A stretch of DNA of 59,888 nt, counting the filler. It is 7 parts of 7 records of this genome, joined end to end, with 100 filler letters (N's around TTAATTAATTAA, not from the genome) between each part and the next. Parts side by side here need not be neighbours in the genome. Positions count along the whole stretch, not along the records: positions 40,830 to 53,515 come from SRR31156797_35150; 6 more parts are not named here. The stretch is one strand, 5' to 3'. Within the stretch, counting starts at the first letter, position 1, and every line of letters starts with the position of its first letter. Positions 1 through 59,888 of this stretch are shown here, one piece after another. The position numbers and the translations under genes were made by a program. The notes beneath the pieces were generated by a model. That model was not told the origin of the DNA. It worked only from the letters and a program-made list of their open reading frames with translations, and did not search any database.

Positions 1-30
1 GTTGGGTTACGCTGCGCTAACCCAACCTGC
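1..30. repeat. REP-like palindrome (GTAG-type family), copy at contig start
   Basis: GTTGGGTTA-cgctgcgc-TAACCCAAC hairpin; near-identical copies at 4680-4709 and 4721-4750. Confidence 0.8.
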
Positions 31-179
31 GCTGTATGGCCGATAGGCGGCCATGGCGCCCTGCTGCGATCCTATTAATGTAGATTGCCATCATTTGTCC
101 TTTTAAAAATTATCGGGCAGCTTCGTTTGGCGGGCCGCTCGTGAAGAATCCGGATAATATGAACGGCTATTGCCTTAAA

Positions 180-590
180 TCAGGTGCGATACAGCTTTTT
201 CCAGGGCGCGGACTTGTTTTTCAGATAATCCTTAACAGCCAGCTTAAGGGTTGACACCGCCAGCCGGGCGCAATGAACGTGGTCCGGGGGCAGGCCGCCG
301 AGTTCTTCAATAACGTCGTCGGCTGTGATCAAAAGGGCGTCCCTGACATCCTTGCCTATGGCCAACCCGGTAATCACGCTTCCGCAGGCTACTGTGTGAA
401 CGCAGCCTTCGGGCATGAAAACGGCTTGTTCTATAAGGTCGTTTTTCACCTTTAGACAGATTTCCATCATATCGCCGCAGGCGCCCCTGGGCGCGCCGTA
501 CCCGTCCGGATCGGACATGACCCCTATATTTTGGGGAGTGTACGCATGGCTTAGAAAGCTATCCGTGTAACCGGCTTGATTTTCTTCCAT
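180..590 (-). CDS. NifU/IscU N-terminal-domain Fe-S scaffold-like protein
   Basis: Motifs GACGD, EGC..TVAC, HCA; 136 aa. Confidence 0.85.
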   Translation of the reverse strand: MEENQAGYTDSFLSHAYTPQNIGVMSDPDGYGAPRGACGDMMEICLKVKNDLIEQAVFMPEGCVHTVACGSVITGLAIGKDVRDALLITADDVIEELGGLPPDHVHCARLAVSTLKLAVKDYLKNKSAPWKKLYRT

Positions 591-918
591 TTTTTTATAT
601 TAATCCTTGTCTGCCTGGTTTATCCATATTCATCCGCAATAAATGCTTTGCACATTAATTCATGGATGCCGGCCGTTAAAAAGCCGGGCAGCTTAAGGCT
701 CCCGGTCGGCCGGATCTATCTACTCAAATTAGTATACCCAGCGGTAAAAAATGCAAATACTTTTTTTCGGCCAAGCGCCGGGAGTTCAAATTCTTTTTCT
801 TTCCAAATACATAAACAATGTGATAACCTTTTGGCCGTCCGAATGTTTGTATTTAAGATATGCAATCTACGGATATAAAAAGGGGGATGCGACGCCGGAT
901 TATACGAAAGACCCGCCC

Positions 919-2148
919 ATGGTGAATAATCAAAGTGCGATATTGGAAAGCGAAAGGCCGTTTTTTTTCAAACGTTCCGGGCTTGTGTTTTTTACGGGCG
1001 TCTTTCTTGTGGGCGTCTGGCTGGGCAAGCTGCATATATCCGTATTGAGCGCGATATTTATTTCGTTATGGGCGATTTCGGCTTCATGGAGCCGCCTGTC
1101 CCTGGTGCGCGTCTTTCACAGCCGCAGCCTTTCTGAAACAAGAATATTTCCCGGCGAGGAAACGACAATCTCCACGACCCTGGAAAACAAAAAGGCCGTC
1201 CCCCTGGCCTGGCTGGAATCTTCGGAAGACTTTATTCTTCCGGATCAAACCGAGATTATCGAAAACGGGCAGGCAAGGACTCCGCTCAGGACGGACAGCT
1301 TTTTTATTTCAGCGCCTCTTTTATGGCGGCGCAGGCTGGTGCGGAGCCTTAAAATAAGCGTCGGGAAGCGGGGAATTTATCAGGTTGGGCCGGCCGTCTT
1401 GAGGTCCGGGGATCTTTTCGGCTTGATTCCAAGAATTAAAAGCTTTGATAAAATAGACCGTCTCATTGTTTATCCGAAAATATACGATCTGGGCGTGTTA
1501 AAACTGCCGGTTCAGAGGCCTTTGGGCGAATCGACAGGAACCAGCAGGATATTTGAAGACCCGACCAGGACCATGGGGCTTCGCGAATATACGCCCGACG
1601 TCCCTTTCAGGCACATCCACTGGAAGGCGAGTGCGCGACGGCAAAGGCTGCAGGTGAAAGTATTCGAGCCGACTACGTCGTTAAGCGCGTCCGTCGGCCT
1701 GGGGGTTGAAGGCTTCGAGCTTGAGGATGAAGAAACATTTGAGCTGGCCGTCAGCATGGCCGCATCCCTGGTATGCCATTTGGCGGACCGAAAACACCCG
1801 GTTGGCTTTTTCACTAATGGAGTCACTGGACCCGACGCCGGGCCGGTAAGAATAAATCCCGGCCGCGGCCGGGAGCAAAGCATGCTGATTCTGGAGAAAA
1901 TGGCGGGATTGACTTCGGAAGGGGCGCTTTCTTTCCCTGACCTGGTCGGCGGCCTGCCGGGCCGCGTGCCCCGGGGTACGACAATAAATATTTTTATAAG
2001 CAGCCTGCAGCCGGAACTTATGACCAGGCTGGAAGAACTGCGATTATTGGGATTTAAACCCTCCGTGTTTCTATTCGGCCGGGATCCGGCGCCGTCGGTT
2101 TCCATCCCCTGCCGGAAGATCAGCGGCCCCGAGGACTTTAAGCTTTAG
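919..2148 (+). CDS. DUF58 family protein (MoxR-associated)
   Basis: N-terminal TM pair, RG.Y.VGP..L.SGDLFG, LIVYP, GLREYTP..PFRHIHWKASAR; ATG 919 preferred over the ORF-track start at 751. Confidence 0.85.
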   Translation: MVNNQSAILESERPFFFKRSGLVFFTGVFLVGVWLGKLHISVLSAIFISLWAISASWSRLSLVRVFHSRSLSETRIFPGEETTISTTLENKKAVPLAWLESSEDFILPDQTEIIENGQARTPLRTDSFFISAPLLWRRRLVRSLKISVGKRGIYQVGPAVLRSGDLFGLIPRIKSFDKIDRLIVYPKIYDLGVLKLPVQRPLGESTGTSRIFEDPTRTMGLREYTPDVPFRHIHWKASARRQRLQVKVFEPTTSLSASVGLGVEGFELEDEETFELAVSMAASLVCHLADRKHPVGFFTNGVTGPDAGPVRINPGRGREQSMLILEKMAGLTSEGALSFPDLVGGLPGRVPRGTTINIFISSLQPELMTRLEELRLLGFKPSVFLFGRDPAPSVSIPCRKISGPEDFKL

Positions 2149-2172
2149 CGGTAACAAGGAATTTGAATTTAA

Positions 2173-3561
2173 GTGCGGTTTAACAGGAATAGAGAAATAT
2201 TGAGGCTGATTTTCATAGGGATGGAAATGTCCTGGCTGGCCGCTTTGTTTGTTATGCTGGCTGAAGTGGTCCGCGAACCCGGATCTGTATCCATGGCTGT
2301 AGTATGTATTTTATACCCGATTTCCTTTGCCCTGGCCCGCCCAGGCCTGCATAAAAAACTGAGCCCATGGAATCCGGCGCCGGTCGGATTGGCCCTGATA
2401 GCTGTTTTGGTCCTGGTTGATTTTTATTCTTTTGCCGGCGAGGTTCTGACCTGGAAAAAAATGCTGGTCGCCGCGACAGGCGGCTTGTTCGTCTGGATTC
2501 GGGGATGGTTTCTGGCCGGGCGGCAGGTGAATAAAAGCGGGATGATTGCCGGATTCCAGGCAGGCTTGGTCGTCCTGGTCATAACATCACTTATGTCGGG
2601 CTGGATAATCCCGCCGGGACCGGGAGCGGCCGCTCCGATCCTTTCTTTTTTTACATGCGGTTTGTTGGGCCTGTGGCTGGCCATGCAATTGGAAAAGCCG
2701 TCAGCGGCCGGTGCGGGCGCCCTGTCGAAATGGACAATTGTCGCGGCGGTTGCAATCGGGGCGATAATATTTTTGGGCTTGGCCCTGTTTTTCTTTATGG
2801 ACAGACAAATCCTGGATTTGCTTTTGAAGCCGATATTGTGGATATGGGAGCAAATCCTGGCCCTGCTCAAGGCTTTGGCCGGTTTGTTCGATCAACAGCA
2901 CGCGGCCTATGATTTGCCCGAGGGCCGGCCGCGGCCGCCAAGGGGAGAAGGCGGCGTATTTCTCTGGGATTTCAAATGGGTCAAAAGAATTGCCGAAGCA
3001 GCTTTTATATCCAGCTCGGTTCTTATTATCTGCGCCGCGCTCATGCGAACTCTCCAGGATCTTTTGCGCTGGATGCGCCGGAGATGGGTTCTGCCTGCTG
3101 GAACATCAATTGAAGTGATGGAAGGCGGAATACTTGATGATTTAAATGCCCTGGTCTTGTATCTTTGGGAAAAAATCAGGCGTCTGCTGAAAATATTATT
3201 TCGAAGAAAAAGCACGGGCGCGGGCTTGAATCCCGAACAGGAAAGCATCAGGGGAATATACCGGCGAATGATCCGCTGGGGGGGCGCTATAGGACGCCCC
3301 ATGGAGCCGTCCTGGACGCCTGATGAATATTGCCTGGTGCTTTCATCCGCGGCAGGAGAAGCAGCCGGAGACATTCGGATGATCACCCGGGAATATGTTA
3401 AGATGCGTTACAGTCGAAATTCGCCGAAAAAGGAACAGGTGCGGCAGGTGCATTCTAGCTGGAAAAGAATTAAAAGTGTGAAAGTCAAGGCCGAATCCGG
3501 CAGGAAAAAAGCTGTTGATTCAAAGAAGCGGATATCGGAACACAGTGGAGAAGGAAAATGA
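2173..3561 (+). CDS. Multi-pass membrane protein with C-terminal DUF4129-like domain
   Basis: Many TM segments; C-terminal IR..Y..M...G....WTPDEY...IT..YV..RYS pattern; lies between DUF58 and MoxR. Confidence 0.7.
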   Translation: MRFNRNREILRLIFIGMEMSWLAALFVMLAEVVREPGSVSMAVVCILYPISFALARPGLHKKLSPWNPAPVGLALIAVLVLVDFYSFAGEVLTWKKMLVAATGGLFVWIRGWFLAGRQVNKSGMIAGFQAGLVVLVITSLMSGWIIPPGPGAAAPILSFFTCGLLGLWLAMQLEKPSAAGAGALSKWTIVAAVAIGAIIFLGLALFFFMDRQILDLLLKPILWIWEQILALLKALAGLFDQQHAAYDLPEGRPRPPRGEGGVFLWDFKWVKRIAEAAFISSSVLIICAALMRTLQDLLRWMRRRWVLPAGTSIEVMEGGILDDLNALVLYLWEKIRRLLKILFRRKSTGAGLNPEQESIRGIYRRMIRWGGAIGRPMEPSWTPDEYCLVLSSAAGEAAGDIRMITREYVKMRYSRNSPKKEQVRQVHSSWKRIKSVKVKAESGRKKAVDSKKRISEHSGEGK

Positions 3562-4547
3562 CAATTCCGGGTAAAGAGTCGAAAAAACTTGCGCCGGTTG
3601 AAGAAGAGATAAGCCTTGTTTATGAGGCGGCCAATAGGATTGTTGATAATGTCCAGAAAGTTATTGTGGGAAAGGAAAAAGCCATCCGGCTGGTTTTGAC
3701 GGCTTTGTTCTGCGAAGGCCACGTGCTTCTGGAAGATGTGCCCGGCGTTGGCAAGACCCTGCTGGCCAAGGCCATGGCCAGGTCTCTGAATTGCAGTTTC
3801 AAACGCATCCAATTCACGCCCGATTTGCTGCCTTCGGACGTAACCGGCTTGAATTTTTTTAACCAGCAGACATCTGATTTTCAGTTTTTGCCCGGGCCTA
3901 TAATCGCCAATATTGTTTTAGCCGACGAAATAAACCGGGCTACGCCCCGGACCCAGTCCTGCCTGCTGGAAGCCATGCAGGAAAGACAGATAACCGTTGA
4001 CGCGGACACAATGTCGCTGCCTCGTCCGTTTCTTGTGCTGGCGACCCAAAACCCGATTGAACAGGAAGGGACGTTTCCCCTGCCGGAAGCCCAATTGGAC
4101 CGCTTCCTGATTATGGTTAAACAGGGATATCCTACTCCAGGGCAGGAAGAAGAAATCATAATGAGGTTTGAACAGTCCAATCCTTTGAACGGGCTCGGAC
4201 CGGTAATTGAAAAAGACGAGTTGATGACTCTCCAGACTCTTTGCCGCAAGGTTTTTGTTGAACCTTCCGTCAGGCAGTACATTGTCGGCATCTGCAGATC
4301 GACCAGGGAACATGAAGCGGTCCGGCTGGGGGCCAGCCCCAGGGCCGCACAGGGTCTTTACCGGGCCGTTCAGACCATGGCGGCCATGAACGGCCGGGAT
4401 TACGCCCTGCCCGATGATGTTAAAATGCTGGCTGGTCCGGTTATCGGCCACCGTTTGGTTGTGAAAGCAGAATACACTTTAAAGGGGCGCAGCGGCGTAG
4501 AGGTTGTTGAGGAAATTATGGAAAACGCCAAGGCGCCGGTGGAATAG
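3558..4547 (+). CDS. moxR: MoxR-family AAA+ ATPase
   Basis: HVLLEDVPGVGKT, RIQFTPDLLPSD, LADEINRA, ATQNPIEQEGTFPLPEAQLDRF. Confidence 0.95.
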   Translation: MTIPGKESKKLAPVEEEISLVYEAANRIVDNVQKVIVGKEKAIRLVLTALFCEGHVLLEDVPGVGKTLLAKAMARSLNCSFKRIQFTPDLLPSDVTGLNFFNQQTSDFQFLPGPIIANIVLADEINRATPRTQSCLLEAMQERQITVDADTMSLPRPFLVLATQNPIEQEGTFPLPEAQLDRFLIMVKQGYPTPGQEEEIIMRFEQSNPLNGLGPVIEKDELMTLQTLCRKVFVEPSVRQYIVGICRSTREHEAVRLGASPRAAQGLYRAVQTMAAMNGRDYALPDDVKMLAGPVIGHRLVVKAEYTLKGRSGVEVVEEIMENAKAPVE

Positions 4548-4679
4548 CTAGTTACAGGCTGGTTCGTCATAAACCTGCTGCCTCCCGTGGAAAGCTATAT
4601 CCCTACGTCATGTTTTTTATCTGATGTATATGATGTCGTGAACGGGAAATACTACATATAAAAACTTATCAATTATTTT

Positions 4680-4750
4680 GTAAGTTGGGTTAGGGCAGCG
4701 TAACCCAACGCATTGATATTGTTGGGTTACACTGCGCTATCCCAACCTTC
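4680..4750. repeat. Inverted pair of REP-like palindromes (REPIN-like)
   Basis: GTAAGTTGGGTTAGGGCAGCGTAACCCAAC (4680-4709) and GTTGGGTTACACTGCGCTATCCCAACCTTC (4721-4750) in opposite orientation, 11 nt apart. Confidence 0.8.
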
Positions 4751-4857
4751 GAAACTTCTACGACAAATTTTCAATCTTTATACAGCGCTCAACACTCGTC
4801 TTCGGGCATATGGAACGCCTGGCTTCATGTCCGGTAGAGTCGGCGCCTTATTATTTG

Positions 4858-4866
4858 TGTTATAAT
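4858..4866 (+). promoter_or_regulatory. Extended -10 promoter element
   Basis: TGTTATAAT (TGn-TATAAT) about 70 nt upstream of ATG 4934. Confidence 0.5.
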
Positions 4867-4933
4867 TAAAACACCGGGTTATTATTTTGCGATCTTATTA
4901 AGCGAATCCAATTGATTATATAGGGGGTATGCT

Positions 4934-6664
4934 ATGGCCGGAAAACCGAATGTTGGTTTTTGGCTGGTTACAGCCCTGGTTGTTTTGGGCTTGGTAGTCT
5001 TTGCCGTTTACAGGGCCGGATTTCTCGGTTCCCAACCTGAAGGCGACCTGGTTGCAAAAAAAACCGGCCCCAAAAGCGACGGAAAAAATTTATCCGGAAA
5101 AAAACTGGAAATAGATTTTTATTCATCAAGCGCCAAAAGAAACTGGATCAACGAGATGGTTGAGAAATTCAATGCATCCGGCGCCCGGGTCGAAGACTAT
5201 ATCATCAGGGTCAAGGCGCATCACGTTACTTCCGGCGGCAGCTTTGACGATTTGAAAAGCGGGAAAATTAAACCCGACGTCTGGTCTCCCGGCGATGAAT
5301 CCTGGCTGAAACTGGCCGCGGCCCATTGGCGGGATGTAAAACAAAAAACCCTGTTCGACGATTTCAAGCCTCTGGTAAATATTCCGTTAGTCGTGGCCAT
5401 GTGGGAGCCCATGGCCGAAGTGCTCGGGCACCCCAATCCTATTGGTTGGAAGGATCTGGCCAGGGTCGCAAACAATCCCGATGGTTGGGGTGCATACGGA
5501 CACCCCGAGTGGGGAAGATTCAGGTGGGGACACGCTCATGCGGATGCCAATTCCGGATTTCTAACAATAATTTCAGAAGTGTACGCCGCACTGGGAAAAA
5601 CCGACGGCATAACACCGGCAGACCTGAAAAAACCCGAAGTAATGTCGTTTTTGAAGGAATTCGAAGGGGCTGTTGAACACTACGGCCTTTCCAACAGTTG
5701 GATCGACAAACTCATGCACCAAAAAGGGCCGGCTTACCTGTCCGCAACCGTTCAGTATGAAAATACAATCATTCAAACCAATGAAAAGCATGATTATAAA
5801 CCCTTTCGTCTAGTGGCCATATATCCGAAAGAAGGCAACTTCTGGACCCAGCACCCGGCGGCCGTTTTAAGGGAGGATTGGACCACGCCTGAAAAAATGG
5901 AAGCCGGCCGGAAATTCGTGGATTTTTTACTCAGTGAAAAATGTCAGCGCCGGGCCATGGAGATGGGATTAAGGCCGATAAGCGGCGGCTTCAAGCTTTC
6001 AGAGCCGTTTGATGAAGAACATGGAGTCAAGGCGGATATTGATACTGGCAAGTCCTTTAAAGTACCCGAGGAAAATGTGCTCAAGAGGATAAGAGATCTT
6101 TGGGAAAACGTGAAAGTTCCGGCTACGATAATCCTTATTCTGGATCGGTCAGGCAGCATGGCTGGCGACCCCATGGACAAGGCCAAGGAAGGTGCGGCGC
6201 AGTTTATTAAAAACATGAAGCCCAGGGATGAATTGCAGATTATTGTCTTTAATCAAACCGTAACAGAGCTTACGGACCTGTGCACAATCCGGGAATGCGG
6301 AGAGGGCGCCCTGGGAAAATTAAAAGGGCTTTTCGGCGAGGGTAAAACGTCGCTGTACGATGCTATTTCATCGAATTATAAAAAAATAGATAAGCTGAGA
6401 AAAGACGGGCCTCGCCGCAGGTACGCCCTGCTAATACTGTCGGACGGCAAGGACACCAGCAGTAATGTGGACAGGTACGATTTTATGGACGCTCTGCCCG
6501 GGGACGAGGATTTTGATTCGCCGAAAATTTATACTATTGCCTATGGAGAAGAGGCGGACAAGGACTTGTTGACTGAAATAGCCAACAGGACCAATGCCCG
6601 AATATTCGCCAGTTCGGCCGAAGAAATCGCCAAGACGTACCGAGAATTAAGCGCCAATTTTTAA
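4934..6664 (+). CDS. Membrane-anchored extracellular solute-binding domain fused to a vWA domain
   Basis: N-terminal TM; SBP-like PDVWSP and YPKEG..WTQHP; vWA MIDAS DRSGSM, TSLYDA, LSDGKD, TIAYG. Confidence 0.85.
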   Translation: MAGKPNVGFWLVTALVVLGLVVFAVYRAGFLGSQPEGDLVAKKTGPKSDGKNLSGKKLEIDFYSSSAKRNWINEMVEKFNASGARVEDYIIRVKAHHVTSGGSFDDLKSGKIKPDVWSPGDESWLKLAAAHWRDVKQKTLFDDFKPLVNIPLVVAMWEPMAEVLGHPNPIGWKDLARVANNPDGWGAYGHPEWGRFRWGHAHADANSGFLTIISEVYAALGKTDGITPADLKKPEVMSFLKEFEGAVEHYGLSNSWIDKLMHQKGPAYLSATVQYENTIIQTNEKHDYKPFRLVAIYPKEGNFWTQHPAAVLREDWTTPEKMEAGRKFVDFLLSEKCQRRAMEMGLRPISGGFKLSEPFDEEHGVKADIDTGKSFKVPEENVLKRIRDLWENVKVPATIILILDRSGSMAGDPMDKAKEGAAQFIKNMKPRDELQIIVFNQTVTELTDLCTIRECGEGALGKLKGLFGEGKTSLYDAISSNYKKIDKLRKDGPRRRYALLILSDGKDTSSNVDRYDFMDALPGDEDFDSPKIYTIAYGEEADKDLLTEIANRTNARIFASSAEEIAKTYRELSANF

Positions 6665-6733
6665 GTTACTAACTCCCCAACTGAGCGCAAACGCCAGGAG
6701 ATTTATATCAAGGGAAATAATGCCGACCTGACT

Positions 6734-6755
6734 GTAGGGGCGGTTCGCGAACCGC
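6734..6755. repeat. Second GTAG-type REP-like palindrome, truncated at contig end
   Basis: GTAGGG-GCGGTTCGCGAACCGC (perfect 16-bp palindrome). Confidence 0.65.
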
Positions 6756-6855
6756 NNNNNNNNNNNNNNNNNNNNNNNNNNNNNNNNNNNNNNNNNNNNT
6801 TAATTAATTAANNNNNNNNNNNNNNNNNNNNNNNNNNNNNNNNNNNNNNNNNNNN
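6756..6855. other. Artificial contig spacer
   Basis: 44 N + TTAATTAATTAA + 44 N. Confidence 0.99.
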
Positions 6856-9800
6856 TGCAGTTCCACCAGTCAGATTGGATTCACTCAAAGTTTGTCCGTA
6901 AGTGATTGCATTAGCCGTTGGCCAATTATCAACAGTAGGTGTTGCTTTATTAACCGTTAATTTTCCTGGTATATAAGTAATGTCGTAGTGTGGAGAACTT
7001 AGACCAGAGGCTACGATATTTTCATCTTGTACTTCAAAACTTAAAGTTCCTTCCAGATTATCAGCAGTATGGTTATGAACAAAGCCTTCATATGTAACAG
7101 TGAAATCAGGTAAAGGATCTCCGTAGGTCATGCTTGCATCCTGAATTGTTATGCTTAGAGGATGTTGAATAGGATCTACCGTTACAGAGAATGAAAATGG
7201 ATCACTTGTATATTTACCATCAGAAACTTGTGCTTTAATCTGTAAATCTCCATAATAGAATGGATCGGGAGTAAGTGTGGAATTACTTACAGTGTAATTA
7301 TCTCCACCCAGATAGGTAAAGCTATATACCGCAGTCGGATCTTCATCATCATCTTTTACGGTAAACCATTCGGAAAGGAAATTCAAATTGTCATTCTCGT
7401 CAAATGAAATATCCTGAACACTTTCTATTGATGGCTGATGAAAGTTGGCTCTTGATAATTGACGAGAGCAAAGAATTTTGTATTCCCCTCTTTTCAGGTA
7501 GTATTGCTGACTGGTGCTTGATACATTTATATTGCTGCCATCTTCAAAATTGTACCATGTACCTGTGCTTCCAAAATGTGGAGTAATGTTCCCATCGTTC
7601 TCACTAAAATTTCCAATTACAATTAACTGAAATCCTTCATCAGATTTTGTTTTGCCATTTAAGGTAATTCGTTTCATAGTACCGGAAATATCAAAATCCT
7701 GAGCTGTATCGTTATTGTAAAGCGTGTAAGTATTTCTCAGGTGCAACAAGTCGGCATAAAATTCATACAAACCCTTTCGCTGTTCATTTTCGAAATAATC
7801 CCAGCGCACTGGTTTTCTTCCAGTTCTGCCATTGTAATCAATGCTGTAATCGTAACCCAACTCGCCAAACTGCCAAATCATTCTGGCTCCAGGCAGCAAT
7901 AGGTTAAAGGCAGTGGCAGCCTTTAGTCTTGGAATGATGATTGCCAATTGTTCATTTGTTGGTTCCTGGTAAAGGTCGAATGATCCGGCGTTTATATCCC
8001 TGCCATATTTCATTGCTTTAAAAGCCAAACGTTCCTCATCGTGACTTTCCATATAACTCATGAGGTTGGCATATTGGTAGGACTTGTTTCTGTAGTATGC
8101 TTCAGAAATGTTTACATTGTTACTCCATCCCATAGCCATTTCTTCGTATTTTTCAGAGATGCCTTTACCTCCCCACATCATGATTCCATCGTTGGCCAGT
8201 TCACTGTCTTCACTGGCATCAGCCAAATGTTCGAATATGGTAATAACACTCGGGTGCTTGCTTCTCATGGCACCAACCATTCTTTTAAGAATGCCAATGC
8301 GCTGAGCATCGTAAGAACTTCCCCAGCTGTCGGCAGGATAACTTGTATTGCTGAATCCTTTGGTAAAGTCAAATCGGAATCCGTCGAAATGGTATTCCTC
8401 TATCCAAAAATTAAGGATGGAATCTACCAGGTGTTGAGTGTGTTCACTTGTATGGTTAAAATCGGCACCCCAATGCGCTCCCGGGTTTTGAAAGTTGTGT
8501 TCTTCATTGTACCATGGATTATTTACAGCCGGACGGTTATCTGTATCGTTCCAATACATCTTAGCCAAGGGACTTGAGTAAAAAGAATGATTTAACACCA
8601 TATCGTTAATAACAGCAATGCCTTTTTCATGGGCAGCATCTATAAAACTTTTCAGATCATTCTTGGTTCCATAAGCCTTATCGGGAGCAAAGTAAAAGTT
8701 GGGATTGTATCCCCAGCTGTCGTTTCCTTCAAACTCACTTACTGGCATCAGGTGAATACAGTTGATCCCCATATCTTTAAGGTAATCCAGCTTTTCAGCA
8801 GCAGCATTATAGTTTCCTTCAGTAGTGAAATCACGGATGTGTAGTTCATAAACATTTAAGTCGTTATGAGACGGAACAGTAAAATTACTGACTTGCCATT
8901 GGTAAGTCGATTGACCCGTTTGAAGAACAGATGCACGATCGTTGGCTTTTCCACTTGGATAGGCAATCAGCCCCGGATAAGTTGCAGATGAAATGTATTG
9001 ATCATCCGGATCGCTTACTTTTTCGGTATATGGATCTGCAATTTGTAAATAACCATCAATCAAATATTGGAATACATACTCTTGTTCCGCTGTTAAATCT
9101 TCCAAAGTAATCCACCAGTAATTGCCATCAGTTGTTTTCTTCATTTTGCTGGCTTCACTTACAGTCCAGTTGTTAAAATCACCCAATACATGGACAACCG
9201 ATTTGGACGGAACAGATTGGTTGTCATATACATTTCCGTAACCATCTTTGTAAGTGATAGAAGTAGGAGTATGAAGAACAAGTGTTGCTTTGGTATCGTT
9301 ATCTTCCAATCCGGATCTGTTTTTGTGATAGATAATTCCTTTTTCTCCGGGCTTAATCCATGAAGGAAGATCTTCCACAATAACAGAAGAATATACATTC
9401 ATCTCAATCGACTTCTCTTTGCCAACGCTTCCGTTGGTGGCTCGAATAAGAACTGTATGAGTTCCTGATGTACTAAAGTTATGGTTTACAGTGCTTGAGG
9501 ATATGTCCGTTTCGATATGAATGGACTGATTATCTGCTAGTATTTCAATATCTGAAATTTCAGAAGTGGTGAAATTGATTTCAAAGGAAGATCCTGCTTC
9601 AACGGTTCTTTCCTGAGAAATTGGATGAAGAATACTAATATAAAATTCGGGATCAGTTTCAAGATAATAATCTTCATTTTCTTCATTTTTCTGAACTTTA
9701 GATCCATCCTGATTTCTGAAAAGTAAGCCAATTCGGAACAGGTTTTCGTTCGGATCACTGATTCCAAAGTAAATTGATGGTGTTAAGGTAATTTGCCATA

Positions 9801-11328
9801 CTCCAGTTGAGATTTCGGTTAGTTGTCCGCTTGTATTGTCACCCCATTGTGATTGACCTACATAATCGGCTGTACTGTTTCCCGGTCCTGAAGTTACTGC
9901 CCAGCTGTGCATATAGATTTGGCTTTCACCTTGTAGTTTTTTACCAGTAGCAAGGTCCGGTCGAAAGGTAATGGTAATTTCATCAGATATTTTTGGTAAG
10001 GCAGGACTTATTTCAATCCAATCGGGGATGGTGGCAGCTTGAAGAGCTAAAGAGAAATTCGCTCCACTATTGTCCTCTTTCAAAGTTCCGTCAGCTGATC
10101 TAAAGAGAAATTCTAAACCGCTTACTTCTTCTCCCGGAAGTAAGTTTGCAAAATCAGATGTTGGTGTAAAACTAAATGTCCATTGATTTGCTGAACTTCC
10201 CTGAGTCATAATTCCAACATTATCATCTTCTCCCCAGTTGCCTATCCATTCATTTTTACCCGATGTAGTACTTACACCATAATGCAGATAAACTTTTGAG
10301 GCATTTTCCAATGCAGTTCCTTTGGCATTAAAAGAGATGCTTATCTGCTGGTCAGCAGAAGGATTTTCAGGTGAGGTTACAAGCATAGGAGGATCGGCAA
10401 TCGTTATGCTTACTGTATAGTCTTTGGTTGAATTGTTTTCTGCGGTAACCGTATATGTTTGAGGATTTGTAAAATCTCTTTCAATACCTGAAAGTGGAGA
10501 GATAGAAGCCTCTGGTGATACTTCAATAGTTGGAGTCACCTGGCTTAGGTCTATACTTGTATTGTAAGGTAATACCAAATTAACAGTATTGTCACCAATA
10601 GTGGCATCCATACCATCAACTGTAAATAGGGTTATGTCCTTAGCGATACTTAATTGGGTTACCGAAGCTGTATATGTACTTTCTGAACCGTCTTCAGCTG
10701 TTACTACATACTGAACAGGGGAAGAAAAATCTTGTGCAGTACCCGATGCTGGTGATATTGTAGCATGCTCTGAAACTTCGATTACCGGACTTAGACTGGT
10801 AATGTCTGTTTCTGCAGGGATTTGAATTGAAATCTGGTCACCAGAGATTTGAGCATTTTGTCCATCAATTGAAAATGCTGTTAGCTCTTTTCCGGAGTGA
10901 AAGACATGTGCTTCTGTGAGTGTTAGTTCAAAGTTTCCTGTTTCGTTGTTGCCTCCAGGATCATATTGATTTCTAAATTTTAGATCGATACTGTAAACCG
11001 TTGTACCTTCACTTAAAGAGAAATACTCTTTAGGAGTAATGGTTTTTTTCCACACTTTTGTTCCTTCATGTGCGGTCATTTCCTGACTGTCATTCAGATT
11101 TGAAAAAGCATCGTTTACATTATTCCAGTGACCAGCAGTTGTATTTACTCCTGCATGCAAGTAAATTTTGGCTTCTCCATCGGTCCAAAAAGAAGAACTT
11201 TCTTTATCGAAATAGATGGTAATTTCGTCGTTTATGGTAGCATTGGCTGGTTCAACCCATACTGTTTGGGCTATTCCGTTCAGGAGATATCCTGTAAGTA
11301 AAATAAAAAGAAGTAAAGATTTTCTCAT
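6856..11328 (-). CDS. Secreted multi-modular GH13 alpha-amylase-family protein (3' end truncated)
   Basis: Signal peptide; catalytic motifs GFRFDFTKG, IFEHL, ESHDEER; WGYNP; repeated N-terminal modules; C-terminal Ig/MBG-like domains run into the gap. Confidence 0.9.
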
Positions 11329-11357
11329 ATGTTATAATTGTAGGATTAGATGAGAGT

Positions 11358-11365
11358 CAAAAATA
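11358..11365 (-). promoter_or_regulatory. Bacteroidota -7 promoter element for the amylase
   Basis: TATTTTTG on minus strand matches TAnnTTTG, 30 nt upstream of the start. Confidence 0.55.
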
Positions 11366-11391
11366 AGATTATGAGTGGCTTAAGTTGTTTC

Positions 11392-11444
11392 TATCGTTTG
11401 CGAAGTGGTGAGATATTTCTGCAAACGATACCGCAAACGTTTTC
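11392..11444. promoter_or_regulatory. Cluster of LacI-family-like operator sites
   Basis: TATCGTTTGC (11392-11401) and GCAAACGATA (11421-11430) form a perfect inverted pair; GCAAACGTTTTC at 11433-11444. Confidence 0.55.
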
Positions 11445-11638
11445 TGTTCTTTTTATTTTTGATGAATGCAGTATTATATGTCAGATGGTTAAGGTTTCAA
11501 ATGGTACTATTGTACAATGGGCATTCATAGAAACTTTTTTTTGAGTATGAATTGCAGTTGAGATGTCGGATAATACTCATTTTTGAGATTATTAGGGAAA
11601 AGAAAAAGACGATTAGCTCGTTATTTATATTGTTTTAT

Positions 11639-11646
11639 TACATTTG
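11639..11646 (+). promoter_or_regulatory. Bacteroidota -7 promoter element for ppa
   Basis: TACATTTG matches TAnnTTTG, 60 nt upstream of ATG 11706. Confidence 0.6.
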
Positions 11647-11705
11647 TTTATACCAAATGAATGAAATCGTTGTGCCAAAACGAGGTTTAAAAAGATACAC
11701 TAACT

Positions 11706-12377
11706 ATGGGAAACAAATTAAATGATCCGATTGCAAGATTAATGGGTTTGCGTTACAAGTCACACCCTTGGCATGGATTAGATGTTGGAGACAATGCACC
11801 AGAATCGGTAATGGCTTTTATCGAGATGGTTCCAACAGACACAGTTAAGTACGAAGTTGATAAAGTAAGCGGTTATCTAAAAATTGATAGACCTCAGAAA
11901 TATTCGAATGTAATTCCTGCATTGTACGGGTTTTTACCACAAACCTATTGCGGCAATTCTGTAGGAGAATACTGTAGCGAGAAATCGGGTAAAAAAGATA
12001 TTAAAGGTGATGCCGATCCTTTGGATATTTGTATCCTGACTGAAAAATCGATTTCTCATGGAGACATTATTGCTGAAGTTCGACCAATTGGGGGCTTTAG
12101 AATGATTGATGGAAATGAGGCAGATGATAAGATTATTGCGGTTTTGATTAACGATGCCACTTACGGGTCATTTACAGATATTAAATGCATGCCAGATGTA
12201 ATTGTGGATCGTTTGAAGCACTATTTTTTAACCTATAAGGATATGCCTGGATTGGATCGTCAGGCTGAAATTACGCATACTTATGGTGTTGAAGAGGCAC
12301 ATGAAGTAATTGTTCGATCGATGAACGATTACAAAACCAAGTTCGAGAATTTGGAAGATATTCTAAAGCATGTGTAA
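11706..12377 (+). CDS. ppa: Family I inorganic pyrophosphatase
   Basis: HPWHG, KYEVDK, YGFLPQT, DADPLD, DDKIIAV, YKD. Confidence 0.95.
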   Translation: MGNKLNDPIARLMGLRYKSHPWHGLDVGDNAPESVMAFIEMVPTDTVKYEVDKVSGYLKIDRPQKYSNVIPALYGFLPQTYCGNSVGEYCSEKSGKKDIKGDADPLDICILTEKSISHGDIIAEVRPIGGFRMIDGNEADDKIIAVLINDATYGSFTDIKCMPDVIVDRLKHYFLTYKDMPGLDRQAEITHTYGVEEAHEVIVRSMNDYKTKFENLEDILKHV

Positions 12378-12425
12378 ATGATGAACAATTAAGTAATTAT
12401 CAATTCATAATTACATAAGATATAG

Positions 12426-12460
12426 AAAGCGATGACTCAGCAGAGTTGTCGCTTTTTTGT
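12426..12460 (+). terminator. Intrinsic terminator after ppa
   Basis: AAAGCGATGACTC-agca-GAGTTGTCGCTTT followed by TTTGT. Confidence 0.8.
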
Positions 12461-12625
12461 TGATCTTAAGTGATTAATGAGCTAAGTTTTGGAAATTGTT
12501 AAGCGGTAGTTAAATCTTCTGGTAATTTAATCTAAATAAGAATTTTGACTGGTAAAAACTTGCACAATTCACAGATATGTGCGAGATTATGAATCCTAGT
12601 ATGAAAATTAAAATTAGAAGATTAG

Positions 12626-13150
12626 ATGAAGATAATTATAGAAACCGAACGACTATACCTCAGAGAAATATTACCTACCGACGATGAAAGCATGTTTGAA
12701 ATGGATTCTGATCCGGAAGTTTACAAATTTTTAGGACGCAAACCCATTCGTGATATCGGACAAAGTCAGGATATGATTGAGAATATTATAAAGCGATACA
12801 AAGAGGATGGAATAGGGCGATGGGCTATTGTTGAAAAGGAAAGCGATCAGTTTATTGGCTGGACTGGCTTTAAGTTGGAAAAAGATAGCTTTAACGGATA
12901 CAACAATTTTTATGATTTGCGATTTCGATTGCTACGTAAATATTGGGGGAAAGGATACATTACCGAAGCAACTACTGCAGCAATAAATTATGCTTTCGCA
13001 GAATTGAAAATTCCAGAAATCTGTAGCATGACTTTAATTAGTAATCAGAAATCGCAACATATCTTGGAGAAACTAGGTTTTAAATTGTTGGATAAATTCA
13101 AATATCAGGGCGATGAAATTACCTGGTACAAAAGAATTAATAATGAGTAA
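12626..13150 (+). CDS. RimJ/RimL-type GNAT N-acetyltransferase
   Basis: IETERLYLR, FIGWTG, YWGKGYITEA, N..S..ILEKLGF. Confidence 0.9.
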   Translation: MKIIIETERLYLREILPTDDESMFEMDSDPEVYKFLGRKPIRDIGQSQDMIENIIKRYKEDGIGRWAIVEKESDQFIGWTGFKLEKDSFNGYNNFYDLRFRLLRKYWGKGYITEATTAAINYAFAELKIPEICSMTLISNQKSQHILEKLGFKLLDKFKYQGDEITWYKRINNE

Positions 13151-13184
13151 TTTGCCTTCTATTGCAGAAGCGATTGTTTTAATC

Positions 13185-13258
13185 ACCCCCAGCTATAGCT
13201 GAGGGTAAAATGATAAAGTAGTTCATTAATTCATGTTGCCTCGGGTTTCAACCCGAGG
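13185..13258. repeat. Two GC-rich palindromes between convergent genes (REP-like or terminators)
   Basis: ACCCCCAGCTATAGCTGAGGGT (13185-13206) and CCTCGGGT-ttca-ACCCGAGG (13239-13258). Confidence 0.5.
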
Positions 13259-13279
13259 TTTGTAAATTTAAAAGGAATA

Positions 13280-13759
13280 TTATTCTTTCTTTTTTGGTAA
13301 AGCGTGATAAGTTTTAGTCACAATTTTCCATCCTGTCTCAAATTTTAGTAAGGACAAATAATCGATAAATTTAAGTTCATCACCTTCGTAAAAATCAATT
13401 TTAGCGACAGCGGCTTTACCAGTCACATCAATAAATTTAAATTTTATGGTGGTGAATTCATTCTGGAAAGAATACTTTAGATTTTTACTTTTTTTTCCAG
13501 ATTCAGCATACTGTATCCAATTGTAAATTGGAGTTTTGTGCATGATATCACCAGAGCGACCTACACTAAGCAAAGAAAACCCCTTGTGGAATCCTTTGTT
13601 TACAGCATCAACATCAGTGTTGTTGCATAAGCCATCAACATAGGCATTTTGAATTACGTTTTTAATCAATTCCTTTTCTTTTTCAACATCATTTTCTTGT
13701 GCTATTAGTAATGTGAAAGATGAGAAAAGAAGGATTGCGAATACGAGTGTTTTTTTCAT
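13280..13759 (-). CDS. Secreted NTF2-like (putative lumazine-binding family) protein
   Basis: Signal peptide; IDVTGKAAVAKI and DYLSLLKF..GWKIV.K. Confidence 0.8.
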   Translation of the reverse strand: MKKTLVFAILLFSSFTLLIAQENDVEKEKELIKNVIQNAYVDGLCNNTDVDAVNKGFHKGFSLLSVGRSGDIMHKTPIYNWIQYAESGKKSKNLKYSFQNEFTTIKFKFIDVTGKAAVAKIDFYEGDELKFIDYLSLLKFETGWKIVTKTYHALPKKKE

Positions 13760-13834
13760 TTTGGATTATTTTTTGATTTATTAAAGCCCCTTTAGGGGTT
13801 TGGGAGTAGTAAGTTAGGAAATTATTTATTAGCC

Positions 13835-16225
13835 TTATTCATACCTCAAACTCTCCACCGGATTTCTTTTTGCAGCTTTCCACGATTGCCAGCTTACAGT
13901 AATCACTGCTATTGTCATTGCTACGATTCCTGCCAATACAAATATCCACCAGCTCAATTCGATTTTATAGGCGAAATTTTCCAACCATTTGTTCATGCTG
14001 TACCACGCCAAAGGATAAGCAATTAGTAGTGCGGATAGAATCCATCTTAATAAATCCTTGTTCAACATGTTGACAATTTCTTGTGTTTTGGCACCGTTGG
14101 TTTTTCTAATACTGATTTCTCTTTTTCTGGCTTGAGTCATGGAAACTGATACAGCTACTAAACCAATACAAGCAATTAAAATAGAAAGTATCGATAAGGA
14201 GAGTAGAAAATTTCTTTGGTTGATATAGTGTTTATATCGGTGCAGATACAAATCATCGATGAATTGATATTCGAAATCATAATCAGGAAATAGTTCATTC
14301 CAGGCTGATTGAATTTCAGGTAATGTTCGAGAAAGAGATTCCGGGCTAAATCGAATACTGATGCAAGAATTAACCATGTTTTGATACAGAAGAACCATAG
14401 GTTTCTCTTTCTCATTCATGCTTGTTAAATGAATATCCTTACAGACACCTACAATTTCTCCATTTGGGAGAAGCTTTTTATAGTCGAAATCAAATTCAAA
14501 TTTTCTATTCAGAAATTCTTCTGCCGGTAAATCTTGTTGAATGTGACGGATAGCAGATTCATTAAGAATGTATTGCTTTTTGTTTGGATCGGGATTAAAA
14601 TTGTTTCCGGCAATTAGTTTAATCTTGTAAAAATCAAGAAAATTGTGATCGCAGGTTAAGACGTTAAGCCTTTGTTTAGAGAACTTTTCTTTTGTGATAC
14701 CTTCCAGGTGATAGTAAAAGGCATCCATGGTTTCGCCACCTGGCTCTTCCATGGCGCTGGTTACACTTTCAACTCCCGAAATTTGCAGCAATTTATTTTT
14801 AAAAACACTGTAGTCTTGAATCACAGATTGGGGAATATTGGTAATGTTTAAAATGTTTTGATCATCTCCACCAATTCTCTTTGTCATTATCAAATTTACC
14901 TGACTTTGAATCACGAATGTTGATATCAACAAGCCAGTTACTATGGCAAACTGCAGTAACAAAAGAATACCACTTACTCTTTTCTTAGAGTGTGATACTG
15001 AGCTTCGTTTATTTCTATTTATCGTACTCGAATAAAACTTATGCCTCAGAACAGGAAAAGTTCCAATAAGCGATCCACAAATAATTAATAGCAGTACAAT
15101 ATAAACAAGTGGCAGAATAACTTCTGAAGAAACAGAAAATTCAGGTAATGAGAATATATTTTGAAAATAGGGATATACAATTCCAGCCAGTGCCAAACCC
15201 AATACGACTGAAACACCAACAATTATTAGATTTTGCCACAAAGCCATCATAGAGATATGATACAATTTACTGCCAAACAGATGATGAACAAGAATATTCT
15301 TAGAACGCTTTTCTACTGTAACTACATTTAGGTTTGTAAAATTGAGGAAGGCAACCAGTACAATCAAGATGGCAAGAATTACAAGGATTTGAATATTCTT
15401 GATATCGCCATTGATTTCTAATTCCCGGTCTTTGTTGCTGTGTAAGTGAATGTCATGAAGCTTTTGAACATGAAGCGTGTTGTATTTTGCATTTTCAGCT
15501 TCAAAATGCTTCTTTTTAAAAGCAGCTAGTTGTTCGTTTATTACATCTAAACTATTGGAGTTTTCAAGTAGGAGATAGGTATAATTCCAATTTGAATAAT
15601 AGTCTTGATTGTCAAGAGAAGTAAGAATTTCAGGATGAAAGTGTGCCTGGGCTGGAGCATCTTTCATTACACCTACAATTGTGTAATCGAAGAATTGGGG
15701 TATTTGTTGATGTTCAAGAGATATTTTTTTGCCAATGGGATTTTGGTTCTGAAAATATTTCTTTCGAATTGATTCAGAAATAACAGCTTGTTTTCCTGAA
15801 TTCAAAATGTTTTTTGGATTCCCCAACAGCAAAGTATCGTTGAAAACAGTGAAATAATTTGAATCGGTAGCAAATGCACCCTTGCTGTAGAACTTATTTT
15901 CGCCAATTTTTACCGCACAAGTTCTGAAAGGCGAGAGTCGTGCCATGCTCTTTACCTCAGGAATGTCATCAACCAGGTATTGAATGCCAGAATATCTTAC
16001 TCGGGCAAAATGACTACTAAAATCATCTTTGTTGTATTCTATTGTGAAGCGCGCAACACGATTGCTATTGGTAAAATACCTATCGAATCCGGTTTCAAAT
16101 TGTATATAGTAAAGAATTAAAAATACTGCCGCAAAAGATACAGACAATCCAATTAGATTTGTGATGCTATAAGCTTTCTGTCTAAGGATATTTCTAATTG
16201 CGTATTTTATTGTGTAAAAGTTCAT
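13835..16225 (-). CDS. ABC transporter permease, duplicated MacB-PCD/FtsX architecture
   Basis: 796 aa, two periplasmic-plus-FtsX halves; DIHLHS; C-terminus NPVESLRYE. Confidence 0.9.
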   Translation of the reverse strand: MNFYTIKYAIRNILRQKAYSITNLIGLSVSFAAVFLILYYIQFETGFDRYFTNSNRVARFTIEYNKDDFSSHFARVRYSGIQYLVDDIPEVKSMARLSPFRTCAVKIGENKFYSKGAFATDSNYFTVFNDTLLLGNPKNILNSGKQAVISESIRKKYFQNQNPIGKKISLEHQQIPQFFDYTIVGVMKDAPAQAHFHPEILTSLDNQDYYSNWNYTYLLLENSNSLDVINEQLAAFKKKHFEAENAKYNTLHVQKLHDIHLHSNKDRELEINGDIKNIQILVILAILIVLVAFLNFTNLNVVTVEKRSKNILVHHLFGSKLYHISMMALWQNLIIVGVSVVLGLALAGIVYPYFQNIFSLPEFSVSSEVILPLVYIVLLLIICGSLIGTFPVLRHKFYSSTINRNKRSSVSHSKKRVSGILLLLQFAIVTGLLISTFVIQSQVNLIMTKRIGGDDQNILNITNIPQSVIQDYSVFKNKLLQISGVESVTSAMEEPGGETMDAFYYHLEGITKEKFSKQRLNVLTCDHNFLDFYKIKLIAGNNFNPDPNKKQYILNESAIRHIQQDLPAEEFLNRKFEFDFDYKKLLPNGEIVGVCKDIHLTSMNEKEKPMVLLYQNMVNSCISIRFSPESLSRTLPEIQSAWNELFPDYDFEYQFIDDLYLHRYKHYINQRNFLLSLSILSILIACIGLVAVSVSMTQARKREISIRKTNGAKTQEIVNMLNKDLLRWILSALLIAYPLAWYSMNKWLENFAYKIELSWWIFVLAGIVAMTIAVITVSWQSWKAAKRNPVESLRYE

Positions 16226-16241
16226 ATTTTCTTCAGGTTAA

Positions 16242-18632
16242 TTATTCATATCTTAAACTCTCCACCGGATTTCTTTTGGCAGCTTTCCATGATTGTAGTG
16301 AGATGGTTAATGAGGCTATGGCTATGGTGATAATTCCAGCTAAGGCAAAAATCCACCAATTAAGTTGGGTTTTATATGCAAAATTTTCCAGCCATTTGTT
16401 CATCACATACCAGGCAATAGGGCAAGCAATAACAAAGGAGAGTATGATCCATTTCAATAAATCTTTGTTGAACATGTTGATGATTTGCCAGGTTTTGGCT
16501 CCATTTACTTTTCGTACTCCTATTTCTTTGGTTCGTTGATGAATAACGAAACTTGCAATTCCCAATATTCCTAATAAACTTACCAGTAAGGCTAGCAATG
16601 AAAATACTTGGGTGGTGTTTTTCAAATGAATCTCATCCTGATATTTACTTTGCAAAATATCATTAAAAAACTGATAGGAGAAATCTCTGTTATCTCTATG
16701 CTTCTGATATGTTTCTTTTATATAGTTAATGGTTTCTAATTGCTGATAGTCTGAAATTTTAATATTCATTGTCATGATATTTTCAGGAGAATTCATGAGT
16801 ATCAAAGGTTCAATTCGATGATGAAGAGGTTTAAAATGAAAATCTTTAACTACACCAACAATAATTTCATTTCCAATTCTTTGTCCGATAGGATCATTAA
16901 AACCAAATAACTTTTCAGCAGCTTCGTTAATTACTATTGGAAAAGAAAGTTTTTCTTGTTTTTGCGTATTTTTTTCTTTTTTGTGTTCTTTCCAATATGC
17001 TTCGTAATCCATTTTTAGAAATTTTCCTTTTGTTATTTCCAATTGATAATTTTTCGCAAAATTTTCATCGGTATGAATTACCGAAACAGTGATACTGTCT
17101 CGCTTACCATTTTTGTCTATTGCGTAATTTGTACGCCAAGAATACTCAATTGGAGCATAGGTACTGGCTGATACACTTGTAATATTTGGATTTTGGAGCA
17201 ATTCATTTTTAAAAGCTTCACTATCATACCACAATCCGGTAGGAACAACAAGCATGTTATTGTGACTTAATCCTAAATCTTTTGAGTTGATAAAGTAAAA
17301 TTGCTTGATTAAAATTCCGGAGGATATGAATGAAAATATGGCAATGGAAAACTGGATCACAATCAAGAGCTTTAACAAACCAGATTTGTTGCCAGTTATA
17401 TTTTGTTTGTTGAGAATTAAAGTAGGTCTTAAACTGGATAGATATAATGATGGATATAATCCGCCAACCAATGCTGTGAAAAAGGTCAGGACAAGTAAGT
17501 TCAAGAGTAATTTAGAGGAAAGGTGAAAGTGAAGATTTTGTCCTGTTAATTGATTGAATTGAGGCAGGAAAATCCAACTTAAAACAATAGCTAGAATAGC
17601 TGCAATAAAGGTTTGAACTAAGGAATTACTCATGAACTGGATCAACAAATGAATTCGCTTGGCTCCATTTACTTTCTGAATTCCAATTTCCTGTGCTTGC
17701 TCACTGTATCGAGCAGTTGAAAGAATTGAGAAGTTTAAAATTACCATGATCAAAATTAGCAAGGCTAATCCCGAAAAAATCAAGACATATTTATAACTGC
17801 TAATATGATTATCGAGAATGTTTGGTGTATAATCCGAATGCAGGTGGATATCCGCAAGGGGTTGAAACAGGAGTTTATCCGTTTTGTTCGAATATCTATT
17901 AATATGGTTGCTTACCTTACTAAGAAATGTATCATCGATTAATGCATTTTTTCCAAGCTTGATATAGGTTCTAATCCAATAGGAATCGCCCCAAAGGTTT
18001 AGAGAATGATTTTTACTAAGAAGTTGTTTTGAAACCAGAAAATCAAAACTGATATGACTATTTGATGGGACTTTAAGAACAGCTCCAACGGTATAAATGA
18101 GTTCGTCGTATTTGTTGCTGATAATTTTCTTTCCCAATGCGGATTCCGACCCAAATAATTTGTGTGCAATTTGCTCAGACAATACTATGTTGTATGGATT
18201 TTCGAATGCACTTTCTTTGTTTCCTTCGATAAAAGTGAAGCCATTAAATATGTCAAAGAAATCCTTATTTGTATAACATTTTCGAGCTTCTATTTTTCTG
18301 TTTTTTGTATCTACAAAAAGAGGAGAATCTTCTGAAGATGACATGAGAAATGTTGCTGCTTCAATTTGTGGATAATCCTTTTTTAAGCTTTCCGCTATGG
18401 GTTGATAAGATCTACTTGATTTGACAATATCTTCTCCAGATTTTGACAAGGTAAGAACACGATAAACTTGATTGTAATCTGAATGAAATTTATCGAAATT
18501 TAGTTGATTGTACACCCAAAGATAGATCAATAAAGAAGCCATAATTCCTATGGTAAATCCGGCAAAGCTTACCAGAGTTAGAATAGGCTTTTTTAACATC
18601 GATCGAAAAATAATTTTAAAGGTTTGCTTCAT
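16242..18632 (-). CDS. ABC transporter permease, duplicated MacB-PCD/FtsX architecture
   Basis: 796 aa; QPLADIHLHS, RTKEIGVRKVNGA; C-terminus NPVESLRYE. Confidence 0.9.
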   Translation of the reverse strand: MKQTFKIIFRSMLKKPILTLVSFAGFTIGIMASLLIYLWVYNQLNFDKFHSDYNQVYRVLTLSKSGEDIVKSSRSYQPIAESLKKDYPQIEAATFLMSSSEDSPLFVDTKNRKIEARKCYTNKDFFDIFNGFTFIEGNKESAFENPYNIVLSEQIAHKLFGSESALGKKIISNKYDELIYTVGAVLKVPSNSHISFDFLVSKQLLSKNHSLNLWGDSYWIRTYIKLGKNALIDDTFLSKVSNHINRYSNKTDKLLFQPLADIHLHSDYTPNILDNHISSYKYVLIFSGLALLILIMVILNFSILSTARYSEQAQEIGIQKVNGAKRIHLLIQFMSNSLVQTFIAAILAIVLSWIFLPQFNQLTGQNLHFHLSSKLLLNLLVLTFFTALVGGLYPSLYLSSLRPTLILNKQNITGNKSGLLKLLIVIQFSIAIFSFISSGILIKQFYFINSKDLGLSHNNMLVVPTGLWYDSEAFKNELLQNPNITSVSASTYAPIEYSWRTNYAIDKNGKRDSITVSVIHTDENFAKNYQLEITKGKFLKMDYEAYWKEHKKEKNTQKQEKLSFPIVINEAAEKLFGFNDPIGQRIGNEIIVGVVKDFHFKPLHHRIEPLILMNSPENIMTMNIKISDYQQLETINYIKETYQKHRDNRDFSYQFFNDILQSKYQDEIHLKNTTQVFSLLALLVSLLGILGIASFVIHQRTKEIGVRKVNGAKTWQIINMFNKDLLKWIILSFVIACPIAWYVMNKWLENFAYKTQLNWWIFALAGIITIAIASLTISLQSWKAAKRNPVESLRYE

Positions 18633-18702
18633 CTGTATGTCTTGTCAAGTAAGATTAGAGAAAGATTCATGAGAATAAATCCCATGAATCAAATTATCAG
18701 TT

Positions 18703-20241
18703 TTATTTTACCAGCATTAATATCTGATCATCATTGGAACAATTGTTTGCCAAAGTGATTAACTTTTGTTTGTTTTCGGCTGGAGCTAAAGAATTTTTAA
18801 ACACTTCCGATGCAACTTGTTCCTTGATATCTTCACCACGAAGTGCCATCATGATTTCTCCATTTCGATTAATCATATAGGATTTAGGCCATACAGAGAA
18901 ACCTCCATCAATATCATTTTGTAAATTATCTATTGTATAGCTGGTAGGGTCGTTTTTTACAAACTGTAAGTTTTTACTTTTCTTATTGTAAAGTGCATAA
19001 TGTAATTTTACACTTTTATTTTTCATAGAGTTTGGGCAAAGATTATTGTCTTTGATAAAACTCATGAAGATATAATCTTTTGAATCAGCCCATTCATAAG
19101 GAGTTATTTTGCCTGTAAGATCAAATGTTGAATTCAATGCATTTTGTTTACTCACTTTATGATTTCCCAGATTGAATACATATTCGGGCTGAATGATGTT
19201 AGGAGGAATTACTTTAAAAATAGTGTCGTTGTAATTTGTTCTGAAGTAATAGTTTCCATTTTTTTCATATGAATTTCCATAATCGAAACCACGATAATTC
19301 CTTTGCTTAAAATTTTTTAATTGTTCCAACTTTTTAAAGCTCGATAAAGTGTCGCCTTTGGTATTTAATATTTTCAGCATATTGCTTCCATGCTGACTCT
19401 GTAATAGATAGGTGTTTTTATCTGGACTGAATACAGAAATATTGTCGTACAGATGTTCTGAGCTAAAGATATCCATACCATTAGGGTGTCTAGCTTTAAA
19501 AATCTTATCCTGACCATGGTTTAAATCAACGGATATTTTTCCCATTCCAATTATTTTTCTGGGATTTTCAGGCTCAAATTCGGTGTTTATTCCAAGAAGA
19601 TCTTTGGAGCAATCCAATTCCATAATATAGTCCTGACCAGTATTGGTATTTTTATAATGGTAGTACAAATTATCACCTCTTGACCATACCGATGTATTGC
19701 CTCCTATTTTTGCAAAATTTGAAAAGTAAACACTTACTTCATCTTTTTTACGATCATATTTCACTCCATTTAAGTTGTTTTTTACAATCGTGTTTTTGAA
19801 TTTTCCATCTTTGGTGAACAAATGGATACCGTAAATGTTCGAGGCAACCAAATGCTTGTCGGTAATGTAATATTTGTAATCCATATTATTAGGAATACTC
19901 GAATCTGGCAGGTTCTGAATTTTAATGTATTCGATTGAGTTGGCTACATCCGAAAGTTTAAACTCTTTAGTACTGTCAATACGATTTACTACATCAATAA
20001 TATGTGGACGATGCTGTGAATTGACTTTTCGAATGGCTTCAAAACGAAATCCTTTTGGAAGTTTTGCCAATGAATCAGCCAGTTCTTGTTCTTTTTGCTG
20101 ACGCAATTCTTCTTTTTGAGTAAGAATCTCTTCTTCACTAAGAATTTTTTCAGATAACTTTTTTTCATTGATCTTCATCTTGTTATTCTGACAAGCATAT
20201 GAAAATAAAAGAAGGATGAGTGCAATGTGAATTGGTTTCAT
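18703..20241 (-). CDS. Lipoprotein, DUF4934 / 6-bladed beta-propeller-like
   Basis: Lipobox SYAC; KLSDVA..IEYI; NDIDGG; C-terminal NDDQILMLVK typical of Bacteroidota propeller lipoproteins. Confidence 0.65.
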   Translation of the reverse strand: MKPIHIALILLLFSYACQNNKMKINEKKLSEKILSEEEILTQKEELRQQKEQELADSLAKLPKGFRFEAIRKVNSQHRPHIIDVVNRIDSTKEFKLSDVANSIEYIKIQNLPDSSIPNNMDYKYYITDKHLVASNIYGIHLFTKDGKFKNTIVKNNLNGVKYDRKKDEVSVYFSNFAKIGGNTSVWSRGDNLYYHYKNTNTGQDYIMELDCSKDLLGINTEFEPENPRKIIGMGKISVDLNHGQDKIFKARHPNGMDIFSSEHLYDNISVFSPDKNTYLLQSQHGSNMLKILNTKGDTLSSFKKLEQLKNFKQRNYRGFDYGNSYEKNGNYYFRTNYNDTIFKVIPPNIIQPEYVFNLGNHKVSKQNALNSTFDLTGKITPYEWADSKDYIFMSFIKDNNLCPNSMKNKSVKLHYALYNKKSKNLQFVKNDPTSYTIDNLQNDIDGGFSVWPKSYMINRNGEIMMALRGEDIKEQVASEVFKNSLAPAENKQKLITLANNCSNDDQILMLVK

Positions 20242-20259
20242 AATTATATTGGGTATTGA

Positions 20260-20416
20260 TTATTCATATCTCAGACTTTCGACAGGATTTTTTCTTGCTG
20301 CATTCCAGGATTGGAATGATACAGTTATCAAAGTTATTGCCAGGGCAAATGCACCGGAAAGAATAAAAATCCACCAGGAGATTTCAGTTTTATAGGCAAA
20401 GTTTTCGAGCCATTTA
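20260..20416 (-). CDS. C-terminal fragment of a third MacB/FtsX ABC permease (not in ORF track)
   Basis: Manual translation KWLENFAYKTEISWWIFILSGAFALAITLITVSFQSWNAARKNPVESLRYE*. Confidence 0.9.
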
Positions 20417-20516
20417 NNNNNNNNNNNNNNNNNNNNNNNNNNNNNNNNNNNNNNNNNNNNTTAATTAATTAANNNNNNNNNNNNNNNNNNNNNNNNNNNN
20501 NNNNNNNNNNNNNNNN
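20417..20516. other. Artificial contig spacer
   Basis: N-run with TTAATTAATTAA. Confidence 0.99.
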
Positions 20517-22101
20517 AGTAGCTTTCTCCGAGATGGTTATTCGTTGTTCCGTAAGCTTTTCTGTAGATAAAGGTTGAGGTGTCTGTTGAGGGGTCGACTT
20601 CAGTGTCCGTACCGATGAAATAATTCGATCCCCAATAATAGGGATTAGTCCATATATAATCATAGAATATATAGTAGTTTCCTGAAATGTGCTGGAAGCA
20701 GTCATTCCCATATACATCAGCCACCTGTTCATATCGTCCATTTACTCCCGAAACCCCGGCATAGCTCACCTCAACCCCGTTCAGGAGGCTCAATGTCGGA
20801 GGATTGTTCGCCGAGGCGCTCAGGCTGATTGTAAAGATATCGCTGTCTGCGGGTGTAGATGAGTTGCTGGCGATGGTCAGCGTTTCGGTATAGTCACCTG
20901 ATGACCCTTCGGGATCAAAGGTAAGGACAACCTGAGTTTCCTCTCCCGCCGGAATATCCATAGTGGTACTGTCGACAGAAAAGGGCAGGCCTACTGTGAT
21001 GTTGGTGACTTCAAGGTCCAGACCTTCTCCTACATTCTCAATGGTGAGTGTTCGGGTTTCTGAATCTGATGGAGCAATCGTCCCGAACCCGGAATATGTA
21101 TCACCATCTGCAATCACCGAACCATCAATGTCGGGATTTATGGAGGAAAAGAGATTCAATGTATATTCACTCCAGCGCATTGCGGACACCGTCTCGGGAA
21201 AGCCTGCCTTGTATGTGACCATCTGTATTGTCGTCGTTGCATCGGTTAAAAGAATCTTTGAATAATTACCCGCAACGATCCCGTGTTCATAAGTCGGCTG
21301 GGAGCCGTCGATTGTATACCGAATGGTGTATCCTTCCTGATTGGTCCGTAAGGTGATCCAGGTATAGCCGGTGAATGTTCCACTCGGTTCAGGCATGGTG
21401 TAGGGCAGCCCGTAGGAGTAGGTCGTAACAACAGCCGTCTCGGTTGAGGTAAGATCTATGGCTTCGGCATAGAGAACATCGTCAAAGCCTATGGTTATTG
21501 CATGGGGTGAGGTCTGGAGGGCGTCTCCGGATTCTGGGGCGCTGCCGATGGCCCGTTTCAGAGAGCCGGTACCGGAGTATATCGTCACATCAATCGTTTG
21601 GTTTGCCCAATCGATGCTGTCATAATCCGGGACAATCTCCGCCGGTGCCAGCAGATTCCCTTCCTCGATCTGAATTAAAATTTCTCCTGTGGGGTAGATT
21701 GTAATCGGAACGGTATTGGACGTTCCTGGAAAACACTCCACCTCTCCTTCACCATAGTAAAGGGTGTCGTTTCCGCTGTCATTCAGGAAGACCTCAACGT
21801 TCCAGTCTCCCTGTTTAACATTGAAGAACTCCACTTCGGCTCCGTTCGTATCATCCCAGGCCGCTTCACCGTAGAGGTCGGTATATTCGCTGTGCATCAG
21901 TTTGACGACCAGGGAGTCAACCGAGTCGCTGATGTCACGGGTACTGGTGAGTCCCCGGGATGTGTCGTCTCCCGGCGGAGCGACGGATATCCGGATTGAG
22001 CCTCCGGAGAAATCGTCCCCTCCCAGGGGATTGAAACAGGACGTCATAAGCAGACCGATCAATCCGAGAATGGAAACCATAATTATCAGCGATTTCTTCA
22101 T
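20517..22101 (-). CDS. Spirochaete-type lipoprotein with CHB_HEX_C/Fn3-like and Ig-like (ASH/choice-of-anchor D) domains, 3' truncated
   Basis: MKK..LLMTSC lipobox; IRYTIDGSQPT; TLTIENVG..DLEVTNI; GAGGTG SD before ATG 22101. Confidence 0.7.
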
Positions 22102-22121
22102 CTTCACCACCTCACTTTCAC

Positions 22122-24203
22122 TCAATTGTTTTTCAAAACAGCCATGCCGCCGTCGTATGATGACAGGACAAAGCTTTCATCCGGAGCGGTTATGGCAGAA
22201 TCCTGCCAGGCGCCGTCCAGCCGGTATATCGAATAATCGTTCCGCAGAACGAAAAGGGTTTCGTTGATGACGGTCAGCGAGAGGCTGTCTGCCGGGCTGC
22301 CGATGGTGTTCCAGCTTCCGCCGTCCAGAGCGTAGAGGTTATCGACGGTCAGAAGGTAGAGCGTCTCTGACGATGCCGCCAGAGAGATACCGCCTGCCGG
22401 GACCGTTGAAAGATGGGCCTGCCATGAGGCGCCGTTGCGGTAGTAGAGGGTGTCATCGGAGGTATAAACCCAGAGGCTGTCGTCGTATACAGTAAGAGCG
22501 GCGGGGTTGGCGGGGGTAGAAAATCCCATCTCCATCCAGGCTGAATCAAAATAGAACAGAGCGCCGTCGGAATTGAGGTTGTAGAGGGTGTTCTCTCCCC
22601 AGGTCAGGTCTATAGTGCCGACTGCCGGAGTGGGCAGGCTGAACCAGGAGCCTCCGTCGTTGTAGAGAGTCGAAGGAGGTACAGGCTCCCCGGGAGCGTA
22701 GACCGTAACATTCACCGTATCTTCTGCGGTCACACTTCCGTCGTCAACTATGACTTTAATAATATAATTGGTGTCCGATGCTGGGGCTGCCGAGAAGGTG
22801 AAGGTGGATGCTGTTGCCCCATCCACCAGTTCCGTGCCGTCTGTCCCGGTATACCACTGGAAGGTCAGGGAATCACCATCATCATCACTGTATGTCGTAT
22901 TGAAAGTAAAAGACTCTCCATTGGCCAGGTTTTGATCTGTCTCATCAATGGATATGGATGGGGCACTGTTCTCGGGAGCCTGTACCGTTACAGATGCGGT
23001 GTCATCAACCGTGCTGGTACCATCTGTGACTTCCACTTTTATGGTGTAGGAGGTCTCAGATTCAGGTTCGGCGGAGAAGATAAAGGTTGAGCCTGTCTGT
23101 CCGACCTGCTCCTCAGTGCCGACAAACCATTTGTAGCTCAGGGAATCCTCTTCCGGATCTGTTGCGGTTGTGGTCAGGGTGAGTTCGACTCCATTTGAGA
23201 TAGTCGTGCTTGCGGGACTCAAGGAGACTGACGGAGGTTGATTGGCATCGGCGCCGGCCACAGTTATGGCCGAGCTTCTTTCTACAGCGGTGTTCGTGCC
23301 GTCGTATACGGCAACCTTGATGGCATAGGTTGTCTCGTCCTCCGGTGTATCCGAGAAAATGAAGGAATCTTCGGTTTGACCGCTCTGCTCCTGATCATTT
23401 ACAAACCAGGTGTAGCTCAATGAGTCTTCATCCGGATCGGAGGCCTCTGCGGTCAGAGTTATCTGAGCACCGTTTGCAATGGTGTCGGATGCGGGGCTCA
23501 AGGAGACTGATGGAGGCTGATTGTCATTTAGACCGACGACGGTTATGGATGCGGTATCCTCTACGCTGCTGATTCCGTCGGAGACGGTGACCTTGATCTC
23601 ATAGACTTTTTCGGTGTCCGGGGTGGCGGAGAATACAAAGCTGGCGCCGGTCTCTCCTGTCTGCTCCGTGTCATCGACATACCAGCTGTACGACAGGACG
23701 TCACCCTCGTCGTCGGAGGTCGAAGCCATCAGGGTTAGGGGAGCACCGTTTCCGATAGTATCACTCTCGGGAGTCAAATTGACCGTGGGCGGATTATTAA
23801 CCTCCGTCTGGACGGTGATCGATACCTCCCTCTCCAGAGTAAAAGCTCCATCAGAGATCCTCACCGTTATCGTATAGGTTGTTTCCACAGAAGGGGTGGC
23901 GAAAAAGAGGAAACTGTCGTCTGTTGTTCCAGACTGGAGGACGTTGTCTACCAGCCATTCGAAGGTGAGTGGGACGCCTTCAGGATCCTCCGCCGCAACA
24001 CTGATCGTTATCTGGGCTCCGGAAGTGATGATCTGCGCCGTGTTGTCGAAGGTTATGACCGGCTGCTGATTATCCGGATCCCCGGCGGGTTCATAGTACT
24101 CATCTATCGGGTTATAGCGGCCTTGGGGGGTCGTGAATTCCTCACAGGATGTTACGAGGGAGAGAAGAACGAGGAGGACGATTATAAATACCGTTCTTTT
24201 CAT
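22122..24203 (-). CDS. Lipoprotein with five tandem Ig/PKD-like repeats and a C-terminal propeller-like region
   Basis: LVTSC lipobox; five ~90-aa N.PP...DPE.D.LSY.W...TY.IKV.V.DG repeats; Trp-containing short repeats at the C-terminus. Confidence 0.8.
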   Translation of the reverse strand: MKRTVFIIVLLVLLSLVTSCEEFTTPQGRYNPIDEYYEPAGDPDNQQPVITFDNTAQIITSGAQITISVAAEDPEGVPLTFEWLVDNVLQSGTTDDSFLFFATPSVETTYTITVRISDGAFTLEREVSITVQTEVNNPPTVNLTPESDTIGNGAPLTLMASTSDDEGDVLSYSWYVDDTEQTGETGASFVFSATPDTEKVYEIKVTVSDGISSVEDTASITVVGLNDNQPPSVSLSPASDTIANGAQITLTAEASDPDEDSLSYTWFVNDQEQSGQTEDSFIFSDTPEDETTYAIKVAVYDGTNTAVERSSAITVAGADANQPPSVSLSPASTTISNGVELTLTTTATDPEEDSLSYKWFVGTEEQVGQTGSTFIFSAEPESETSYTIKVEVTDGTSTVDDTASVTVQAPENSAPSISIDETDQNLANGESFTFNTTYSDDDGDSLTFQWYTGTDGTELVDGATASTFTFSAAPASDTNYIIKVIVDDGSVTAEDTVNVTVYAPGEPVPPSTLYNDGGSWFSLPTPAVGTIDLTWGENTLYNLNSDGALFYFDSAWMEMGFSTPANPAALTVYDDSLWVYTSDDTLYYRNGASWQAHLSTVPAGGISLAASSETLYLLTVDNLYALDGGSWNTIGSPADSLSLTVINETLFVLRNDYSIYRLDGAWQDSAITAPDESFVLSSYDGGMAVLKNN

Positions 24204-24215
24204 ATTTCTCTCTCC

Positions 24216-25190
24216 TTATTTTATATTCATGGAATATCCCAGGGTCACCGCCCGGGGGCCTGGATCGTAGAGGGCTATCATCCTTCCGTTGTCCACAGCG
24301 GAGACGTCCGGTTCATCGGCGGAGGAGAGAAGCAGATAGGTGAAGACTCCGGCGATAATCAGGCCGCCTCCGGCGACAGCGCTTCCGATGATCAGATCGG
24401 ATGTAAAAAGATCAAAATTGTCGAGGTATGTGCTGTAGGCATCATCAACGGTTGACTGAGCCGTTCCCTCGGGAAGGGTATCGTATATGTTGAAGCTGTC
24501 TTCCACCTCGCCATTCAGGAAGGAGAGGGCTGTATAGAGCAGGTAGCCTCCGACACCGGCGCTGACGGCTCCGACACCGATGCCTGAGTAGTTTATGATT
24601 TTTCCGATATTCACCGGTTCCTTCTGCGGCTCGTCTGTTGTTTCGGGTGCCGGTTGTGGAACTGGTTCTTCAATGACTTCTTGCGGTTCAGCAGGAGCTT
24701 CTGCGACCGCCGGTTCCGCTTCAACACCCGCCAGTCTGGCGGCCAGGCCGTAGAGATCGTCTATCAGAGTATCCAGGTTCTCGTAGATACCATCCGCCGT
24801 GCTCACTGTTCGGGAGGTGGCTGTTTCCAGCATCTTTACGGCCACAACCAGCCTGGAGCCGACAGGATCTATGGTGCCGACGACGATAAACTCGGCGGAG
24901 AGCATCTTTCCCAACTCGATTTGACAGGCCTCATCGGAACAGCCGCTTAAGGAGAACTCAATCTCGTTCATAACGGCATCCCTCTCAGAGACATCAATAA
25001 CCGTGTATTTGTCTGTCTTAAAGAGTCCGGAGGTCAGGAGGGAGATAATTCCCCTCATTTCTCCTTCTGAAATACCGCTGGCGTCCAGATCGAGCACGGT
25101 GAGGATTGGTTTTTCTTCGGATGTCAGATTTGTGATGCTCAGCAAAAGAAAAACCATAAGGACCATGGTCTTCACTTTTATCTGATTCAT
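24216..25190 (-). CDS. CsgG/TolB-N-like (DUF2380-like) domain protein with C-terminal hydrophobic helices
   Basis: VLDL.A.GIS, ER..VM.E..FSLSGC.DE.C.IELGKML.A..IV.G.I pattern; ATG 25190 preferred. Confidence 0.65.
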   Translation of the reverse strand: MNQIKVKTMVLMVFLLLSITNLTSEEKPILTVLDLDASGISEGEMRGIISLLTSGLFKTDKYTVIDVSERDAVMNEIEFSLSGCSDEACQIELGKMLSAEFIVVGTIDPVGSRLVVAVKMLETATSRTVSTADGIYENLDTLIDDLYGLAARLAGVEAEPAVAEAPAEPQEVIEEPVPQPAPETTDEPQKEPVNIGKIINYSGIGVGAVSAGVGGYLLYTALSFLNGEVEDSFNIYDTLPEGTAQSTVDDAYSTYLDNFDLFTSDLIIGSAVAGGGLIIAGVFTYLLLSSADEPDVSAVDNGRMIALYDPGPRAVTLGYSMNIK

Positions 25191-25197
25191 TATAACA

Positions 25198-25255
25198 AGT
25201 GTAGCATTGGATTTTTTGAAAAACAAGGAAAGTGTTTTTTTTTTTAATTTTTTTT
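25198..25255 (-). promoter_or_regulatory. Sigma70 promoter (near-leaderless) with upstream A8 and A11 tracts
   Basis: TTGTTT-17 nt-TACACT with extended TG, 7 nt before ATG 25190. Confidence 0.55.
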
Positions 25256-25359
25256 GCGTGTGGATGGCCGAACCCTCAAGAAAACCCAGTACGAGTTTTC
25301 CAATTATAGAACAATCCCTTATCTAAACGCCGTCGGACTCCAGGGAGTTCATCCCCGGC

Positions 25360-26184
25360 TTATGTAAGCAGATATCCCCGGTCGACGACGACCGTTTCCC
25401 CGGTGACGGCGGAAGAGAGGGAGGAGGCGAGGTAGACGATGGTGTCCGCCACATCCTCAGGCCGGACGAGGGGAGTCCGGCCCCCGGCTTCCCGAAGGGG
25501 GTTCCGCTTCTCCACCATGGCGGCAAGGTCTGCGGCATACTCCCGGAGTCCTTGGGAGTCTACGAGTCCCGGAGCGACTTCGTTGACCCTGATACCGGCG
25601 GGACCCAGTTCCGCGGCCAGGGAGCGGGTAAAGGCGTGGACCGCCCCTTTGGTGGTATCGTAATGGACGGTCAGGCCGAAGCCCGGATGGAGGGCATTGA
25701 TGCTTGCGGTGTTGATGATTGTCCCCCGATATTTCTCTCCGGGCAGAAGAGTCTGTGCGGCCATCCGTCGGGCGGCTTCCCGGGCGCTGAGGAAGGTGCC
25801 TCTGACGTTGATACGAAAAAGCCGGTCCCACTCTTCGGCGGGAAGGTCGGTCTGTTTCGATTCTGAGAAAATGCCTGAGTTGTTGACAAGAATATCTATC
25901 CGGCCGAACTGTTCCCCGATGGTGTCGAAGAGAGCTTTAACATCCTCCTCATTCCCCACGTCGGCCCGGAAGGCGGCGGCTTCACCGCCGGCGGTATGTA
26001 TTTCTCTGACGGCCTCATCGGCTCCGGCGGAGGAGCTGTTGTAGACGATTACCGTCTTCACCCCCAGGGAGCCGAGCCGCAGACTGATCGCCCGCCCGAT
26101 GTTCACTCCTCCGCCGGTGACGACGGCGGTTTTTCCCGCCAGGCCCAGGAACCGGCCGGCGGATTTCAGTTCATTATCATTCAT
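25360..26184 (-). CDS. Short-chain dehydrogenase/reductase (FabG-like)
   Basis: TGGGVNIG, NNSG, YDTTK, IRVN.VAPG; ATG 26184 preferred over 26343. Confidence 0.92.
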   Translation of the reverse strand: MNDNELKSAGRFLGLAGKTAVVTGGGVNIGRAISLRLGSLGVKTVIVYNSSSAGADEAVREIHTAGGEAAAFRADVGNEEDVKALFDTIGEQFGRIDILVNNSGIFSESKQTDLPAEEWDRLFRINVRGTFLSAREAARRMAAQTLLPGEKYRGTIINTASINALHPGFGLTVHYDTTKGAVHAFTRSLAAELGPAGIRVNEVAPGLVDSQGLREYAADLAAMVEKRNPLREAGGRTPLVRPEDVADTIVYLASSLSSAVTGETVVVDRGYLLT

Positions 26185-26190
26185 GGGATA

Positions 26191-26219
26191 ATAGTAAGGA
26201 TATATGTGCCCTTCGTCAA
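26191..26219 (-). promoter_or_regulatory. Sigma70 promoter giving a leaderless SDR mRNA
   Basis: TTGACG-17 nt-TACTAT-6 nt-ATG; no SD. Confidence 0.65.
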
Positions 26220-26225
26220 ATCCGG

Positions 26226-26777
26226 CTACTCCGTCTGATTGGCTTTGGCCGAGTCTTCGTGTTTTTCCACTCGTCCTGTCGGCTTCTGTTTGTAGACCAG
26301 AGGCTTCTCTTCGAGAAGAGCGCCGGACATAACGGGGATCCATTCCTTATGAGCCTCCATCAGCTCTCGTGTCATCGCCCGGATCTCATCCAGGGTACAG
26401 CTCATTCCCGTCAGCGGGTCCATGGCCATGGCCTGGAAGAGCCGTTCCGGATCCTGCTCCTGGACTGCCAGGACGGCCAGTTCCTGGACATTCAGCTGGG
26501 TCCGGTTCAGGGCCGCCAGATGGGGTGGAATTTCACCCACATGGACCGGCTGGAGGCCGTTTTTATCCACAAGGCAGGGAACTTCAACGACGGCGTCGAA
26601 GGGAAGGTTTTCGATGAGACCTGAGTTCATCACATTTCCGTAGACCACGGTTGTTTCACCGGTTTCCATGGCATGGATGATCTGTGATCCGTATTCGTGG
26701 CTTCGTTCCAGATCGATCGGATCCTCCCAGTCAGCCATCCTCTGCATCTCTTCCTTCCAGTCAGGCCGGTTGTAGAG
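26226..26777 (-). CDS. GH4 family alpha-galactosidase/glucosidase, C-terminal part (5' truncated)
   Basis: S.EYGS.IIHAMETG, YGNV.N.GLI.NLP..AVVEVPCLVD, AM.MDPLT; MelA-like. Confidence 0.88.
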   Translation of the reverse strand, partial: LYNRPDWKEEMQRMADWEDPIDLERSHEYGSQIIHAMETGETTVVYGNVMNSGLIENLPFDAVVEVPCLVDKNGLQPVHVGEIPPHLAALNRTQLNVQELAVLAVQEQDPERLFQAMAMDPLTGMSCTLDEIRAMTRELMEAHKEWIPVMSGALLEEKPLVYKQKPTGRVEKHEDSAKANQTE

Positions 26778-26877
26778 NNNNNNNNNNNNNNNNNNNNNNN
26801 NNNNNNNNNNNNNNNNNNNNNTTAATTAATTAANNNNNNNNNNNNNNNNNNNNNNNNNNNNNNNNNNNNNNNNNNNN
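26778..26877. other. Artificial contig spacer
   Basis: N-run with TTAATTAATTAA. Confidence 0.99.
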
Positions 26878-26879
26878 CT

Positions 26880-27950
26880 GAGGAGACAGAAGAGCTCTAT
26901 TTCCACGAAGGACCTCCCTCTCTTTATAATGGAGGAGCCCTTTCCAACGGCCCTGCCGGGGAATCAGCCTATAGGCCTTCGGCTCATGTCTCCGGGCATG
27001 TTCCCGTGATAGAGGGGACGGCCTCGGTTGCGGCCGTGCCGCCGGTCGAATCCAGGCCCGGAGAGTCCACCCCTGCCGGAGCAATGGCTGTTGAGACCAC
27101 ACCGTCGGAGGAGCTGGATATAGTGATTATTCCCCCGGGCGCTGCCATTCCGGAGTTTGATCTCGATATGCTGTTTATTCATGCCCATCCGGATGATGAA
27201 GCCCTGGATTTCGGCTGTTTGATGAGTCTGGCCGATGCAGGAGGGCTGAAGACGGGGCTGGTGATCTTTACCGACGGCGAAATGGGGCTGGATCTCTACC
27301 CCCAACGTCCGGTTACGGGTATTTATCCTGATCACTCTATGGAAGGTGAAGAACTCGCAGCTGTTCGTTCTCTGGAGGTGGCCCGGGCGGCGGATGTGCT
27401 CGGTGTCGATCTGCTTATCCGCTTCGGGTTGAAAAACCATCCCTACAATGGTAAAGCCGATGAGCTGCCGCCGGAGGAGATCCTTTCCATCTGGGGCGGG
27501 TCCGATCAGCTGGAAGAAACAATTCTGGAAATTATTGAGAAGACAAGGCCCGAGACGGTTGTCGCACCGGATGTTCCCGGCCGGGCGGCGGAACATTTCG
27601 AGCATGAAGCCGTTGGTTTCCTTTCCTCCCGGATTATGCTTTCTTTGGCGCCTGAGGCTGCGGGTGCTCCGCTCCGCTTTATCTCCTGCATCGATCCCCG
27701 GCAGGTTCATCTTTATCCCGAGGCATCGCTCGTTGAGTCAAACCTTCGGGTCAAGAATGGGAAGCCCGAAGGGGCGAAATCGACCCTCAGGGAGGTCCAG
27801 CTCTCCGCTCTGGCCATGCATAAAACCCAGAACGACGCTGCTGTTGTCGGCACTGGTTTCCTTCCGACCTATCCTGCGGAGTATTATCAGATTCAGTTCT
27901 GGCGGAGTGATCAATCCTGGGACGAGTGGATTGCCTCTCTCGTGCCCTAG
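26880..27950 (+). CDS. PIG-L/LmbE family deacetylase (5' truncated)
   Basis: HAHPDDE, TDGE.G, R..E...A..VLG, HFEH, HKTQ; frame is open back to the contig edge. Confidence 0.85.
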   Translation, partial: EETEELYFHEGPPSLYNGGALSNGPAGESAYRPSAHVSGHVPVIEGTASVAAVPPVESRPGESTPAGAMAVETTPSEELDIVIIPPGAAIPEFDLDMLFIHAHPDDEALDFGCLMSLADAGGLKTGLVIFTDGEMGLDLYPQRPVTGIYPDHSMEGEELAAVRSLEVARAADVLGVDLLIRFGLKNHPYNGKADELPPEEILSIWGGSDQLEETILEIIEKTRPETVVAPDVPGRAAEHFEHEAVGFLSSRIMLSLAPEAAGAPLRFISCIDPRQVHLYPEASLVESNLRVKNGKPEGAKSTLREVQLSALAMHKTQNDAAVVGTGFLPTYPAEYYQIQFWRSDQSWDEWIASLVP

Positions 27951-28073
27951 GACTTCCATTGCCGGAGGGGCTCTTCAAAAATATTTGGATTGACAGCGTA
28001 GTCATCGAGGAAGCTTTCCACCGATTTGTTGTTTTTTTCTCAAATAAATGAATAATTATTCGAGGAGGAAAAA

Positions 28074-30038
28074 ATGAACAATGATGCTTTAAAAGCGGCA
28101 GCAACGACTGTCAGAGCCCTTTCCATGGATGCCATTCAGAAGGCAAAATCCGGACACCCCGGTCTTCCCATGGGCTGTGCCGATCTCGGAACCCTTCTCT
28201 ACGGAGAAATTCTCTCGCATAATCCCGCCGATCCCGACTGGGCCAACCGGGACCGATTCGTCCTTTCCGCAGGACACGGATCGATGTTTCTCTACTCCCT
28301 GCTGTACTTAAGCGGTTATGGTCTGACCCTGGATGATATTAAAAACTTCAGGCAGATCGGATCCCTGACCCCCGGTCATCCGGAGTATCGTCACACCAAA
28401 GGTGTTGAGATCACAACAGGTCCTCTTGGCGCCGGTATCTCAAATGTCGTCGGTATGGCCATTGCCCAGGAGATGAACGCCGGACGGTACAACACCGCCG
28501 ATCACAAGATAGTCGATCACTATATCTATGCCCTCGCCGGAGACGGCTGCATGATGGAGGGTGTTTCCTCCGAAGCCTCTTCCCTCGCCGGGCATATGGG
28601 GCTTGGAAAACTCATCGTTTTCTACGACTCCAATTCCATCACCATCGAAGGTTCCACCGAAGTGGCTTTCACCGAAGATGTAGCCGCACGGTATGCCTCC
28701 TACGGCTGGCAGGTCCTTGAAGGGGACGGTCACAATATCGAAGAGATCGCCGGGCTGGTAGAAAAGGCCAAAGCCGAAACCGCCAAACCGACCCTGATCA
28801 AGCTGACCACCATTATTGGTAAGGGTGCCGCTACTTTGGAGGGTTCCCACAAGACCCACGGTGCTCCTCTTGGAGATGAAGAGATTGCCGCCACCCGGAA
28901 GAAACTCGGGATTCCCGAAGGTGAGGATTTCTATGTGGCTCCGGAAGCCGTGGCTTTCTTCAATGAGAAGAAATCCGGCTGGACCGCCGAATACGAGGCC
29001 TGGCAGAAGATGTTTGCTGACTGGGCGGCTGCCAACCCTGAATTGAAAAAAGAGTGGGATGCCTCTTTTGCCGAAAAAGCCGACCTTTCAAAGGTTGATT
29101 TTCCCGGATTTGAAGTCGGGGATGCCATGGCAACCCGGGCCGCCAGTGGAAAGGTTTTGAACGCCCTGGCCGACGGCCTTACCAATCTCGTCGGTGGATC
29201 TGCAGACCTTGGCCCCTCCAATAACACCGCCATGCCCGCCTACGGCGATTTTTCCATTGAAAATCCGAAAGGCCGGACCCTGCACTTCGGTGTCCGGGAA
29301 CATGCCATGGGCGGCGTGGTCAATGGTATGGCTGCCTACGGCGGACTGCGGCCCTTCGGTGCAACCTTCCTTGTTTTTGCCGACTATATGCGGCCCACTA
29401 TCAGGCTGGCTGCTCTTATGAACCTTCCGTCGATTTTTGTCATGACCCATGATTCAATCTACGTCGGAGAAGATGGACCAACCCATCAGCCTATTGAGAC
29501 CATCTCTTCCTTAAGGATTATCCCCAACACCAGAGTGCTCCGGCCCGCTGATGCCCAGGAGACCGAGGCTGCCTGGATCATGGCTATGGAAAGGACCGAC
29601 GGTCCGACGATTCTCTGTCTGACAAGGCAGGGACTTGAGGTTTTTGAAAAGCCCGCCGACTGGAAGGATTCGGTCAGAAAGGGTGCCTACATCGCCAAAG
29701 ACTGCGACGGCACTCCCGATGTCATCGTCGTTGCTACCGGTTCCGAGGTCAATCTGGCCCTCAAGGCCGCTGCCTTAAGCTCTAAAAAGGTGAGAGTTGT
29801 TTCCGTGATTTCCCGGGAGCTTTTCTTCGCCCAGGACAAGGCCTATCAGGAATCACTGATTCCTGCAGGTGTGAGAACCATCGTAACCGAGGTCGGAGTC
29901 TCTTCCGGATGGGAAGGCATTGCTTCCTCTTCCGAAGATCTGCTCTGCATCGACCACTTTGGAGAGTCCGGTCCGGCGACAAAGGTTGCCGAAAAGTTCG
30001 GATTTACCCCGGAGAACCTGGCAAAGCTTATCGGTTAA
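28074..30038 (+). CDS. tkt: Transketolase
   Basis: SGHPGLPMG, DRFVLSAGHGS, GDGCMMEG, FGVREHAM, GEDGPTHQP; GAGGAGG SD. Confidence 0.97.
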   Translation: MNNDALKAAATTVRALSMDAIQKAKSGHPGLPMGCADLGTLLYGEILSHNPADPDWANRDRFVLSAGHGSMFLYSLLYLSGYGLTLDDIKNFRQIGSLTPGHPEYRHTKGVEITTGPLGAGISNVVGMAIAQEMNAGRYNTADHKIVDHYIYALAGDGCMMEGVSSEASSLAGHMGLGKLIVFYDSNSITIEGSTEVAFTEDVAARYASYGWQVLEGDGHNIEEIAGLVEKAKAETAKPTLIKLTTIIGKGAATLEGSHKTHGAPLGDEEIAATRKKLGIPEGEDFYVAPEAVAFFNEKKSGWTAEYEAWQKMFADWAAANPELKKEWDASFAEKADLSKVDFPGFEVGDAMATRAASGKVLNALADGLTNLVGGSADLGPSNNTAMPAYGDFSIENPKGRTLHFGVREHAMGGVVNGMAAYGGLRPFGATFLVFADYMRPTIRLAALMNLPSIFVMTHDSIYVGEDGPTHQPIETISSLRIIPNTRVLRPADAQETEAAWIMAMERTDGPTILCLTRQGLEVFEKPADWKDSVRKGAYIAKDCDGTPDVIVVATGSEVNLALKAAALSSKKVRVVSVISRELFFAQDKAYQESLIPAGVRTIVTEVGVSSGWEGIASSSEDLLCIDHFGESGPATKVAEKFGFTPENLAKLIG

Positions 30039-30097
30039 AAGATTGTTAATTTCAGGGTTCTAATCGGGCCCGCCCGGTCCCTGTGGGACCGGTACAT

Positions 30098-30140
30098 AAA
30101 ACCCCGCGGAGAACAGATTTCTTCGGCGGGGTTTTTCTTT
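30098..30140 (+). terminator. Intrinsic terminator after tkt
   Basis: AAAACCCCGC...GCGGGGTTTTTCTTT. Confidence 0.7.
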
Positions 30141-30228
30141 GATAGAGATAATTGAGCTTACCAAGATGAAATTTGTGGCCATAGGTATTCGATCCCCGGA
30201 AATAAAGGAAACAAAACGCTTGTTTAAA

Positions 30229-30288
30229 GAAGGCATAAAAAAACCACCCCGAGGAATCATCCCACAGGGGTGGGTTTTTTATGCCTTC
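30229..30288. terminator. Long inverted repeat, probable terminator of the convergent gene
   Basis: GAAGGCATAAAAAAACCACCCC / GGGGTGGGTTTTTTATGCCTTC, 22-bp arms. Confidence 0.7.
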
Positions 30289-30323
30289 GATTACACAGGC
30301 TAGATTTTTATATCTGTATTTAT

Positions 30324-32159
30324 TTAGTAATACAGTACGATTTCTTCCTTCTCAGTCTTGTTTCTTATCTTGATAAACAGTGACTGGCTCTTCGGATCGT
30401 AATACCATCCGGAGTAGTAGCGGTAGAAAACGGGGTCCGGTTTCCAGTTCAGCCCCAGCATCGACATTCTCTTGAAGGGGGCGACGCCCTGGATCAGTAC
30501 GTAGTGGATGATGCCGGGCTGATAGTCGAAGGAGTACTTCACTTCGCTGCCGTTCCGGGTGACTTCCACGTTTTCGGCGGCGGTGAATATCCAGCTTCCC
30601 GGTGTTCCTTCGGGGGAAGCGGAGTACTCCCGGGGGGTGTAGGGACCGGAGGCTATCAGGGGGTAAATCTCTTCCGGCGGGACCGCGCCGCTGGAGTGAA
30701 TTTGTCCGTTGTCAAAGGTCAGGAGGGAGGGGATTATCCCGAGGATATCCGACATCTTGAGGGAGGAGTAAACCAGTTCCATTCCCAGGACCCCGAGGAT
30801 ATTCCGTTCCAGGAGCTCTCCTGCGGTCTGAAAATAGGTGCCGGTCGTTAACGAAAGGAGAAGGGGCGACTGTTCTTCCTTGGAAACCAGGAAGAATCCT
30901 TCCTGAAGGACCCTGAGCCGGGGCAGCAGATCGGTGGTGATAATCTGGTCAACCTCTGCCGTCAGTTCCTGATCGGTCTCTCCGTTTTCGATCCTGTCCA
31001 GGTAGTACTTCAGCAGACCGGAAAGAGCTCTCGTGCTCATGTTCGATCGATCCGCCAGGGTGGCCAGAATACTCAGTTCTTCCCTTCTGTCCTCCGCCAT
31101 ATGGCGGTAGATTGTGCTGTAGAGATTATGGTTGATGAATATTTCCGGATCCTCACTGTTGATCATCCGCTCCAGGTTCTGGATCAGGGCCGTTTCATTT
31201 CTCATCTCCGCCTGGCTTACCTTGATGATATCTCCCAGGTAGGGCAGGGTGTTTATCGACAGGGTTCCGGGGTTTCTCGCTGCCGCGGCTTCCATCCTTT
31301 CCAGCTGACTTCGGAACTGCCCTTCGGCCATGGCGGTTGAGAGAAGGATCGCGGCTATCTCTTCACTGAAACGCTCTTCCCCTTCGGGCATTAACCAGAC
31401 ACCTTTATTTTGATCAAACCGGCTGTTCCGGAATCCTTCCATGGCGCGTGAGAGGTAATCGTCCAGAAAGAGGCTGTACTCCTCTTCGGTCAGGAGATCT
31501 GCCTTTTTGGAAAACCAGAAGGAGAGGGGATCCCGTATCTCTTCGGTTTTCTCCACAAGAACGGCCTCGATCCCGCTGACACCGCAAGGCAGGGAGATTC
31601 TTCCATTCTCTTCATCCAGGATGGCTCCCATGGGAAGGGTCAGCATGGTGACTTCTCCGCTCCTCTGATCGTTGACAGAAAAAATGGGAAGACCGCCTGT
31701 TGAATCAATATTGAAATCCCTGGCCAGATTAAAAGGGATGGAGACACTTTTAATCGAGGAAAAATCATTGAAATCGATGCTCATGGCCACGGATTGGCTG
31801 TTTTCCTCATCCGGCGTCAGGACCAGGGTCAGCCCGGAGGTCATCTCAATTTCCAATCGGCTTCCCGTATTCCGGTATCGGGAGGGTTCTGCCTTGTGAA
31901 CCAGGCCGTCGGTGGAGTAAATACGGATGGGATTTTTATTATCCAGGGGGAAGAGGATTCCTGTACCGAAAATCTGCAGATCACTGATATTGTCATCGCC
32001 GCCGAGGGGGTTTTTGGAGATCTGCCCCATGGCGGTCAGGTGAGAAACGGTGGAGGTGAAAGTGTCCACTCCGGAAAACTGTAAATAGATAAATACGGCA
32101 ATGATCCCGGCATACAGCACCGGCACCAGATAAAGTGCTTTTGGAACTTTTGTTTTCAT
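30324..32159 (-). CDS. Hypothetical membrane-anchored protein
   Basis: 611-aa ORF, N-terminal TM, no recognised motif. Confidence 0.75.
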   Translation of the reverse strand: MKTKVPKALYLVPVLYAGIIAVFIYLQFSGVDTFTSTVSHLTAMGQISKNPLGGDDNISDLQIFGTGILFPLDNKNPIRIYSTDGLVHKAEPSRYRNTGSRLEIEMTSGLTLVLTPDEENSQSVAMSIDFNDFSSIKSVSIPFNLARDFNIDSTGGLPIFSVNDQRSGEVTMLTLPMGAILDEENGRISLPCGVSGIEAVLVEKTEEIRDPLSFWFSKKADLLTEEEYSLFLDDYLSRAMEGFRNSRFDQNKGVWLMPEGEERFSEEIAAILLSTAMAEGQFRSQLERMEAAAARNPGTLSINTLPYLGDIIKVSQAEMRNETALIQNLERMINSEDPEIFINHNLYSTIYRHMAEDRREELSILATLADRSNMSTRALSGLLKYYLDRIENGETDQELTAEVDQIITTDLLPRLRVLQEGFFLVSKEEQSPLLLSLTTGTYFQTAGELLERNILGVLGMELVYSSLKMSDILGIIPSLLTFDNGQIHSSGAVPPEEIYPLIASGPYTPREYSASPEGTPGSWIFTAAENVEVTRNGSEVKYSFDYQPGIIHYVLIQGVAPFKRMSMLGLNWKPDPVFYRYYSGWYYDPKSQSLFIKIRNKTEKEEIVLYY

Positions 32160-32167
32160 ATCCGCTT

Positions 32168-32196
32168 AGTTTAGCAATCCCGTGACAATTGTTCAA
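32168..32196 (-). promoter_or_regulatory. Sigma70 promoter, near-leaderless
   Basis: TTGAAC-17 nt-TAAACT (extended TG)-8 nt-ATG. Confidence 0.6.
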
Positions 32197-32258
32197 CTTG
32201 TCTAAAAGACTCAGGATCTATATATTACTAAAGACTTCAATAATATGGTTGGATAATA

Positions 32259-32654
32259 ATGAGATTAAAACGCCCGGCAGAGCTTCTGTCATTCTGTCTA
32301 TTAATACTGATCCTGCTCTTCGGATGTAAATCGATCCCGGAAACCTCGGATACCCAGGATCCCGAAACCACGGCTGAAAACCCCCTGGGAAAACCCGACG
32401 TCCCGCCTGTGGAGCAGCCGCCGGAGGAAAATCCCTACCTGAAGGTGGAAGAGTCCCTTCTGGAAGGGGATACTTCAGCCGCCCTGGAGACCCTGGAGGC
32501 CTATATCGAAGAGGCTCCGGAGGATCTTCAGACAAAGGTCATGAAGGCCGCCCTTTTGATGTCTCAGGGAGAGACCGAAGAGGCCCGGGCTCTTCTTGAT
32601 GAGGTGCTTTCCGGAGAGCCGGAGAATGTGGAGGCCCTTTTTCAGCTTTCTATC
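32259..32654 (+). CDS. TPR-repeat lipoprotein (3' truncated)
   Basis: LLFGC lipobox; A.LL..QG...EA..LL..VL..EP.N.EAL. Confidence 0.75.
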
Positions 32655-32754
32655 NNNNNNNNNNNNNNNNNNNNNNNNNNNNNNNNNNNNNNNNNNNNTT
32701 AATTAATTAANNNNNNNNNNNNNNNNNNNNNNNNNNNNNNNNNNNNNNNNNNNN
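32655..32754. other. Artificial contig spacer
   Basis: N-run with TTAATTAATTAA. Confidence 0.99.
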
Positions 32755-32763
32755 ATGGCACGC

Positions 32764-35571
32764 CTAGTTGTAATATACCCTCAGAATTTCTTTTTCTACT
32801 TCCCTCAACTTGAATGGCTTAGCAATTCGTCCCTTGAAACCATACTGCTTGTACTGTGCCATAATCGGGTCGTTTGCGTAACCGCTTATAGCTATAATTC
32901 TTGCCATAGGATCGAATGCCAATATTTCCTGAGCTGTTTCCTTGCCCCCTTTGCCTCCTGGGAGGGTAAGGTCCTGCAGGGTGATATCGTAAGGGACACC
33001 CTGCCTTGACGCCTGCATGTATTTTTGTATACCCATCTCCCCCTCACCAGCCTGATCGACCTTGTGGCCAAAAAGTTGCAGCATCTCTGATAACACCATC
33101 TGGATAATCTCGTCATCGTCTACGATCAATATTTTAAGTGGGGGAAGTGAAACTGTTTCCTCAATGTCCTGATCTTTTCCCATGTGGAGAGTATCTGCAA
33201 TTTTCTCGGCGGGGAGGTAAATGATAAAAGTGGTACCCTTGCCTAATATGGATTCCACAAATATCCTGCCCCGGTGTTTTTCCACTATGGAGTGAACCAT
33301 AGAGAGCCCGAGCCCCTGCCCTGTCTTCTTGGTGCTAAAATAAGGGTCAAAGATACGTGCGACGACATCTTCAGCCATCCCTGTTCCGTGATCCTCGATT
33401 TCCAATCGTACACTTTCTGTGTTGAGCACAGAATCAGCTGCACCTATATTTGCAGTGCGAATTGTCAAAATGCCACCATTCTCCATTGCCTGCTTGGCAT
33501 TGATGACCAGGTTAGTGATAACCTGGGAAATCTGACCATCATCGGCATGGACCGGCCACATATTTTCAGGGATGTCGTATTCGGCTTTTACAGGACTGCC
33601 GCTCAAATTAAACGAAACGACCTCGCTGATCATCTGTTTGAGATCAACCGTTTCAATAACCGGGTCTCCACCTTTGGCAAAAGTGAGCAACTGAGTGGTC
33701 AGGCTCTTGGCACGCTGCAAGGATTCATGTGCCAGCTCAATATAAGGATAGGCTTTATCCCCCTGCCTGAGTTCTTTTTTTGCAAGTTCGATATTGCCAA
33801 ATATCCCAGCCAGGATATTATTAAAATCGTGGGCGATTCCCCCTGCAAGAAAACCAACCGACTCAAGTTTCTGAGCCTTGAAAAGCTCTTCCTCAATGCG
33901 AAGATTTTCGGTTTCATCCCTGAATACGATTACTCTTCCAAGAATTCTGCTCTTATCCCCTGTTAGAGGGGTACTGTTAACGTCAATCTGAAATTCACGA
34001 CCTGAACGCGATACCAGGGTACTTAAACGTTCCCTACGAGTGTCACCATCATCGATATTTACTGCTAACTGGTCTCCAGGTGCCCCAGGATCGCTTGTCT
34101 TCAAAATATCTTTGACATGTTGCCCAACAGCCTCTGACACCGTCCAACCTGTCAGTTGCTCGGCGACTTGGTTCATAAGCAAGATAACACCCTCTGTATC
34201 TGTGGCGATTACCCCATCGCCGATTGAATGAAGAGTGACAAGGAGTCGTTCCCGCTCATTTCTCAACAGTTCCTCAACTTCTGTTTTGTCGTCCAGCATC
34301 TGGTTTGCAGAATCGGCGAGCAGGTCCAATTCCTCATAAATAATTTTCTCCTGGTTAATATGTTCGGAGGATACTGCGGCTTGCTTGAAAACATCGGAAA
34401 AAGCAAGAAAATCATTTTCGACCTTTTTGCTGATTTTTTTAAAAAGCAAAATAATCAGCACCATAGCGACCAGGAAAACCAGACTGATAATGAGAGAACT
34501 TTTTTTCAGCTGGCTCCGTAGTACGGAGCGCATTTTTTCTATTTCTTCATCTACATCATCGAGGTAAACGCCCGCAGCGACCATGAACCGACCATCGGCA
34601 GCAAGCTTAAAGTAACTAGTTTTCGCCCTTGCCTCAGTGATATTGAGCTTATGATACCAATAATCGACATAACATTCGCCGTGATCGCGCAGGCCTTTGA
34701 GGAACTCTCGGCGAAACATCTTCCCTTTCGCATCACGGTAGTCATCTGAGAGCAGTTTGCCTGTATCGTTAGGACGGTTGGGATTGGCATACACTCTGGC
34801 AAAAGCATTGCCGCCCTTAATATCAAGGATTTCGTTTATAAAAACATACCCCTGATTGTTGGGGCCAAATCGATTTTTGGTAACATGATCGGCAATAATT
34901 TGCTGAAGGGTCGCTTCAATCTTATCAAGGTAAACTCCGGCTCCAATATACCATCCAAACGGTTCGAAACATTTGACAAAAGATATTTTTTCATATCCAC
35001 TGCCGGTTTCTTTTGGCTTTGTCCAATTGTAGGTGTAGTACCCTTCTCCTTGAGTTTGGGCTATATTAATCATATCCCTGACGACATATCTTCCACGCGC
35101 GTCCTGGAAATCGAGAAGACTTGTTCCCTCACGCTCATGGGTATCGGCAATCAATCGAGCAAACCCTTTAAAGTCACAAATGAAATAGTAGCCCTCTTCG
35201 TTATCAAACCGAATTGGCCGTAAAGCCTCTATGATAATACTTTGTATTTCCTTCTCCTCTACTTTACCTTTAAGCTGATTATATATTGAGTGGGCAACCA
35301 TATAGGCCTCGTTGACCCTATACTTGGTATTTTCTTTTGCTTGGGAGAAGTGGCCACTAACGGCATCATCTATAACATTGACAGCACGTTCAACCTGATC
35401 CTTGATCATGCGACGTTGATAGCCAATGAATTCCTGACGCATTTCACCTTCTCTCGCCTCACTCTCCCTGATGGTTTTCACAGCGTGAATTGTGATCAGA
35501 AGAACCGCCAAAGCTATAAAGGTAAGAATAATGGTGGTGCGAATGATATTAATTAATGAAGGTTTTCTCAT
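32764..35571 (-). CDS. Hybrid sensor histidine kinase (tandem Cache, PAS, HisKA/HATPase, REC)
   Basis: AGGIAHDFNN, NLVINAKQAM, DHGTGM, FDPYFSTK..GQGLGL, IVDDD...QDLTLP...KPF. Confidence 0.93.
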   Translation of the reverse strand: MRKPSLINIIRTTIILTFIALAVLLITIHAVKTIRESEAREGEMRQEFIGYQRRMIKDQVERAVNVIDDAVSGHFSQAKENTKYRVNEAYMVAHSIYNQLKGKVEEKEIQSIIIEALRPIRFDNEEGYYFICDFKGFARLIADTHEREGTSLLDFQDARGRYVVRDMINIAQTQGEGYYTYNWTKPKETGSGYEKISFVKCFEPFGWYIGAGVYLDKIEATLQQIIADHVTKNRFGPNNQGYVFINEILDIKGGNAFARVYANPNRPNDTGKLLSDDYRDAKGKMFRREFLKGLRDHGECYVDYWYHKLNITEARAKTSYFKLAADGRFMVAAGVYLDDVDEEIEKMRSVLRSQLKKSSLIISLVFLVAMVLIILLFKKISKKVENDFLAFSDVFKQAAVSSEHINQEKIIYEELDLLADSANQMLDDKTEVEELLRNERERLLVTLHSIGDGVIATDTEGVILLMNQVAEQLTGWTVSEAVGQHVKDILKTSDPGAPGDQLAVNIDDGDTRRERLSTLVSRSGREFQIDVNSTPLTGDKSRILGRVIVFRDETENLRIEEELFKAQKLESVGFLAGGIAHDFNNILAGIFGNIELAKKELRQGDKAYPYIELAHESLQRAKSLTTQLLTFAKGGDPVIETVDLKQMISEVVSFNLSGSPVKAEYDIPENMWPVHADDGQISQVITNLVINAKQAMENGGILTIRTANIGAADSVLNTESVRLEIEDHGTGMAEDVVARIFDPYFSTKKTGQGLGLSMVHSIVEKHRGRIFVESILGKGTTFIIYLPAEKIADTLHMGKDQDIEETVSLPPLKILIVDDDEIIQMVLSEMLQLFGHKVDQAGEGEMGIQKYMQASRQGVPYDITLQDLTLPGGKGGKETAQEILAFDPMARIIAISGYANDPIMAQYKQYGFKGRIAKPFKLREVEKEILRVYYN

Positions 35572-35695
35572 GCATTTTGCACCGTAGGAGTCCTCTGTTA
35601 AACGTTATTATGAACATACATTCTATAGACGTGGAAAAAATCAATTATAACTATTCACCGAATGAGATTTTCTCTTACCTAACCTCGACCTGTAA

Positions 35696-35745
35696 CTGTT
35701 CAGCAGTGCTCCAGGTGCGTACAAGCAGGCTGGATAGCCATAGTA
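35696..35745 (+). repeat. Copy A of ~50-bp imperfect direct repeat
   Basis: 41/50 identical to 38457-38506 by manual alignment. Confidence 0.75.
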
Positions 35746-35994
35746 GAAATGATGATTGTTATGAAGCTAAGCCGTACATAGAGTATGAAAAGTGGCATAA
35801 GAAATGTCAAGACAGCAGAGATCGAAATATTTACGTTGCCATCAAAATTCTTTTCACAATATTTTTGCGGCCCATCCCCTTATTATGAATGCCGCCTCCG
35901 AAATCCGCTTGCAGAGTTATGCCGATGCAATATCATCCTATGCGCAGAGTCAAAAAAATCCACTTCTTTGTAGATTACCACAGATGAAAGGTTA

Positions 35995-37443
35995 ATGAAC
36001 AAGCTGTTGAGCCAGGCCAGGATAAATAAAGATAAAAACTTTGACGGCAAGTTCTTTTTTGCTGTCAAGACGACGGGAATCTTCTGTCGCCCTTCCTGTC
36101 CAGCACCCATCGCCAAAGAAGAAAACGTATGTTACTTCACCACACTCTTTGCAGCCCTTGAACAGGGGTTCAAGCCCTGTCGCAGATGCAGACCAGATAT
36201 TTCCACAGAGTATTACAACAGAAATCCACTAGGGAGCAAGCTTGTACAATCCGCACTTCATTTGATGTATGAAGGATACCTTCATCACCATTCCATTGCT
36301 GAGTTGGCAAATTCCCTCTCCATCTCGGAAAGACATTTGCGCAAACTCTTTGTCGATAACCTCGGATCAACCCCAGCAAAAATATCCAGGTATAACAAGG
36401 CTCTTTTTGCAAAAAAGTTACTCCTCTACTCAAACCACCCCATAACTGATATTGCCTTTGCCTCGGGTTTTAGTTCAGTGAGACAGTTTAACGAGGTGAT
36501 TAAAAAGACGTTCGGCACAACGCCCACAACCATTCGACGCGAATCTTCAACTGAAAAAAAGGACAGCGGGGCTACGCTTTTATACCTCAACTACCAAAAA
36601 CCGTTTGACTTCCACCACCTCCTTTCTTTTCTCAGCCCCAGATCCATCCAGGGGGTAGAAGTTATAACAGAAGAAAGTTACAGCAGAACATTTCGCACAG
36701 AACACGCAGAAGGCTTTTTTACGGTTACCGATGCCCCTAAAAAGTCATGCCTCAAGTTGAGTATCGACTGCAACGATCCAAGATGCTATATGGCCATTTA
36801 CAACAAGGTGCGCAGGATGTTTGACCTGGACACAGACTTTTCAGCCATTAATGCTCTTTTCAGCTCTGACCAATTACTTTGTAGAGGTATGGTAAATGGG
36901 CATGTTCCCCGCCTACCTGTTGCTTTTGACCCCTTTGAATTCGTTATCCGTGCCATATTGGGTCAGCAAATTTCAGTAAAGGCAGCAACAACCCTTGCTG
37001 GAAGGATTGCACAGAAAGCAAGAAAAGAAACACCCGCAGAATTTCCTGCCGGCCTGGACTATTTCTTCCCAAATCCGGAGGAATTGCTAGCCATTGATCT
37101 CGGCTCAATTGGAATCACGCAAACCAGACAGGAAACACTCAAAAGAGTAACCCAGGCTGTAATAGATGGTTTTGTTCGGTTGACAAAAAATCAGTCAGCT
37201 GAAGATTTCCACCGCGAATTTTCCGCCCTAAAAGGAATTGGAGACTGGACAGTGAGCTATGTGGCCATGCGGGGGCTTGGAATGATCGACAGTTTTCCTT
37301 ACAGCGATCTAGGCGTCATTAAAGCGTTGACGAACAACGCAAAAGCTCCCACCAAAAAAGAAATACTCTCTATAGCCGAGCAGTGGATACCCTACAGAAC
37401 CTATGCCACCCTTTGTCTCTGGAACCGGGGACAGGAGAAATAA
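35995..37443 (+). CDS. alkA: Ada(N)-AraC-AlkA fusion: methylphosphotriester sensor / 3-methyladenine DNA glycosylase
   Basis: IFCRPSC and PCRRC Zn ligands, AraC HTH, AILGQQIS, HhH KGIGDWT...D..P..D. Confidence 0.93.
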   Translation: MNKLLSQARINKDKNFDGKFFFAVKTTGIFCRPSCPAPIAKEENVCYFTTLFAALEQGFKPCRRCRPDISTEYYNRNPLGSKLVQSALHLMYEGYLHHHSIAELANSLSISERHLRKLFVDNLGSTPAKISRYNKALFAKKLLLYSNHPITDIAFASGFSSVRQFNEVIKKTFGTTPTTIRRESSTEKKDSGATLLYLNYQKPFDFHHLLSFLSPRSIQGVEVITEESYSRTFRTEHAEGFFTVTDAPKKSCLKLSIDCNDPRCYMAIYNKVRRMFDLDTDFSAINALFSSDQLLCRGMVNGHVPRLPVAFDPFEFVIRAILGQQISVKAATTLAGRIAQKARKETPAEFPAGLDYFFPNPEELLAIDLGSIGITQTRQETLKRVTQAVIDGFVRLTKNQSAEDFHREFSALKGIGDWTVSYVAMRGLGMIDSFPYSDLGVIKALTNNAKAPTKKEILSIAEQWIPYRTYATLCLWNRGQEK

Positions 37444-37447
37444 ACCG

Positions 37448-37930
37448 ATGACGTTTTACACCACATTCGACACCCCATTTTGCCAAATCATACTTGTGGG
37501 GACAAAAGAAGGTATATCCGGATTACATCTGGATACAGGAGAAGGGAAAAGAAAATTTTCGATTGATGATGATTGGATTCAAAATGAAACTGTCTTTGTC
37601 AATGCAAAGAAAAAGATTGAAGCCTACTGCACAGGTGACAAACAACAATTTTCCATCCCTCTCCAGTTGGCTGGAACCGATTTCCAAAAAAGTGTCTGGA
37701 ACGCCCTTCAAGATATTCCTTTCGGCGAGGTACGAACCTATGGAGAGATTGCTGCAGCTATCGGCAACAAAAAAGCAAGTAGAGCGGTAGGTATGGCAAA
37801 CAGCAAAAACCCGATTCCCCTGATCATCCCTTGTCACCGGGTTATTGGAGCGAACGGGTCGCTCACCGGTTTTGCCCACGGACTATCCATAAAACACAAA
37901 CTTTTGGAATTCGAGAGGCAACACCAATGA
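37448..37930 (+). CDS. ogt: Methylated-DNA-protein cysteine methyltransferase
   Basis: GTDFQ..VW..L..IPFGE..TYG, PCHRV active site; ATG 37448. Confidence 0.95.
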   Translation: MTFYTTFDTPFCQIILVGTKEGISGLHLDTGEGKRKFSIDDDWIQNETVFVNAKKKIEAYCTGDKQQFSIPLQLAGTDFQKSVWNALQDIPFGEVRTYGEIAAAIGNKKASRAVGMANSKNPIPLIIPCHRVIGANGSLTGFAHGLSIKHKLLEFERQHQ

Positions 37931-37960
37931 CAGTAAGGATAAAATTCATTCCCTGCGGAC

Positions 37961-38302
37961 ATGCCAAGTCCATTAAAAAACAATTTTAATAACAATATGG
38001 GCAGGCAGCAATTTACAACGCAAGTAATAGAACTTATTCGCGCCATCCCCTATGGATGCGTTTCAACCTATGGTAATATTGCTCGCATGGCAGGCAGCCC
38101 GCAGGCCGCGCGCCAGGTTGCCCGTATACTGCATACATGCTCAAAGGCGGAGCAGCTCCCCTGGCACCGCGTCGTTAACCGGGAAGGTCGGATCTCACTA
38201 AAACCTTTTCAAGGGTATGAAGAGCAGAAAGCGCTGCTTGAAGATGAGGGTGTTGTGTTTGACGAAACCGACAAAATTGACCTTGATAAATTCCAGTGCT
38301 GA
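37961..38302 (+). CDS. Alkyltransferase-like protein (ATL, YbaZ family)
   Basis: PWHRV replaces PCHRV; start could be 37997. Confidence 0.9.
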   Translation: MPSPLKNNFNNNMGRQQFTTQVIELIRAIPYGCVSTYGNIARMAGSPQAARQVARILHTCSKAEQLPWHRVVNREGRISLKPFQGYEEQKALLEDEGVVFDETDKIDLDKFQC

Positions 38303-38456
38303 CACTCCCCGACAATGCCGGGGCACACGTTTTCACAACTTGGTAGAGGGAAGAATACCTCTTTCACTCTCCTGCTGAATGCATGAAACATCCCTTCCTC
38401 AAGAATAAACTCAAGGGACTGTTCTTCACCTCTGCTATAATAATTATGAACAAAAC

Positions 38457-38506
38457 CTGCTCAACAGTGCTCCTGGTGTGCACAAGCACGCTGGATAACT
38501 ATAATA
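38457..38506 (+). repeat. Copy B of ~50-bp imperfect direct repeat
   Basis: Matches 35696-35745; internal GTGCT...AGCAC hairpin. Confidence 0.75.
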
Positions 38507-38664
38507 AAGCTATTTTTTCCTGCCTGATCATACACAGGTAGAGTGCTGCTGAAGGGTTACATGAACAAACATTCGTTTGTTCTCCTGCCATAATTGGCGT
38601 ATACTCATGTTCCGATGTCAGTGGTGCCTTTTTAATGTATTGTGTAAAAATATCCAGGATCGAA

Positions 38665-38692
38665 TTGACACAATAAATTTTTCCCCTATATT
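38665..38692 (+). promoter_or_regulatory. Sigma70 promoter for pheST
   Basis: TTGACA-16 nt-TATATT. Confidence 0.6.
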
Positions 38693-38783
38693 GGGTAGAA
38701 ACATACAAAGGGTATATTTTTTCCTCTTTCTCGTTTACCGTGATGAATGAGGCAAAAAATGCTGAAGGTTGGAAATACTAATC

Positions 38784-38808
38784 GAGGCTCCCCATGGGGA
38801 GCTTTTTT
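38784..38808 (+). terminator. Intrinsic terminator within the pheS leader (attenuator candidate)
   Basis: GCTCCC-catg-GGGAGC followed by TTTTTT, about 40 nt before pheS ATG. Confidence 0.7.
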
Positions 38809-38849
38809 GTGTCCGTCGTGTCAAATGATAGATGGTGATGAGGTAGAGC

Positions 38850-39893
38850 ATGCTGGAAAAGCTGGAAGAGTTACAAAAAGAATTCCGTGAGTCGGTGGAA
38901 ACGTTGGCGGACAAAAATAGTCTGGCCGATTTCAAGGCCGATTATTTGGGAAAAAAAGGTAAATTAAATGACATCCTCAAGGGGATGCGTAATGCTTCTG
39001 CAGATGTGCGGAAGACAGTGGGTGCAAAGGCCAATGAATTTAAGCAGGAGATCCAGGACAGTCTCTCGGTACAACTGCTGAAGATTGAAAAGGCTGCGAT
39101 AAACTCAAGGCTTGAAAAGAGCTGGCAGGATATCAGTTTTACCAACCGCGTTAAGGCCAAGGGACTCACTGCAGCAGGATATCATCCCGTTACCATAATC
39201 CAGCGAGAGATTGAGGATATCTTTATCTCCATGGGATTTGATATTCTGGACGGCCCTCATATCGAGGACGACTTTCACAACTTTGAAGCGCTTAATATCC
39301 CCGATACCCATCCGGCCAGAGACATGCAGGACACCTTCTGGTTTGCCGATATGAAGCATCTCCTGCGGACCCACACCTCTACTATCCAGGTAAGGGGAAT
39401 GGAGGCCAATGATCCTCCGTTTAAATTTATTGGCCCTGGCAAGGTTTTTCGCTGTGAGGCCACTGACGCAAGTCATGAAATGGCGTTCCATCAGCTGGAA
39501 GGGATGATGGTGGGCAAGGATATCTCTGTCGCAAACCTGATCTATTTTATGAAGGCCCTCCTATCTGAAATTTTCCGTCAGGATGTAAATGTTCGGCTGC
39601 GTCCCGGTTTCTTTCCTTTTGTGGAACCTGGATTTGAGCTCGATATCGAATGTCTTATCTGTGCAGGTAAAGGGTGCTCAGTCTGCAAGCAAACCGGTTG
39701 GGTGGAACTGCTTCCCTGCGGTATGATTCATCCAAATGTATTAAGAGCTGGCGGCATTGACCCTGAAAAATGGAACGGCTTTGCTTTTGGACTAGGCCTC
39801 GACCGGCTTGTTATGATGCGTTATCACATAGATGATATTCGCCATCTGCATGGTGCAGATTTACGTTTTGCAGAACAGTTCAAGTCCTATTGA
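38850..39893 (+). CDS. pheS: Phenylalanine-tRNA ligase alpha subunit
   Basis: HPARDMQDTF, LLRTHTS, FHQLEG, FPFVEP, GFAFGLGLDRL. Confidence 0.98.
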   Translation: MLEKLEELQKEFRESVETLADKNSLADFKADYLGKKGKLNDILKGMRNASADVRKTVGAKANEFKQEIQDSLSVQLLKIEKAAINSRLEKSWQDISFTNRVKAKGLTAAGYHPVTIIQREIEDIFISMGFDILDGPHIEDDFHNFEALNIPDTHPARDMQDTFWFADMKHLLRTHTSTIQVRGMEANDPPFKFIGPGKVFRCEATDASHEMAFHQLEGMMVGKDISVANLIYFMKALLSEIFRQDVNVRLRPGFFPFVEPGFELDIECLICAGKGCSVCKQTGWVELLPCGMIHPNVLRAGGIDPEKWNGFAFGLGLDRLVMMRYHIDDIRHLHGADLRFAEQFKSY

Positions 39894-39911
39894 GAGCAGA
39901 GGAGATTATCA

Positions 39912-40729
39912 GTGAATATTAGTATTAATTGGATAAAAGATTATGTGGATCTCCCTGAGAATATCACCCCCGAAGAGTTAGGGGTAAAATTTACGCTGGC
40001 CACCTGCGAAGTGGAAGGTGTGGAGACCACTGGTGCTCACCTGGAGCAAATTAAGGTTGTAGAGATCACAACCATAGAGCCGCATCCTGATGCAGACAAA
40101 TTGCGTCTTGTAAGCTTTGACACCGGCGAGGGGGAAGAACGGGTTGTCTGCGGAGCTCCCAACGTTGAGGTAGGCAAAAAAGTACCCTTTGCTTCGGTAG
40201 GGGTAACACTTCCCGGCGGCTTCACTCTCACTCCTAAAAAAATTCGAGGTGTTGAAAGTGCAGGAATGCTTTGTTCAGAAGTTGAACTGGGCTTAAGTGA
40301 GGATCACAGCGGGCTCATGATCCTGCCGGAAGACGCAGCTGTCGGGCAAACCCTTGCCGAGCATCTCGGAGCTACCAGCGATATACTTTTTGATATCGAT
40401 AATAAGTCCATTACCCACCGTCCTGACCTATGGGGACATTATGGTATGGCCCGGGAATTTTCAGCGGTATTCAATAATCCATTGAAAGATTGTTTTAATC
40501 AGCAATGGCAGGATTCTATTCGTAGTTTGTATACTGATGAGGCTGCACCAGTAACCGTCCAGGTGGATTCTGATTCCTCCTGCCTGGGCTATAAAGGCCT
40601 CAGTATGGATAATATTACCATTAAACCCAGTCCTCAATGGATGCAGGACCGGCTTCGTCTCTGCGGTCTACGACCCATCAGCAATATCGTGGACATTTCC
40701 AACTACGTCATGCTGGAACTGGGAATGCC
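39912..40729 (+). CDS. pheT: Phenylalanine-tRNA ligase beta subunit (3' truncated)
   Basis: HPDADKL, VVCGAPNV, RGVES.GMLCS, G.RPISNIVDISNYVMLELG; GTG start with GGAG SD. Confidence 0.97.
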
Positions 40730-40829
40730 NNNNNNNNNNNNNNNNNNNNNNNNNNNNNNNNNNNNNNNNNNNNTTAATTAATTAANNNNNNNNNNNNNNN
40801 NNNNNNNNNNNNNNNNNNNNNNNNNNNNN
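40730..40829. other. Artificial contig spacer
   Basis: N-run with TTAATTAATTAA. Confidence 0.99.
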
Positions 40830-40904
40830 AAGAGATACAAACACCGGGCTTTCTCGATCCCATATGGTAGAAGTGGTATCAGAACGGTGAACAGTGAGGA
40901 ATAG
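40830..40904 (+). CDS. C-terminal fragment of upstream gene (probably head-tail adaptor)
   Basis: Open frame KRYKHRAFSIPYGRSGIRTVNSEE* ending 2 nt before the next ATG; function from position only. Confidence 0.4.
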   Translation, partial: KRYKHRAFSIPYGRSGIRTVNSEE

Positions 40905-40906
40905 GA

Positions 40907-41260
40907 ATGACCATTCACACCATTGGTCTGATCCATGAGTGCACCATAATTTCAAAGACCCAGGCCGGGACAAACGAATACGGTTCACCTGTATATACAG
41001 AAAACAGCACATCATCTACATGTCGTTTTCTGGTTTCCGGTGATCCTGGCAAGATCGATGAACTTGAAAGCGGGAAGCACAGTGTTTCAGAAGTTTCTGT
41101 GATACTGCCTTCTGATGTTGTTGTGGAAGCAGGTGACACCATAAGCAGCACGGTTCCTGGTTATTTCCATTCTTATGTGGTGTTGTCTGCCATACCGATA
41201 ACCCGGCTATTCAACTCTACTGTTCATCATTACGAATGCAAGCTCAAGGCGGTGGAATAA
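40907..41260 (+). CDS. Head-closure / head-tail joining protein (SPP1 gp16-like)
   Basis: 117 aa beta-rich; T.I....G.NEYG.P, V..GD.I, HHYEC.L; position in neck module. Confidence 0.65.
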   Translation: MTIHTIGLIHECTIISKTQAGTNEYGSPVYTENSTSSTCRFLVSGDPGKIDELESGKHSVSEVSVILPSDVVVEAGDTISSTVPGYFHSYVVLSAIPITRLFNSTVHHYECKLKAVE

Positions 41261-41532
41261 TGGAGATCGATCCTGACACTTATGATAAAATAATCGAGAC
41301 CCACAACGATGTCAAGCACGTTCGTGCAGGCATTGACAAGATGAGCTGTCAGCTCGATGACCACGAGAAGAGAATTCGCGTACTTGAGAAGTGCTCCATC
41401 GAGGACCATGAAGAAAGGATCCGTATGCTGGAAGAGCGACAGAACCGCTGGCTGGGAAGGAATGCTTTTGTCGGACTAATGATCGTTGTGATCCTGCAGC
41501 TGGCAGGGATGATTGTCCAGATAATCTGGTGA
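41260..41532 (+). CDS. Small coiled-coil protein with C-terminal TM helix (XhlA/holin-like)
   Basis: DDHEKRIRVLE / EDHEERIRMLE duplication then hydrophobic tail; TAATG overlap start. Confidence 0.6.
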   Translation: MEIDPDTYDKIIETHNDVKHVRAGIDKMSCQLDDHEKRIRVLEKCSIEDHEERIRMLEERQNRWLGRNAFVGLMIVVILQLAGMIVQIIW

Positions 41533-41536
41533 TGTT

Positions 41537-41968
41537 ATGTTCCAGTTCAAGGTTAAAGGAATGGAAAAGCTGCAGAAGAACCTGCAGGAGCTGGGCAAGG
41601 ACATTACCGACGTCTTGGAAGAAGGTATGCTTGCAGGTGGAGATGTCGTTGTAAGAGCTGCCCAGGAGAATTCCAGAAAAGGTGGTGATGATTTCCCACA
41701 CAGGATTACAGGTAACCTGTTCCGCAACCTTGCAGAGGTCAACCCTGTATCTGTTGAAAGGTCGAACGAACGTTGTGAGGTAATGGTCGGCTCCACTATG
41801 AATTATGCAATGCGTCTTGAGAAGGGGTTCAATGATACCGATTCTCTCGGGCGGAGATACCATCAGCAACCACGACCGTTCCTCAGGCCTGCTCTTGATG
41901 AGAACACCGATGAGATTGAAAAGGCGATCAACCTCAAGCTTCAGCAACTTATCAGGAAGTACAAATGA
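41537..41968 (+). CDS. HK97 gp10-like neck protein
   Basis: VKGMEKL.KNL, TGNL, YA..LE.G, QPRPFLRPALDE. Confidence 0.85.
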   Translation: MFQFKVKGMEKLQKNLQELGKDITDVLEEGMLAGGDVVVRAAQENSRKGGDDFPHRITGNLFRNLAEVNPVSVERSNERCEVMVGSTMNYAMRLEKGFNDTDSLGRRYHQQPRPFLRPALDENTDEIEKAINLKLQQLIRKYK

Positions 41969-42345
41969 CATCTGTTCACGGAGCTCTTCGAAATCTGCTA
42001 TTGCAGAATACTGCAGTGGCTGATCTTGTCAGCAACAGGATCTACCCACTGAGACTACCGCTTGATTGCCAAATGCCTGCGATATCCATCCACAAGGTAA
42101 GCAATCCAATTGATCACGTGAGCGGTTTTGCTACTCCAAGATATCAATTCTCCTGCTGGTCCGGGACATATGCCCAGGTGCAGCAATTGTCAGATGACGT
42201 CATCGAATGTCTAAACCGGTACAAAGGTGTGGCCGATGGAAATCCCATCAAGCAAATAGCGTACCTTGATTCACATGATGCCATAGAGGAAGGCTCTGGT
42301 ATTTTTCACATTCCAATAGATTTCAAGATAATACACATGAGGTAA
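41965..42345 (+). CDS. Tail terminator/completion protein (DUF3168-like)
   Basis: L..LL....V..LV..RIYP..LP....PAI, RYQFSCW..TY. Confidence 0.8.
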   Translation: MTSVHGALRNLLLQNTAVADLVSNRIYPLRLPLDCQMPAISIHKVSNPIDHVSGFATPRYQFSCWSGTYAQVQQLSDDVIECLNRYKGVADGNPIKQIAYLDSHDAIEEGSGIFHIPIDFKIIHMR

Positions 42346-42349
42346 TAAC

Positions 42350-43144
42350 ATGGCACAAACAACCGTACAGAATTCAAATGCCATCCGGTTTGGATCCGGA
42401 AAACTGGAGATTGGCACAACCATAGGATCGCTTGTCAATATCGGCGCCATTCGCAATGCAGTATTCAAGGAGGAATGGGAAGATGTGGAAGTCAAATCCG
42501 ATAATGCCGGTATAGTGAAGGTTGGCATCAAGGAACACGTCGCATACATCGAATGCGATATGATGGAAGTGAACCTGGAGAATCTGAACACCATAAGAGG
42601 TGACCTGGATGCATATGCAACGGTTGCAGGAACTCCTTTATCCGTGACCAACGAAGTGCACTCCCTTGAAGGCACTGACTTCACAAGGTTTGATTACAGA
42701 AATGGAGATAGGTCCGAAGTTTCCAGCATTGTTGTGACTGATGCATCTGATAATGCAGCTGTCCGAAACACCGACTACGTGATAGCAGTTGATAGTGAAG
42801 GCTACACCTGTATTGCAAGGATCTCTGATTCAACTGTCATCACAGACGGCGAAGGCATCAAAGTGGACTATTCCTATACTCCCAGCTCTGCTGCCACTCT
42901 TACAAGCGGTGGTAAGACCTCAATATCAGATCGTGTGGTTCGCATCACCAATACCAATGAGAACGATAAGAACTTCCGCATCACACTCTACAAGGCTACA
43001 GTCAACGAAGGCCAGAACATAGAGTTTCCTGCAGATGACGGAGATGATCCTGCAATGCCACACCTGAAGATGAAGGGTGTGTTGGATGTGAGCAGAACTG
43101 CAGGTGATCAGCTCTATGAAATATACGATGAGCAGGGGATCTGA
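42350..43144 (+). CDS. Major tail tube protein
   Basis: 264 aa, IRFGSGKL.IG start, ITLYKA near C-terminus, position before chaperones. Confidence 0.75.
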   Translation: MAQTTVQNSNAIRFGSGKLEIGTTIGSLVNIGAIRNAVFKEEWEDVEVKSDNAGIVKVGIKEHVAYIECDMMEVNLENLNTIRGDLDAYATVAGTPLSVTNEVHSLEGTDFTRFDYRNGDRSEVSSIVVTDASDNAAVRNTDYVIAVDSEGYTCIARISDSTVITDGEGIKVDYSYTPSSAATLTSGGKTSISDRVVRITNTNENDKNFRITLYKATVNEGQNIEFPADDGDDPAMPHLKMKGVLDVSRTAGDQLYEIYDEQGI

Positions 43145-43146
43145 TC

Positions 43147-43506
43147 ATGAGCTCTGATATCATGAAGGATTTCGACACCATTGCACCCGTAAAACGTGTT
43201 GCAAGGATCGGAGGAGAAGAAGTTGATGTTTCAGTGTTCTCAACACGTGCAACCCTGAAGCTCATTGATATGACCGACTCTCCGGAGAAGATACACGATC
43301 TTGAGAGCGGTAAGAACATTGAGAGTTTTGTTGAAGTGGTTGCAATTGCCTGCCAGCGCTCTAACCCGAAGATAACTGCAGACTGGCTCATGGACAATGT
43401 CGATATGTTCACTCTTGTTGAGTTCTCGAAGTTCGTCCTGGAACCTATCATCCAGAAACTGGAAGAGATCAAGCCCTCGGAGAATACAGAAAAAAACTGT
43501 CAGTGA
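43147..43506 (+). CDS. Tail assembly chaperone (gpG-like)
   Basis: 119 aa between tube and tape measure, ends EKN at a slippery site. Confidence 0.75.
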   Translation: MSSDIMKDFDTIAPVKRVARIGGEEVDVSVFSTRATLKLIDMTDSPEKIHDLESGKNIESFVEVVAIACQRSNPKITADWLMDNVDMFTLVEFSKFVLEPIIQKLEEIKPSENTEKNCQ

Positions 43507-43540
43507 CCATCGGGGACATCTTTGCCCTGATGGGAATCAT
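43491..43540 (+). promoter_or_regulatory. Putative -1 programmed ribosomal frameshift signal
   Basis: In-phase heptamer A AAA AAC (43491-43497) and hairpin CCATCGGGG/CCCTGATGG (43507-43533); -1 frame equals ORF 43503-43769. Confidence 0.7.
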
Positions 43541-43769
43541 GTACTCGTGGGCCACCCCGGACCATCTTCTGGACCATATGTCCACGGGCCAGGTCATGCT
43601 CTACTATGAAAAAGGAATCAGAGCCGTTGAGATGCAGGCGAAGATTTTCTGGGGCGTGCTTGGAGAGGCTTTGAGTGGACAGGAAAAGATGAATGAGGTA
43701 AAAATCGGTGACAGGCCTGACCTGAAACGATTCTACGATCTTTACGGTAGTAAGATAAAAAGAGGTTGA
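43503..43769 (+). CDS. Tail assembly chaperone extension (gpT-like), probably made as a G-T fusion
   Basis: In the -1 frame of the upstream chaperone; W.TPD.L..M...QV pattern; immediately precedes tape measure. Confidence 0.7.
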   Translation: MTIGDIFALMGIMYSWATPDHLLDHMSTGQVMLYYEKGIRAVEMQAKIFWGVLGEALSGQEKMNEVKIGDRPDLKRFYDLYGSKIKRG

Positions 43770-43770
43770 G

Positions 43771-45963
43771 ATGACATCAATCGGTGAACTCATTGTTTCG
43801 ATTATCGGAGATGTAAGTCACATCAAAAAGGCATTTAATGAAGTGAGTTCACAGGCCGGCCAGATGGGAAAGAAGTTCCAGGAAACTGGAAAGCAGATGA
43901 CCTCTGCCGGGAGAACTCTCTCCACATATGTTACTGCTCCTGTTCTGGGACTTGGTGCCGTGGCATTCCATACAGCTTCCTCTTTTGATGATTCCATGAG
44001 AAAGGTCAAAGCCATCTCCCAGGCCACCGGTGAAGAGTTCAAGCAGATGACTGATCTGGCCAGGGAACTTGGCCGAACAACACGTTTCTCTGCCAGTGAA
44101 GCTGCCGAAGGCATGCAGTATCTTGCAATGGCAGGTTTCTCCACCTCTGAGGTTATGGAATCAATCGACGATATGCTCAGCCTTGCAGCTGCCGGAGCCA
44201 TAGATCTTGGTACTGCTGCAGATATCGCATCAAACGTACTTACAGGTTTTAATCTGCAGGCAAGTGAAGCCGGTAGAGTGGCAGATGTCATGGCCAAAGC
44301 ATCTGCTTCATCTAACACCGATATTACTCAACTTGGACAGGCAATGTCCTATGTTGCACCCCTTGCAGCTGCCATGGGAATATCCATGGAGGAAACAGCT
44401 GCAATCATCGGAAAGATGTCAGATGCAGGTGTCCAGGGAAGCCGTGCTGGTACTGCTTTGCGAGGTGCTTTGACAAGGCTTGCAGATCCAACTACTGAAG
44501 CTGCCGGTGTGCTGAAAAAATATCAGCTAACTCTTGCAGACGTGGATCCCACCACACAGTCTTTTACAGATATCATTTCCAGACTTAGCAAAGTCGGTCT
44601 GTCCACTGCAGATGCAATGGCACTATTTGGTCAGGAGGCCGGACCTGGTATGGTTGCACTGTTATCTGTGGGTTCCACTGCCATTCATGAGCAAACAAAA
44701 TTACTCGAGAACTCCGCTGGTGCTGCAGCTAAAATGGCAGAGGAGATGGAAGGAGGGCCAGGGGGAGCTATACGTGAACTTAAGTCTGCACTTCAAGATG
44801 TGATGATAACTTTCGGAGATGTGGTTGCTGAAGGGCTTATGCCACTGGTCAGTGCCTTCATCGAGATCCTCAACGTTGTATCTGGTATTCCAAAACCAAT
44901 ACTCAAGGTAATTGTAGCAGTAGCTGCCATAGCTGCAGCCATTGGTCCGGTACTGATCGTAGCTGGTTCTGTAATCGGTGCCATCGGAACAATAACAACC
45001 TTCCTCAGCAGTGCAGGACTGGCTGGAGCTTTGACCAGTGTAGCTGCAATTATCACGGGTCCTGTGGGAATAGCGATTGCTGCTCTTGTAGTAGGTGCAA
45101 TTCTAATATGGAAGAGCTGGGACAAGGTATCTCCTGTTGTCATGAGAACACTGGAGAACATTCAAACAGCTGCTGAACCACTCATTTCTCTGCTGAATAA
45201 TTTTGTATCCAATGTCATGAACAAGATCAGTGGATGGTGGGTAGAAAACGGAGACACAATCACTTCCGTTGTAGCTGGTATTGTGTCCATCCTTGGAATA
45301 TTGGTTTCATACATTGCAGACTATGTTGTTGGTAGTATTATGATATGGTTACCTCTGGTCCTGAAGACATTTGAGTACGTGCTTGATCAGATACTCAATC
45401 ACATACTTTTCTTCTCACAGATCCTTACAGGTGACTGGGAAGGTGCCTTGCAGACATTGCAGACCATCTCCCAGAGCAGAATTCATTTCCTGTATTCAAT
45501 AATAGCGGATGCAATTGATCCAATTTTAAATATATTCTCATCTGCTGGCAACAGTTTCTATCGTTCAGGAAAAGGCCTGATACAGAACTTCATCAACGGA
45601 ATAAAGTCGATGGTGAGCCCTCTTACATCCACGGTCTCGGATGTATTTACAGGCATTTCCAGATATCTCCCTCACAGTCCTGCTGAGGTCGGTCCATTGT
45701 CTGAACTTCCAAACTGGGATGCATTCTTTGTATCCCCTCTCAAGAAGTCAGTTGGAAAGATGGATAACATGCTGGCTACTGGCCTCAACAATGCAGCTGG
45801 TACTTTTTCTACAAGCACGAATACCACCAATAATTCATATGCAGGTGACGAGTTCGTGATCCAGAATGTAAATCTCTCAGCTGATTATCCGTTCGAGAAG
45901 TTTGTCCGTGACCTGGAGAAATACAACCGGCAAAAGCGTGTGCAAAGAGGTCATGGCATATGA
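43771..45963 (+). CDS. Tail tape measure protein (TP901-like core)
   Basis: LGRTTRFSASEAAEGMQYLAMAG, G.QGS.AGT.LR, LFGQEA, RYLPHSPA..GPLS. Confidence 0.95.
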   Translation: MTSIGELIVSIIGDVSHIKKAFNEVSSQAGQMGKKFQETGKQMTSAGRTLSTYVTAPVLGLGAVAFHTASSFDDSMRKVKAISQATGEEFKQMTDLARELGRTTRFSASEAAEGMQYLAMAGFSTSEVMESIDDMLSLAAAGAIDLGTAADIASNVLTGFNLQASEAGRVADVMAKASASSNTDITQLGQAMSYVAPLAAAMGISMEETAAIIGKMSDAGVQGSRAGTALRGALTRLADPTTEAAGVLKKYQLTLADVDPTTQSFTDIISRLSKVGLSTADAMALFGQEAGPGMVALLSVGSTAIHEQTKLLENSAGAAAKMAEEMEGGPGGAIRELKSALQDVMITFGDVVAEGLMPLVSAFIEILNVVSGIPKPILKVIVAVAAIAAAIGPVLIVAGSVIGAIGTITTFLSSAGLAGALTSVAAIITGPVGIAIAALVVGAILIWKSWDKVSPVVMRTLENIQTAAEPLISLLNNFVSNVMNKISGWWVENGDTITSVVAGIVSILGILVSYIADYVVGSIMIWLPLVLKTFEYVLDQILNHILFFSQILTGDWEGALQTLQTISQSRIHFLYSIIADAIDPILNIFSSAGNSFYRSGKGLIQNFINGIKSMVSPLTSTVSDVFTGISRYLPHSPAEVGPLSELPNWDAFFVSPLKKSVGKMDNMLATGLNNAAGTFSTSTNTTNNSYAGDEFVIQNVNLSADYPFEKFVRDLEKYNRQKRVQRGHGI

Positions 45964-46292
45964 TCGTTACTTTTGACGGTTCACCGGTATCTGTGATCAA
46001 GTATATGGAAATCTCAGTGGATTCTCCTTTCAAGGAGACCACCCTGCTGTCCGGGAAAACATACATTCAGGCTTCTCCTGAGCAGAAGTTTGCCAGGACC
46101 TTTGAGTGCTACACTGAGGTCCTTTCCGAGATATCCACCCTGCTGAGTAAACTTGGTACTTCAGGTACACTGGTGATTGATTCTGATTCGTACACCAGCT
46201 GCTACATTGTTCCTCCGCTCAAGTATAAGGAACTGATCATGGGCAGTGGAAAGTATACCTACACAATCAGTTTTGCGAGGCATACGGCATAA
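45960..46292 (+). CDS. Putative distal tail (Dit-like) protein
   Basis: 110 aa, ATGA-coupled to tape measure; function from position. Confidence 0.5.
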   Translation: MIVTFDGSPVSVIKYMEISVDSPFKETTLLSGKTYIQASPEQKFARTFECYTEVLSEISTLLSKLGTSGTLVIDSDSYTSCYIVPPLKYKELIMGSGKYTYTISFARHTA

Positions 46293-47737
46293 TGGTAGAT
46301 TTGAACACATATCCTCTGGAATCCCTGAAGGTTTCAAAAACGATCAGGGATGCTTTCTGGCAACTGGAATCACATATCGTAGATGTATCTATCCCGGTCA
46401 ACTATTCAGATGTGCTCATTGAGCTGGAAGATTATTCTGGAAACAACAAAGCAGTGTTTTATGGAATTACTGCCCCCGATGAATCATATGATCTTAAACT
46501 GGTTGAAGAAGCGGTCGATATCTATGCCTATGACTTACGATGGTTCCTGTCTCGCCAGTTTGTACCTGATGCTCAACTGGTACTGGCAATCACAGACGAT
46601 ATCATCACTTACATCGAGGATCTGTTGGGTGGAAGCAACTGGGTTATTGTAACAGGCGTGGAACCTTACAAAATACGTTCTCCTGATCCTGCCATTACAA
46701 AAAAGGAATTCGTATTCAATCCAGATACTTCAAAACTGGATGCTATAGCAGAGATTGCAGAGTACTACAACTGTATTTTCGAGGTTAAATGGCGAAATGC
46801 AGGAACCGAACAATCGCCTAATTGGATTACCTGTGCTTATTTCATCAGGTCTGAAGAGATCGACGATGATACAGATGGTCTGGATTTGCCATCGCCTGCA
46901 GTGCTGGAGAAAACGGACAATGATATTCTTGAGCTCACGGTGGCCAACTCCTCCGATGACAAGTACAATAGGATCATAGCCAAAGGGAGTGATTCCTCCG
47001 GTAATTGGTATACAGGAATAGTGGAAAGTTCCAATGTAACAAATGGAACAGCAAAGCCCAGAGAGTACATGGAATATCCTTCTCCATACGTTGTCAGCCA
47101 GGGTACTGCAGATCAGCGTGCATCTGAGCTTTACGCCCTGTTCAATTTTCCTGTTAAGAGAATCTCTGCAACACTCACCAAAAGACATGACCTTGAACTG
47201 TATCAGCTTGTCAAGTTCGATGGCTGGACCGAATATGCGAATGCACTCTACACGGTGGGACAGACTGGGGTGAACTGGGTCAGGATAGTGGAAATATCCC
47301 ATGTAAAAACTGCCACATCCTCTGAAGTACGGATTGTGTGCGTTCCGGACAGGGACCTAAGTCACAGCCGGCTGAAAGGCTACTCGGTATCACCAAACAG
47401 CGTGGACATTACAGAATCTATAGTTATGGATGTACTGGCATCGCAAGCATTAGCGGAGATTGGTGTAGCTACTCTTCCAGAATCCGAGTCGTCGGCATCT
47501 GTTGCATTGAACAGGGGAGGTACGATCACTGCGAAGGTGCTTGGTTCTGATGAGAGCATTGTTCTTCCCATAAACAATGAGCGTGTTATTGTATCCGGAG
47601 GAGGAGGTGGTTTCAGTAACCCTGCTGAAGAGGACTTAGACATGAAAGAGTTCAAAGTGAAAAGTACAACAGAGGACCTGGTTTTTCAGGTACCTCAAGT
47701 TAAAAAGATAATATTCCAACGGGAGCCAACTGCATGA
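46292..47737 (+). CDS. Putative baseplate hub / tail-tip protein
   Basis: 481 aa; LDAI.EIAE, YNRIIAKG, A..RA.EL patterns typical of hub proteins; position. Confidence 0.55.
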   Translation: MVDLNTYPLESLKVSKTIRDAFWQLESHIVDVSIPVNYSDVLIELEDYSGNNKAVFYGITAPDESYDLKLVEEAVDIYAYDLRWFLSRQFVPDAQLVLAITDDIITYIEDLLGGSNWVIVTGVEPYKIRSPDPAITKKEFVFNPDTSKLDAIAEIAEYYNCIFEVKWRNAGTEQSPNWITCAYFIRSEEIDDDTDGLDLPSPAVLEKTDNDILELTVANSSDDKYNRIIAKGSDSSGNWYTGIVESSNVTNGTAKPREYMEYPSPYVVSQGTADQRASELYALFNFPVKRISATLTKRHDLELYQLVKFDGWTEYANALYTVGQTGVNWVRIVEISHVKTATSSEVRIVCVPDRDLSHSRLKGYSVSPNSVDITESIVMDVLASQALAEIGVATLPESESSASVALNRGGTITAKVLGSDESIVLPINNERVIVSGGGGGFSNPAEEDLDMKEFKVKSTTEDLVFQVPQVKKIIFQREPTA

Positions 47738-48390
47738 CAGTAGGCAAGATAACATCCTCCCAGCAAGACCTTGTCTATGTGAAAGTAAGACCTGAAAATG
47801 GAACTTTCCTGGAAACAAGGATAGGTGGATTAGAGGCGGTTTTAAGTATATCAGATTCTGCAGGCCAGGAATTCACAGCAGAGCATTACTTTGGCAGGAT
47901 CAAAATAGCTGTCAAGGATGCTGGAAACAAATCGCTGATAGCAAGGCTTTATGATTCTCACCTTAAGGAAAACAAACTGCATGAAACGATATTCAAGAAC
48001 GTGGGTCAGGACAAAGTGTTGCACTGGGCTTTTGATCCATTGCCTGCAGGCACGTATTACTGGGAAGTAGAGGCTTGGGCCGGAGTGAGTGGCTTTGAGC
48101 TTTACGTATTTTCAGGTTCCACACTCAGCACAGCATACATGGATGGTTCTTTGTTACCTGGAAAAGATTTCAAGAGCAAGGTGATGTATTGCGAGGATAT
48201 TGAAGTAGAGAGAGCTGTTGCAGTCGTAGGGGACAGTGTAGATTCAGATGTTGCAACTGTAAGTTCCGGGACATCATTTGGATCTGTCATGGTTGGTACA
48301 GTTGAGAAGAACATATCCAGGGAGCTTGATGATCTGGGAAACGGTGGTCAGATACTGACAGGGTCATGGTTCCTTGAGATGGATAATTAA
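47734..48390 (+). CDS. Hypothetical virion/tail protein
   Basis: ATGA-coupled 218-aa beta-rich ORF. Confidence 0.55.
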   Translation: MTVGKITSSQQDLVYVKVRPENGTFLETRIGGLEAVLSISDSAGQEFTAEHYFGRIKIAVKDAGNKSLIARLYDSHLKENKLHETIFKNVGQDKVLHWAFDPLPAGTYYWEVEAWAGVSGFELYVFSGSTLSTAYMDGSLLPGKDFKSKVMYCEDIEVERAVAVVGDSVDSDVATVSSGTSFGSVMVGTVEKNISRELDDLGNGGQILTGSWFLEMDN

Positions 48391-48408
48391 AAACAGGGGG
48401 AAACAGAT

Positions 48409-49323
48409 ATGGGATTTACAAGCGGTGGAAAAACATTACCGGATATCATAGATGAAATAGCAGCAGCCTTGATAGCAAGTTCTGCAAATTGGTCAGATGG
48501 TGACACTACATGGGACACTACAGAAACATCCAATGATACGGACACCAACAGGCGTTGCCTGAAATATACCGGGGATGCAGCTGACATCTGGCTTGCACTT
48601 GAGAGCATAAACGATGACAGTCACTATTACGGGGCCAGTGTAAGTGCTAAAGGCTTGAGAATCACGTTTTCCAGTTCATGGGATAGTGTAAACCACACCT
48701 ACGGAACAACTAATAGCCAGACATTTATTGGATTTCAGGGAGATGATTCATCCCCTCAGGCAGATTTGAATTCCATGATACTGACCTACTATTTATGGGT
48801 AGATTCATCCGGCTTTGCACTGATGGCAAAACCCGAGCCAATTTCTGTGGATGACAGGCAATCTTCGTTCATTACAGTAGTAGAACATATGGGTACAAAG
48901 GAATACAGCGATGGATTAACCAATTTCTATTGTTTTACACAGAGAAATGTAGGTGTTTCGTGGACAGATTCCAACGATCATGATTACTTTGAGTTCATGC
49001 CAATGATAAGGCCTTTCGCATACGAAACCCGTACCATTGGCAAGGGGATACAGTTCTGGTACCATGATTATAACAATCGCTACGCTCTCAAAAGTACCGG
49101 AAATGGGAAGGTGTATTTTGTAAAACCAGTCATCTGTAACTCAATTGACAATTTCACTCCGATATACCAGAGCGAGCTGTTCTTTAAGTTCTCAGAAGAT
49201 GCAGGACTTGTTGATGGGGATGTGATAGCAATCGATGGGGAAACCACGAAATATATCTGCAAGACCCTTGATTCACCGGACAGCACAGCCAGGTTGAACT
49301 TTGCTATAAAGTACGTGGCATAA
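48409..49323 (+). CDS. Hypothetical virion/tail protein
   Basis: 304-aa ORF in the tail operon, purine-rich SD. Confidence 0.55.
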   Translation: MGFTSGGKTLPDIIDEIAAALIASSANWSDGDTTWDTTETSNDTDTNRRCLKYTGDAADIWLALESINDDSHYYGASVSAKGLRITFSSSWDSVNHTYGTTNSQTFIGFQGDDSSPQADLNSMILTYYLWVDSSGFALMAKPEPISVDDRQSSFITVVEHMGTKEYSDGLTNFYCFTQRNVGVSWTDSNDHDYFEFMPMIRPFAYETRTIGKGIQFWYHDYNNRYALKSTGNGKVYFVKPVICNSIDNFTPIYQSELFFKFSEDAGLVDGDVIAIDGETTKYICKTLDSPDSTARLNFAIKYVA

Positions 49324-49340
49324 TAGTAGGAAGATGGTCG

Positions 49341-51194
49341 ATGGCATTTGATCCGGTAGTATTTGGAACGTATGTGGTAGGCACAGGGTTCACAGATGGC
49401 AGTTCAATATCAGAGGGAGGGTTCAGGTTATTCATAGTTCCTTCTGAGAATATAGGTGATGCACCTCTAGATGTGACAGTAACATACGTGGACCAGTTCG
49501 GAAACCCTGCAGAACAGACAACAGTAAGTACATCAGTTGAAGCTAACACCACTGCAGGCACGCATATGCAGGTATCCCTGAACACGGGAGATACAGGTAT
49601 AAGGGACGTTACAGCTGTAAACGTCGCTGGTGGGACCACTGGAGATACCTTCACACTGGAAAGCTGGCATGAAGGAATTGGCAAGACGGTAACATCGCTT
49701 GAAAGTGGGCAAAGGGAAAGTAACCAGCAAATACTGGATATTCGGGATGTACATCCAAACAGAATAAAGGAGCAGGGTGACCCATTCATAATAGATTGCA
49801 TTCATGAGAACGTGGTATATGATCCAATAACAAAGAGCTTCATATTACCAATTGAGGAAATAGAACCTAACTATTCTACCGAAATTGACATCAGTGATGG
49901 TCTGATGCCTGCAAATATAATCCTGGATGGCACTAACAAGTATTTCAGGGTGGACCTGCCTGCAGAAACGAGCTTTGTAAATGTTGACAGTGAATATACC
50001 AACCAGGAATTTGAATATGATACAAATGCATTCTACAAGATCACTTTTGATTATGATGTAAAATTGAATAGCAGCTATTTCATAGTGGAACTGCTGGATG
50101 ATCAAGATAACATCAAATGGAGCAAGAATGCTACGACTGCGTCCACAGGACAAATTGTCAATATGGTATCAACCAATTTCAGATTCAGGGTACGTTGTAA
50201 AGCAGATTATGATTCTCCTTTAATTTACTCTGATTATTGCCAAATAAGCAATATCAAGCTGGAACGATACAAGGATACAGGAATAGTCCAACAGAGCTGG
50301 CATAAATATTTTGACAGCATGGTATCGCTGGAAACTGTAAACGTTGATTGGACATCCGGTACAGCAGGAACTGCAGTAAAGGCACAGCTGAACATCTCGG
50401 ACGATAACTCAAGCTGGACCGGCTGGAATGGACCAGCTGGAACATCCGCTTCCTACTACACAGGTAACTGGCAGATAATAGACAAAGACGGAAAGATTGG
50501 AAAATACTGGAAAGCCAAGATATGGCTGGAGTCGGATGGAAGGTACACACCGACCTTCAACTACATGGAATACTACATGTACATTAGAATGAAAGCCATC
50601 GAAAAGGAATTCCTGGACACTGACCCTGCAACTGCGGGTGTTCCAGTGGCTTTTCATCCCATTTATAGCCCTCTTCAGGGTCAGAAGACTGGTTCTCAGG
50701 CATTACCGATTTCAGGTCGAGATTTTGTGAATCGGCTGATCGACATAATTGCAACGCTGGAACCTACGGATAACCAGCAACTACCCACATCAGGTCGTAT
50801 ACTAACAGAGCGAGAGATTATTCTGTTCAGATCCTGGGCAGAATCAGTGGTAGGCGTGGTTATGTCCGGATATGCAAAAGACCAGGAAGATGCTGTTATT
50901 CAGAATGCAGTTAAGGTGATATTGGAGAGCACATACACTTTCGGTAAAGATACAATGGGATCCGTTAATCCAGAGACAGGTTTCTTCCAGATATTTGTCA
51001 AAGATGCGAAATACGATAAGAGGCACCTAATAGTTGAAGTCTCTGGAAGAAGTGTTAATATATCCCTGGCAGAGTATGGGGATCCTGCAATACTGGACGC
51101 TACTTCTGGCCAGATCCCTAATCAGGATCTTCATTTCTGGAAATCCAGTATTTGCAGGTCAGTTGCTCATGTTGATTCACTCGTCACTTATTGA
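49341..51194 (+). CDS. Putative tail fibre / receptor-binding protein
   Basis: 617 aa, beta-rich, S.DN.SW.GW and Y.K.KI.L.S...TP motifs; last gene of the tail operon. Confidence 0.5.
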   Translation: MAFDPVVFGTYVVGTGFTDGSSISEGGFRLFIVPSENIGDAPLDVTVTYVDQFGNPAEQTTVSTSVEANTTAGTHMQVSLNTGDTGIRDVTAVNVAGGTTGDTFTLESWHEGIGKTVTSLESGQRESNQQILDIRDVHPNRIKEQGDPFIIDCIHENVVYDPITKSFILPIEEIEPNYSTEIDISDGLMPANIILDGTNKYFRVDLPAETSFVNVDSEYTNQEFEYDTNAFYKITFDYDVKLNSSYFIVELLDDQDNIKWSKNATTASTGQIVNMVSTNFRFRVRCKADYDSPLIYSDYCQISNIKLERYKDTGIVQQSWHKYFDSMVSLETVNVDWTSGTAGTAVKAQLNISDDNSSWTGWNGPAGTSASYYTGNWQIIDKDGKIGKYWKAKIWLESDGRYTPTFNYMEYYMYIRMKAIEKEFLDTDPATAGVPVAFHPIYSPLQGQKTGSQALPISGRDFVNRLIDIIATLEPTDNQQLPTSGRILTEREIILFRSWAESVVGVVMSGYAKDQEDAVIQNAVKVILESTYTFGKDTMGSVNPETGFFQIFVKDAKYDKRHLIVEVSGRSVNISLAEYGDPAILDATSGQIPNQDLHFWKSSICRSVAHVDSLVTY

Positions 51195-52376
51195 GGTGGC
51201 GTTGCTATCAGACAAAACCTCCTTTAATTTCCCTAAGTATCCCTGCAACTCTTGGACATCCTTTGGATCTTTTGCTCCAATTTCAAGAAGCAGTTGCATA
51301 CCCAGCTGTTGCATGTCATCGACATTAGTTGCTGCAGATGCATTAAGAGCCATTCCACAACTACTGCAGAAATCTGCGGCTGGTCCGTTCATGATTTTGC
51401 AACGGGGACATTTAATTGGGCTTAGTTGTGGTTTTGTATCTTCTTCTTTTGCTAAGCCATGCATTTTCAACAGCGCGTTGTCCACTTGTTTTCCAGACAT
51501 GTGGATATATACGGATGGCATGTTAGATCCATGAACCCAGCCCAAGTGTTCTTCCATCTGCGCCTGTGTCAGGTACTGTGCAAGTTCCGTGCTTCTGCTG
51601 TGCCTGAAAAGGTGATTATGCACTCTTTTTTTGATTCCTGCCTCTTTTGCGAGTTTTCGAACAAGATATCTAAAGGCTTGATATTGGAGCTGATTTCCAT
51701 TATTTGTGGTTCCGTGGCCTATCCACAAATATGCATCTGGGTTGCTCCTATGAGGATGGAGGTCTAACCATGCAGATAGATATGGAACACTTGAGATTAG
51801 CCGAACTCTTCTCATTCCAGTCTTCCCATTAACTGTGACAACTGCACCGTACTGATCATGTACCACATGTTTGATTTTCATGTTCCCCATTTCTGAGATC
51901 CTGCACCCTGAATCATATAGCACAGCAACGATTGCTCTGTCTCGTGGATTGCCAGCTTCATTTATCATCATTTTAATTTCTTCTTCTGTGAGCAGTTCCT
52001 CTGGGATTTTTGTTTGATTCTTTTTGATCCGAACTGAAATCCAGTCCACTGTCTCGGGTTTATCAAGCCACCTGTATAGTCTGCGTATCGCGGACTTGTA
52101 ATCGAGTTTTGACCAGTGACTAAGGTCGGAGCGCTCAATCTTTGCTATCACTTTTTTGATATCAGCTTCTGTGGCAGCATTTATATCCTTACCCAGCCAT
52201 TTCGCAAACATATTATAATGGCTTAAGTATTTGATCACGCGTGCCTTTGAAATTCCGTCCAGAAAGAGTTGACTTTCATATTCGAAGATTGTATCTTTGC
52301 TGCTCTGGCTGTATTCAGCTTCTTGGATACGGCGCTCTGCAGAATCCAAATATTTGTCAAAATCATATATTCCCAT
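51177..52376 (-). CDS. Tyrosine integrase with C-terminal zinc ribbon
   Basis: DSGCRISE (R), GKTG.R (K), HLFRHS, LGW, SVYIH (Y), CPRC...CSSC; AGGTG SD before ATG 52376. Confidence 0.93.
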   Translation of the reverse strand: MGIYDFDKYLDSAERRIQEAEYSQSSKDTIFEYESQLFLDGISKARVIKYLSHYNMFAKWLGKDINAATEADIKKVIAKIERSDLSHWSKLDYKSAIRRLYRWLDKPETVDWISVRIKKNQTKIPEELLTEEEIKMMINEAGNPRDRAIVAVLYDSGCRISEMGNMKIKHVVHDQYGAVVTVNGKTGMRRVRLISSVPYLSAWLDLHPHRSNPDAYLWIGHGTTNNGNQLQYQAFRYLVRKLAKEAGIKKRVHNHLFRHSRSTELAQYLTQAQMEEHLGWVHGSNMPSVYIHMSGKQVDNALLKMHGLAKEEDTKPQLSPIKCPRCKIMNGPAADFCSSCGMALNASAATNVDDMQQLGMQLLLEIGAKDPKDVQELQGYLGKLKEVLSDSNATSISDE

Positions 52377-52462
52377 TAATAACACCTACTATTTTTCCTA
52401 ATACTATCCTTTGCCAAGCTTGGTGAAAGTGTTGTAGGCATTATAACCGGTCCCGTATTCCG

Positions 52463-52882
52463 GTGGTTGGTATGGTGGCCCTTGCGGCACTTGTAGCTAT
52501 AATTCCTCCACCCACGAAAAACATGTCAGTAACGATTGACACTGCAGGAGAGCAGGGAGCAGGTATGAATCCTGGCAATACTGTTATTGTAGATTCTACA
52601 ACAGCAGCCTCTCCTTTTACGATAGATGTGGCAATATCTGTTGTAGATCCTGATGGTTACCCTGTCAGAAGTGCAAATGTTGTATTAAGAGGCCTTGGCG
52701 GTGTTGCCACAGGTGTCACAAATGATGCCGGACAGTGTACCCTCACAACAGTCACCCCTGGTGGCGCACAGGTCAACCTTGGTTCCAACCAGAATGAAGG
52801 GGCAATGGACCTGTCCATTTCAGCAAATGGATTCTACGACTTTGAAAAGACAGATGCTGTAATGGTAGTCAGGACTTCATAA
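52463..52882 (+). pseudogene. 5'-truncated archaeal class III signal-peptide (pilin-like) gene with carboxypeptidase-regulatory-like domain
   Basis: Begins mid-hydrophobic helix (VVGMVALAALVAII); upstream in-frame codons unrelated, TGA at 52424; paralogous to the next gene. Confidence 0.6.
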
Positions 52883-52913
52883 TCCTGACTTCTTTTCTAT
52901 TTTGCAGGTTTAC

Positions 52914-53345
52914 ATGTTATCAGATGATTCTGCATCAGTAGGCCTTCCTATAAGGATTGTAGTGCTTACGATCATTGGTATGATAGGCATTTATGCCATA
53001 CTCTCGGCTGTTATGAGCACGCCTTTTCTTCCCGGTTCAATGTTTGCAGCTTCTAATTCCAGCAGCTTCAATATATCCGGAAGCGTGGATGATTCTCCTG
53101 ATCTCGTAGTTAGTGTCTTTGACAATGACGGAAGGTCCGTAAGTGGTGCCAATGTCATAGTATGGGGTCCGCAAAGGGAAAAAGTAGTAGGTGGAGTAAC
53201 AGACAGCGCTGGAGAATTTCATTACAGGCTCGTGGGTATTTCCCTGCCACAGGGAAAAACGGAAGGTTACCTGTCAGTAAAAGTAATGGAAGAAGGCTAT
53301 CTGGATTATACCAATGATTTCCTTGTAAAAGTAAAAAGAGTGTGA
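52914..53345 (+). CDS. Archaeal class III signal-peptide (pilin-like) protein
   Basis: MLSDDSA/SVGLPIRIVVLTIIGMIG; V.D.DG..V.GANV....G.TD..G. Confidence 0.75.
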   Translation: MLSDDSASVGLPIRIVVLTIIGMIGIYAILSAVMSTPFLPGSMFAASNSSSFNISGSVDDSPDLVVSVFDNDGRSVSGANVIVWGPQREKVVGGVTDSAGEFHYRLVGISLPQGKTEGYLSVKVMEEGYLDYTNDFLVKVKRV

Positions 53346-53387
53346 GCATCTCTTTTTAGATGCTCATATGTTAGTTTTCTTTTTTAT
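53343..53387 (+). terminator. Hairpin plus T-rich terminator
   Basis: TGAGCATCT-cttttt-AGATGCTCA followed by T tracts. Confidence 0.6.
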
Positions 53388-53515
53388 TTAGATTTGTTCG
53401 GTTCTGTAGAAACCCTGCCTGTTGCAACTTTGAACTTAGCAATTTTTAATAATTGCATTATTTCAATAGTCTTCAGATTGGTCGCAAAGGAACGTGCCGC
53501 CTGCGGCGGGTGGTC

Positions 53516-53615
53516 NNNNNNNNNNNNNNNNNNNNNNNNNNNNNNNNNNNNNNNNNNNNTTAATTAATTAANNNNNNNNNNNNNNNNNNNNNNNNNNNNN
53601 NNNNNNNNNNNNNNN
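53516..53615. other. Artificial contig spacer
   Basis: N-run with TTAATTAATTAA. Confidence 0.99.
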
Positions 53616-54544
53616 TTCAGTTTTTCCAAAGGCATCCAGTCCGGATCGACACACATCCTGACCGGGCCCCTTTGCTTCAGATAGGACTGTTCTTCACGGG
53701 AAAACAGCATTCCATATTTGTCCTGGATTTCACCCAGCCACTTTTCTTTCAGTTTTTGCATCTCAGGGGGCGTGATGGAGGCATACGCCTTTTCAAACAA
53801 CCTGTTCAGGACAGGCCAGTCTTTCCGGACAGAAATATAAAGGGACGGTGCGACACGATCCATTTCAGGGTTTATAAAAGTTCCGGATATTTTCAGGTTA
53901 TCCAGCAGATATTTACGGATCCGATATCTTGCCACGGCCCCGATTTCGATGGTTGCGTCCGCTTTACCGGAACAGACGGATTCAAACGCTTCATGCATAT
54001 CGCGTACAGCCAGAACAGTCACTTTTGGATGATGTTCTTTGAAATACGTTTCATAGTACCAGCCCTTTGGAACGGCGATAATCTTTCCATTGAGCTGTTC
54101 GCTTTCATCGATATCGGGGGCATCCTTATGGACAACGAACCTATCCTTACTGGTGTAAAAAGAAAGTGAAAAAAAACCGTAGGTCTCTCTTTCGCGGGTT
54201 TTATATAACGTATGGATGACATCGATTTCCCGTTCCCGGAACATCTGCATGAGTTCATCCCATGTGTAGCCGTTAACAAATTCGACCCCAATGCCAATAC
54301 GATCCGCGATCATTTGAACCAGATCGATACTTAATCCCTGGGGACGGTCACCGATGGCAAAATCAAAGGGCGGCCAGTCAGTTTCATTGGAAACCCGGAT
54401 AACCGGATGTTCCGCAAGAAATTTTTCCTCTTCCTCTGTTAATTCAGGTATTGGGCCTTCGGGCAGGACCGCAAAGGATGAAAACGGCATCAGCAATATC
54501 AAAACGGTGATCACCCATCCGGAAATCAGGCTGGTTTTTTTCAT
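53616..54544 (-). CDS. Tandem periplasmic-binding (BvgS/EvgS-like) sensor protein, 3' truncated
   Basis: LT.EE..FL..HP.IRV..E.DWPPFDF, second domain CVDPDWMPLE; ATG 54544. Confidence 0.85.
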
Positions 54545-54922
54545 GGTTTTCTTACCTTCCGATACCAATGGGCTTATGGGGCCATGCAATCGGGTCACAG
54601 GCAGGAGCACCTGTATGGGCAGTATGAGTCGCGCTTCAAAGAGTGAATGTGAACACGAATACTCCGGGGATATCGGTTCACAAAATCCGACACAAGACGA
54701 TATGGTTGAGGGCAGGATATTTCTAAACGGTTGCCATCGGTTTGCCGCTTCTGTTTTTACGAAAAACTATATCATGGAACAATTATAAAATCAGCAACAT
54801 AAGGATTAAATCTTGATATGGGACGGATGGGATGGATCTGTCCGAAAAGGGTGTCAGGCCATGATAACCGCCTGATATAATTCGCCACTCCCCCCCTGGA
54901 ACCAGGAAACCGGATGGGCAAG

Positions 54923-54955
54923 GGGCCCGGCATCCCCCCGGGGAATGCCGGGCCC
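54923..54955 (-). terminator. GC-rich hairpin right after the azlD stop
   Basis: GGGCCCGGCAT...ATGCCGGGCCC; weak U-tract. Confidence 0.5.
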
Positions 54956-54958
54956 TGG

Positions 54959-55273
54959 TTATAGCATGAGTTGCCGCCGCACCGCGATGATCCCCACCCC
55001 CACCAGCATGGAGAGAAAGAGGTTCCCGGTTATGCGGGTGATCAGGCCCGTGGCCAGGGCGGCCGCGCCCCCCCAGATCCCCTCGGCCAGAATCCCCGGC
55101 ACCACCAGGGAAAGCAGGATGGTCCCGGGCAGGGTATCCAGAAACACCTTGAACCGGCCGTCCTGGGGCAAGCGGCCGGCCAGAAGCAGTCCGCTGATCC
55201 TCAGGCCATAGGTGACCAGGGCCGCAGCGGCGATGGTCATCCACACCCGCATATCAAACTCACCTGACACCAT
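54959..55273 (-). CDS. azlD: AzlD-family branched-chain amino acid exporter subunit
   Basis: VTY.LR..G, LD.LPG.IL.SLV.P; follows azlC. Confidence 0.85.
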   Translation of the reverse strand: MVSGEFDMRVWMTIAAAALVTYGLRISGLLLAGRLPQDGRFKVFLDTLPGTILLSLVVPGILAEGIWGGAAALATGLITRITGNLFLSMLVGVGIIAVRRQLML

Positions 55274-55967
55274 GGGCCACCTCCTTTTCACGGGTATCGC
55301 CGCCGGTCAGGAGTGCGGGCACCAGTGCCCCGGCAAACCCGCCGATGATGATATACCATTTCCCGGGCAGCAGTTTTTCCGCGGCCACCGCGCAACCCGC
55401 TGCCACCAGCCAGGGCAGCACCTCCTCCCGTCCCCGCCACATGCTCACCGCAAGGGCCGTGAACACGGCGATAAAGGCAAAGTCCAGGGCATAGGCCTCC
55501 GGCCTTTCGATCACCGCGCCCAGTCCATGGCCGAACAGGGTGCCCATGCACCAGAAGGCGCAGACGCACACCCCGCCCCCCAGCAAAAACAGGGGGCTTG
55601 CCAGCCCCCGCCGGTGGGCGGCCATGGTGACCGCCCAGTTTTCATCCGCCACCAGGTGCATCATCAACAATTTTTCCTTGAGGCTTTTCCCTTCAAACAC
55701 CGGGGTCAGGGATGCCCCGATCAACAGGTAACGCAGGTTGATGGCCAGCACCGCCAGGGTGATCTCCACCACCGGCAACGGGGGAAGCCACATCTCCACC
55801 ATCACGAACTGGGCAGACCCCGCAAAAAGAAACAGGTTCATGGCGAGAAGCGCCCCCCACCCGATCCCCTTCTGGGCGGCCAGGATGCCCAAGACACTCC
55901 CATAGGCGGCCACGGAGACGGCCACCGGGAGATTTGCGACAAAACCGGCCCTGAAAAATGTCATCAT
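55260..55967 (-). CDS. azlC: AzlC-family branched-chain amino acid exporter
   Basis: FAGSAQF, INLRYLL.GASL, DENWA, LDFAF.A.F. Confidence 0.92.
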   Translation of the reverse strand: MMTFFRAGFVANLPVAVSVAAYGSVLGILAAQKGIGWGALLAMNLFLFAGSAQFVMVEMWLPPLPVVEITLAVLAINLRYLLIGASLTPVFEGKSLKEKLLMMHLVADENWAVTMAAHRRGLASPLFLLGGGVCVCAFWCMGTLFGHGLGAVIERPEAYALDFAFIAVFTALAVSMWRGREEVLPWLVAAGCAVAAEKLLPGKWYIIIGGFAGALVPALLTGGDTREKEVAHGVR

Positions 55968-56061
55968 ACAGTACCTCCTTATCTTTTATTGACACCAAAA
56001 ATAGCAGGAGACACAGAAGCGGGTCTTGAACGAAATTGCTCTTTTCTGCAAAAAATATCCT

Positions 56062-56901
56062 TCAGCGAATTCCCAGGGACCTTTGGTACTGGCCGGGGGT
56101 CAACCCGTGGAACGCCTTGAAACGGCGGGAAAAATGACTCTGGTCGGAGAACCCGGCCAGGATGGCGGCATCGGCCAGGGAATGCCCCTCCTCGATAGCC
56201 TTTCTTCCCAGGACCACCCGTCGCTGGATCAGATAGGCATGGGGGGCAAGGCCGGTGGTGGCCTTGAACCGGCGCAGGAAATGGTAGCGGGAGAGACCCG
56301 CCACCTTTGCGATCTCCTCCAGGGAGATGTTTTCGGCCGCATGCCGCCGTATATGGGCCAGGGCCCTATCCACCGCCACCTGGCTTTTTCCTGGGGGACG
56401 GGGTGTTCTGCTATCCTCCCCGTACCGGAGAAAGGTCTCCGCCACCACCCGCATCAAGCAGGTTTGGGCCTCCATGCAATTGTTGTCGTCCTGTTCCATC
56501 AGCCGGAGGGCGTGGCACAGGCATGCCGAAAGCTGAGGATCACAGGTCATGGGCGCCTTAAACCAGGAAAACGCGCTGCCATGGTCGAAGAGCTCCGACA
56601 GGATCTCCCCCACCATGTCCGGGTGGATATAAGCAATGCGGTAACGGTACCCCCCGGCATCGGCCGTCTTCCCGTCATGGACCTCGTCCGGGTTCACGGT
56701 GATCATGTCCCCGCCCACGACCACATGGGATCCCCCGCCGTGGAAAAACCGCTGGGCCCCCGCCTCGATCACGCCGATGGCGAAATCATCATGGGTGTGT
56801 TTCCGGAACGAAAAGTGGTGGAACTCCGCCTTGAACAGGGAAACCCCGCTCGCCTTCTCCGGTTTCCACAGCCGGGCACGCTCTTTTGTGATCTGTCCCA
56901 T
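56062..56901 (-). CDS. AraC-family transcriptional regulator
   Basis: F.KHTH cupin, NPDEVHDG, LSRYHFLRRF, GFSDQSHF.R.FK; GGAGG SD before ATG 56901. Confidence 0.93.
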   Translation of the reverse strand: MGQITKERARLWKPEKASGVSLFKAEFHHFSFRKHTHDDFAIGVIEAGAQRFFHGGGSHVVVGGDMITVNPDEVHDGKTADAGGYRYRIAYIHPDMVGEILSELFDHGSAFSWFKAPMTCDPQLSACLCHALRLMEQDDNNCMEAQTCLMRVVAETFLRYGEDSRTPRPPGKSQVAVDRALAHIRRHAAENISLEEIAKVAGLSRYHFLRRFKATTGLAPHAYLIQRRVVLGRKAIEEGHSLADAAILAGFSDQSHFSRRFKAFHGLTPGQYQRSLGIR

Positions 56902-56984
56902 GGCTACCTCCCCTGGATAGTTGCAAGCATTCAAGATACTGCGACATTCCCGGAAAGGCAAGCCGGCGATGGATTTTTATACGA

Positions 56985-57767
56985 TCATGGCTCTTCTTCG
57001 TTCATCACAGCGCCGTCCAGCAACGGGGTCGGATCAAACAGATCGGAGCGCCTCTGGTAAGGCTTGGCCGTCCGCACGGTCAAGGGCCCGGTTGCCGTGC
57101 CGTCATAGGCTTCCAGGTGCAGCATGGACATTTTGTTGCCGCTTTGGAAAACCAATTCCCCCACATAGGCGATGACCTGTCCGCCCAGGACGTCGCTGCC
57201 AGCCGTAATCCCGGGAGCGACCCGCCCGATTTCCCCATAACGCAGCACCATGTCCCCATGGTCGATCTCCAGGGCACGGGTGCCAAGATAAAATGGGTAC
57301 TCCCGGATCACGGTACCATCCTTCATGGCCCGAACAGGTGTATCCTTGGGGGCGTATAAATCAACGCCCGCGTGTTTGCGCTTGCCACTGGCACGGTTGG
57401 CGCCAAAGGCACGCATGCCCGTTTTGTAACTCTCGGCCGGTTTAAAATCCAACGGAAAAATCAAACCTTGGGGGGGCGTATCCGCGAGCAGCATCCGGGC
57501 CAGTTTTTTAATGGTTTTCCCCCCCGGATCAATGCGGCCATCCGGGTGCTGCATCATCACGTATTGCTTCTGAAAAGTAACAATGGCATCCCCGGTGGGT
57601 TTATCGTAAAGACCGTCTTCCACCAGGGGCTGGTCGCCAAGGGGAGGTGTTATCGAGTTGAGGGCTTTCTTAATACTCAATACCTCCTCTGGCAGGTTTC
57701 TGCCTTTTTCACCCACCGATTGTGTAATGGTAATCCTAGGATTTCCTTTGGTTGCGGGTTGATGCAT
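56985..57767 (-). CDS. Peptidoglycan-binding domain plus M23 metallopeptidase
   Basis: DG.Y...T..AI..FQ...DG.IDP.G.T; HAGVDL, MLHLE. Confidence 0.85.
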   Translation of the reverse strand: MHQPATKGNPRITITQSVGEKGRNLPEEVLSIKKALNSITPPLGDQPLVEDGLYDKPTGDAIVTFQKQYVMMQHPDGRIDPGGKTIKKLARMLLADTPPQGLIFPLDFKPAESYKTGMRAFGANRASGKRKHAGVDLYAPKDTPVRAMKDGTVIREYPFYLGTRALEIDHGDMVLRYGEIGRVAPGITAGSDVLGGQVIAYVGELVFQSGNKMSMLHLEAYDGTATGPLTVRTAKPYQRRSDLFDPTPLLDGAVMNEEEP

Positions 57768-57787
57768 AACGGATGCCGGGACATCAA

Positions 57788-57880
57788 GACAGCCGGGTCA
57801 CCTGATGGCAACCCGGTTATCAAAATTGACCCGTGGCGTTCCGCCCCATATGGCTACAGGGTTGTTTTTTCATATGGATT
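57788..57880 (-). ncRNA. GEMM-I-like (c-di-GMP-I / cyclic AMP-GMP class) riboswitch with competing downstream hairpin
   Basis: Minus strand reads AACCCTGTA-GCCA-TATGGGGCGGAACGCCACGGGTC-AATTTT-GATAACCGGGTTGCC-ATCA-GGTGACCCGGCTGTC. Confidence 0.6.
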
Positions 57881-57967
57881 TTTTAAAGGATACTCATACG
57901 ATCCATGACAAATTCACCTCAAGTCGTCAAGGGAATAATCGGCACCAGCCCATGGTGAAGGGGCATA

Positions 57968-59888
57968 TCAGGTCAACGGGTCCGATATCCGGGCGTCTGC
58001 CTCATTAAGGGGCGCTTCGGTAAAAAGCCCCCGGACATCCTCCACCACCATGTAAAAGGTGGGCACCAGGGCCAGGGTAATGAGGGTGGCAAAGAGAATC
58101 CCGAACCCGAGGGAGATGGCCATGGGCACCATGAACCTTGCCTGGCGGGAGGTCTCGAAGATCATGGGTGCCAGGCCCCCAAAGGTGGTGAGGGTGGTCA
58201 AAAGGATGGGCCGAAACCGCTGTTTGCCGGCCGCAAGGATCGCCTCCCGGGCCGAAACGCCCCTGTGCCTGCGACGGTTGGCGAAATCGATCATCACAAG
58301 GGAATCGTTCACCACCACCCCGGAGAGAGCCACAAGGCCGAACAGGCTCATGAGGGAGAGGGAGTAGCCCAGCAGGATATGGCCGATGACGGCCCCGACA
58401 ATGCCAAAGGGAATGGCCGCCATGATGATCAGGGGCTGGATATAGCTTCGGAAGGGCACGGCCAGCAGGGCGTAGATGGCGAAAAGGGCCATCAACAGAC
58501 CCGAGATGAGGCTTGCGACGCTCTCCCGCATGTCGGCCTGCCGGCCCTGGAAGTCGCAGGTCAACCCGGGATAGTCGTGCTGGAGCCGGGGAAGGATCTC
58601 CTCCTTGATCACGGTGATGATCCGGTTGGTCTCGTTCCGGGGCACCACATTGGCCGAAACCGTGGAGATCCGGCGTCCGTCCCGCCGGTCGATGGCGGTG
58701 TAGGCCCTGCCCCGCTCCATGTCCACCACCTCCCGCAACAATGCCTCCTGGCCCGCCGGGTTGCGGACCATGAGGGTTTCGATATTGTGTTCAAAGGTTC
58801 TTTCCCGCTTTGGCAGGCGCACCTTCACCGTCACCTCGTTCCGTCCCCGCTGGAGCCTCAGGGCCTGGGCCCCGTAAAAGGCGTGACGCACCTGGAGGGC
58901 CACATCCCGGGCCTTGAGGCCCATCATCTCGCCCAACGGCCGCATGGTGAAGTCAAACTGCTGCTTTCCCCGGGCCGACCCGTCATCGATGTCCCGGGTG
59001 GTGGGGAAGCCGGCAAGCTCCCGGGCCAGGGCCCGGCTGGCCGCCTTGAGGGTGTCGATATCCCGGTGGCTCAGTTCCAGGGTCAGGGAGGTGCCCGATC
59101 CGGGCCCGCCCCGGTCCGCCTGGAAGAAGATCGATTCAAGGCCGGGGATGGGGCCGAGCATGGCGCGCCATTGATCCGTGACTTCGGAGGTGTGGATGGG
59201 CCGGACATCCCCCGGGGTCAGCATGATCCTGGAGGTGATCACGTTATCGTCCACATGGGAGAAGAATCCCCGGGCCAGGGTCGGGCCGCCGTTGTCCGCG
59301 ATCACCCGCCGGGCCGCGCCATGGATGCGTTCCGCCACCGCCGCCACCCGCGCTTCCGAGCTGCCGCTGGGCAGGGTGGCCGTGACATAGGCATAGTCGG
59401 ATTCCACCCTTGGCATGAGGGTGGTGGTGATCCGGCCGCTCTTGATATAGGCGCCCACGATGAAGAGGATGGCGATGCCAATGGCCACACAGGTGTAGCG
59501 GTTCCGGAGCACCCGGTCGAGGAAGGGGGTGTAGACCCGCGCCACAAAGGAAACAAGCCCCCGGCTGATCCCCTGCTGGCGACGGATGATCCCCCCCAGG
59601 ATCTTGCCCTTGGGAGCGGTCTTCCCATGGGCCAGATGGGCCGGCAGGATAAAGAGGCTCTCCACCAGGGAGATGACAAACACCGTGATCACCACCACGG
59701 GAATGACCTTGAAGAATTTCCCCATGGTGCCGGGCACGAACATGATGGGCAGGAACGCCACCACATTGGTGAGGATGCTGAACACCACGGGCACGGCCAC
59801 CTCCCGGGTGCCCTGTATGGCGGCATCCAGGAACGACGCCCCCTTCTGCCGGTAATGGTAGACGTTCTCCCCCACCACGATGGCGTCA
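57968..59888 (-). CDS. RND efflux permease (AcrB/AcrD/AcrF family), 5' truncated
   Basis: DAIVVGEN, GVVVNDSLV, RFRPILLTTLTTF.GL.P. Confidence 0.95.
   Translation of the reverse strand, partial: DAIVVGENVYHYRQKGASFLDAAIQGTREVAVPVVFSILTNVVAFLPIMFVPGTMGKFFKVIPVVVITVFVISLVESLFILPAHLAHGKTAPKGKILGGIIRRQQGISRGLVSFVARVYTPFLDRVLRNRYTCVAIGIAILFIVGAYIKSGRITTTLMPRVESDYAYVTATLPSGSSEARVAAVAERIHGAARRVIADNGGPTLARGFFSHVDDNVITSRIMLTPGDVRPIHTSEVTDQWRAMLGPIPGLESIFFQADRGGPGSGTSLTLELSHRDIDTLKAASRALARELAGFPTTRDIDDGSARGKQQFDFTMRPLGEMMGLKARDVALQVRHAFYGAQALRLQRGRNEVTVKVRLPKRERTFEHNIETLMVRNPAGQEALLREVVDMERGRAYTAIDRRDGRRISTVSANVVPRNETNRIITVIKEEILPRLQHDYPGLTCDFQGRQADMRESVASLISGLLMALFAIYALLAVPFRSYIQPLIIMAAIPFGIVGAVIGHILLGYSLSLMSLFGLVALSGVVVNDSLVMIDFANRRRHRGVSAREAILAAGKQRFRPILLTTLTTFGGLAPMIFETSRQARFMVPMAISLGFGILFATLITLALVPTFYMVVEDVRGLFTEAPLNEADARISDPLT

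Follow-up and report, generated by a model that had tools for sequence, protein, structure and literature searches.

The contig at positions 40830 to 53515 of the window, by which we mean the whole 59,888-nucleotide stretch of DNA analysed here, very probably represents the right arm of an integrated siphovirus-type provirus of Methanolobus. From sequence comparisons, it appears fairly likely that this arm belongs to a temperate provirus whose copy is complete and whose lineage is active. Thirteen co-oriented ORFs on the plus strand are followed by a convergent tyrosine integrase gene (40830-52462), and the products fall into neck, tail-tube, chaperone, tape-measure, hub and fibre classes. A sequence-only reading had proposed a temperate siphovirus of a Methanosarcinales methanogen, with neck and tail genes in lambda/SPP1 order, an integrase and no sheath. 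Our results bear this out: the gene order is supported by family matches, no sheath family is matched by any of the 13 ORFs, and the integrase, the tube relatives and the right-hand genes all point to Methanolobus.

Extent of the provirus in the window

The window joins seven unrelated contigs by linkers of N's around TTAATTAATTAA, and the finding is confined to a single 12,686-bp contig. Position 40830, previously taken as the start of the element, is in fact the first base past an N44-TTAATTAATTAA-N44 linker ending at 40829, and it cuts a gene. To its left lies a separate contig with a bacterial-type pheS and a pheT truncated at 40729, and neighboring pieces of the window likewise carry bacterial-type genes (Ada/AraC, M23 peptidase, AcrB, MacB/FtsX, and PheS/PheT with a tRNA_bind N-domain). 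Because linkers separate the joined contigs, these neighbors are not true flanks, and true flanking DNA is found on the right side only (52463-53345). The archaeal flanks proposed earlier are thus retained on the right, where two genes are conserved Methanolobus chromosomal genes, whereas the left "flank" is an artificial join.

The bacterial-type neighbors, and a tape measure whose best phage matches come from Bacillus and Paenibacillus phages (≤35%), might suggest that a fragment of a bacterial prophage, or a chimeric assembly, was binned with bacterial contigs. We consider this extremely improbable, since the linkers set the bacterial-type pieces apart, the integrase, tube and hub proteins have close relatives that, wherever an organism is named, belong to Methanolobus or related methanogens, and the 87% identity of the contig extends into Methanolobus chromosomal genes, with a Methanolobus-specific repeat at the contig end. 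Furthermore, a second assembly, from run X1 (perhaps the same source), shows the same join with 0 differences.

The contig contains no head (capsid, portal, terminase), replication, lysis or repressor gene, and the module as a whole yielded no recognisable lysis gene. Head and replication genes are absent because the contig begins mid-gene. The window therefore holds an 11.6-kb right arm of an element that spans roughly 35-40 kb in relatives, and offers no basis for describing the provirus as intact-looking.

The neck and tail module

The genes succeed one another in the order connector, gp10-like neck, terminator, tube, G/G-T chaperone, tape measure, small distal protein and hub, followed by three tip/fibre proteins and the convergent integrase. 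The contig opens with the last 24 codons and stop of a gene in head-tail connector position (40830-40904; frame 0, KRYKHRAFSIPYGRSGIRTVNSEE*), encoding a C-terminus that matches the 124-aa product of L002:8181-8555. The next gene (40907-41260, 117 aa) was called head-closure in the earlier reading. A connector match stands (phrog_793, "head-tail adaptor", E 3.4e-6), but Pfam Minor_capsid_1 (E 0.0022) falls under its cut-off and no solved-structure sequence matches, so that the placement in the head-closure/adaptor class, with these weak matches, is tentative. The small coiled-coil protein orf98 (41236-41532), with a C-terminal hydrophobic segment, matches only phrog_5225 (unknown function, E 1.2e-5) and is shared by 18 of 19 related loci at 58-99% identity. 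It is followed by an HK97 gp10-like neck/tail-completion protein (41537-41968, 143 aa; phrog_5 E 6.6e-21; TIGR01725 33.6 bits, above the 30.8 cut-off; PF04883 E 3e-6) and a tail terminator (41965-42345, 126 aa; phrog_347 E 1.3e-10; PF11367 24.1 bits, slightly below the 24.5 cut-off).

The major tail (tube) protein (42350-43144, 264 aa) matches phrog_807 (E 2.4e-9) and, below the cut-off of 60 bits, NF052337 tail_tube (43.3 bits). Between tube and tape measure sits a G-like tail assembly chaperone (43147-43506, 119 aa), without a match in family searches, which stands in a -1 frame relation to the ORF at 43503-43769. A slippery heptamer, A_AAA_AAC (43491-43497), lies 6 nt ahead of the stop of the G-like ORF and in that ORF's zero frame, as in a -1 programmed frameshift from G to G-T, and the -1 frame is open throughout 43422-43769, the T-like part. 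This extension is 52-85% identical in 18 of 19 loci, and 18 of 19 retain the heptamer, the nineteenth not covering the site, even where the surroundings are only about 70% identical.

The tape measure protein (43771-45963, 730 aa; PF10145 E 9e-49; phrog_1533 E 3.8e-127; TIGR01760 245.5 bits) includes hydrophobic 20-mers at three places, from residues 282, 372 and 415 onward. Tails measure about 0.15 nm per tape-measure residue, from which one may reasonably infer, rather than measure, a tail of roughly 110 nm, in keeping with the fairly short tail suggested before.

The product of orf110 (45960-46292) has no family or PDB sequence match and is 55-94% identical in 15 of 19 loci; its position suggests a distal-tail (Dit/gpM) role. 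The 481-aa product of orf481 (46292-47737) is predicted to fold as a gp27/Mu gp44/Tal-type baseplate hub. Its AlphaFold2 model (16 sequences, mean pLDDT 64.6) covers the hub fold over residues 1 to about 355, the C-terminal third being without a model (residues 357-481 below 50), and Foldseek against the PDB returned 70 matches at E≤0.001, with the phiCD508 needle as the best (2.4e-13) and the Mu gp44 hub, phage 80alpha and p2 Tal, and T4 gp27 among the other top matches. Two tail-tip proteins follow without family matches, orf218 (47734-48390; 49-89% identical in relatives) and orf304 (48409-49323; 51-98%). Atlas matches, which are leads only, reach ≤0.81 for orf218, and for orf304 the nearest clusters consist of viral (Uroviricota) proteins without a name (0.97, low recognition).

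The last gene of the module, orf617 (49341-51194), encodes a modular tail fibre and probable receptor-binding protein, as suggested by its position, its divergence (38-93% identity, the highest divergence of the module) and weak fold matches (TM ≤0.2) to lectin/CBM-like, phage tail and host-specificity proteins. Its model shows four beta-sandwich blocks (mean pLDDT 74.7), and its 90 relatives among 1.84 billion representatives match separate parts of it: the N-terminus (1-120), the middle or the C-terminus (about 490-617).

Coordinates confirm the tight coupling of genes noted earlier, with four 4-nt overlaps (41965/41968, 43503/43506, 45960/45963 and 47734/47737) and one 1-nt overlap at 46292. 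Shine-Dalgarno motifs of the GGTGA type had also been described: an SD-like word of at least 4 nt precedes 8 of the 13 provirus genes, but exact GGTGA only 2.

Integration site and flanking host genes

The integrase (51177-52385, minus strand, 402 aa; PF00589 E 1e-20; phrog_1 E 1.7e-27) carries the R of CRISE at 161, HLFRHSR at 258, the Y of VYIH at 292 and a C-terminal zinc ribbon (CPRC 326, CSSC 340). The last base of the provirus is 52461, the end proposed earlier (52462) being accurate to within one base, and the 14-bp attR core GGTGGTTGGTATGG (52462-52475, plus strand) marks the provirus/host junction, as established by comparison with genome G001 copy A and L024. Indeed, the window and copy A share provirus DNA up to ...GTATTCC and then the core, while in the empty-site genome L024 host sequence flanks the same core on both sides. 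A second core copy, GGTGGTTGGAATGG, lies at attL in G001, 56.7 kb from attR, and M. halotolerans has an equivalent core pair.

The core lies within the 5' coding part of a small host gene for a DUF7382/Ig-like surface protein adjoining hisH. The 3' part of the gene, split by integration, occupies 52463-52882 (plus strand, 139 codons) and has homologues at provirus-free loci in four other Methanolobus genomes. The uninterrupted homologue has 170 aa (L024:4753-5265; DUF7382 30.7 bits, cut-off 27.4). The displaced 5' part was found at attL in G001, and 6 of the 7 substitutions between M. vulcani and G001, read from the sequences, are synonymous, which argues that this segment is coding. The second host gene (52902-53345, plus strand) encodes a small membrane-anchored Ig-like protein of 147 aa (CarboxypepD_reg E 1.6e-4, below cut-off) and is a conserved Methanolobus chromosomal gene. 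Both genes (52463-53345) occur, with conserved adjacency, at provirus-free loci in G002, G004, G005 and G006. The contig ends in a dispersed Methanolobus repeat of about 115 bp (53399-53515, no strand assigned) that has no Rfam family, is common to six other contigs of run X1, and finds many separate 72-97% matches in G002 and G005 (22 and 24 per genome, including a few to other parts of the query).

Host range and distribution

These relationships indicate that the host is Methanolobus, a methanogen of the Methanosarcinales. Bacterial best hits were found neither for the integrase nor for the flank: among 792 matches at E≤0.001 from 4575 candidates, the integrase is closest to an unnamed ENA protein (92%), M. 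halotolerans (89%) and Methanolobus sp. ZRKC3 (74%). All 11 confirmed genome loci with a tube relative are titled Methanolobus and share 78-95% identity with the tube protein, which also recurs on 8 IMG/VR contigs. The contig is colinear with L002 (87% nucleotide identity over 40830-53146) and L001 (89% up to 51650). A search for CRISPR spacers gave no convincing match (2 candidates scored per genome).

Tail genes that are under purifying selection, share 78-95% protein identity among several Methanolobus species and are alone visible in the window could also be those of a tailocin-like or gene-transfer-agent-like device domesticated by Methanolobus. Such an origin is very unlikely, given that relatives hold a full virus gene set (primase-helicase, methylase, TerL, portal, MuF and HK97-fold capsid) in one block with attL and attR, that, of 177 species genomes in the host family, only 18 have a tube relative, that fibre genes diversify as in infectious viruses and that head-tail connector genes are present. 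The insertion sites argue in the same direction. Two other Methanolobus genomes have this provirus type in the DUF7382 site, and in three the site is empty. The second G001 copy adjoins tRNA-Ser(tga) instead, and its integrase is only 60% identical, apart from about 75 C-terminal aa that are nearly identical.

Completeness and activity of the provirus

We return to the reading as a temperate provirus and to whether this copy is whole. Completeness is something that we infer, since head, packaging, replication, lysis and repressor genes are absent from the window. One 22,621-bp Logan contig of run X1 contains the entire contig at its positions 9936-22621 with 0 differences and extends 9.9 kb further left, unbroken; run X1 is possibly the source of the window, and the match is then not independent of it. 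The depth of this contig (43.9, compared to 40.1-45.1 for five other X1 contigs carrying the host repeat) fits a single integrated copy, contig depth being blind to excised forms.

A cryptic prophage, no longer inducible and defective overall although its tail arm and integrase persist, would also account for a window showing the right arm alone and for an element depth equal to that of the host, and decay is seen in relatives. In G001 copy A, TerL is frameshifted (two reading frames), the methylase is split and the hub gene is shortened (386 aa), which may be real decay or assembly errors, and G083 holds a scrambled remnant. We regard a cryptic state as rather unlikely. An uninduced intact lysogen would likewise give equal depth, and neither the 13 provirus ORFs nor the integrase gene are interrupted or truncated relative to L001, with dN/dS of 0.02-0.27 in 36 of 37 computable gene comparisons. 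Because an independent assembly of the probable source run extends 9.9 kb to the left and every gene is open and under purifying selection, the copy is probably complete. The conserved frameshift site, these dN/dS values and the differing integration sites together point to a temperate lineage that is still live; in G001 copy B, TerL (441 aa, both domains) and the methylase are intact and a primase-helicase is present.

In our working model, the integrase would recombine attP with the 14-bp core and split the host DUF7382 gene. Upon induction, the element would excise and its head, packaging and replication genes, seen only in relatives, would act. The tail would be assembled on the tape measure with the G and frameshifted G-T chaperones, and orf617 at its tip may bind a surface glycan or S-layer component.

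Relation to known proviruses and viruses

The term "uncharacterised" used earlier is fair, but the lineage is not unseen: it is catalogued already, on 8 IMG/VR contigs and among predicted proviruses, but has never been isolated or studied. A supplementary table (PMC9723712) places M. profundi Mob M (NZ_FOUJ01000009.1, pvOTU117) and M. vulcani B1d (NZ_VIAQ01000015.1, pvOTU110) in one gene-sharing cluster, VC_644_0, as automatic predictions rated "Low-quality" and entered there with no description. Both proviruses (L003, L008) are of the same lineage as ours, with 85-86% nucleotide identity over 40830-48050, the same gene order and a 91% identical tube protein, whereas the tail-tip genes from orf218 onward are 45-67% identical or not found. 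The M. vulcani copy lies elsewhere, its DUF7382 site being empty.

Near-identity to a described virus was not observed, as megablast against 50,697 phage records gave no match. Among isolates, Methanoculleus virus Blf4 (Pungoviridae, Flagovirus limi; MZ171369) comes closest, a siphovirus of Methanoculleus bourgensis whose tube protein (26.8%, E 3e-18) is the sole relative in these records besides L4768, a same-length record with an identical tube match. Blf4 matches 5 of the 13 provirus proteins, collinearly: besides the tube, the gp10-like neck (52%, residues 72-131), the terminator (32%, residues 4-126), the chaperone (30%, gene in the same position) and the tape measure (28-34%). Gene sizes in its tail block are close to those of the window, with a 495-aa gene in hub position. 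In contrast, no sequence similarity to Blf4 could be detected for hub, fibres, connector, capsid, portal or TerL, its 63 annotated features include no integrase, and its host is of another order, so that the resemblance appears to reflect a shared tail core, not family membership.

Lambda/HK97/SPP1-type modules share the order from connector to fibres, the G/G-T -1 frameshift and the lack of a sheath, but their sequence likeness is at family-profile level only, the host here is archaeal and the distal protein, of only 110 aa, is unassigned. No sequence-level relation was found to haloarchaeal tailed viruses (HVTV-1, HCTV-1/2/5 and Haloferax tailed virus 1, HFTV1), which differ in host class and habitat. 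A -1 frameshift is reported for haloarchaeal siphoviruses (PMC8211752), and tail chain 9h4p_BD of HFTV1 matches the orf481 hub model (E 5.2e-11).

A probable siphovirus-type provirus arm on a single contig

A scan of the whole window found 12 N-runs, which belong to six linkers of the form N44-TTAATTAATTAA-N44 (6756-6855, 20417-20516, 26778-26877, 32655-32754, 40730-40829, and 53516-53615). The window therefore consists of seven separate contigs (1-6755, 6856-20416, 20517-26777, 26878-32654, 32755-40729, 40830-53515, and 53616-59888), and nearness across a linker carries no meaning. The phage-like genes occupy one contig of 12,686 bp (40830-53515), which we regard as very probably the right arm of an integrated siphovirus-type provirus of Methanolobus. 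The sequence-only reading had proposed an intact-looking provirus of a methanogen-like archaeon with archaeal genes on its flanks. Its anatomy and its host guess hold, as judged from family matches and from the Methanolobus relatives of the integrase and the tube protein, and the ORFs of the right flank are indeed Methanolobus host genes. Intactness is not derivable from a contig cut at 40830, and the apparent left flank is a product of the joining of contigs.

Thirteen ORFs on the contig share one orientation, and an integrase gene converges on them. The first 75 bases of the contig (40830-40904) encode the C terminus of a protein that relatives have in full (124 aa), so the contig begins in the middle of a gene; because of this cut, no HK97-fold capsid, portal, or large terminase gene is present in the window. 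On the plus strand follow a connector protein at 40907 (a weak match to phrog_793, E 3.4e-6), an HK97 gp10-like neck protein at 41537 (phrog_5, E 6.6e-21; TIGR01725 above the cut-off), a tail terminator at 41965 (phrog_347, E 1.3e-10), a tube protein at 42350 (phrog_807, E 2.4e-9), and a 730-aa tape measure at 43771 (PF10145, E 9e-49). Tube, tape measure, and terminator are thus present, with the tube gene directly after that of the terminator, and family searches matched no sheath family among the 13 ORFs, which fits a siphovirus-type tail. PDB sequence searches returned no meaningful match for the connector, the tube protein, or orf110, and an exact look-up of 10 window proteins in the collection found none. 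Between the connector and neck genes lies orf98 (41236-41532), which encodes a highly conserved (up to 99%) coiled-coil protein whose C-terminal part includes a hydrophobic segment. A membrane-type protein is odd in a neck module; no lysis genes were recognized on the contig.

Two small ORFs between the tube and tape measure genes stand in a -1 relation, and the slippery sequence A_AAA_AAC (43491-43497) is located 6 nt upstream of the stop of the first. Of 19 related loci, 18 retain this heptamer, even those where the DNA around it is only about 70% identical, and the 19th stops short of the site. Signal and frame relation together predict a frameshifted chaperone product upstream of the tape measure, and a -1 frameshift of such a type is reported for haloarchaeal siphoviruses in PMC8211752.

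Candidate tail tip proteins

None of the profile libraries names any of the five genes after the tape measure. The first of those discussed here, orf481 (46292-47737), has only 18 relatives in an index of 5.8 billion proteins, the closest nine being from Methanolobus or unnamed. An AlphaFold2 model built from 16 sequences is of moderate quality (mean pLDDT 64.6) and leaves residues 357-481 disordered. Over the first ∼355 residues, Foldseek finds baseplate hubs with E values down to 2.4e-13, the matched folds including the phiCD508 needle, Mu gp44, the Tal proteins of 80alpha and p2, T4 gp27, VgrG, and the tail of Haloferax tailed virus 1. On the strength of this model, we identify orf481 as the baseplate hub, of the gp27/Tal type.

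The most variable gene of the module is orf617 (49341-51194), 38-93% identical across relatives. Of 1.84 billion representatives, 90 are related to it, and they match its N-terminal, middle, or C-terminal part separately. Its model contains four beta-sandwich blocks, and weak fold matches (TM 0.2 or less) link it to lectin/CBM-like proteins and to phage tail or host-specificity proteins. Such features are consistent with a receptor-binding fibre, which we propose as the probable function of orf617. For orf304 and orf218, the Atlas leads were weak.

Integration into a DUF7382 gene

The integrase gene (51177-52385, minus strand) encodes a tyrosine recombinase (PF00589, E 1e-20) in which the R, HxxR, and Y motifs were located and which ends in a C-terminal zinc ribbon. 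The gene adjoins the end of the element (52385 versus 52461 for the junction). Beyond it, 52463-53345 contains two small ORFs with counterparts in M. vulcani, M. profundi, and two further Methanolobus genomes (G005 and G006) at 73-74% nucleotide identity, and since these counterparts sit on contigs or at positions without a provirus, we take the two ORFs to be host genes. At the M. vulcani site, the order is hisH, a short spacer, a 170-aa gene above the Pfam DUF7382 cut-off, and a 146-aa paralogue. In the window and in copy A, one of two provirus copies in the Methanolobus MAG G001, provirus DNA takes the place of the first ∼30 codons of the DUF7382 gene, the switch occurring at ...GTATTCC followed by GGTGGTTGGTATGG (core 52462-52475). 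The displaced 5' part is found in G001 56.7 kb away, followed by GGTGGTTGGAATGG. Equivalent attL and attR sites occur on two contigs of M. halotolerans, and the site is empty in G004, G005, and G006. The attR core is thus in the window, attL/attR pairs are present in G001 and M. halotolerans, and the attL of the window copy lies outside the window. In our reading of the printed sequences, six of the seven substitutions that distinguish the displaced segment of M. vulcani from that of G001 are synonymous, which argues that the segment is coding and that integration splits the gene.

A comparison of the right end with the initial 7-9 kb of both G001 copies (exact repeats of at least 13 nt; short BLAST) gave no useful att repeat. 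The left end of copy A lies much further out and came to light once the empty site was read. For copy B, which ends at a tRNA-Ser gene, the tRNA-Ser region has no second copy nearby that would define the left junction. A tRNA as the target of the window copy is at odds with our searches, which found no tRNA in the window and no Rfam match on the contig at E≤1.

In M. profundi, a different element of ∼14.7 kb occupies nearly the same point of the DUF7382 gene (L025:4807-5330; G002:C16:402821-417504) and opens, as read from the DNA, with an integrase-like reading frame. The 5' end of the DUF7382 gene is an integration hot spot. The N terminus of the split host protein (..DDRAIELPINIVVMLVVGMV..) prompted its reading as archaeal type IV pilin-like. 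No pilin or archaellin N-terminal family was matched (Pfam E≤1, NCBIfam E≤10), and the families found were DUF7382 only (30.7 bits, cut-off 27.4) and sub-threshold Ig-like domains.

Past the host genes, a repeat of ∼115 bp (53399-53515) is dispersed in many copies per Methanolobus genome, belongs to no Rfam family, and ends in a G+C-rich palindrome-like stretch. The contig probably ends at 53515 because of this repeat.

State of the window copy

Comparison of the window genes with four relatives yielded dN/dS values of 0.02-0.27 in 36 of 37 computable comparisons, the exception being orf98 versus L001 (copy B), at 0.60 with a divergence near zero. With dS to the closer relatives at about 0.3-0.8, the low ratios argue that the provirus genes have been kept working. 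Run X1, which may be the window's own source, holds the whole stretch with 0 differences at 9936-22621 of a 22,621-bp Logan contig, so 9.9 kb more lies upstream. The depth of this contig (43.9) compares with 40.1-45.1 for five other contigs carrying the host repeat and fits one integrated copy per genome, contigs being unable to show excision. No joints were reported for this run, and no RNA run was among the sequencing runs found to carry the stretch. The fuller claim, that this copy is complete and that the lineage is temperate and still active, we hold to be probable, with clearly less assurance than the assignment of the contig itself.

Host and relatives

The best matches of the integrase are an unnamed ENA protein (92%), M. 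halotolerans (89%), and Methanolobus sp. ZRKC3 (74%), followed by many Methanosarcinaceae. The tube protein has relatives at 11 loci in genome records (78-95% identity), every one titled Methanolobus. M. profundi, M. halotolerans, and M. vulcani are among them, and a single MAG contig of 3.37 Mb contributes two copies. Eight IMG/VR contigs also match, at 79-93%. At the nucleotide level, the contig is 87% identical to copy A (L002) over 40830-53146 and 89% identical to copy B up to 51650. Related sequence at 90-95% identity is present in salt-marsh and marine-sediment metagenomes (runs X2 and X3). One further genome, G083, contains a scrambled remnant of the same tail module (1535849-1538520 of its contig C1), in which provirus parts 1-1120, 1352-2124, and 7854-8642 adjoin one another and the tube gene has become part of a fused frame of 416 aa.

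With one genome per species, a relative of the tube protein (47-95%) occurs in 18 of 177 host-family genomes. We considered a tailocin or a gene transfer agent and rejected both, in view of the primase-helicase, methylase, and integrase of the relatives, of the two insertion sites in one genome, and of this distribution. A CRISPR spacer search of the DNA of the 177 genomes, in which two candidates were scored per genome, gave no spacer-like short match at about 95% or above, the best among those scored being 29-31 nt at 90-93% and 43 nt at 84-86%.

Megablast of the contig against 50,697 phage records found no nucleotide match. In the same records, the tape measure is at most 35% identical to proteins of Bacillus and Paenibacillus phages, and the tube protein has no match other than Methanoculleus virus Blf4 and L4768, a record of equal length that gives the identical match (26.8%, E 3e-18). 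Blf4 (Pungoviridae), the host of which is a member of Methanomicrobiales, matches 5 of 13 window proteins, and the gp10-like, terminator, tube, chaperone, and tape measure core is collinear at 27-52% identity. In contrast, the hub, fibre, connector, capsid, portal, and TerL have no detectable match in Blf4, in which an integrase is not annotated. When 13 head and replication proteins of copy A were compared with Blf4, only the primase (25%) and a methylase fragment matched convincingly; a third match, that of HepT (E 0.004, opposite strand), looks like chance. TerL taken from copy B found nothing in Blf4, nor did capsid and portal. Since protein matches do not extend to genome-wide gene sharing with Blf4, we do not place the provirus in Pungoviridae.

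The whole element in Methanolobus

Copy B of G001 begins near an ArsR-type gene and extends for about 34.9 kb, up to tRNA-Ser(tga). It starts with small early genes, an AAA ATPase, a DnaG-primase/D5-helicase, a ParB-N6/N4 methylase, and an intact TerL of 441 aa. Behind TerL comes a 6.9-kb block of host-like cargo (fasciclin, an AMP-binding enzyme, a ferric-reductase-like protein, and a 2-thiouracil desulfurase), followed by a portal-position gene, MuF, an MNT/HepT pair, a scaffold-position gene, an HK97/encapsulin-like capsid protein, and then the module seen in the window. In close relatives, TerL has Terminase_6N and 6C domains, MuF is present, the Linocin_M18/HK97-like capsid protein is 288 aa long, and the portal-position protein of 408 aa has a weak Portal_Mu match (E 0.19). 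The MNT/HepT nucleotidyltransferase-RNase toxin-antitoxin pair is embedded in the head module, with MuF on one side and the scaffold-position gene on the other (L002:4696-5374 in copy A), and has homologues in L001, L003, L004, L009, and L010.

Copy A has cargo in the same place but of different content (FIST, ZnuA, an iron-dependent repressor, and two CobW). These TerL-to-portal blocks measure 6.6-8 kb (copy B, L020:14760-20000 and L001:1-2440; copy A, L022:1-6680 and L002:1-1735), whereas the corresponding gap is only about 0.85-1 kb in the IMG/VR relatives L018 and L019. Near its attL, copy A also contains an insert of ∼17.5 kb with a radical SAM protein, a 990-aa unknown, a PLD-like protein, a 644-aa unknown, and a split DEAD/Helicase_C (L027:3086-13400), which looks like a defence island in the left arm of the provirus and is absent from the M. 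halotolerans copy. TerL is frameshifted in copy A, the methylase is split, and the hub gene is shortened.

The integrases of copies A and B are 60% identical, which fits their differing targets, and their C-terminal ∼75 residues are near-identical. Nucleotide similarity between the window and copy B ends inside the integrase gene (51177-51650 versus L001:18829-19302), and the two proteins are near-identical in their C-terminal ∼75 aa (zinc ribbon and tail) but about 55% identical elsewhere. This pattern suggests that a recombination breakpoint in the integrase swapped target specificity between the DUF7382 gene and tRNA-Ser.

Place among methanogen viruses

Among isolated methanogen viruses, the introduction of PMC9796341 names only the spherical MetSV for Methanosarcinales, and the literature, as far as it was covered, gave no isolated representative of tailed viruses of this order. 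The word Methanolobus occurs 0 times in the ICTV 2025 summary. PMC9723712 states that 140 provirus regions were predicted in 301 methanogen/ANME genomes, and its supplementary table lists the M. profundi relative as pvOTU117 and the M. vulcani relative as pvOTU110, both in VC_644_0 and both "Low-quality". Our literature search on Methanolobus proviruses and viruses found nothing on these elements, which the 2023 methanogen-virus compendium (Medvedeva et al.) may classify. The object belongs to a Methanolobus provirus lineage that has been catalogued but not described; the contig represents a fragment of it and gives the lineage an exact host, attachment site, and tail-tip anatomy.

A temperate siphovirus-type provirus is of an ordinary kind, and the main interest of the lineage lies outside the window, in the TerL-portal cargo, the defence-like insert, and the integrase swap. 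Together with its relatives, the contig pins the host down to Methanolobus and supplies an exact attachment core, a defined set of tail-tip genes with a clearly variable putative fibre gene, and cultured carriers, close relatives being present in M. vulcani B1d, M. profundi Mob M, and M. halotolerans SY-01. A catalogue entry thereby becomes a candidate for induction, for imaging, and for studies of host range in a methylotrophic methanogen that lives in marine and saline sediments. A bolder proposal, which we consider unlikely, is that the lineage represents a family-level group of Methanosarcinales tailed viruses without an isolate, still active, whose integrase deliberately splits a cell-surface protein gene. 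If it were true, lysogeny would remodel the cell surface and could exclude superinfection, and induction of the cultured carriers could yield the first tailed virus-host system of Methanosarcinales.

Neighbouring contigs

The G+C content of the joined pieces spans about 33% to 61%, and they apparently derive from several source organisms, given this difference and their gene content. The piece to the left of the provirus contig encodes a Cache/PAS histidine kinase, Ada-AlkA, two Ogt proteins, PheS, and a PheT cut at 40729; that to the right encodes SBP_bac_3, AzlC, AraC, an M23 peptidase, and AcrB. Further pieces contain an amylase with DUF4961/DUF5018 domains and MacB/FtsX permeases. From this domain content, the neighbouring pieces appear to be bacterial. 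The bacterial-type pheT (tRNA_bind and B3_4; 39912-40729) ends after about 271 of ∼800 profile residues, a truncation caused by the contig end and not by the provirus. On the same contig, 37403-38302 contains a tandem pair of Ogt-type methyltransferase genes (175 aa and 113 aa), which follows the Ada-AlkA fusion gene.

Follow-up and report, generated by a model that had tools for sequence, protein, structure and literature searches.

The stretch of DNA analysed, hereafter the window, is 59,888 nucleotides long, filler included, and consists of contigs chained by N44-TTAATTAATTAA-N44 linkers. The relevant contig covers positions 40830-53515 (12.7 kb) and, as the window is a set of linker-joined contigs, the host locus ends at 53515. 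The features of this contig and of its right border are listed in Table 1.

Table 1. Features of the contig at 40830-53515 and its border, in positions of the window.
Feature	Position	Strand	Comment
Right arm of siphovirus-like head-tailed archaeal provirus	40830-52461	.	contig begins inside the virus; left arm and attL lie outside the window
Head-tail adaptor	40907-41260	+	PHROGs phrog_793
Tail completion/Neck1	41537-41968	+	PHROGs phrog_5
Tail terminator	41965-42345	+	PHROGs phrog_347
Major tail protein	42350-43144	+	PHROGs phrog_807
Tail tape measure protein, 730 aa	43771-45963	+	PHROGs phrog_1533, E 3.8e-127
Four distal-tail/fibre candidates (481, 218, 304 and 617 aa)	46292-51194	+	without family match
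Tyrosine integrase, 399 aa	51177-52376	-	ATG at 52376; C-terminal zinc-ribbon extension; gene intact, unsplit by integration
Virus-side arm of attR	52377-52461	.	between integrase start and core
att core in attR, GGTGGTTGGTATGG	52462-52475	+	14-bp direct repeat in G001, common to attB of virus-free relatives
Host gene 3' part, codons 25-163	52463-52882	+	conserved Methanosarcinaceae membrane-anchored Ig-like protein (DUF7382/CarboxypepD_reg-like)
Intact paralogue, 143 aa, 28% identical	52914-53345	+	complete, starts MLSDDSASVGLPIRIVV..; 31 nt past the truncated gene
Dispersed repeat at contig end	53400-53515	.	likely cause of the assembly break
Artificial linker, N44-TTAATTAATTAA-N44	53516-53615	.	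DNA past the linker is another contig, unrelated, 56-64% G+C

The contig is colinear with the right end of a provirus of about 56.7 kb in a related genome, G001 (87.2% identity over 12,525 nt), and elsewhere in the window the match to this provirus is a short repeat only. The viral hallmarks are the tail module in the window and, in the G001 counterpart, an HK97-type capsid protein, a large terminase and a primase-helicase; the tape measure orthologue of G001 is also matched by Pfam PhageMin_Tail. The four distal-tail or fibre candidates had no match in Pfam or PHROGs. The gene for the 617-aa candidate (49341-51194) is the most variable among related proviruses, the protein being 91% identical in G001 and 41% identical in M. 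halotolerans, where it is duplicated. Because about 9 kb of cellular-type genes come after its terminase ORF, the G001 provirus may be defective. Eight contigs of run X1 align on positions 53425-53515 of the dispersed repeat, and the left end of the G001 provirus contains a copy with 72% identity in the opposite orientation. A free form of the virus was also looked for: an exact 20-nt virus-arm pattern returned nothing from viral or metagenome contigs, neither a 19-nt attL-arm pattern nor the 617-aa fibre candidate returned anything from viral contigs, and integrase scans of viral and metagenome contigs gave relatives at 48-57% identity and no free genome. Nor was an attB or attP form seen among the contigs of sequencing runs aligned here. 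It is very probable that a temperate head-tailed archaeal virus has integrated into the chromosome of Methanolobus, the methane-producing archaeon that hosts it, and that the contig represents its attR end.

The integrase was identified by Phage_integrase (PF00589; 74.7 bits against a cut-off of 27.1, residues 132-297), further Pfam matches to a SAM-like N domain and DZR, and a PHROGs integrase match; candidate motifs for the catalytic residues R-K-H-R-H/W-Y are visible by eye in the translation. Identity with XerA, the chromosomal dimer resolvase, was ruled out by the score against archaeal XerA (NF040815, NCBIfam), which at 113 bits is under the equivalog cut-off of 220, and the protein is a mobile-element integrase. 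Integrases at the same position and in the same orientation are 92% (L023, G001) and 90% (L035, G002) identical. More distant relatives (42-60% identical) were found in the same genomes and in L086, and five out of seven lie 75-160 nt from a tRNA gene (tRNA-Ser, -Thr, -Thr, -Asp and -Ser). Because five of seven related integrases adjoin tRNA genes, targeting of a protein-coding gene is taken to be the derived state within this integrase lineage. An earlier sequence-only reading of this DNA had placed the provirus in the 5' coding region of a protein gene and not in a tRNA gene, and this is borne out by the split gene described below and by ARAGORN, which found no tRNA gene in the whole window; nor was there a tRNA-like match in 52300-53515 (Rfam, E<=1).

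The truncated host gene opens at GTG, reading VVGMVALAALVAII, 87 nt from the integrase ATG, and the in-frame codons 5' of it (..KCCRHYNRSRIP) follow a TGA at 52424-52426. Homologues are about 160-170 aa long, and 11 of the 13 aligned have some 24 extra N-terminal residues (..KLFNDDRAIELPINIVVML) right before VVGMVAL. The other two, from M. halotolerans and M. profundi, begin at MVAL, and in both of them an element is integrated at this position; a start at VVGM or MVAL, which in virus-free genomes would have spoken against an interruption, was thus confined to genomes that are themselves occupied. The expected uninterrupted allele was indeed found in virus-free relatives: among 75 species-level Methanosarcinaceae loci, 69 have a whole N-terminus, five are broken and one is cut by a contig end, and in the nearest relative, L005, the gene is uninterrupted. 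The copy in the window is without promoter, Shine-Dalgarno sequence, TTG start and the first 24 codons, a truncation that is, by this alignment, well beyond chance. No second copy of the gene body was found in G001-G003. In two deposited annotations the decapitated gene is listed as a normal protein of 135-137 aa. The use of annotated 135-139-aa homologues as a census of lysogens was rejected, because in at least one of them (P0041, apparently from the L028 locus) the short length seems to come from the choice of start codon in a gene that is intact.

The protein consists of a transmembrane helix and an Ig-like DUF7382 domain. Against DUF7382 (PF24107; gathering cut-off 27.4) the full-length homologue P0015 reaches 31.7 bits, and the truncated copy of the window, at 25 bits, falls just under this cut-off. 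In the model of a full-length homologue, residues 18-37 form a helix and residues 42-162 a beta sandwich (pLDDT 78.9), with macroglobulin, gingipain and intimin domains as best structure matches (Z 7.9-9.4), i.e., generic Ig-like domains. The ESM Atlas held only unnamed or DUF7382 archaeal clusters, and a PDB profile search gave no significant match (the best rows had E 0.17-2; one of them, TolR, reached E 0.5 over the transmembrane region). The paralogue is probably co-transcribed with the truncated gene. The same pair is found in virus-free loci of isolates and complete genomes, in conserved chromosomal synteny, with neighbours that are hisH-like (named from its N-terminus), ferredoxin-like (by Pfam) or encode a coiled-coil protein and a UDP-glucose dehydrogenase-like protein (likewise named from its N-terminus); a hisH-type GATase was found at equivalent positions in further loci.

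In G001 the provirus is flanked by a 14-bp direct repeat, GGTGGTTGGWATGG, with attL and attR 56.7 kb apart, and attL carries the missing 5' fragment of the host gene. The core repeat and the split target are also present in G002, across two contigs. The prediction that the other provirus end would hold the missing 5' codons and a duplicated core is thereby confirmed for a related genome, with attR being the only end of the window's own provirus within the window. Since the dS between window and G001 is 0.54 for the integrase and 1.50 for the host gene, the two insertions appear to be independent. These data also bear on the possibility that no host gene was entered at all, that is, that both small genes are viral morons or that the junction is an artefact of assembly. 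The contig is indeed short (12.7 kb), comes from a mixed contig set and ends 170 nt past the second gene, but the synteny of the gene pair in virus-free chromosomes shows it to belong to the host, and the junction recurs in three genomes, in one of them on a 3.37-Mb contig, and is bridged in another metagenome by a contig from sludge (X4 record 23), X2 record 12 being left out of account because it extends no more than 29 nt beyond the junction against a required 31; we regard such an origin as extremely improbable.

The virus arm of attR contains TTATAA (52441-52446), the left half of an inverted repeat ACCGG-N9-CCGGT and the sequence ATTCC (52457-52461), which touches the core. The 30 nt preceding the core are the same in the window and in G001, and three positions differ in G002. 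All items listed in the earlier reading, i.e., the ORF, the TGA, the paralogue, the repeat and TTATAA, are present where it had placed them. The repeat at 52446-52464 is the sole match in the window against 0.02 expected, a figure that is weak alone as the pattern was picked post hoc. As a recombination site it was set aside, because a core-centred ATTCC-7-GGAAT fits the crossover data better. Core position 10 is A in all three attL copies and T in two of three attR copies, which places the exchange to the left of position 10; the single core mismatch is a synonymous Gly codon. In the inferred attP, ATTCC-GGTGGTT-GGAAT is the only inverted repeat of at least 4 bp with a spacer of 6-8 bp. The 7-bp strand-exchange region is therefore probably GGTGGTT (52462-52468), flanked by putative inverted integrase sites ATTCC and GGAAT. 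The exact core is present in 9 of the 68 intact sites, and at the DNA level the target site is far less conserved than a tRNA gene.

This arrangement shows lysogeny to split the gene. The viral tyrosine integrase recombines the 14-bp core within codons 24-29 of the host surface-protein gene, and the promoter (a TTTATAT box), the Shine-Dalgarno sequence, the TTG start and the first 24 codons are moved to the far provirus end, where the reading frame enters viral DNA for four codons and then stops (..VVGMGSPL*). Three more public proteins end in ..VVGMGSPL besides that of G001. A public 42-aa protein with this ending, P0093, has a host-type leader that resembles those of the homologues closest to the window and may mark the attL of the window's own provirus. 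The 139 remaining codons and the downstream paralogue remain beside the integrase and, as the virus has no replacement 5' end, the gene is decapitated in the lysogen. With the leader and 11 of about 25 hydrophobic residues lost, and probably operon transcription too, the protein would be expected to be inactive, as perhaps would the paralogue. A split at codons 24-29 with a duplicated core is the arrangement of a prophage in an ORF that excision can restore; with two copies of the core present, the gene would be whole again after precise excision, with attB reading ..ATGCTGGTGGTTGGWATGGT... A lineage with tRNA-using relatives probably adopted this site because the encoded N-terminal segment does not vary in protein sequence throughout the family.

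Integration could instead be neutral. A virus-side promoter (TTATAA) would then drive a leaderless or short-leader mRNA near ATG 52472, a shortened protein starting at GTG 52463 or ATG 52472 would still work, the paralogue would be expressed, and the site would be used only for its conservation. TTATAA does lie 26 nt ahead of this ATG and is kept in G001 and G002, but the three viruses are closely related, so that its retention proves little, and the box could just as well serve as promoter of the integrase itself, 65 nt upstream of it on the opposite strand. In each of the four occupied genomes the truncated ORF is open, and its dN/dS to the closest relatives with an empty site is low, 0.06 (window and L005) and 0.08 (L023 and L004), which fits a neutral outcome as it would reflect either a recent insertion or a remnant still under selection; similarly, the element of M. 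profundi leaves an in-frame ATG (Met23) in its core. The remnant, however, retains just 14 hydrophobic residues, the lost segment is invariant in 68 of 68 intact loci and is for this reason argued to be needed, and an IS630-type insertion in one MAG shows that the gene can be lost. We therefore consider neutral integration rather unlikely.

Returning to the gene-splitting mechanism, the site is used by more than one kind of element. An integrase is found at the same spot in three other genomes. The element of M. profundi is unrelated to the virus (integrase 34% identical) and uses a 14-bp core next to the viral one, another break is located some 10 codons farther along the gene, and the IS630-type insertion mentioned above is located at codons 25-26. 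At least three different breakpoints, from different elements, thus fall within about 60 nt of the N-terminal segment. It is tempting to speculate that this coding segment is a landing pad common to unrelated elements, i.e., the tailed virus, a 14.7-kb plasmid-like element and a third element in Methanococcoides, with cores side by side within about 60 nt, and that lysogeny reversibly turns off the protein and probably its paralogue as well. We hold this combined proposal tentatively and, taken as a whole, as unlikely. If it were true, and if the protein were the site of adsorption or belonged to a surface filament, archaea would have their first example of active lysogeny or of receptor loss coupled to integration.

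The sequence-only reading had gone further and called the target pilin-like, with lysogeny disabling the virus's own receptor or acting as an excision-reversible pilus switch; the outcome would be superinfection exclusion or active lysogeny. Several features would agree with this. First, the gene is split in a way that excision would restore. Second, at least three breakpoints from different elements lie within about 60 nt of the segment. Third, in the intact protein a short polar leader precedes a hydrophobic helix, which is followed by a beta-sandwich domain. The prepilin-peptidase site is defined by a charged residue at -2, G or A at -1 and a hydrophobic stretch from +1. In the 68 intact loci the residue before the helix is A in 67 and G in one, position -2 is K or R in 40 (S in 18, D in 7 and another residue in 3), position +1 is I or M and position +2 is Glu in all. 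The invariant A/G fits a class III signal peptide, short of proof, but Glu at +2 is atypical for such signals. Of the earlier statement that the window copy lacks its N-terminus with a prepilin-peptidase site, the loss of about 24 residues thus holds against 11 of 13 homologues, and the peptidase site is left with a fitting -1 and an atypical +2 residue.

The pilin assignment itself is not supported by the searches made. No pilin or class III signal family was matched by two full-length homologues and the paralogue (Pfam E<=5, NCBIfam E<=1), the structure matches are generic Ig-like domains, and a solved archaeal pilin (AAP pilin, 8q30) came at Foldseek rank 25 (E 0.019), no better than those. 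The gene pair sits among hisH-like, ferredoxin-like and UDP-glucose dehydrogenase-like genes with no pilus ATPase or platform gene found nearby, and is not a pilus locus: strong PF00437 matches (70-137 bits) are at least 375 kb away in two complete genomes, and the nearest match, a 628-aa frame of unchecked type about 8.5 kb away in one genome, is weak (31.9 bits). Prediction of a complex between the 617-aa tail protein and the target ectodomain gave a score of 0.00, which bears neither way. A pilin-like receptor is in our view quite improbable. In comparison with archaeal type IV pilins, the target shares the short leader, the beta-sandwich domain and, as its most conserved part, a hydrophobic N-terminal helix with a small residue ahead of it, and differs in having neither family match nor pilus-locus context.

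The case has practical consequences irrespective of what the protein does. Pipelines for finding archaeal proviruses set boundaries by integrase, tRNA and direct repeat, according to the part of the description drawn on here (PMC11705971), and as far as this description goes they would miss or mis-bound elements such as the one described here. Occupied sites are present in two cultured strains, M. halotolerans SY-01 (the same type of virus) and M. profundi Mob M (the second element), in which excision, expression of the remnant and a surface or adsorption phenotype are directly testable, and an uncharacterised, highly conserved surface-protein pair is flagged as worth study. Gene-disrupting site-specific lysogeny is known and well studied in bacteria; here it is found in an archaeon. 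No description of it in archaeal viruses was found in the literature searched, and supplements of surveys may list the M. halotolerans and M. profundi elements.

The closest known systems are the tyrosine integrases of archaeal proviruses and integrative plasmids that target tRNA genes. These are alike in enzyme family and in geometry, with a core that precedes the integrase start by about 80 nt and an integrase gene that stays intact, the pNOB8-like type. They differ in that the target is here inside a coding sequence and the element is without a copy of the displaced gene end, so that the target is not regenerated; what is seen is a tRNA-type integrase lineage that has moved onto a protein-coding target and disrupts it. 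Integration into archaeal protein genes, with short att sites and verification by comparison with empty sites in relatives, has been described for Thaumarchaeota, where, in the sections of that survey relied on here, 68 elements are covered, all 14 protein-gene insertions are 3'-distal, and there is a worked example with a 13 bp att in which a new stop codon closes the rebuilt reading frame (Krupovic et al., 2019; PMC6563490). In contrast to the elements in those sections, it is here the 5' end that is struck, and 24 codons and the promoter are removed. The likeness in outcome is with active lysogeny in bacteria, in which a temperate virus inactivates an ORF and precise excision restores the gene; in the portions of the sources used here, regulated excision and a phenotype are demonstrated both for the phi10403S-type prophage in Listeria comK (PMC7397523) and for phiSa3 in hlb of S. 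aureus (PMC6597384). Compared with the comK and hlb prophages as portrayed there, the element described here has an archaeal host and a target of no known function and is known from sequence alone.

The window (59,888 bases) does not represent a single molecule but is made up of seven contigs joined by six N44-TTAATTAATTAA-N44 linkers, and because contig G+C ranges from 32% to 64%, adjacent contigs may come from different organisms. The contigs past 53616 have a high-G+C look, and their ORF translations, inspected by eye, include RND-type efflux pump, AraC-type regulator and AzlC-like genes. The integration lies on the 12.7-kb contig at 40830–53515. Here the sequence-only reading had placed an archaeal provirus in the 5' end of a pilin-like gene rather than in a tRNA gene, and the truncated ORF, its upstream codons, its distance from the integrase, the intact paralogue, the absence of tRNA genes, the inverted repeat and the TTATAA were all confirmed at their positions. 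In frame upstream of 52463 the codons read ..KCCRHYNRSRIP and follow a TGA at 52424–52426. ARAGORN found no tRNA genes in the whole window, and Rfam gave no tRNA-like match (E ≤ 1) in 52300–53515. At the contig end, 53400–53515 is a dispersed repeat matched by eight contigs of sequencing run X1, the likely source run. A copy with 72% identity, in the opposite orientation, occurs in the provirus of an uncultured Methanolobus (G001), about 0.5 kb inwards from its left end; the repeat may be a MITE-like element.

Features of the window at and around the integration
Feature	Position	Strand	Remark
N44-TTAATTAATTAA-N44 linkers	6756–6855, 20417–20516, 26778–26877, 32655–32754, 40730–40829, 53516–53615
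Integrase start	ATG 52376 (most likely)	minus	87 nt from 52463
TTATAA	52441–52446
Inverted repeat ACCGG-N9-CCGGT	52446–52464
GGTGGTT overlap	52462–52468		inferred
Truncated host ORF	52463–52882	+	GTG start, begins VVGMVALAALVAII
Downstream paralogue	52914–53345	+	complete

The truncation of the host gene is real. Of 196 candidates from a protein-collection search, 90 were relatives at E ≤ 0.001, mostly of 159–172 aa and from Methanolobus, Methanococcoides and other Methanosarcinaceae. Immediately ahead of VVGMVAL, 11 of 13 aligned relatives carry about 24 additional residues (..KLFNDDRAIELPINIVVML) that are absent in the window, as the sequence-only reading had supposed. The uninterrupted allele was also found: a scan of species-representative genomes yielded 75 loci of the target gene in Methanosarcinaceae; in 69 of these the N-terminal motif leads into the gene without a break, in five the gene is broken (L012, L023, L035, L058 and L062), and L073 is cut off by a contig end. 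In its native form the gene has a conserved TTTATAT box and a GGTGAT Shine-Dalgarno sequence, and most Methanolobus copies start at a TTG giving a 13-residue leader.

With the window integrase as tblastn query, matches were obtained in four of the 75 loci. Directly upstream of the same truncated gene stand integrases 92% identical in the uncultured Methanolobus (L023, a 3.37-Mb contig) and 90% identical in M. halotolerans SY-01 (L035), both in the same place and orientation, and one 34% identical in M. profundi Mob M (L012); in the fourth match, L073, the integrase is elsewhere in the locus. Against virus-free relatives the window DNA matches from 52462 rightwards only. A far provirus end of the predicted kind, with the missing 5' codons and a duplicated core, was found in G001, where the missing piece of the gene (the first 24–29 codons, preceded by a promoter stretch of about 85 nt and followed by viral DNA) lies 56.7 kb away. 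Both provirus junctions share GGTGGTTGGWATGG, and the reading frame at this far end (attL) terminates ..IVVMLVVGMGSPL*. The window contig and the right end of the provirus in G001 are colinear over 12,525 nt (87.2%), across the junction into both host genes. M. halotolerans has the same integrase-side junction (attR), with the matching attL on a separate contig, and a sludge-metagenome contig (run X4, record 23) bridges attR at about 91% identity. Among five short public proteins resembling the attL peptide, four end in ..VVGMGSPL; one is G001's own, and the remaining three, found in other assemblies, represent at least two types of host leader. Empty sites, a split gene and a shared core thus support and extend the claim that the virus integrated in a protein gene, at its 5' end, and the genome comparisons indicate that the virus integrates site-specifically in the target gene. 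The insertions in the window and in G001 look independent, since dS between them is 0.54 for the integrase and 1.50 for the adjacent host gene, and since the closest host gene of each lysogen is that of an unoccupied species (window–L005, dS 0.39; L023–L004, dS 0.75).

Position 10 of the 14-bp identity block is A in all three attL copies and T in two of three attR copies and in the nearest empty sites, which places it to the right of strand exchange. The core of a tyrosine recombinase site classically has two inverted binding sites around a 6–8 bp overlap. In an attP (the free-virus site) assembled from the left arm of attR and the core and right arm of attL, the sole inverted repeat of at least 4 bp with a 6–8 bp spacer is ATTCC-GGTGGTT-GGAAT, its spacer beginning at core position 1. 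Strand exchange would most likely take place in the GGTGGTT overlap between the inverted ATTCC/GGAAT sites of this reconstructed attP. No attP form was seen in scans of viral and metagenome contigs.

The same N-terminal segment has been hit repeatedly. In M. profundi (L092, ~2760–17560) a 14.7-kb non-viral element is flanked by ATATTGTTGTAATG within the target gene, the flank ending 2 nt upstream of the virus core. It encodes a 395-aa zinc-ribbon integrase, a serine resolvase, MazE-like and Exo_endo_phos proteins and a protein of DUF927, a family linked to primase-helicases, and its attL frame terminates ..IVVM*. In Methanococcoides (L062, ~2230–2260) host sequence picks up again at ..LIAIIPPP, and an unrelated public 38-aa protein from a different assembly (P0095) ends in ..LAALIAIS; judging from the sequences, the two look like the sides of a third site near codons 34–37. 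The 2.2 kb available at L062 contain no visible integrase; a GIY-YIG ORF lies upstream of the break. L058 (1100–2300) is a plain IS630-type insertion at codons 25–26, with HTH and DDE_3 ORFs and terminal inverted repeats; its contig is binned as a deltaproteobacterium, yet carries Methanosarcinaceae genes. In Methanosarcina sp. Z-7115 (L059) an orphan 5' fragment, made up of the promoter and first 22 codons with 82.7% identity over 150 nt, lies 7 kb upstream of the intact gene (copies at 2928–3075 and 9926–10072) and breaks at GTTGTAAT. KaiC, two KaiB genes and a PAS histidine kinase, and no integrase, lie between the copies; the fragment may be a decayed element that was once the source of a replacement 5' end. 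G001 also has a second, orphan attL-like copy (L091, G001:C2:24001–44000) whose host flank is duplicated over 5.9 kb (92.7% identity), with no matching gene body and no close integrase nearby; either a true segmental duplication or an assembly artefact from strain mixing could account for it. All 68 motif-bearing loci encode the same protein segment, A[IM]ELPINIVVMLV.GMVALA, and as third codon positions vary, the exact 14-bp virus core is found in only nine of them.

A model of a full-length homologue (pLDDT 78.9) has one helix (18–37) and a beta sandwich (42–162). Pfam matched the full-length homologue P0015 to DUF7382 (31.7 bits, cut-off 27.4), with CarboxypepD_reg, MG4 and Big_1 below threshold, and NCBIfam gave no match. 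Structure searches returned macroglobulin, gingipain and intimin-type Ig-like domains (Z 7.9–9.4), and a solved archaeal pilin no higher than Foldseek rank 25. The residue before the helix is always small (A in 67 and G in one of 68) and is preceded by K/R in 40 of 68, a pattern compatible with a class III signal peptide. Glu at +2, present here, is unusual for such a signal. The gene pair lies outside any pilus locus. A pilin-like nature is therefore regarded as a possibility, not a finding. The family is not mentioned in two reviews of archaeal type IV systems. Over residues 13–69 of P0015, a family profile gave weak, non-significant PDB matches (E 0.5–1) to the TolR transmembrane region, with no ExbD/TolR family among Pfam matches at E ≤ 5.

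Integration leaves the gene in the lysogen without promoter, ribosome-binding site, start codon and leader, and with 11 of its roughly 25 hydrophobic residues lost; G001, M. halotolerans and M. profundi have no second copy. Starting 31 nt after the truncated gene, the paralogue shows no obvious separate promoter. Both genes are probably switched off in the lysogen, and excision would restore both. A long-standing loss of the gene is opposed by a remnant ORF that is open in all four occupied genomes, with dN/dS of 0.06–0.08 against the nearest empty relatives; the remnant also has possible new starts at GTG 52463 and ATG 52472, the latter 26 nt after TTATAA. The proposals of a pilin, a virus receptor, a switch and a virus-side TATA box are hypotheses.

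The window part of the provirus encodes a head-tail adaptor, tail completion protein, tail terminator, major tail protein, a 730-aa tape measure protein and four distal-tail or fibre candidates without family match. For G001, 52 of 67 listed ORFs were scanned (the other 15 being a host gene from the flank, five small overlapping ORFs and nine ORFs with a counterpart in the window), adding an HK97-type capsid protein, a minor capsid protein, a large-terminase N-terminal domain and a primase-helicase. Its left arm is rich in defence-like genes and carries helicase, PLD, radical SAM and NACHT/STAND genes, and a nucleotidyltransferase/HepT pair lies immediately upstream of the capsid genes. In L088 (790–12243) the large-terminase ORF of this provirus has the N-terminal domain only, and after it cellular-type genes (FIST, ZnuA, iron-dependent repressor, two CobW) take up about 9 kb before structural genes resume; the G001 provirus may be defective or cargo-laden. 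The 617-aa tail protein (49341–51194) is 91% identical in G001; the M. halotolerans provirus (L094, 13728–16406) has in its place two tandem copies, about 41% identical, between flanking genes with 77–78% DNA identity to the window. Such variation is the pattern expected of a host-range determinant. No close relative was found among deposited virus genomes, the best integrase match being 39.5% identical, in Geoglobus pleomorphic virus.

For integrated elements of archaea, tRNA genes are the usual targets. Four of six paralogous integrases (42–60% identical) in the three comparison genomes sit 75–160 nt from a tRNA gene (Ser-TGA, Thr-TGT, Thr-CGT and Asp-GTC), and a 57% identical integrase on a metagenome contig adjoins tRNA-Ser, so that five of seven relatives are tRNA-linked. 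The integrase lineage appears to have switched from a tRNA gene to a protein gene as target. The C-terminus of the window integrase (51177–51420) is an extension of about 80 residues with a CxxC...CxxC zinc ribbon and an acidic tail, and the zinc-ribbon extension is shared with the 34% identical M. profundi integrase. Searches of the literature on Methanolobus and methanogen proviruses, archaeal integration targets, active lysogeny in archaea and M. halotolerans yielded no description of this case, and a prior listing of these proviruses is possible. In bacteria, prophages that disrupt a gene and can act as a switch are described for comK of Listeria (PMC7397523) and hlb of S. aureus (PMC6597384). 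Among Thaumarchaeota, 14 of 68 elements are described as using protein genes, all in the 3'-distal part, with the reading frame reconstituted in the worked example (PMC6563490), whereas the provirus described here occupies the 5' end of its protein gene.
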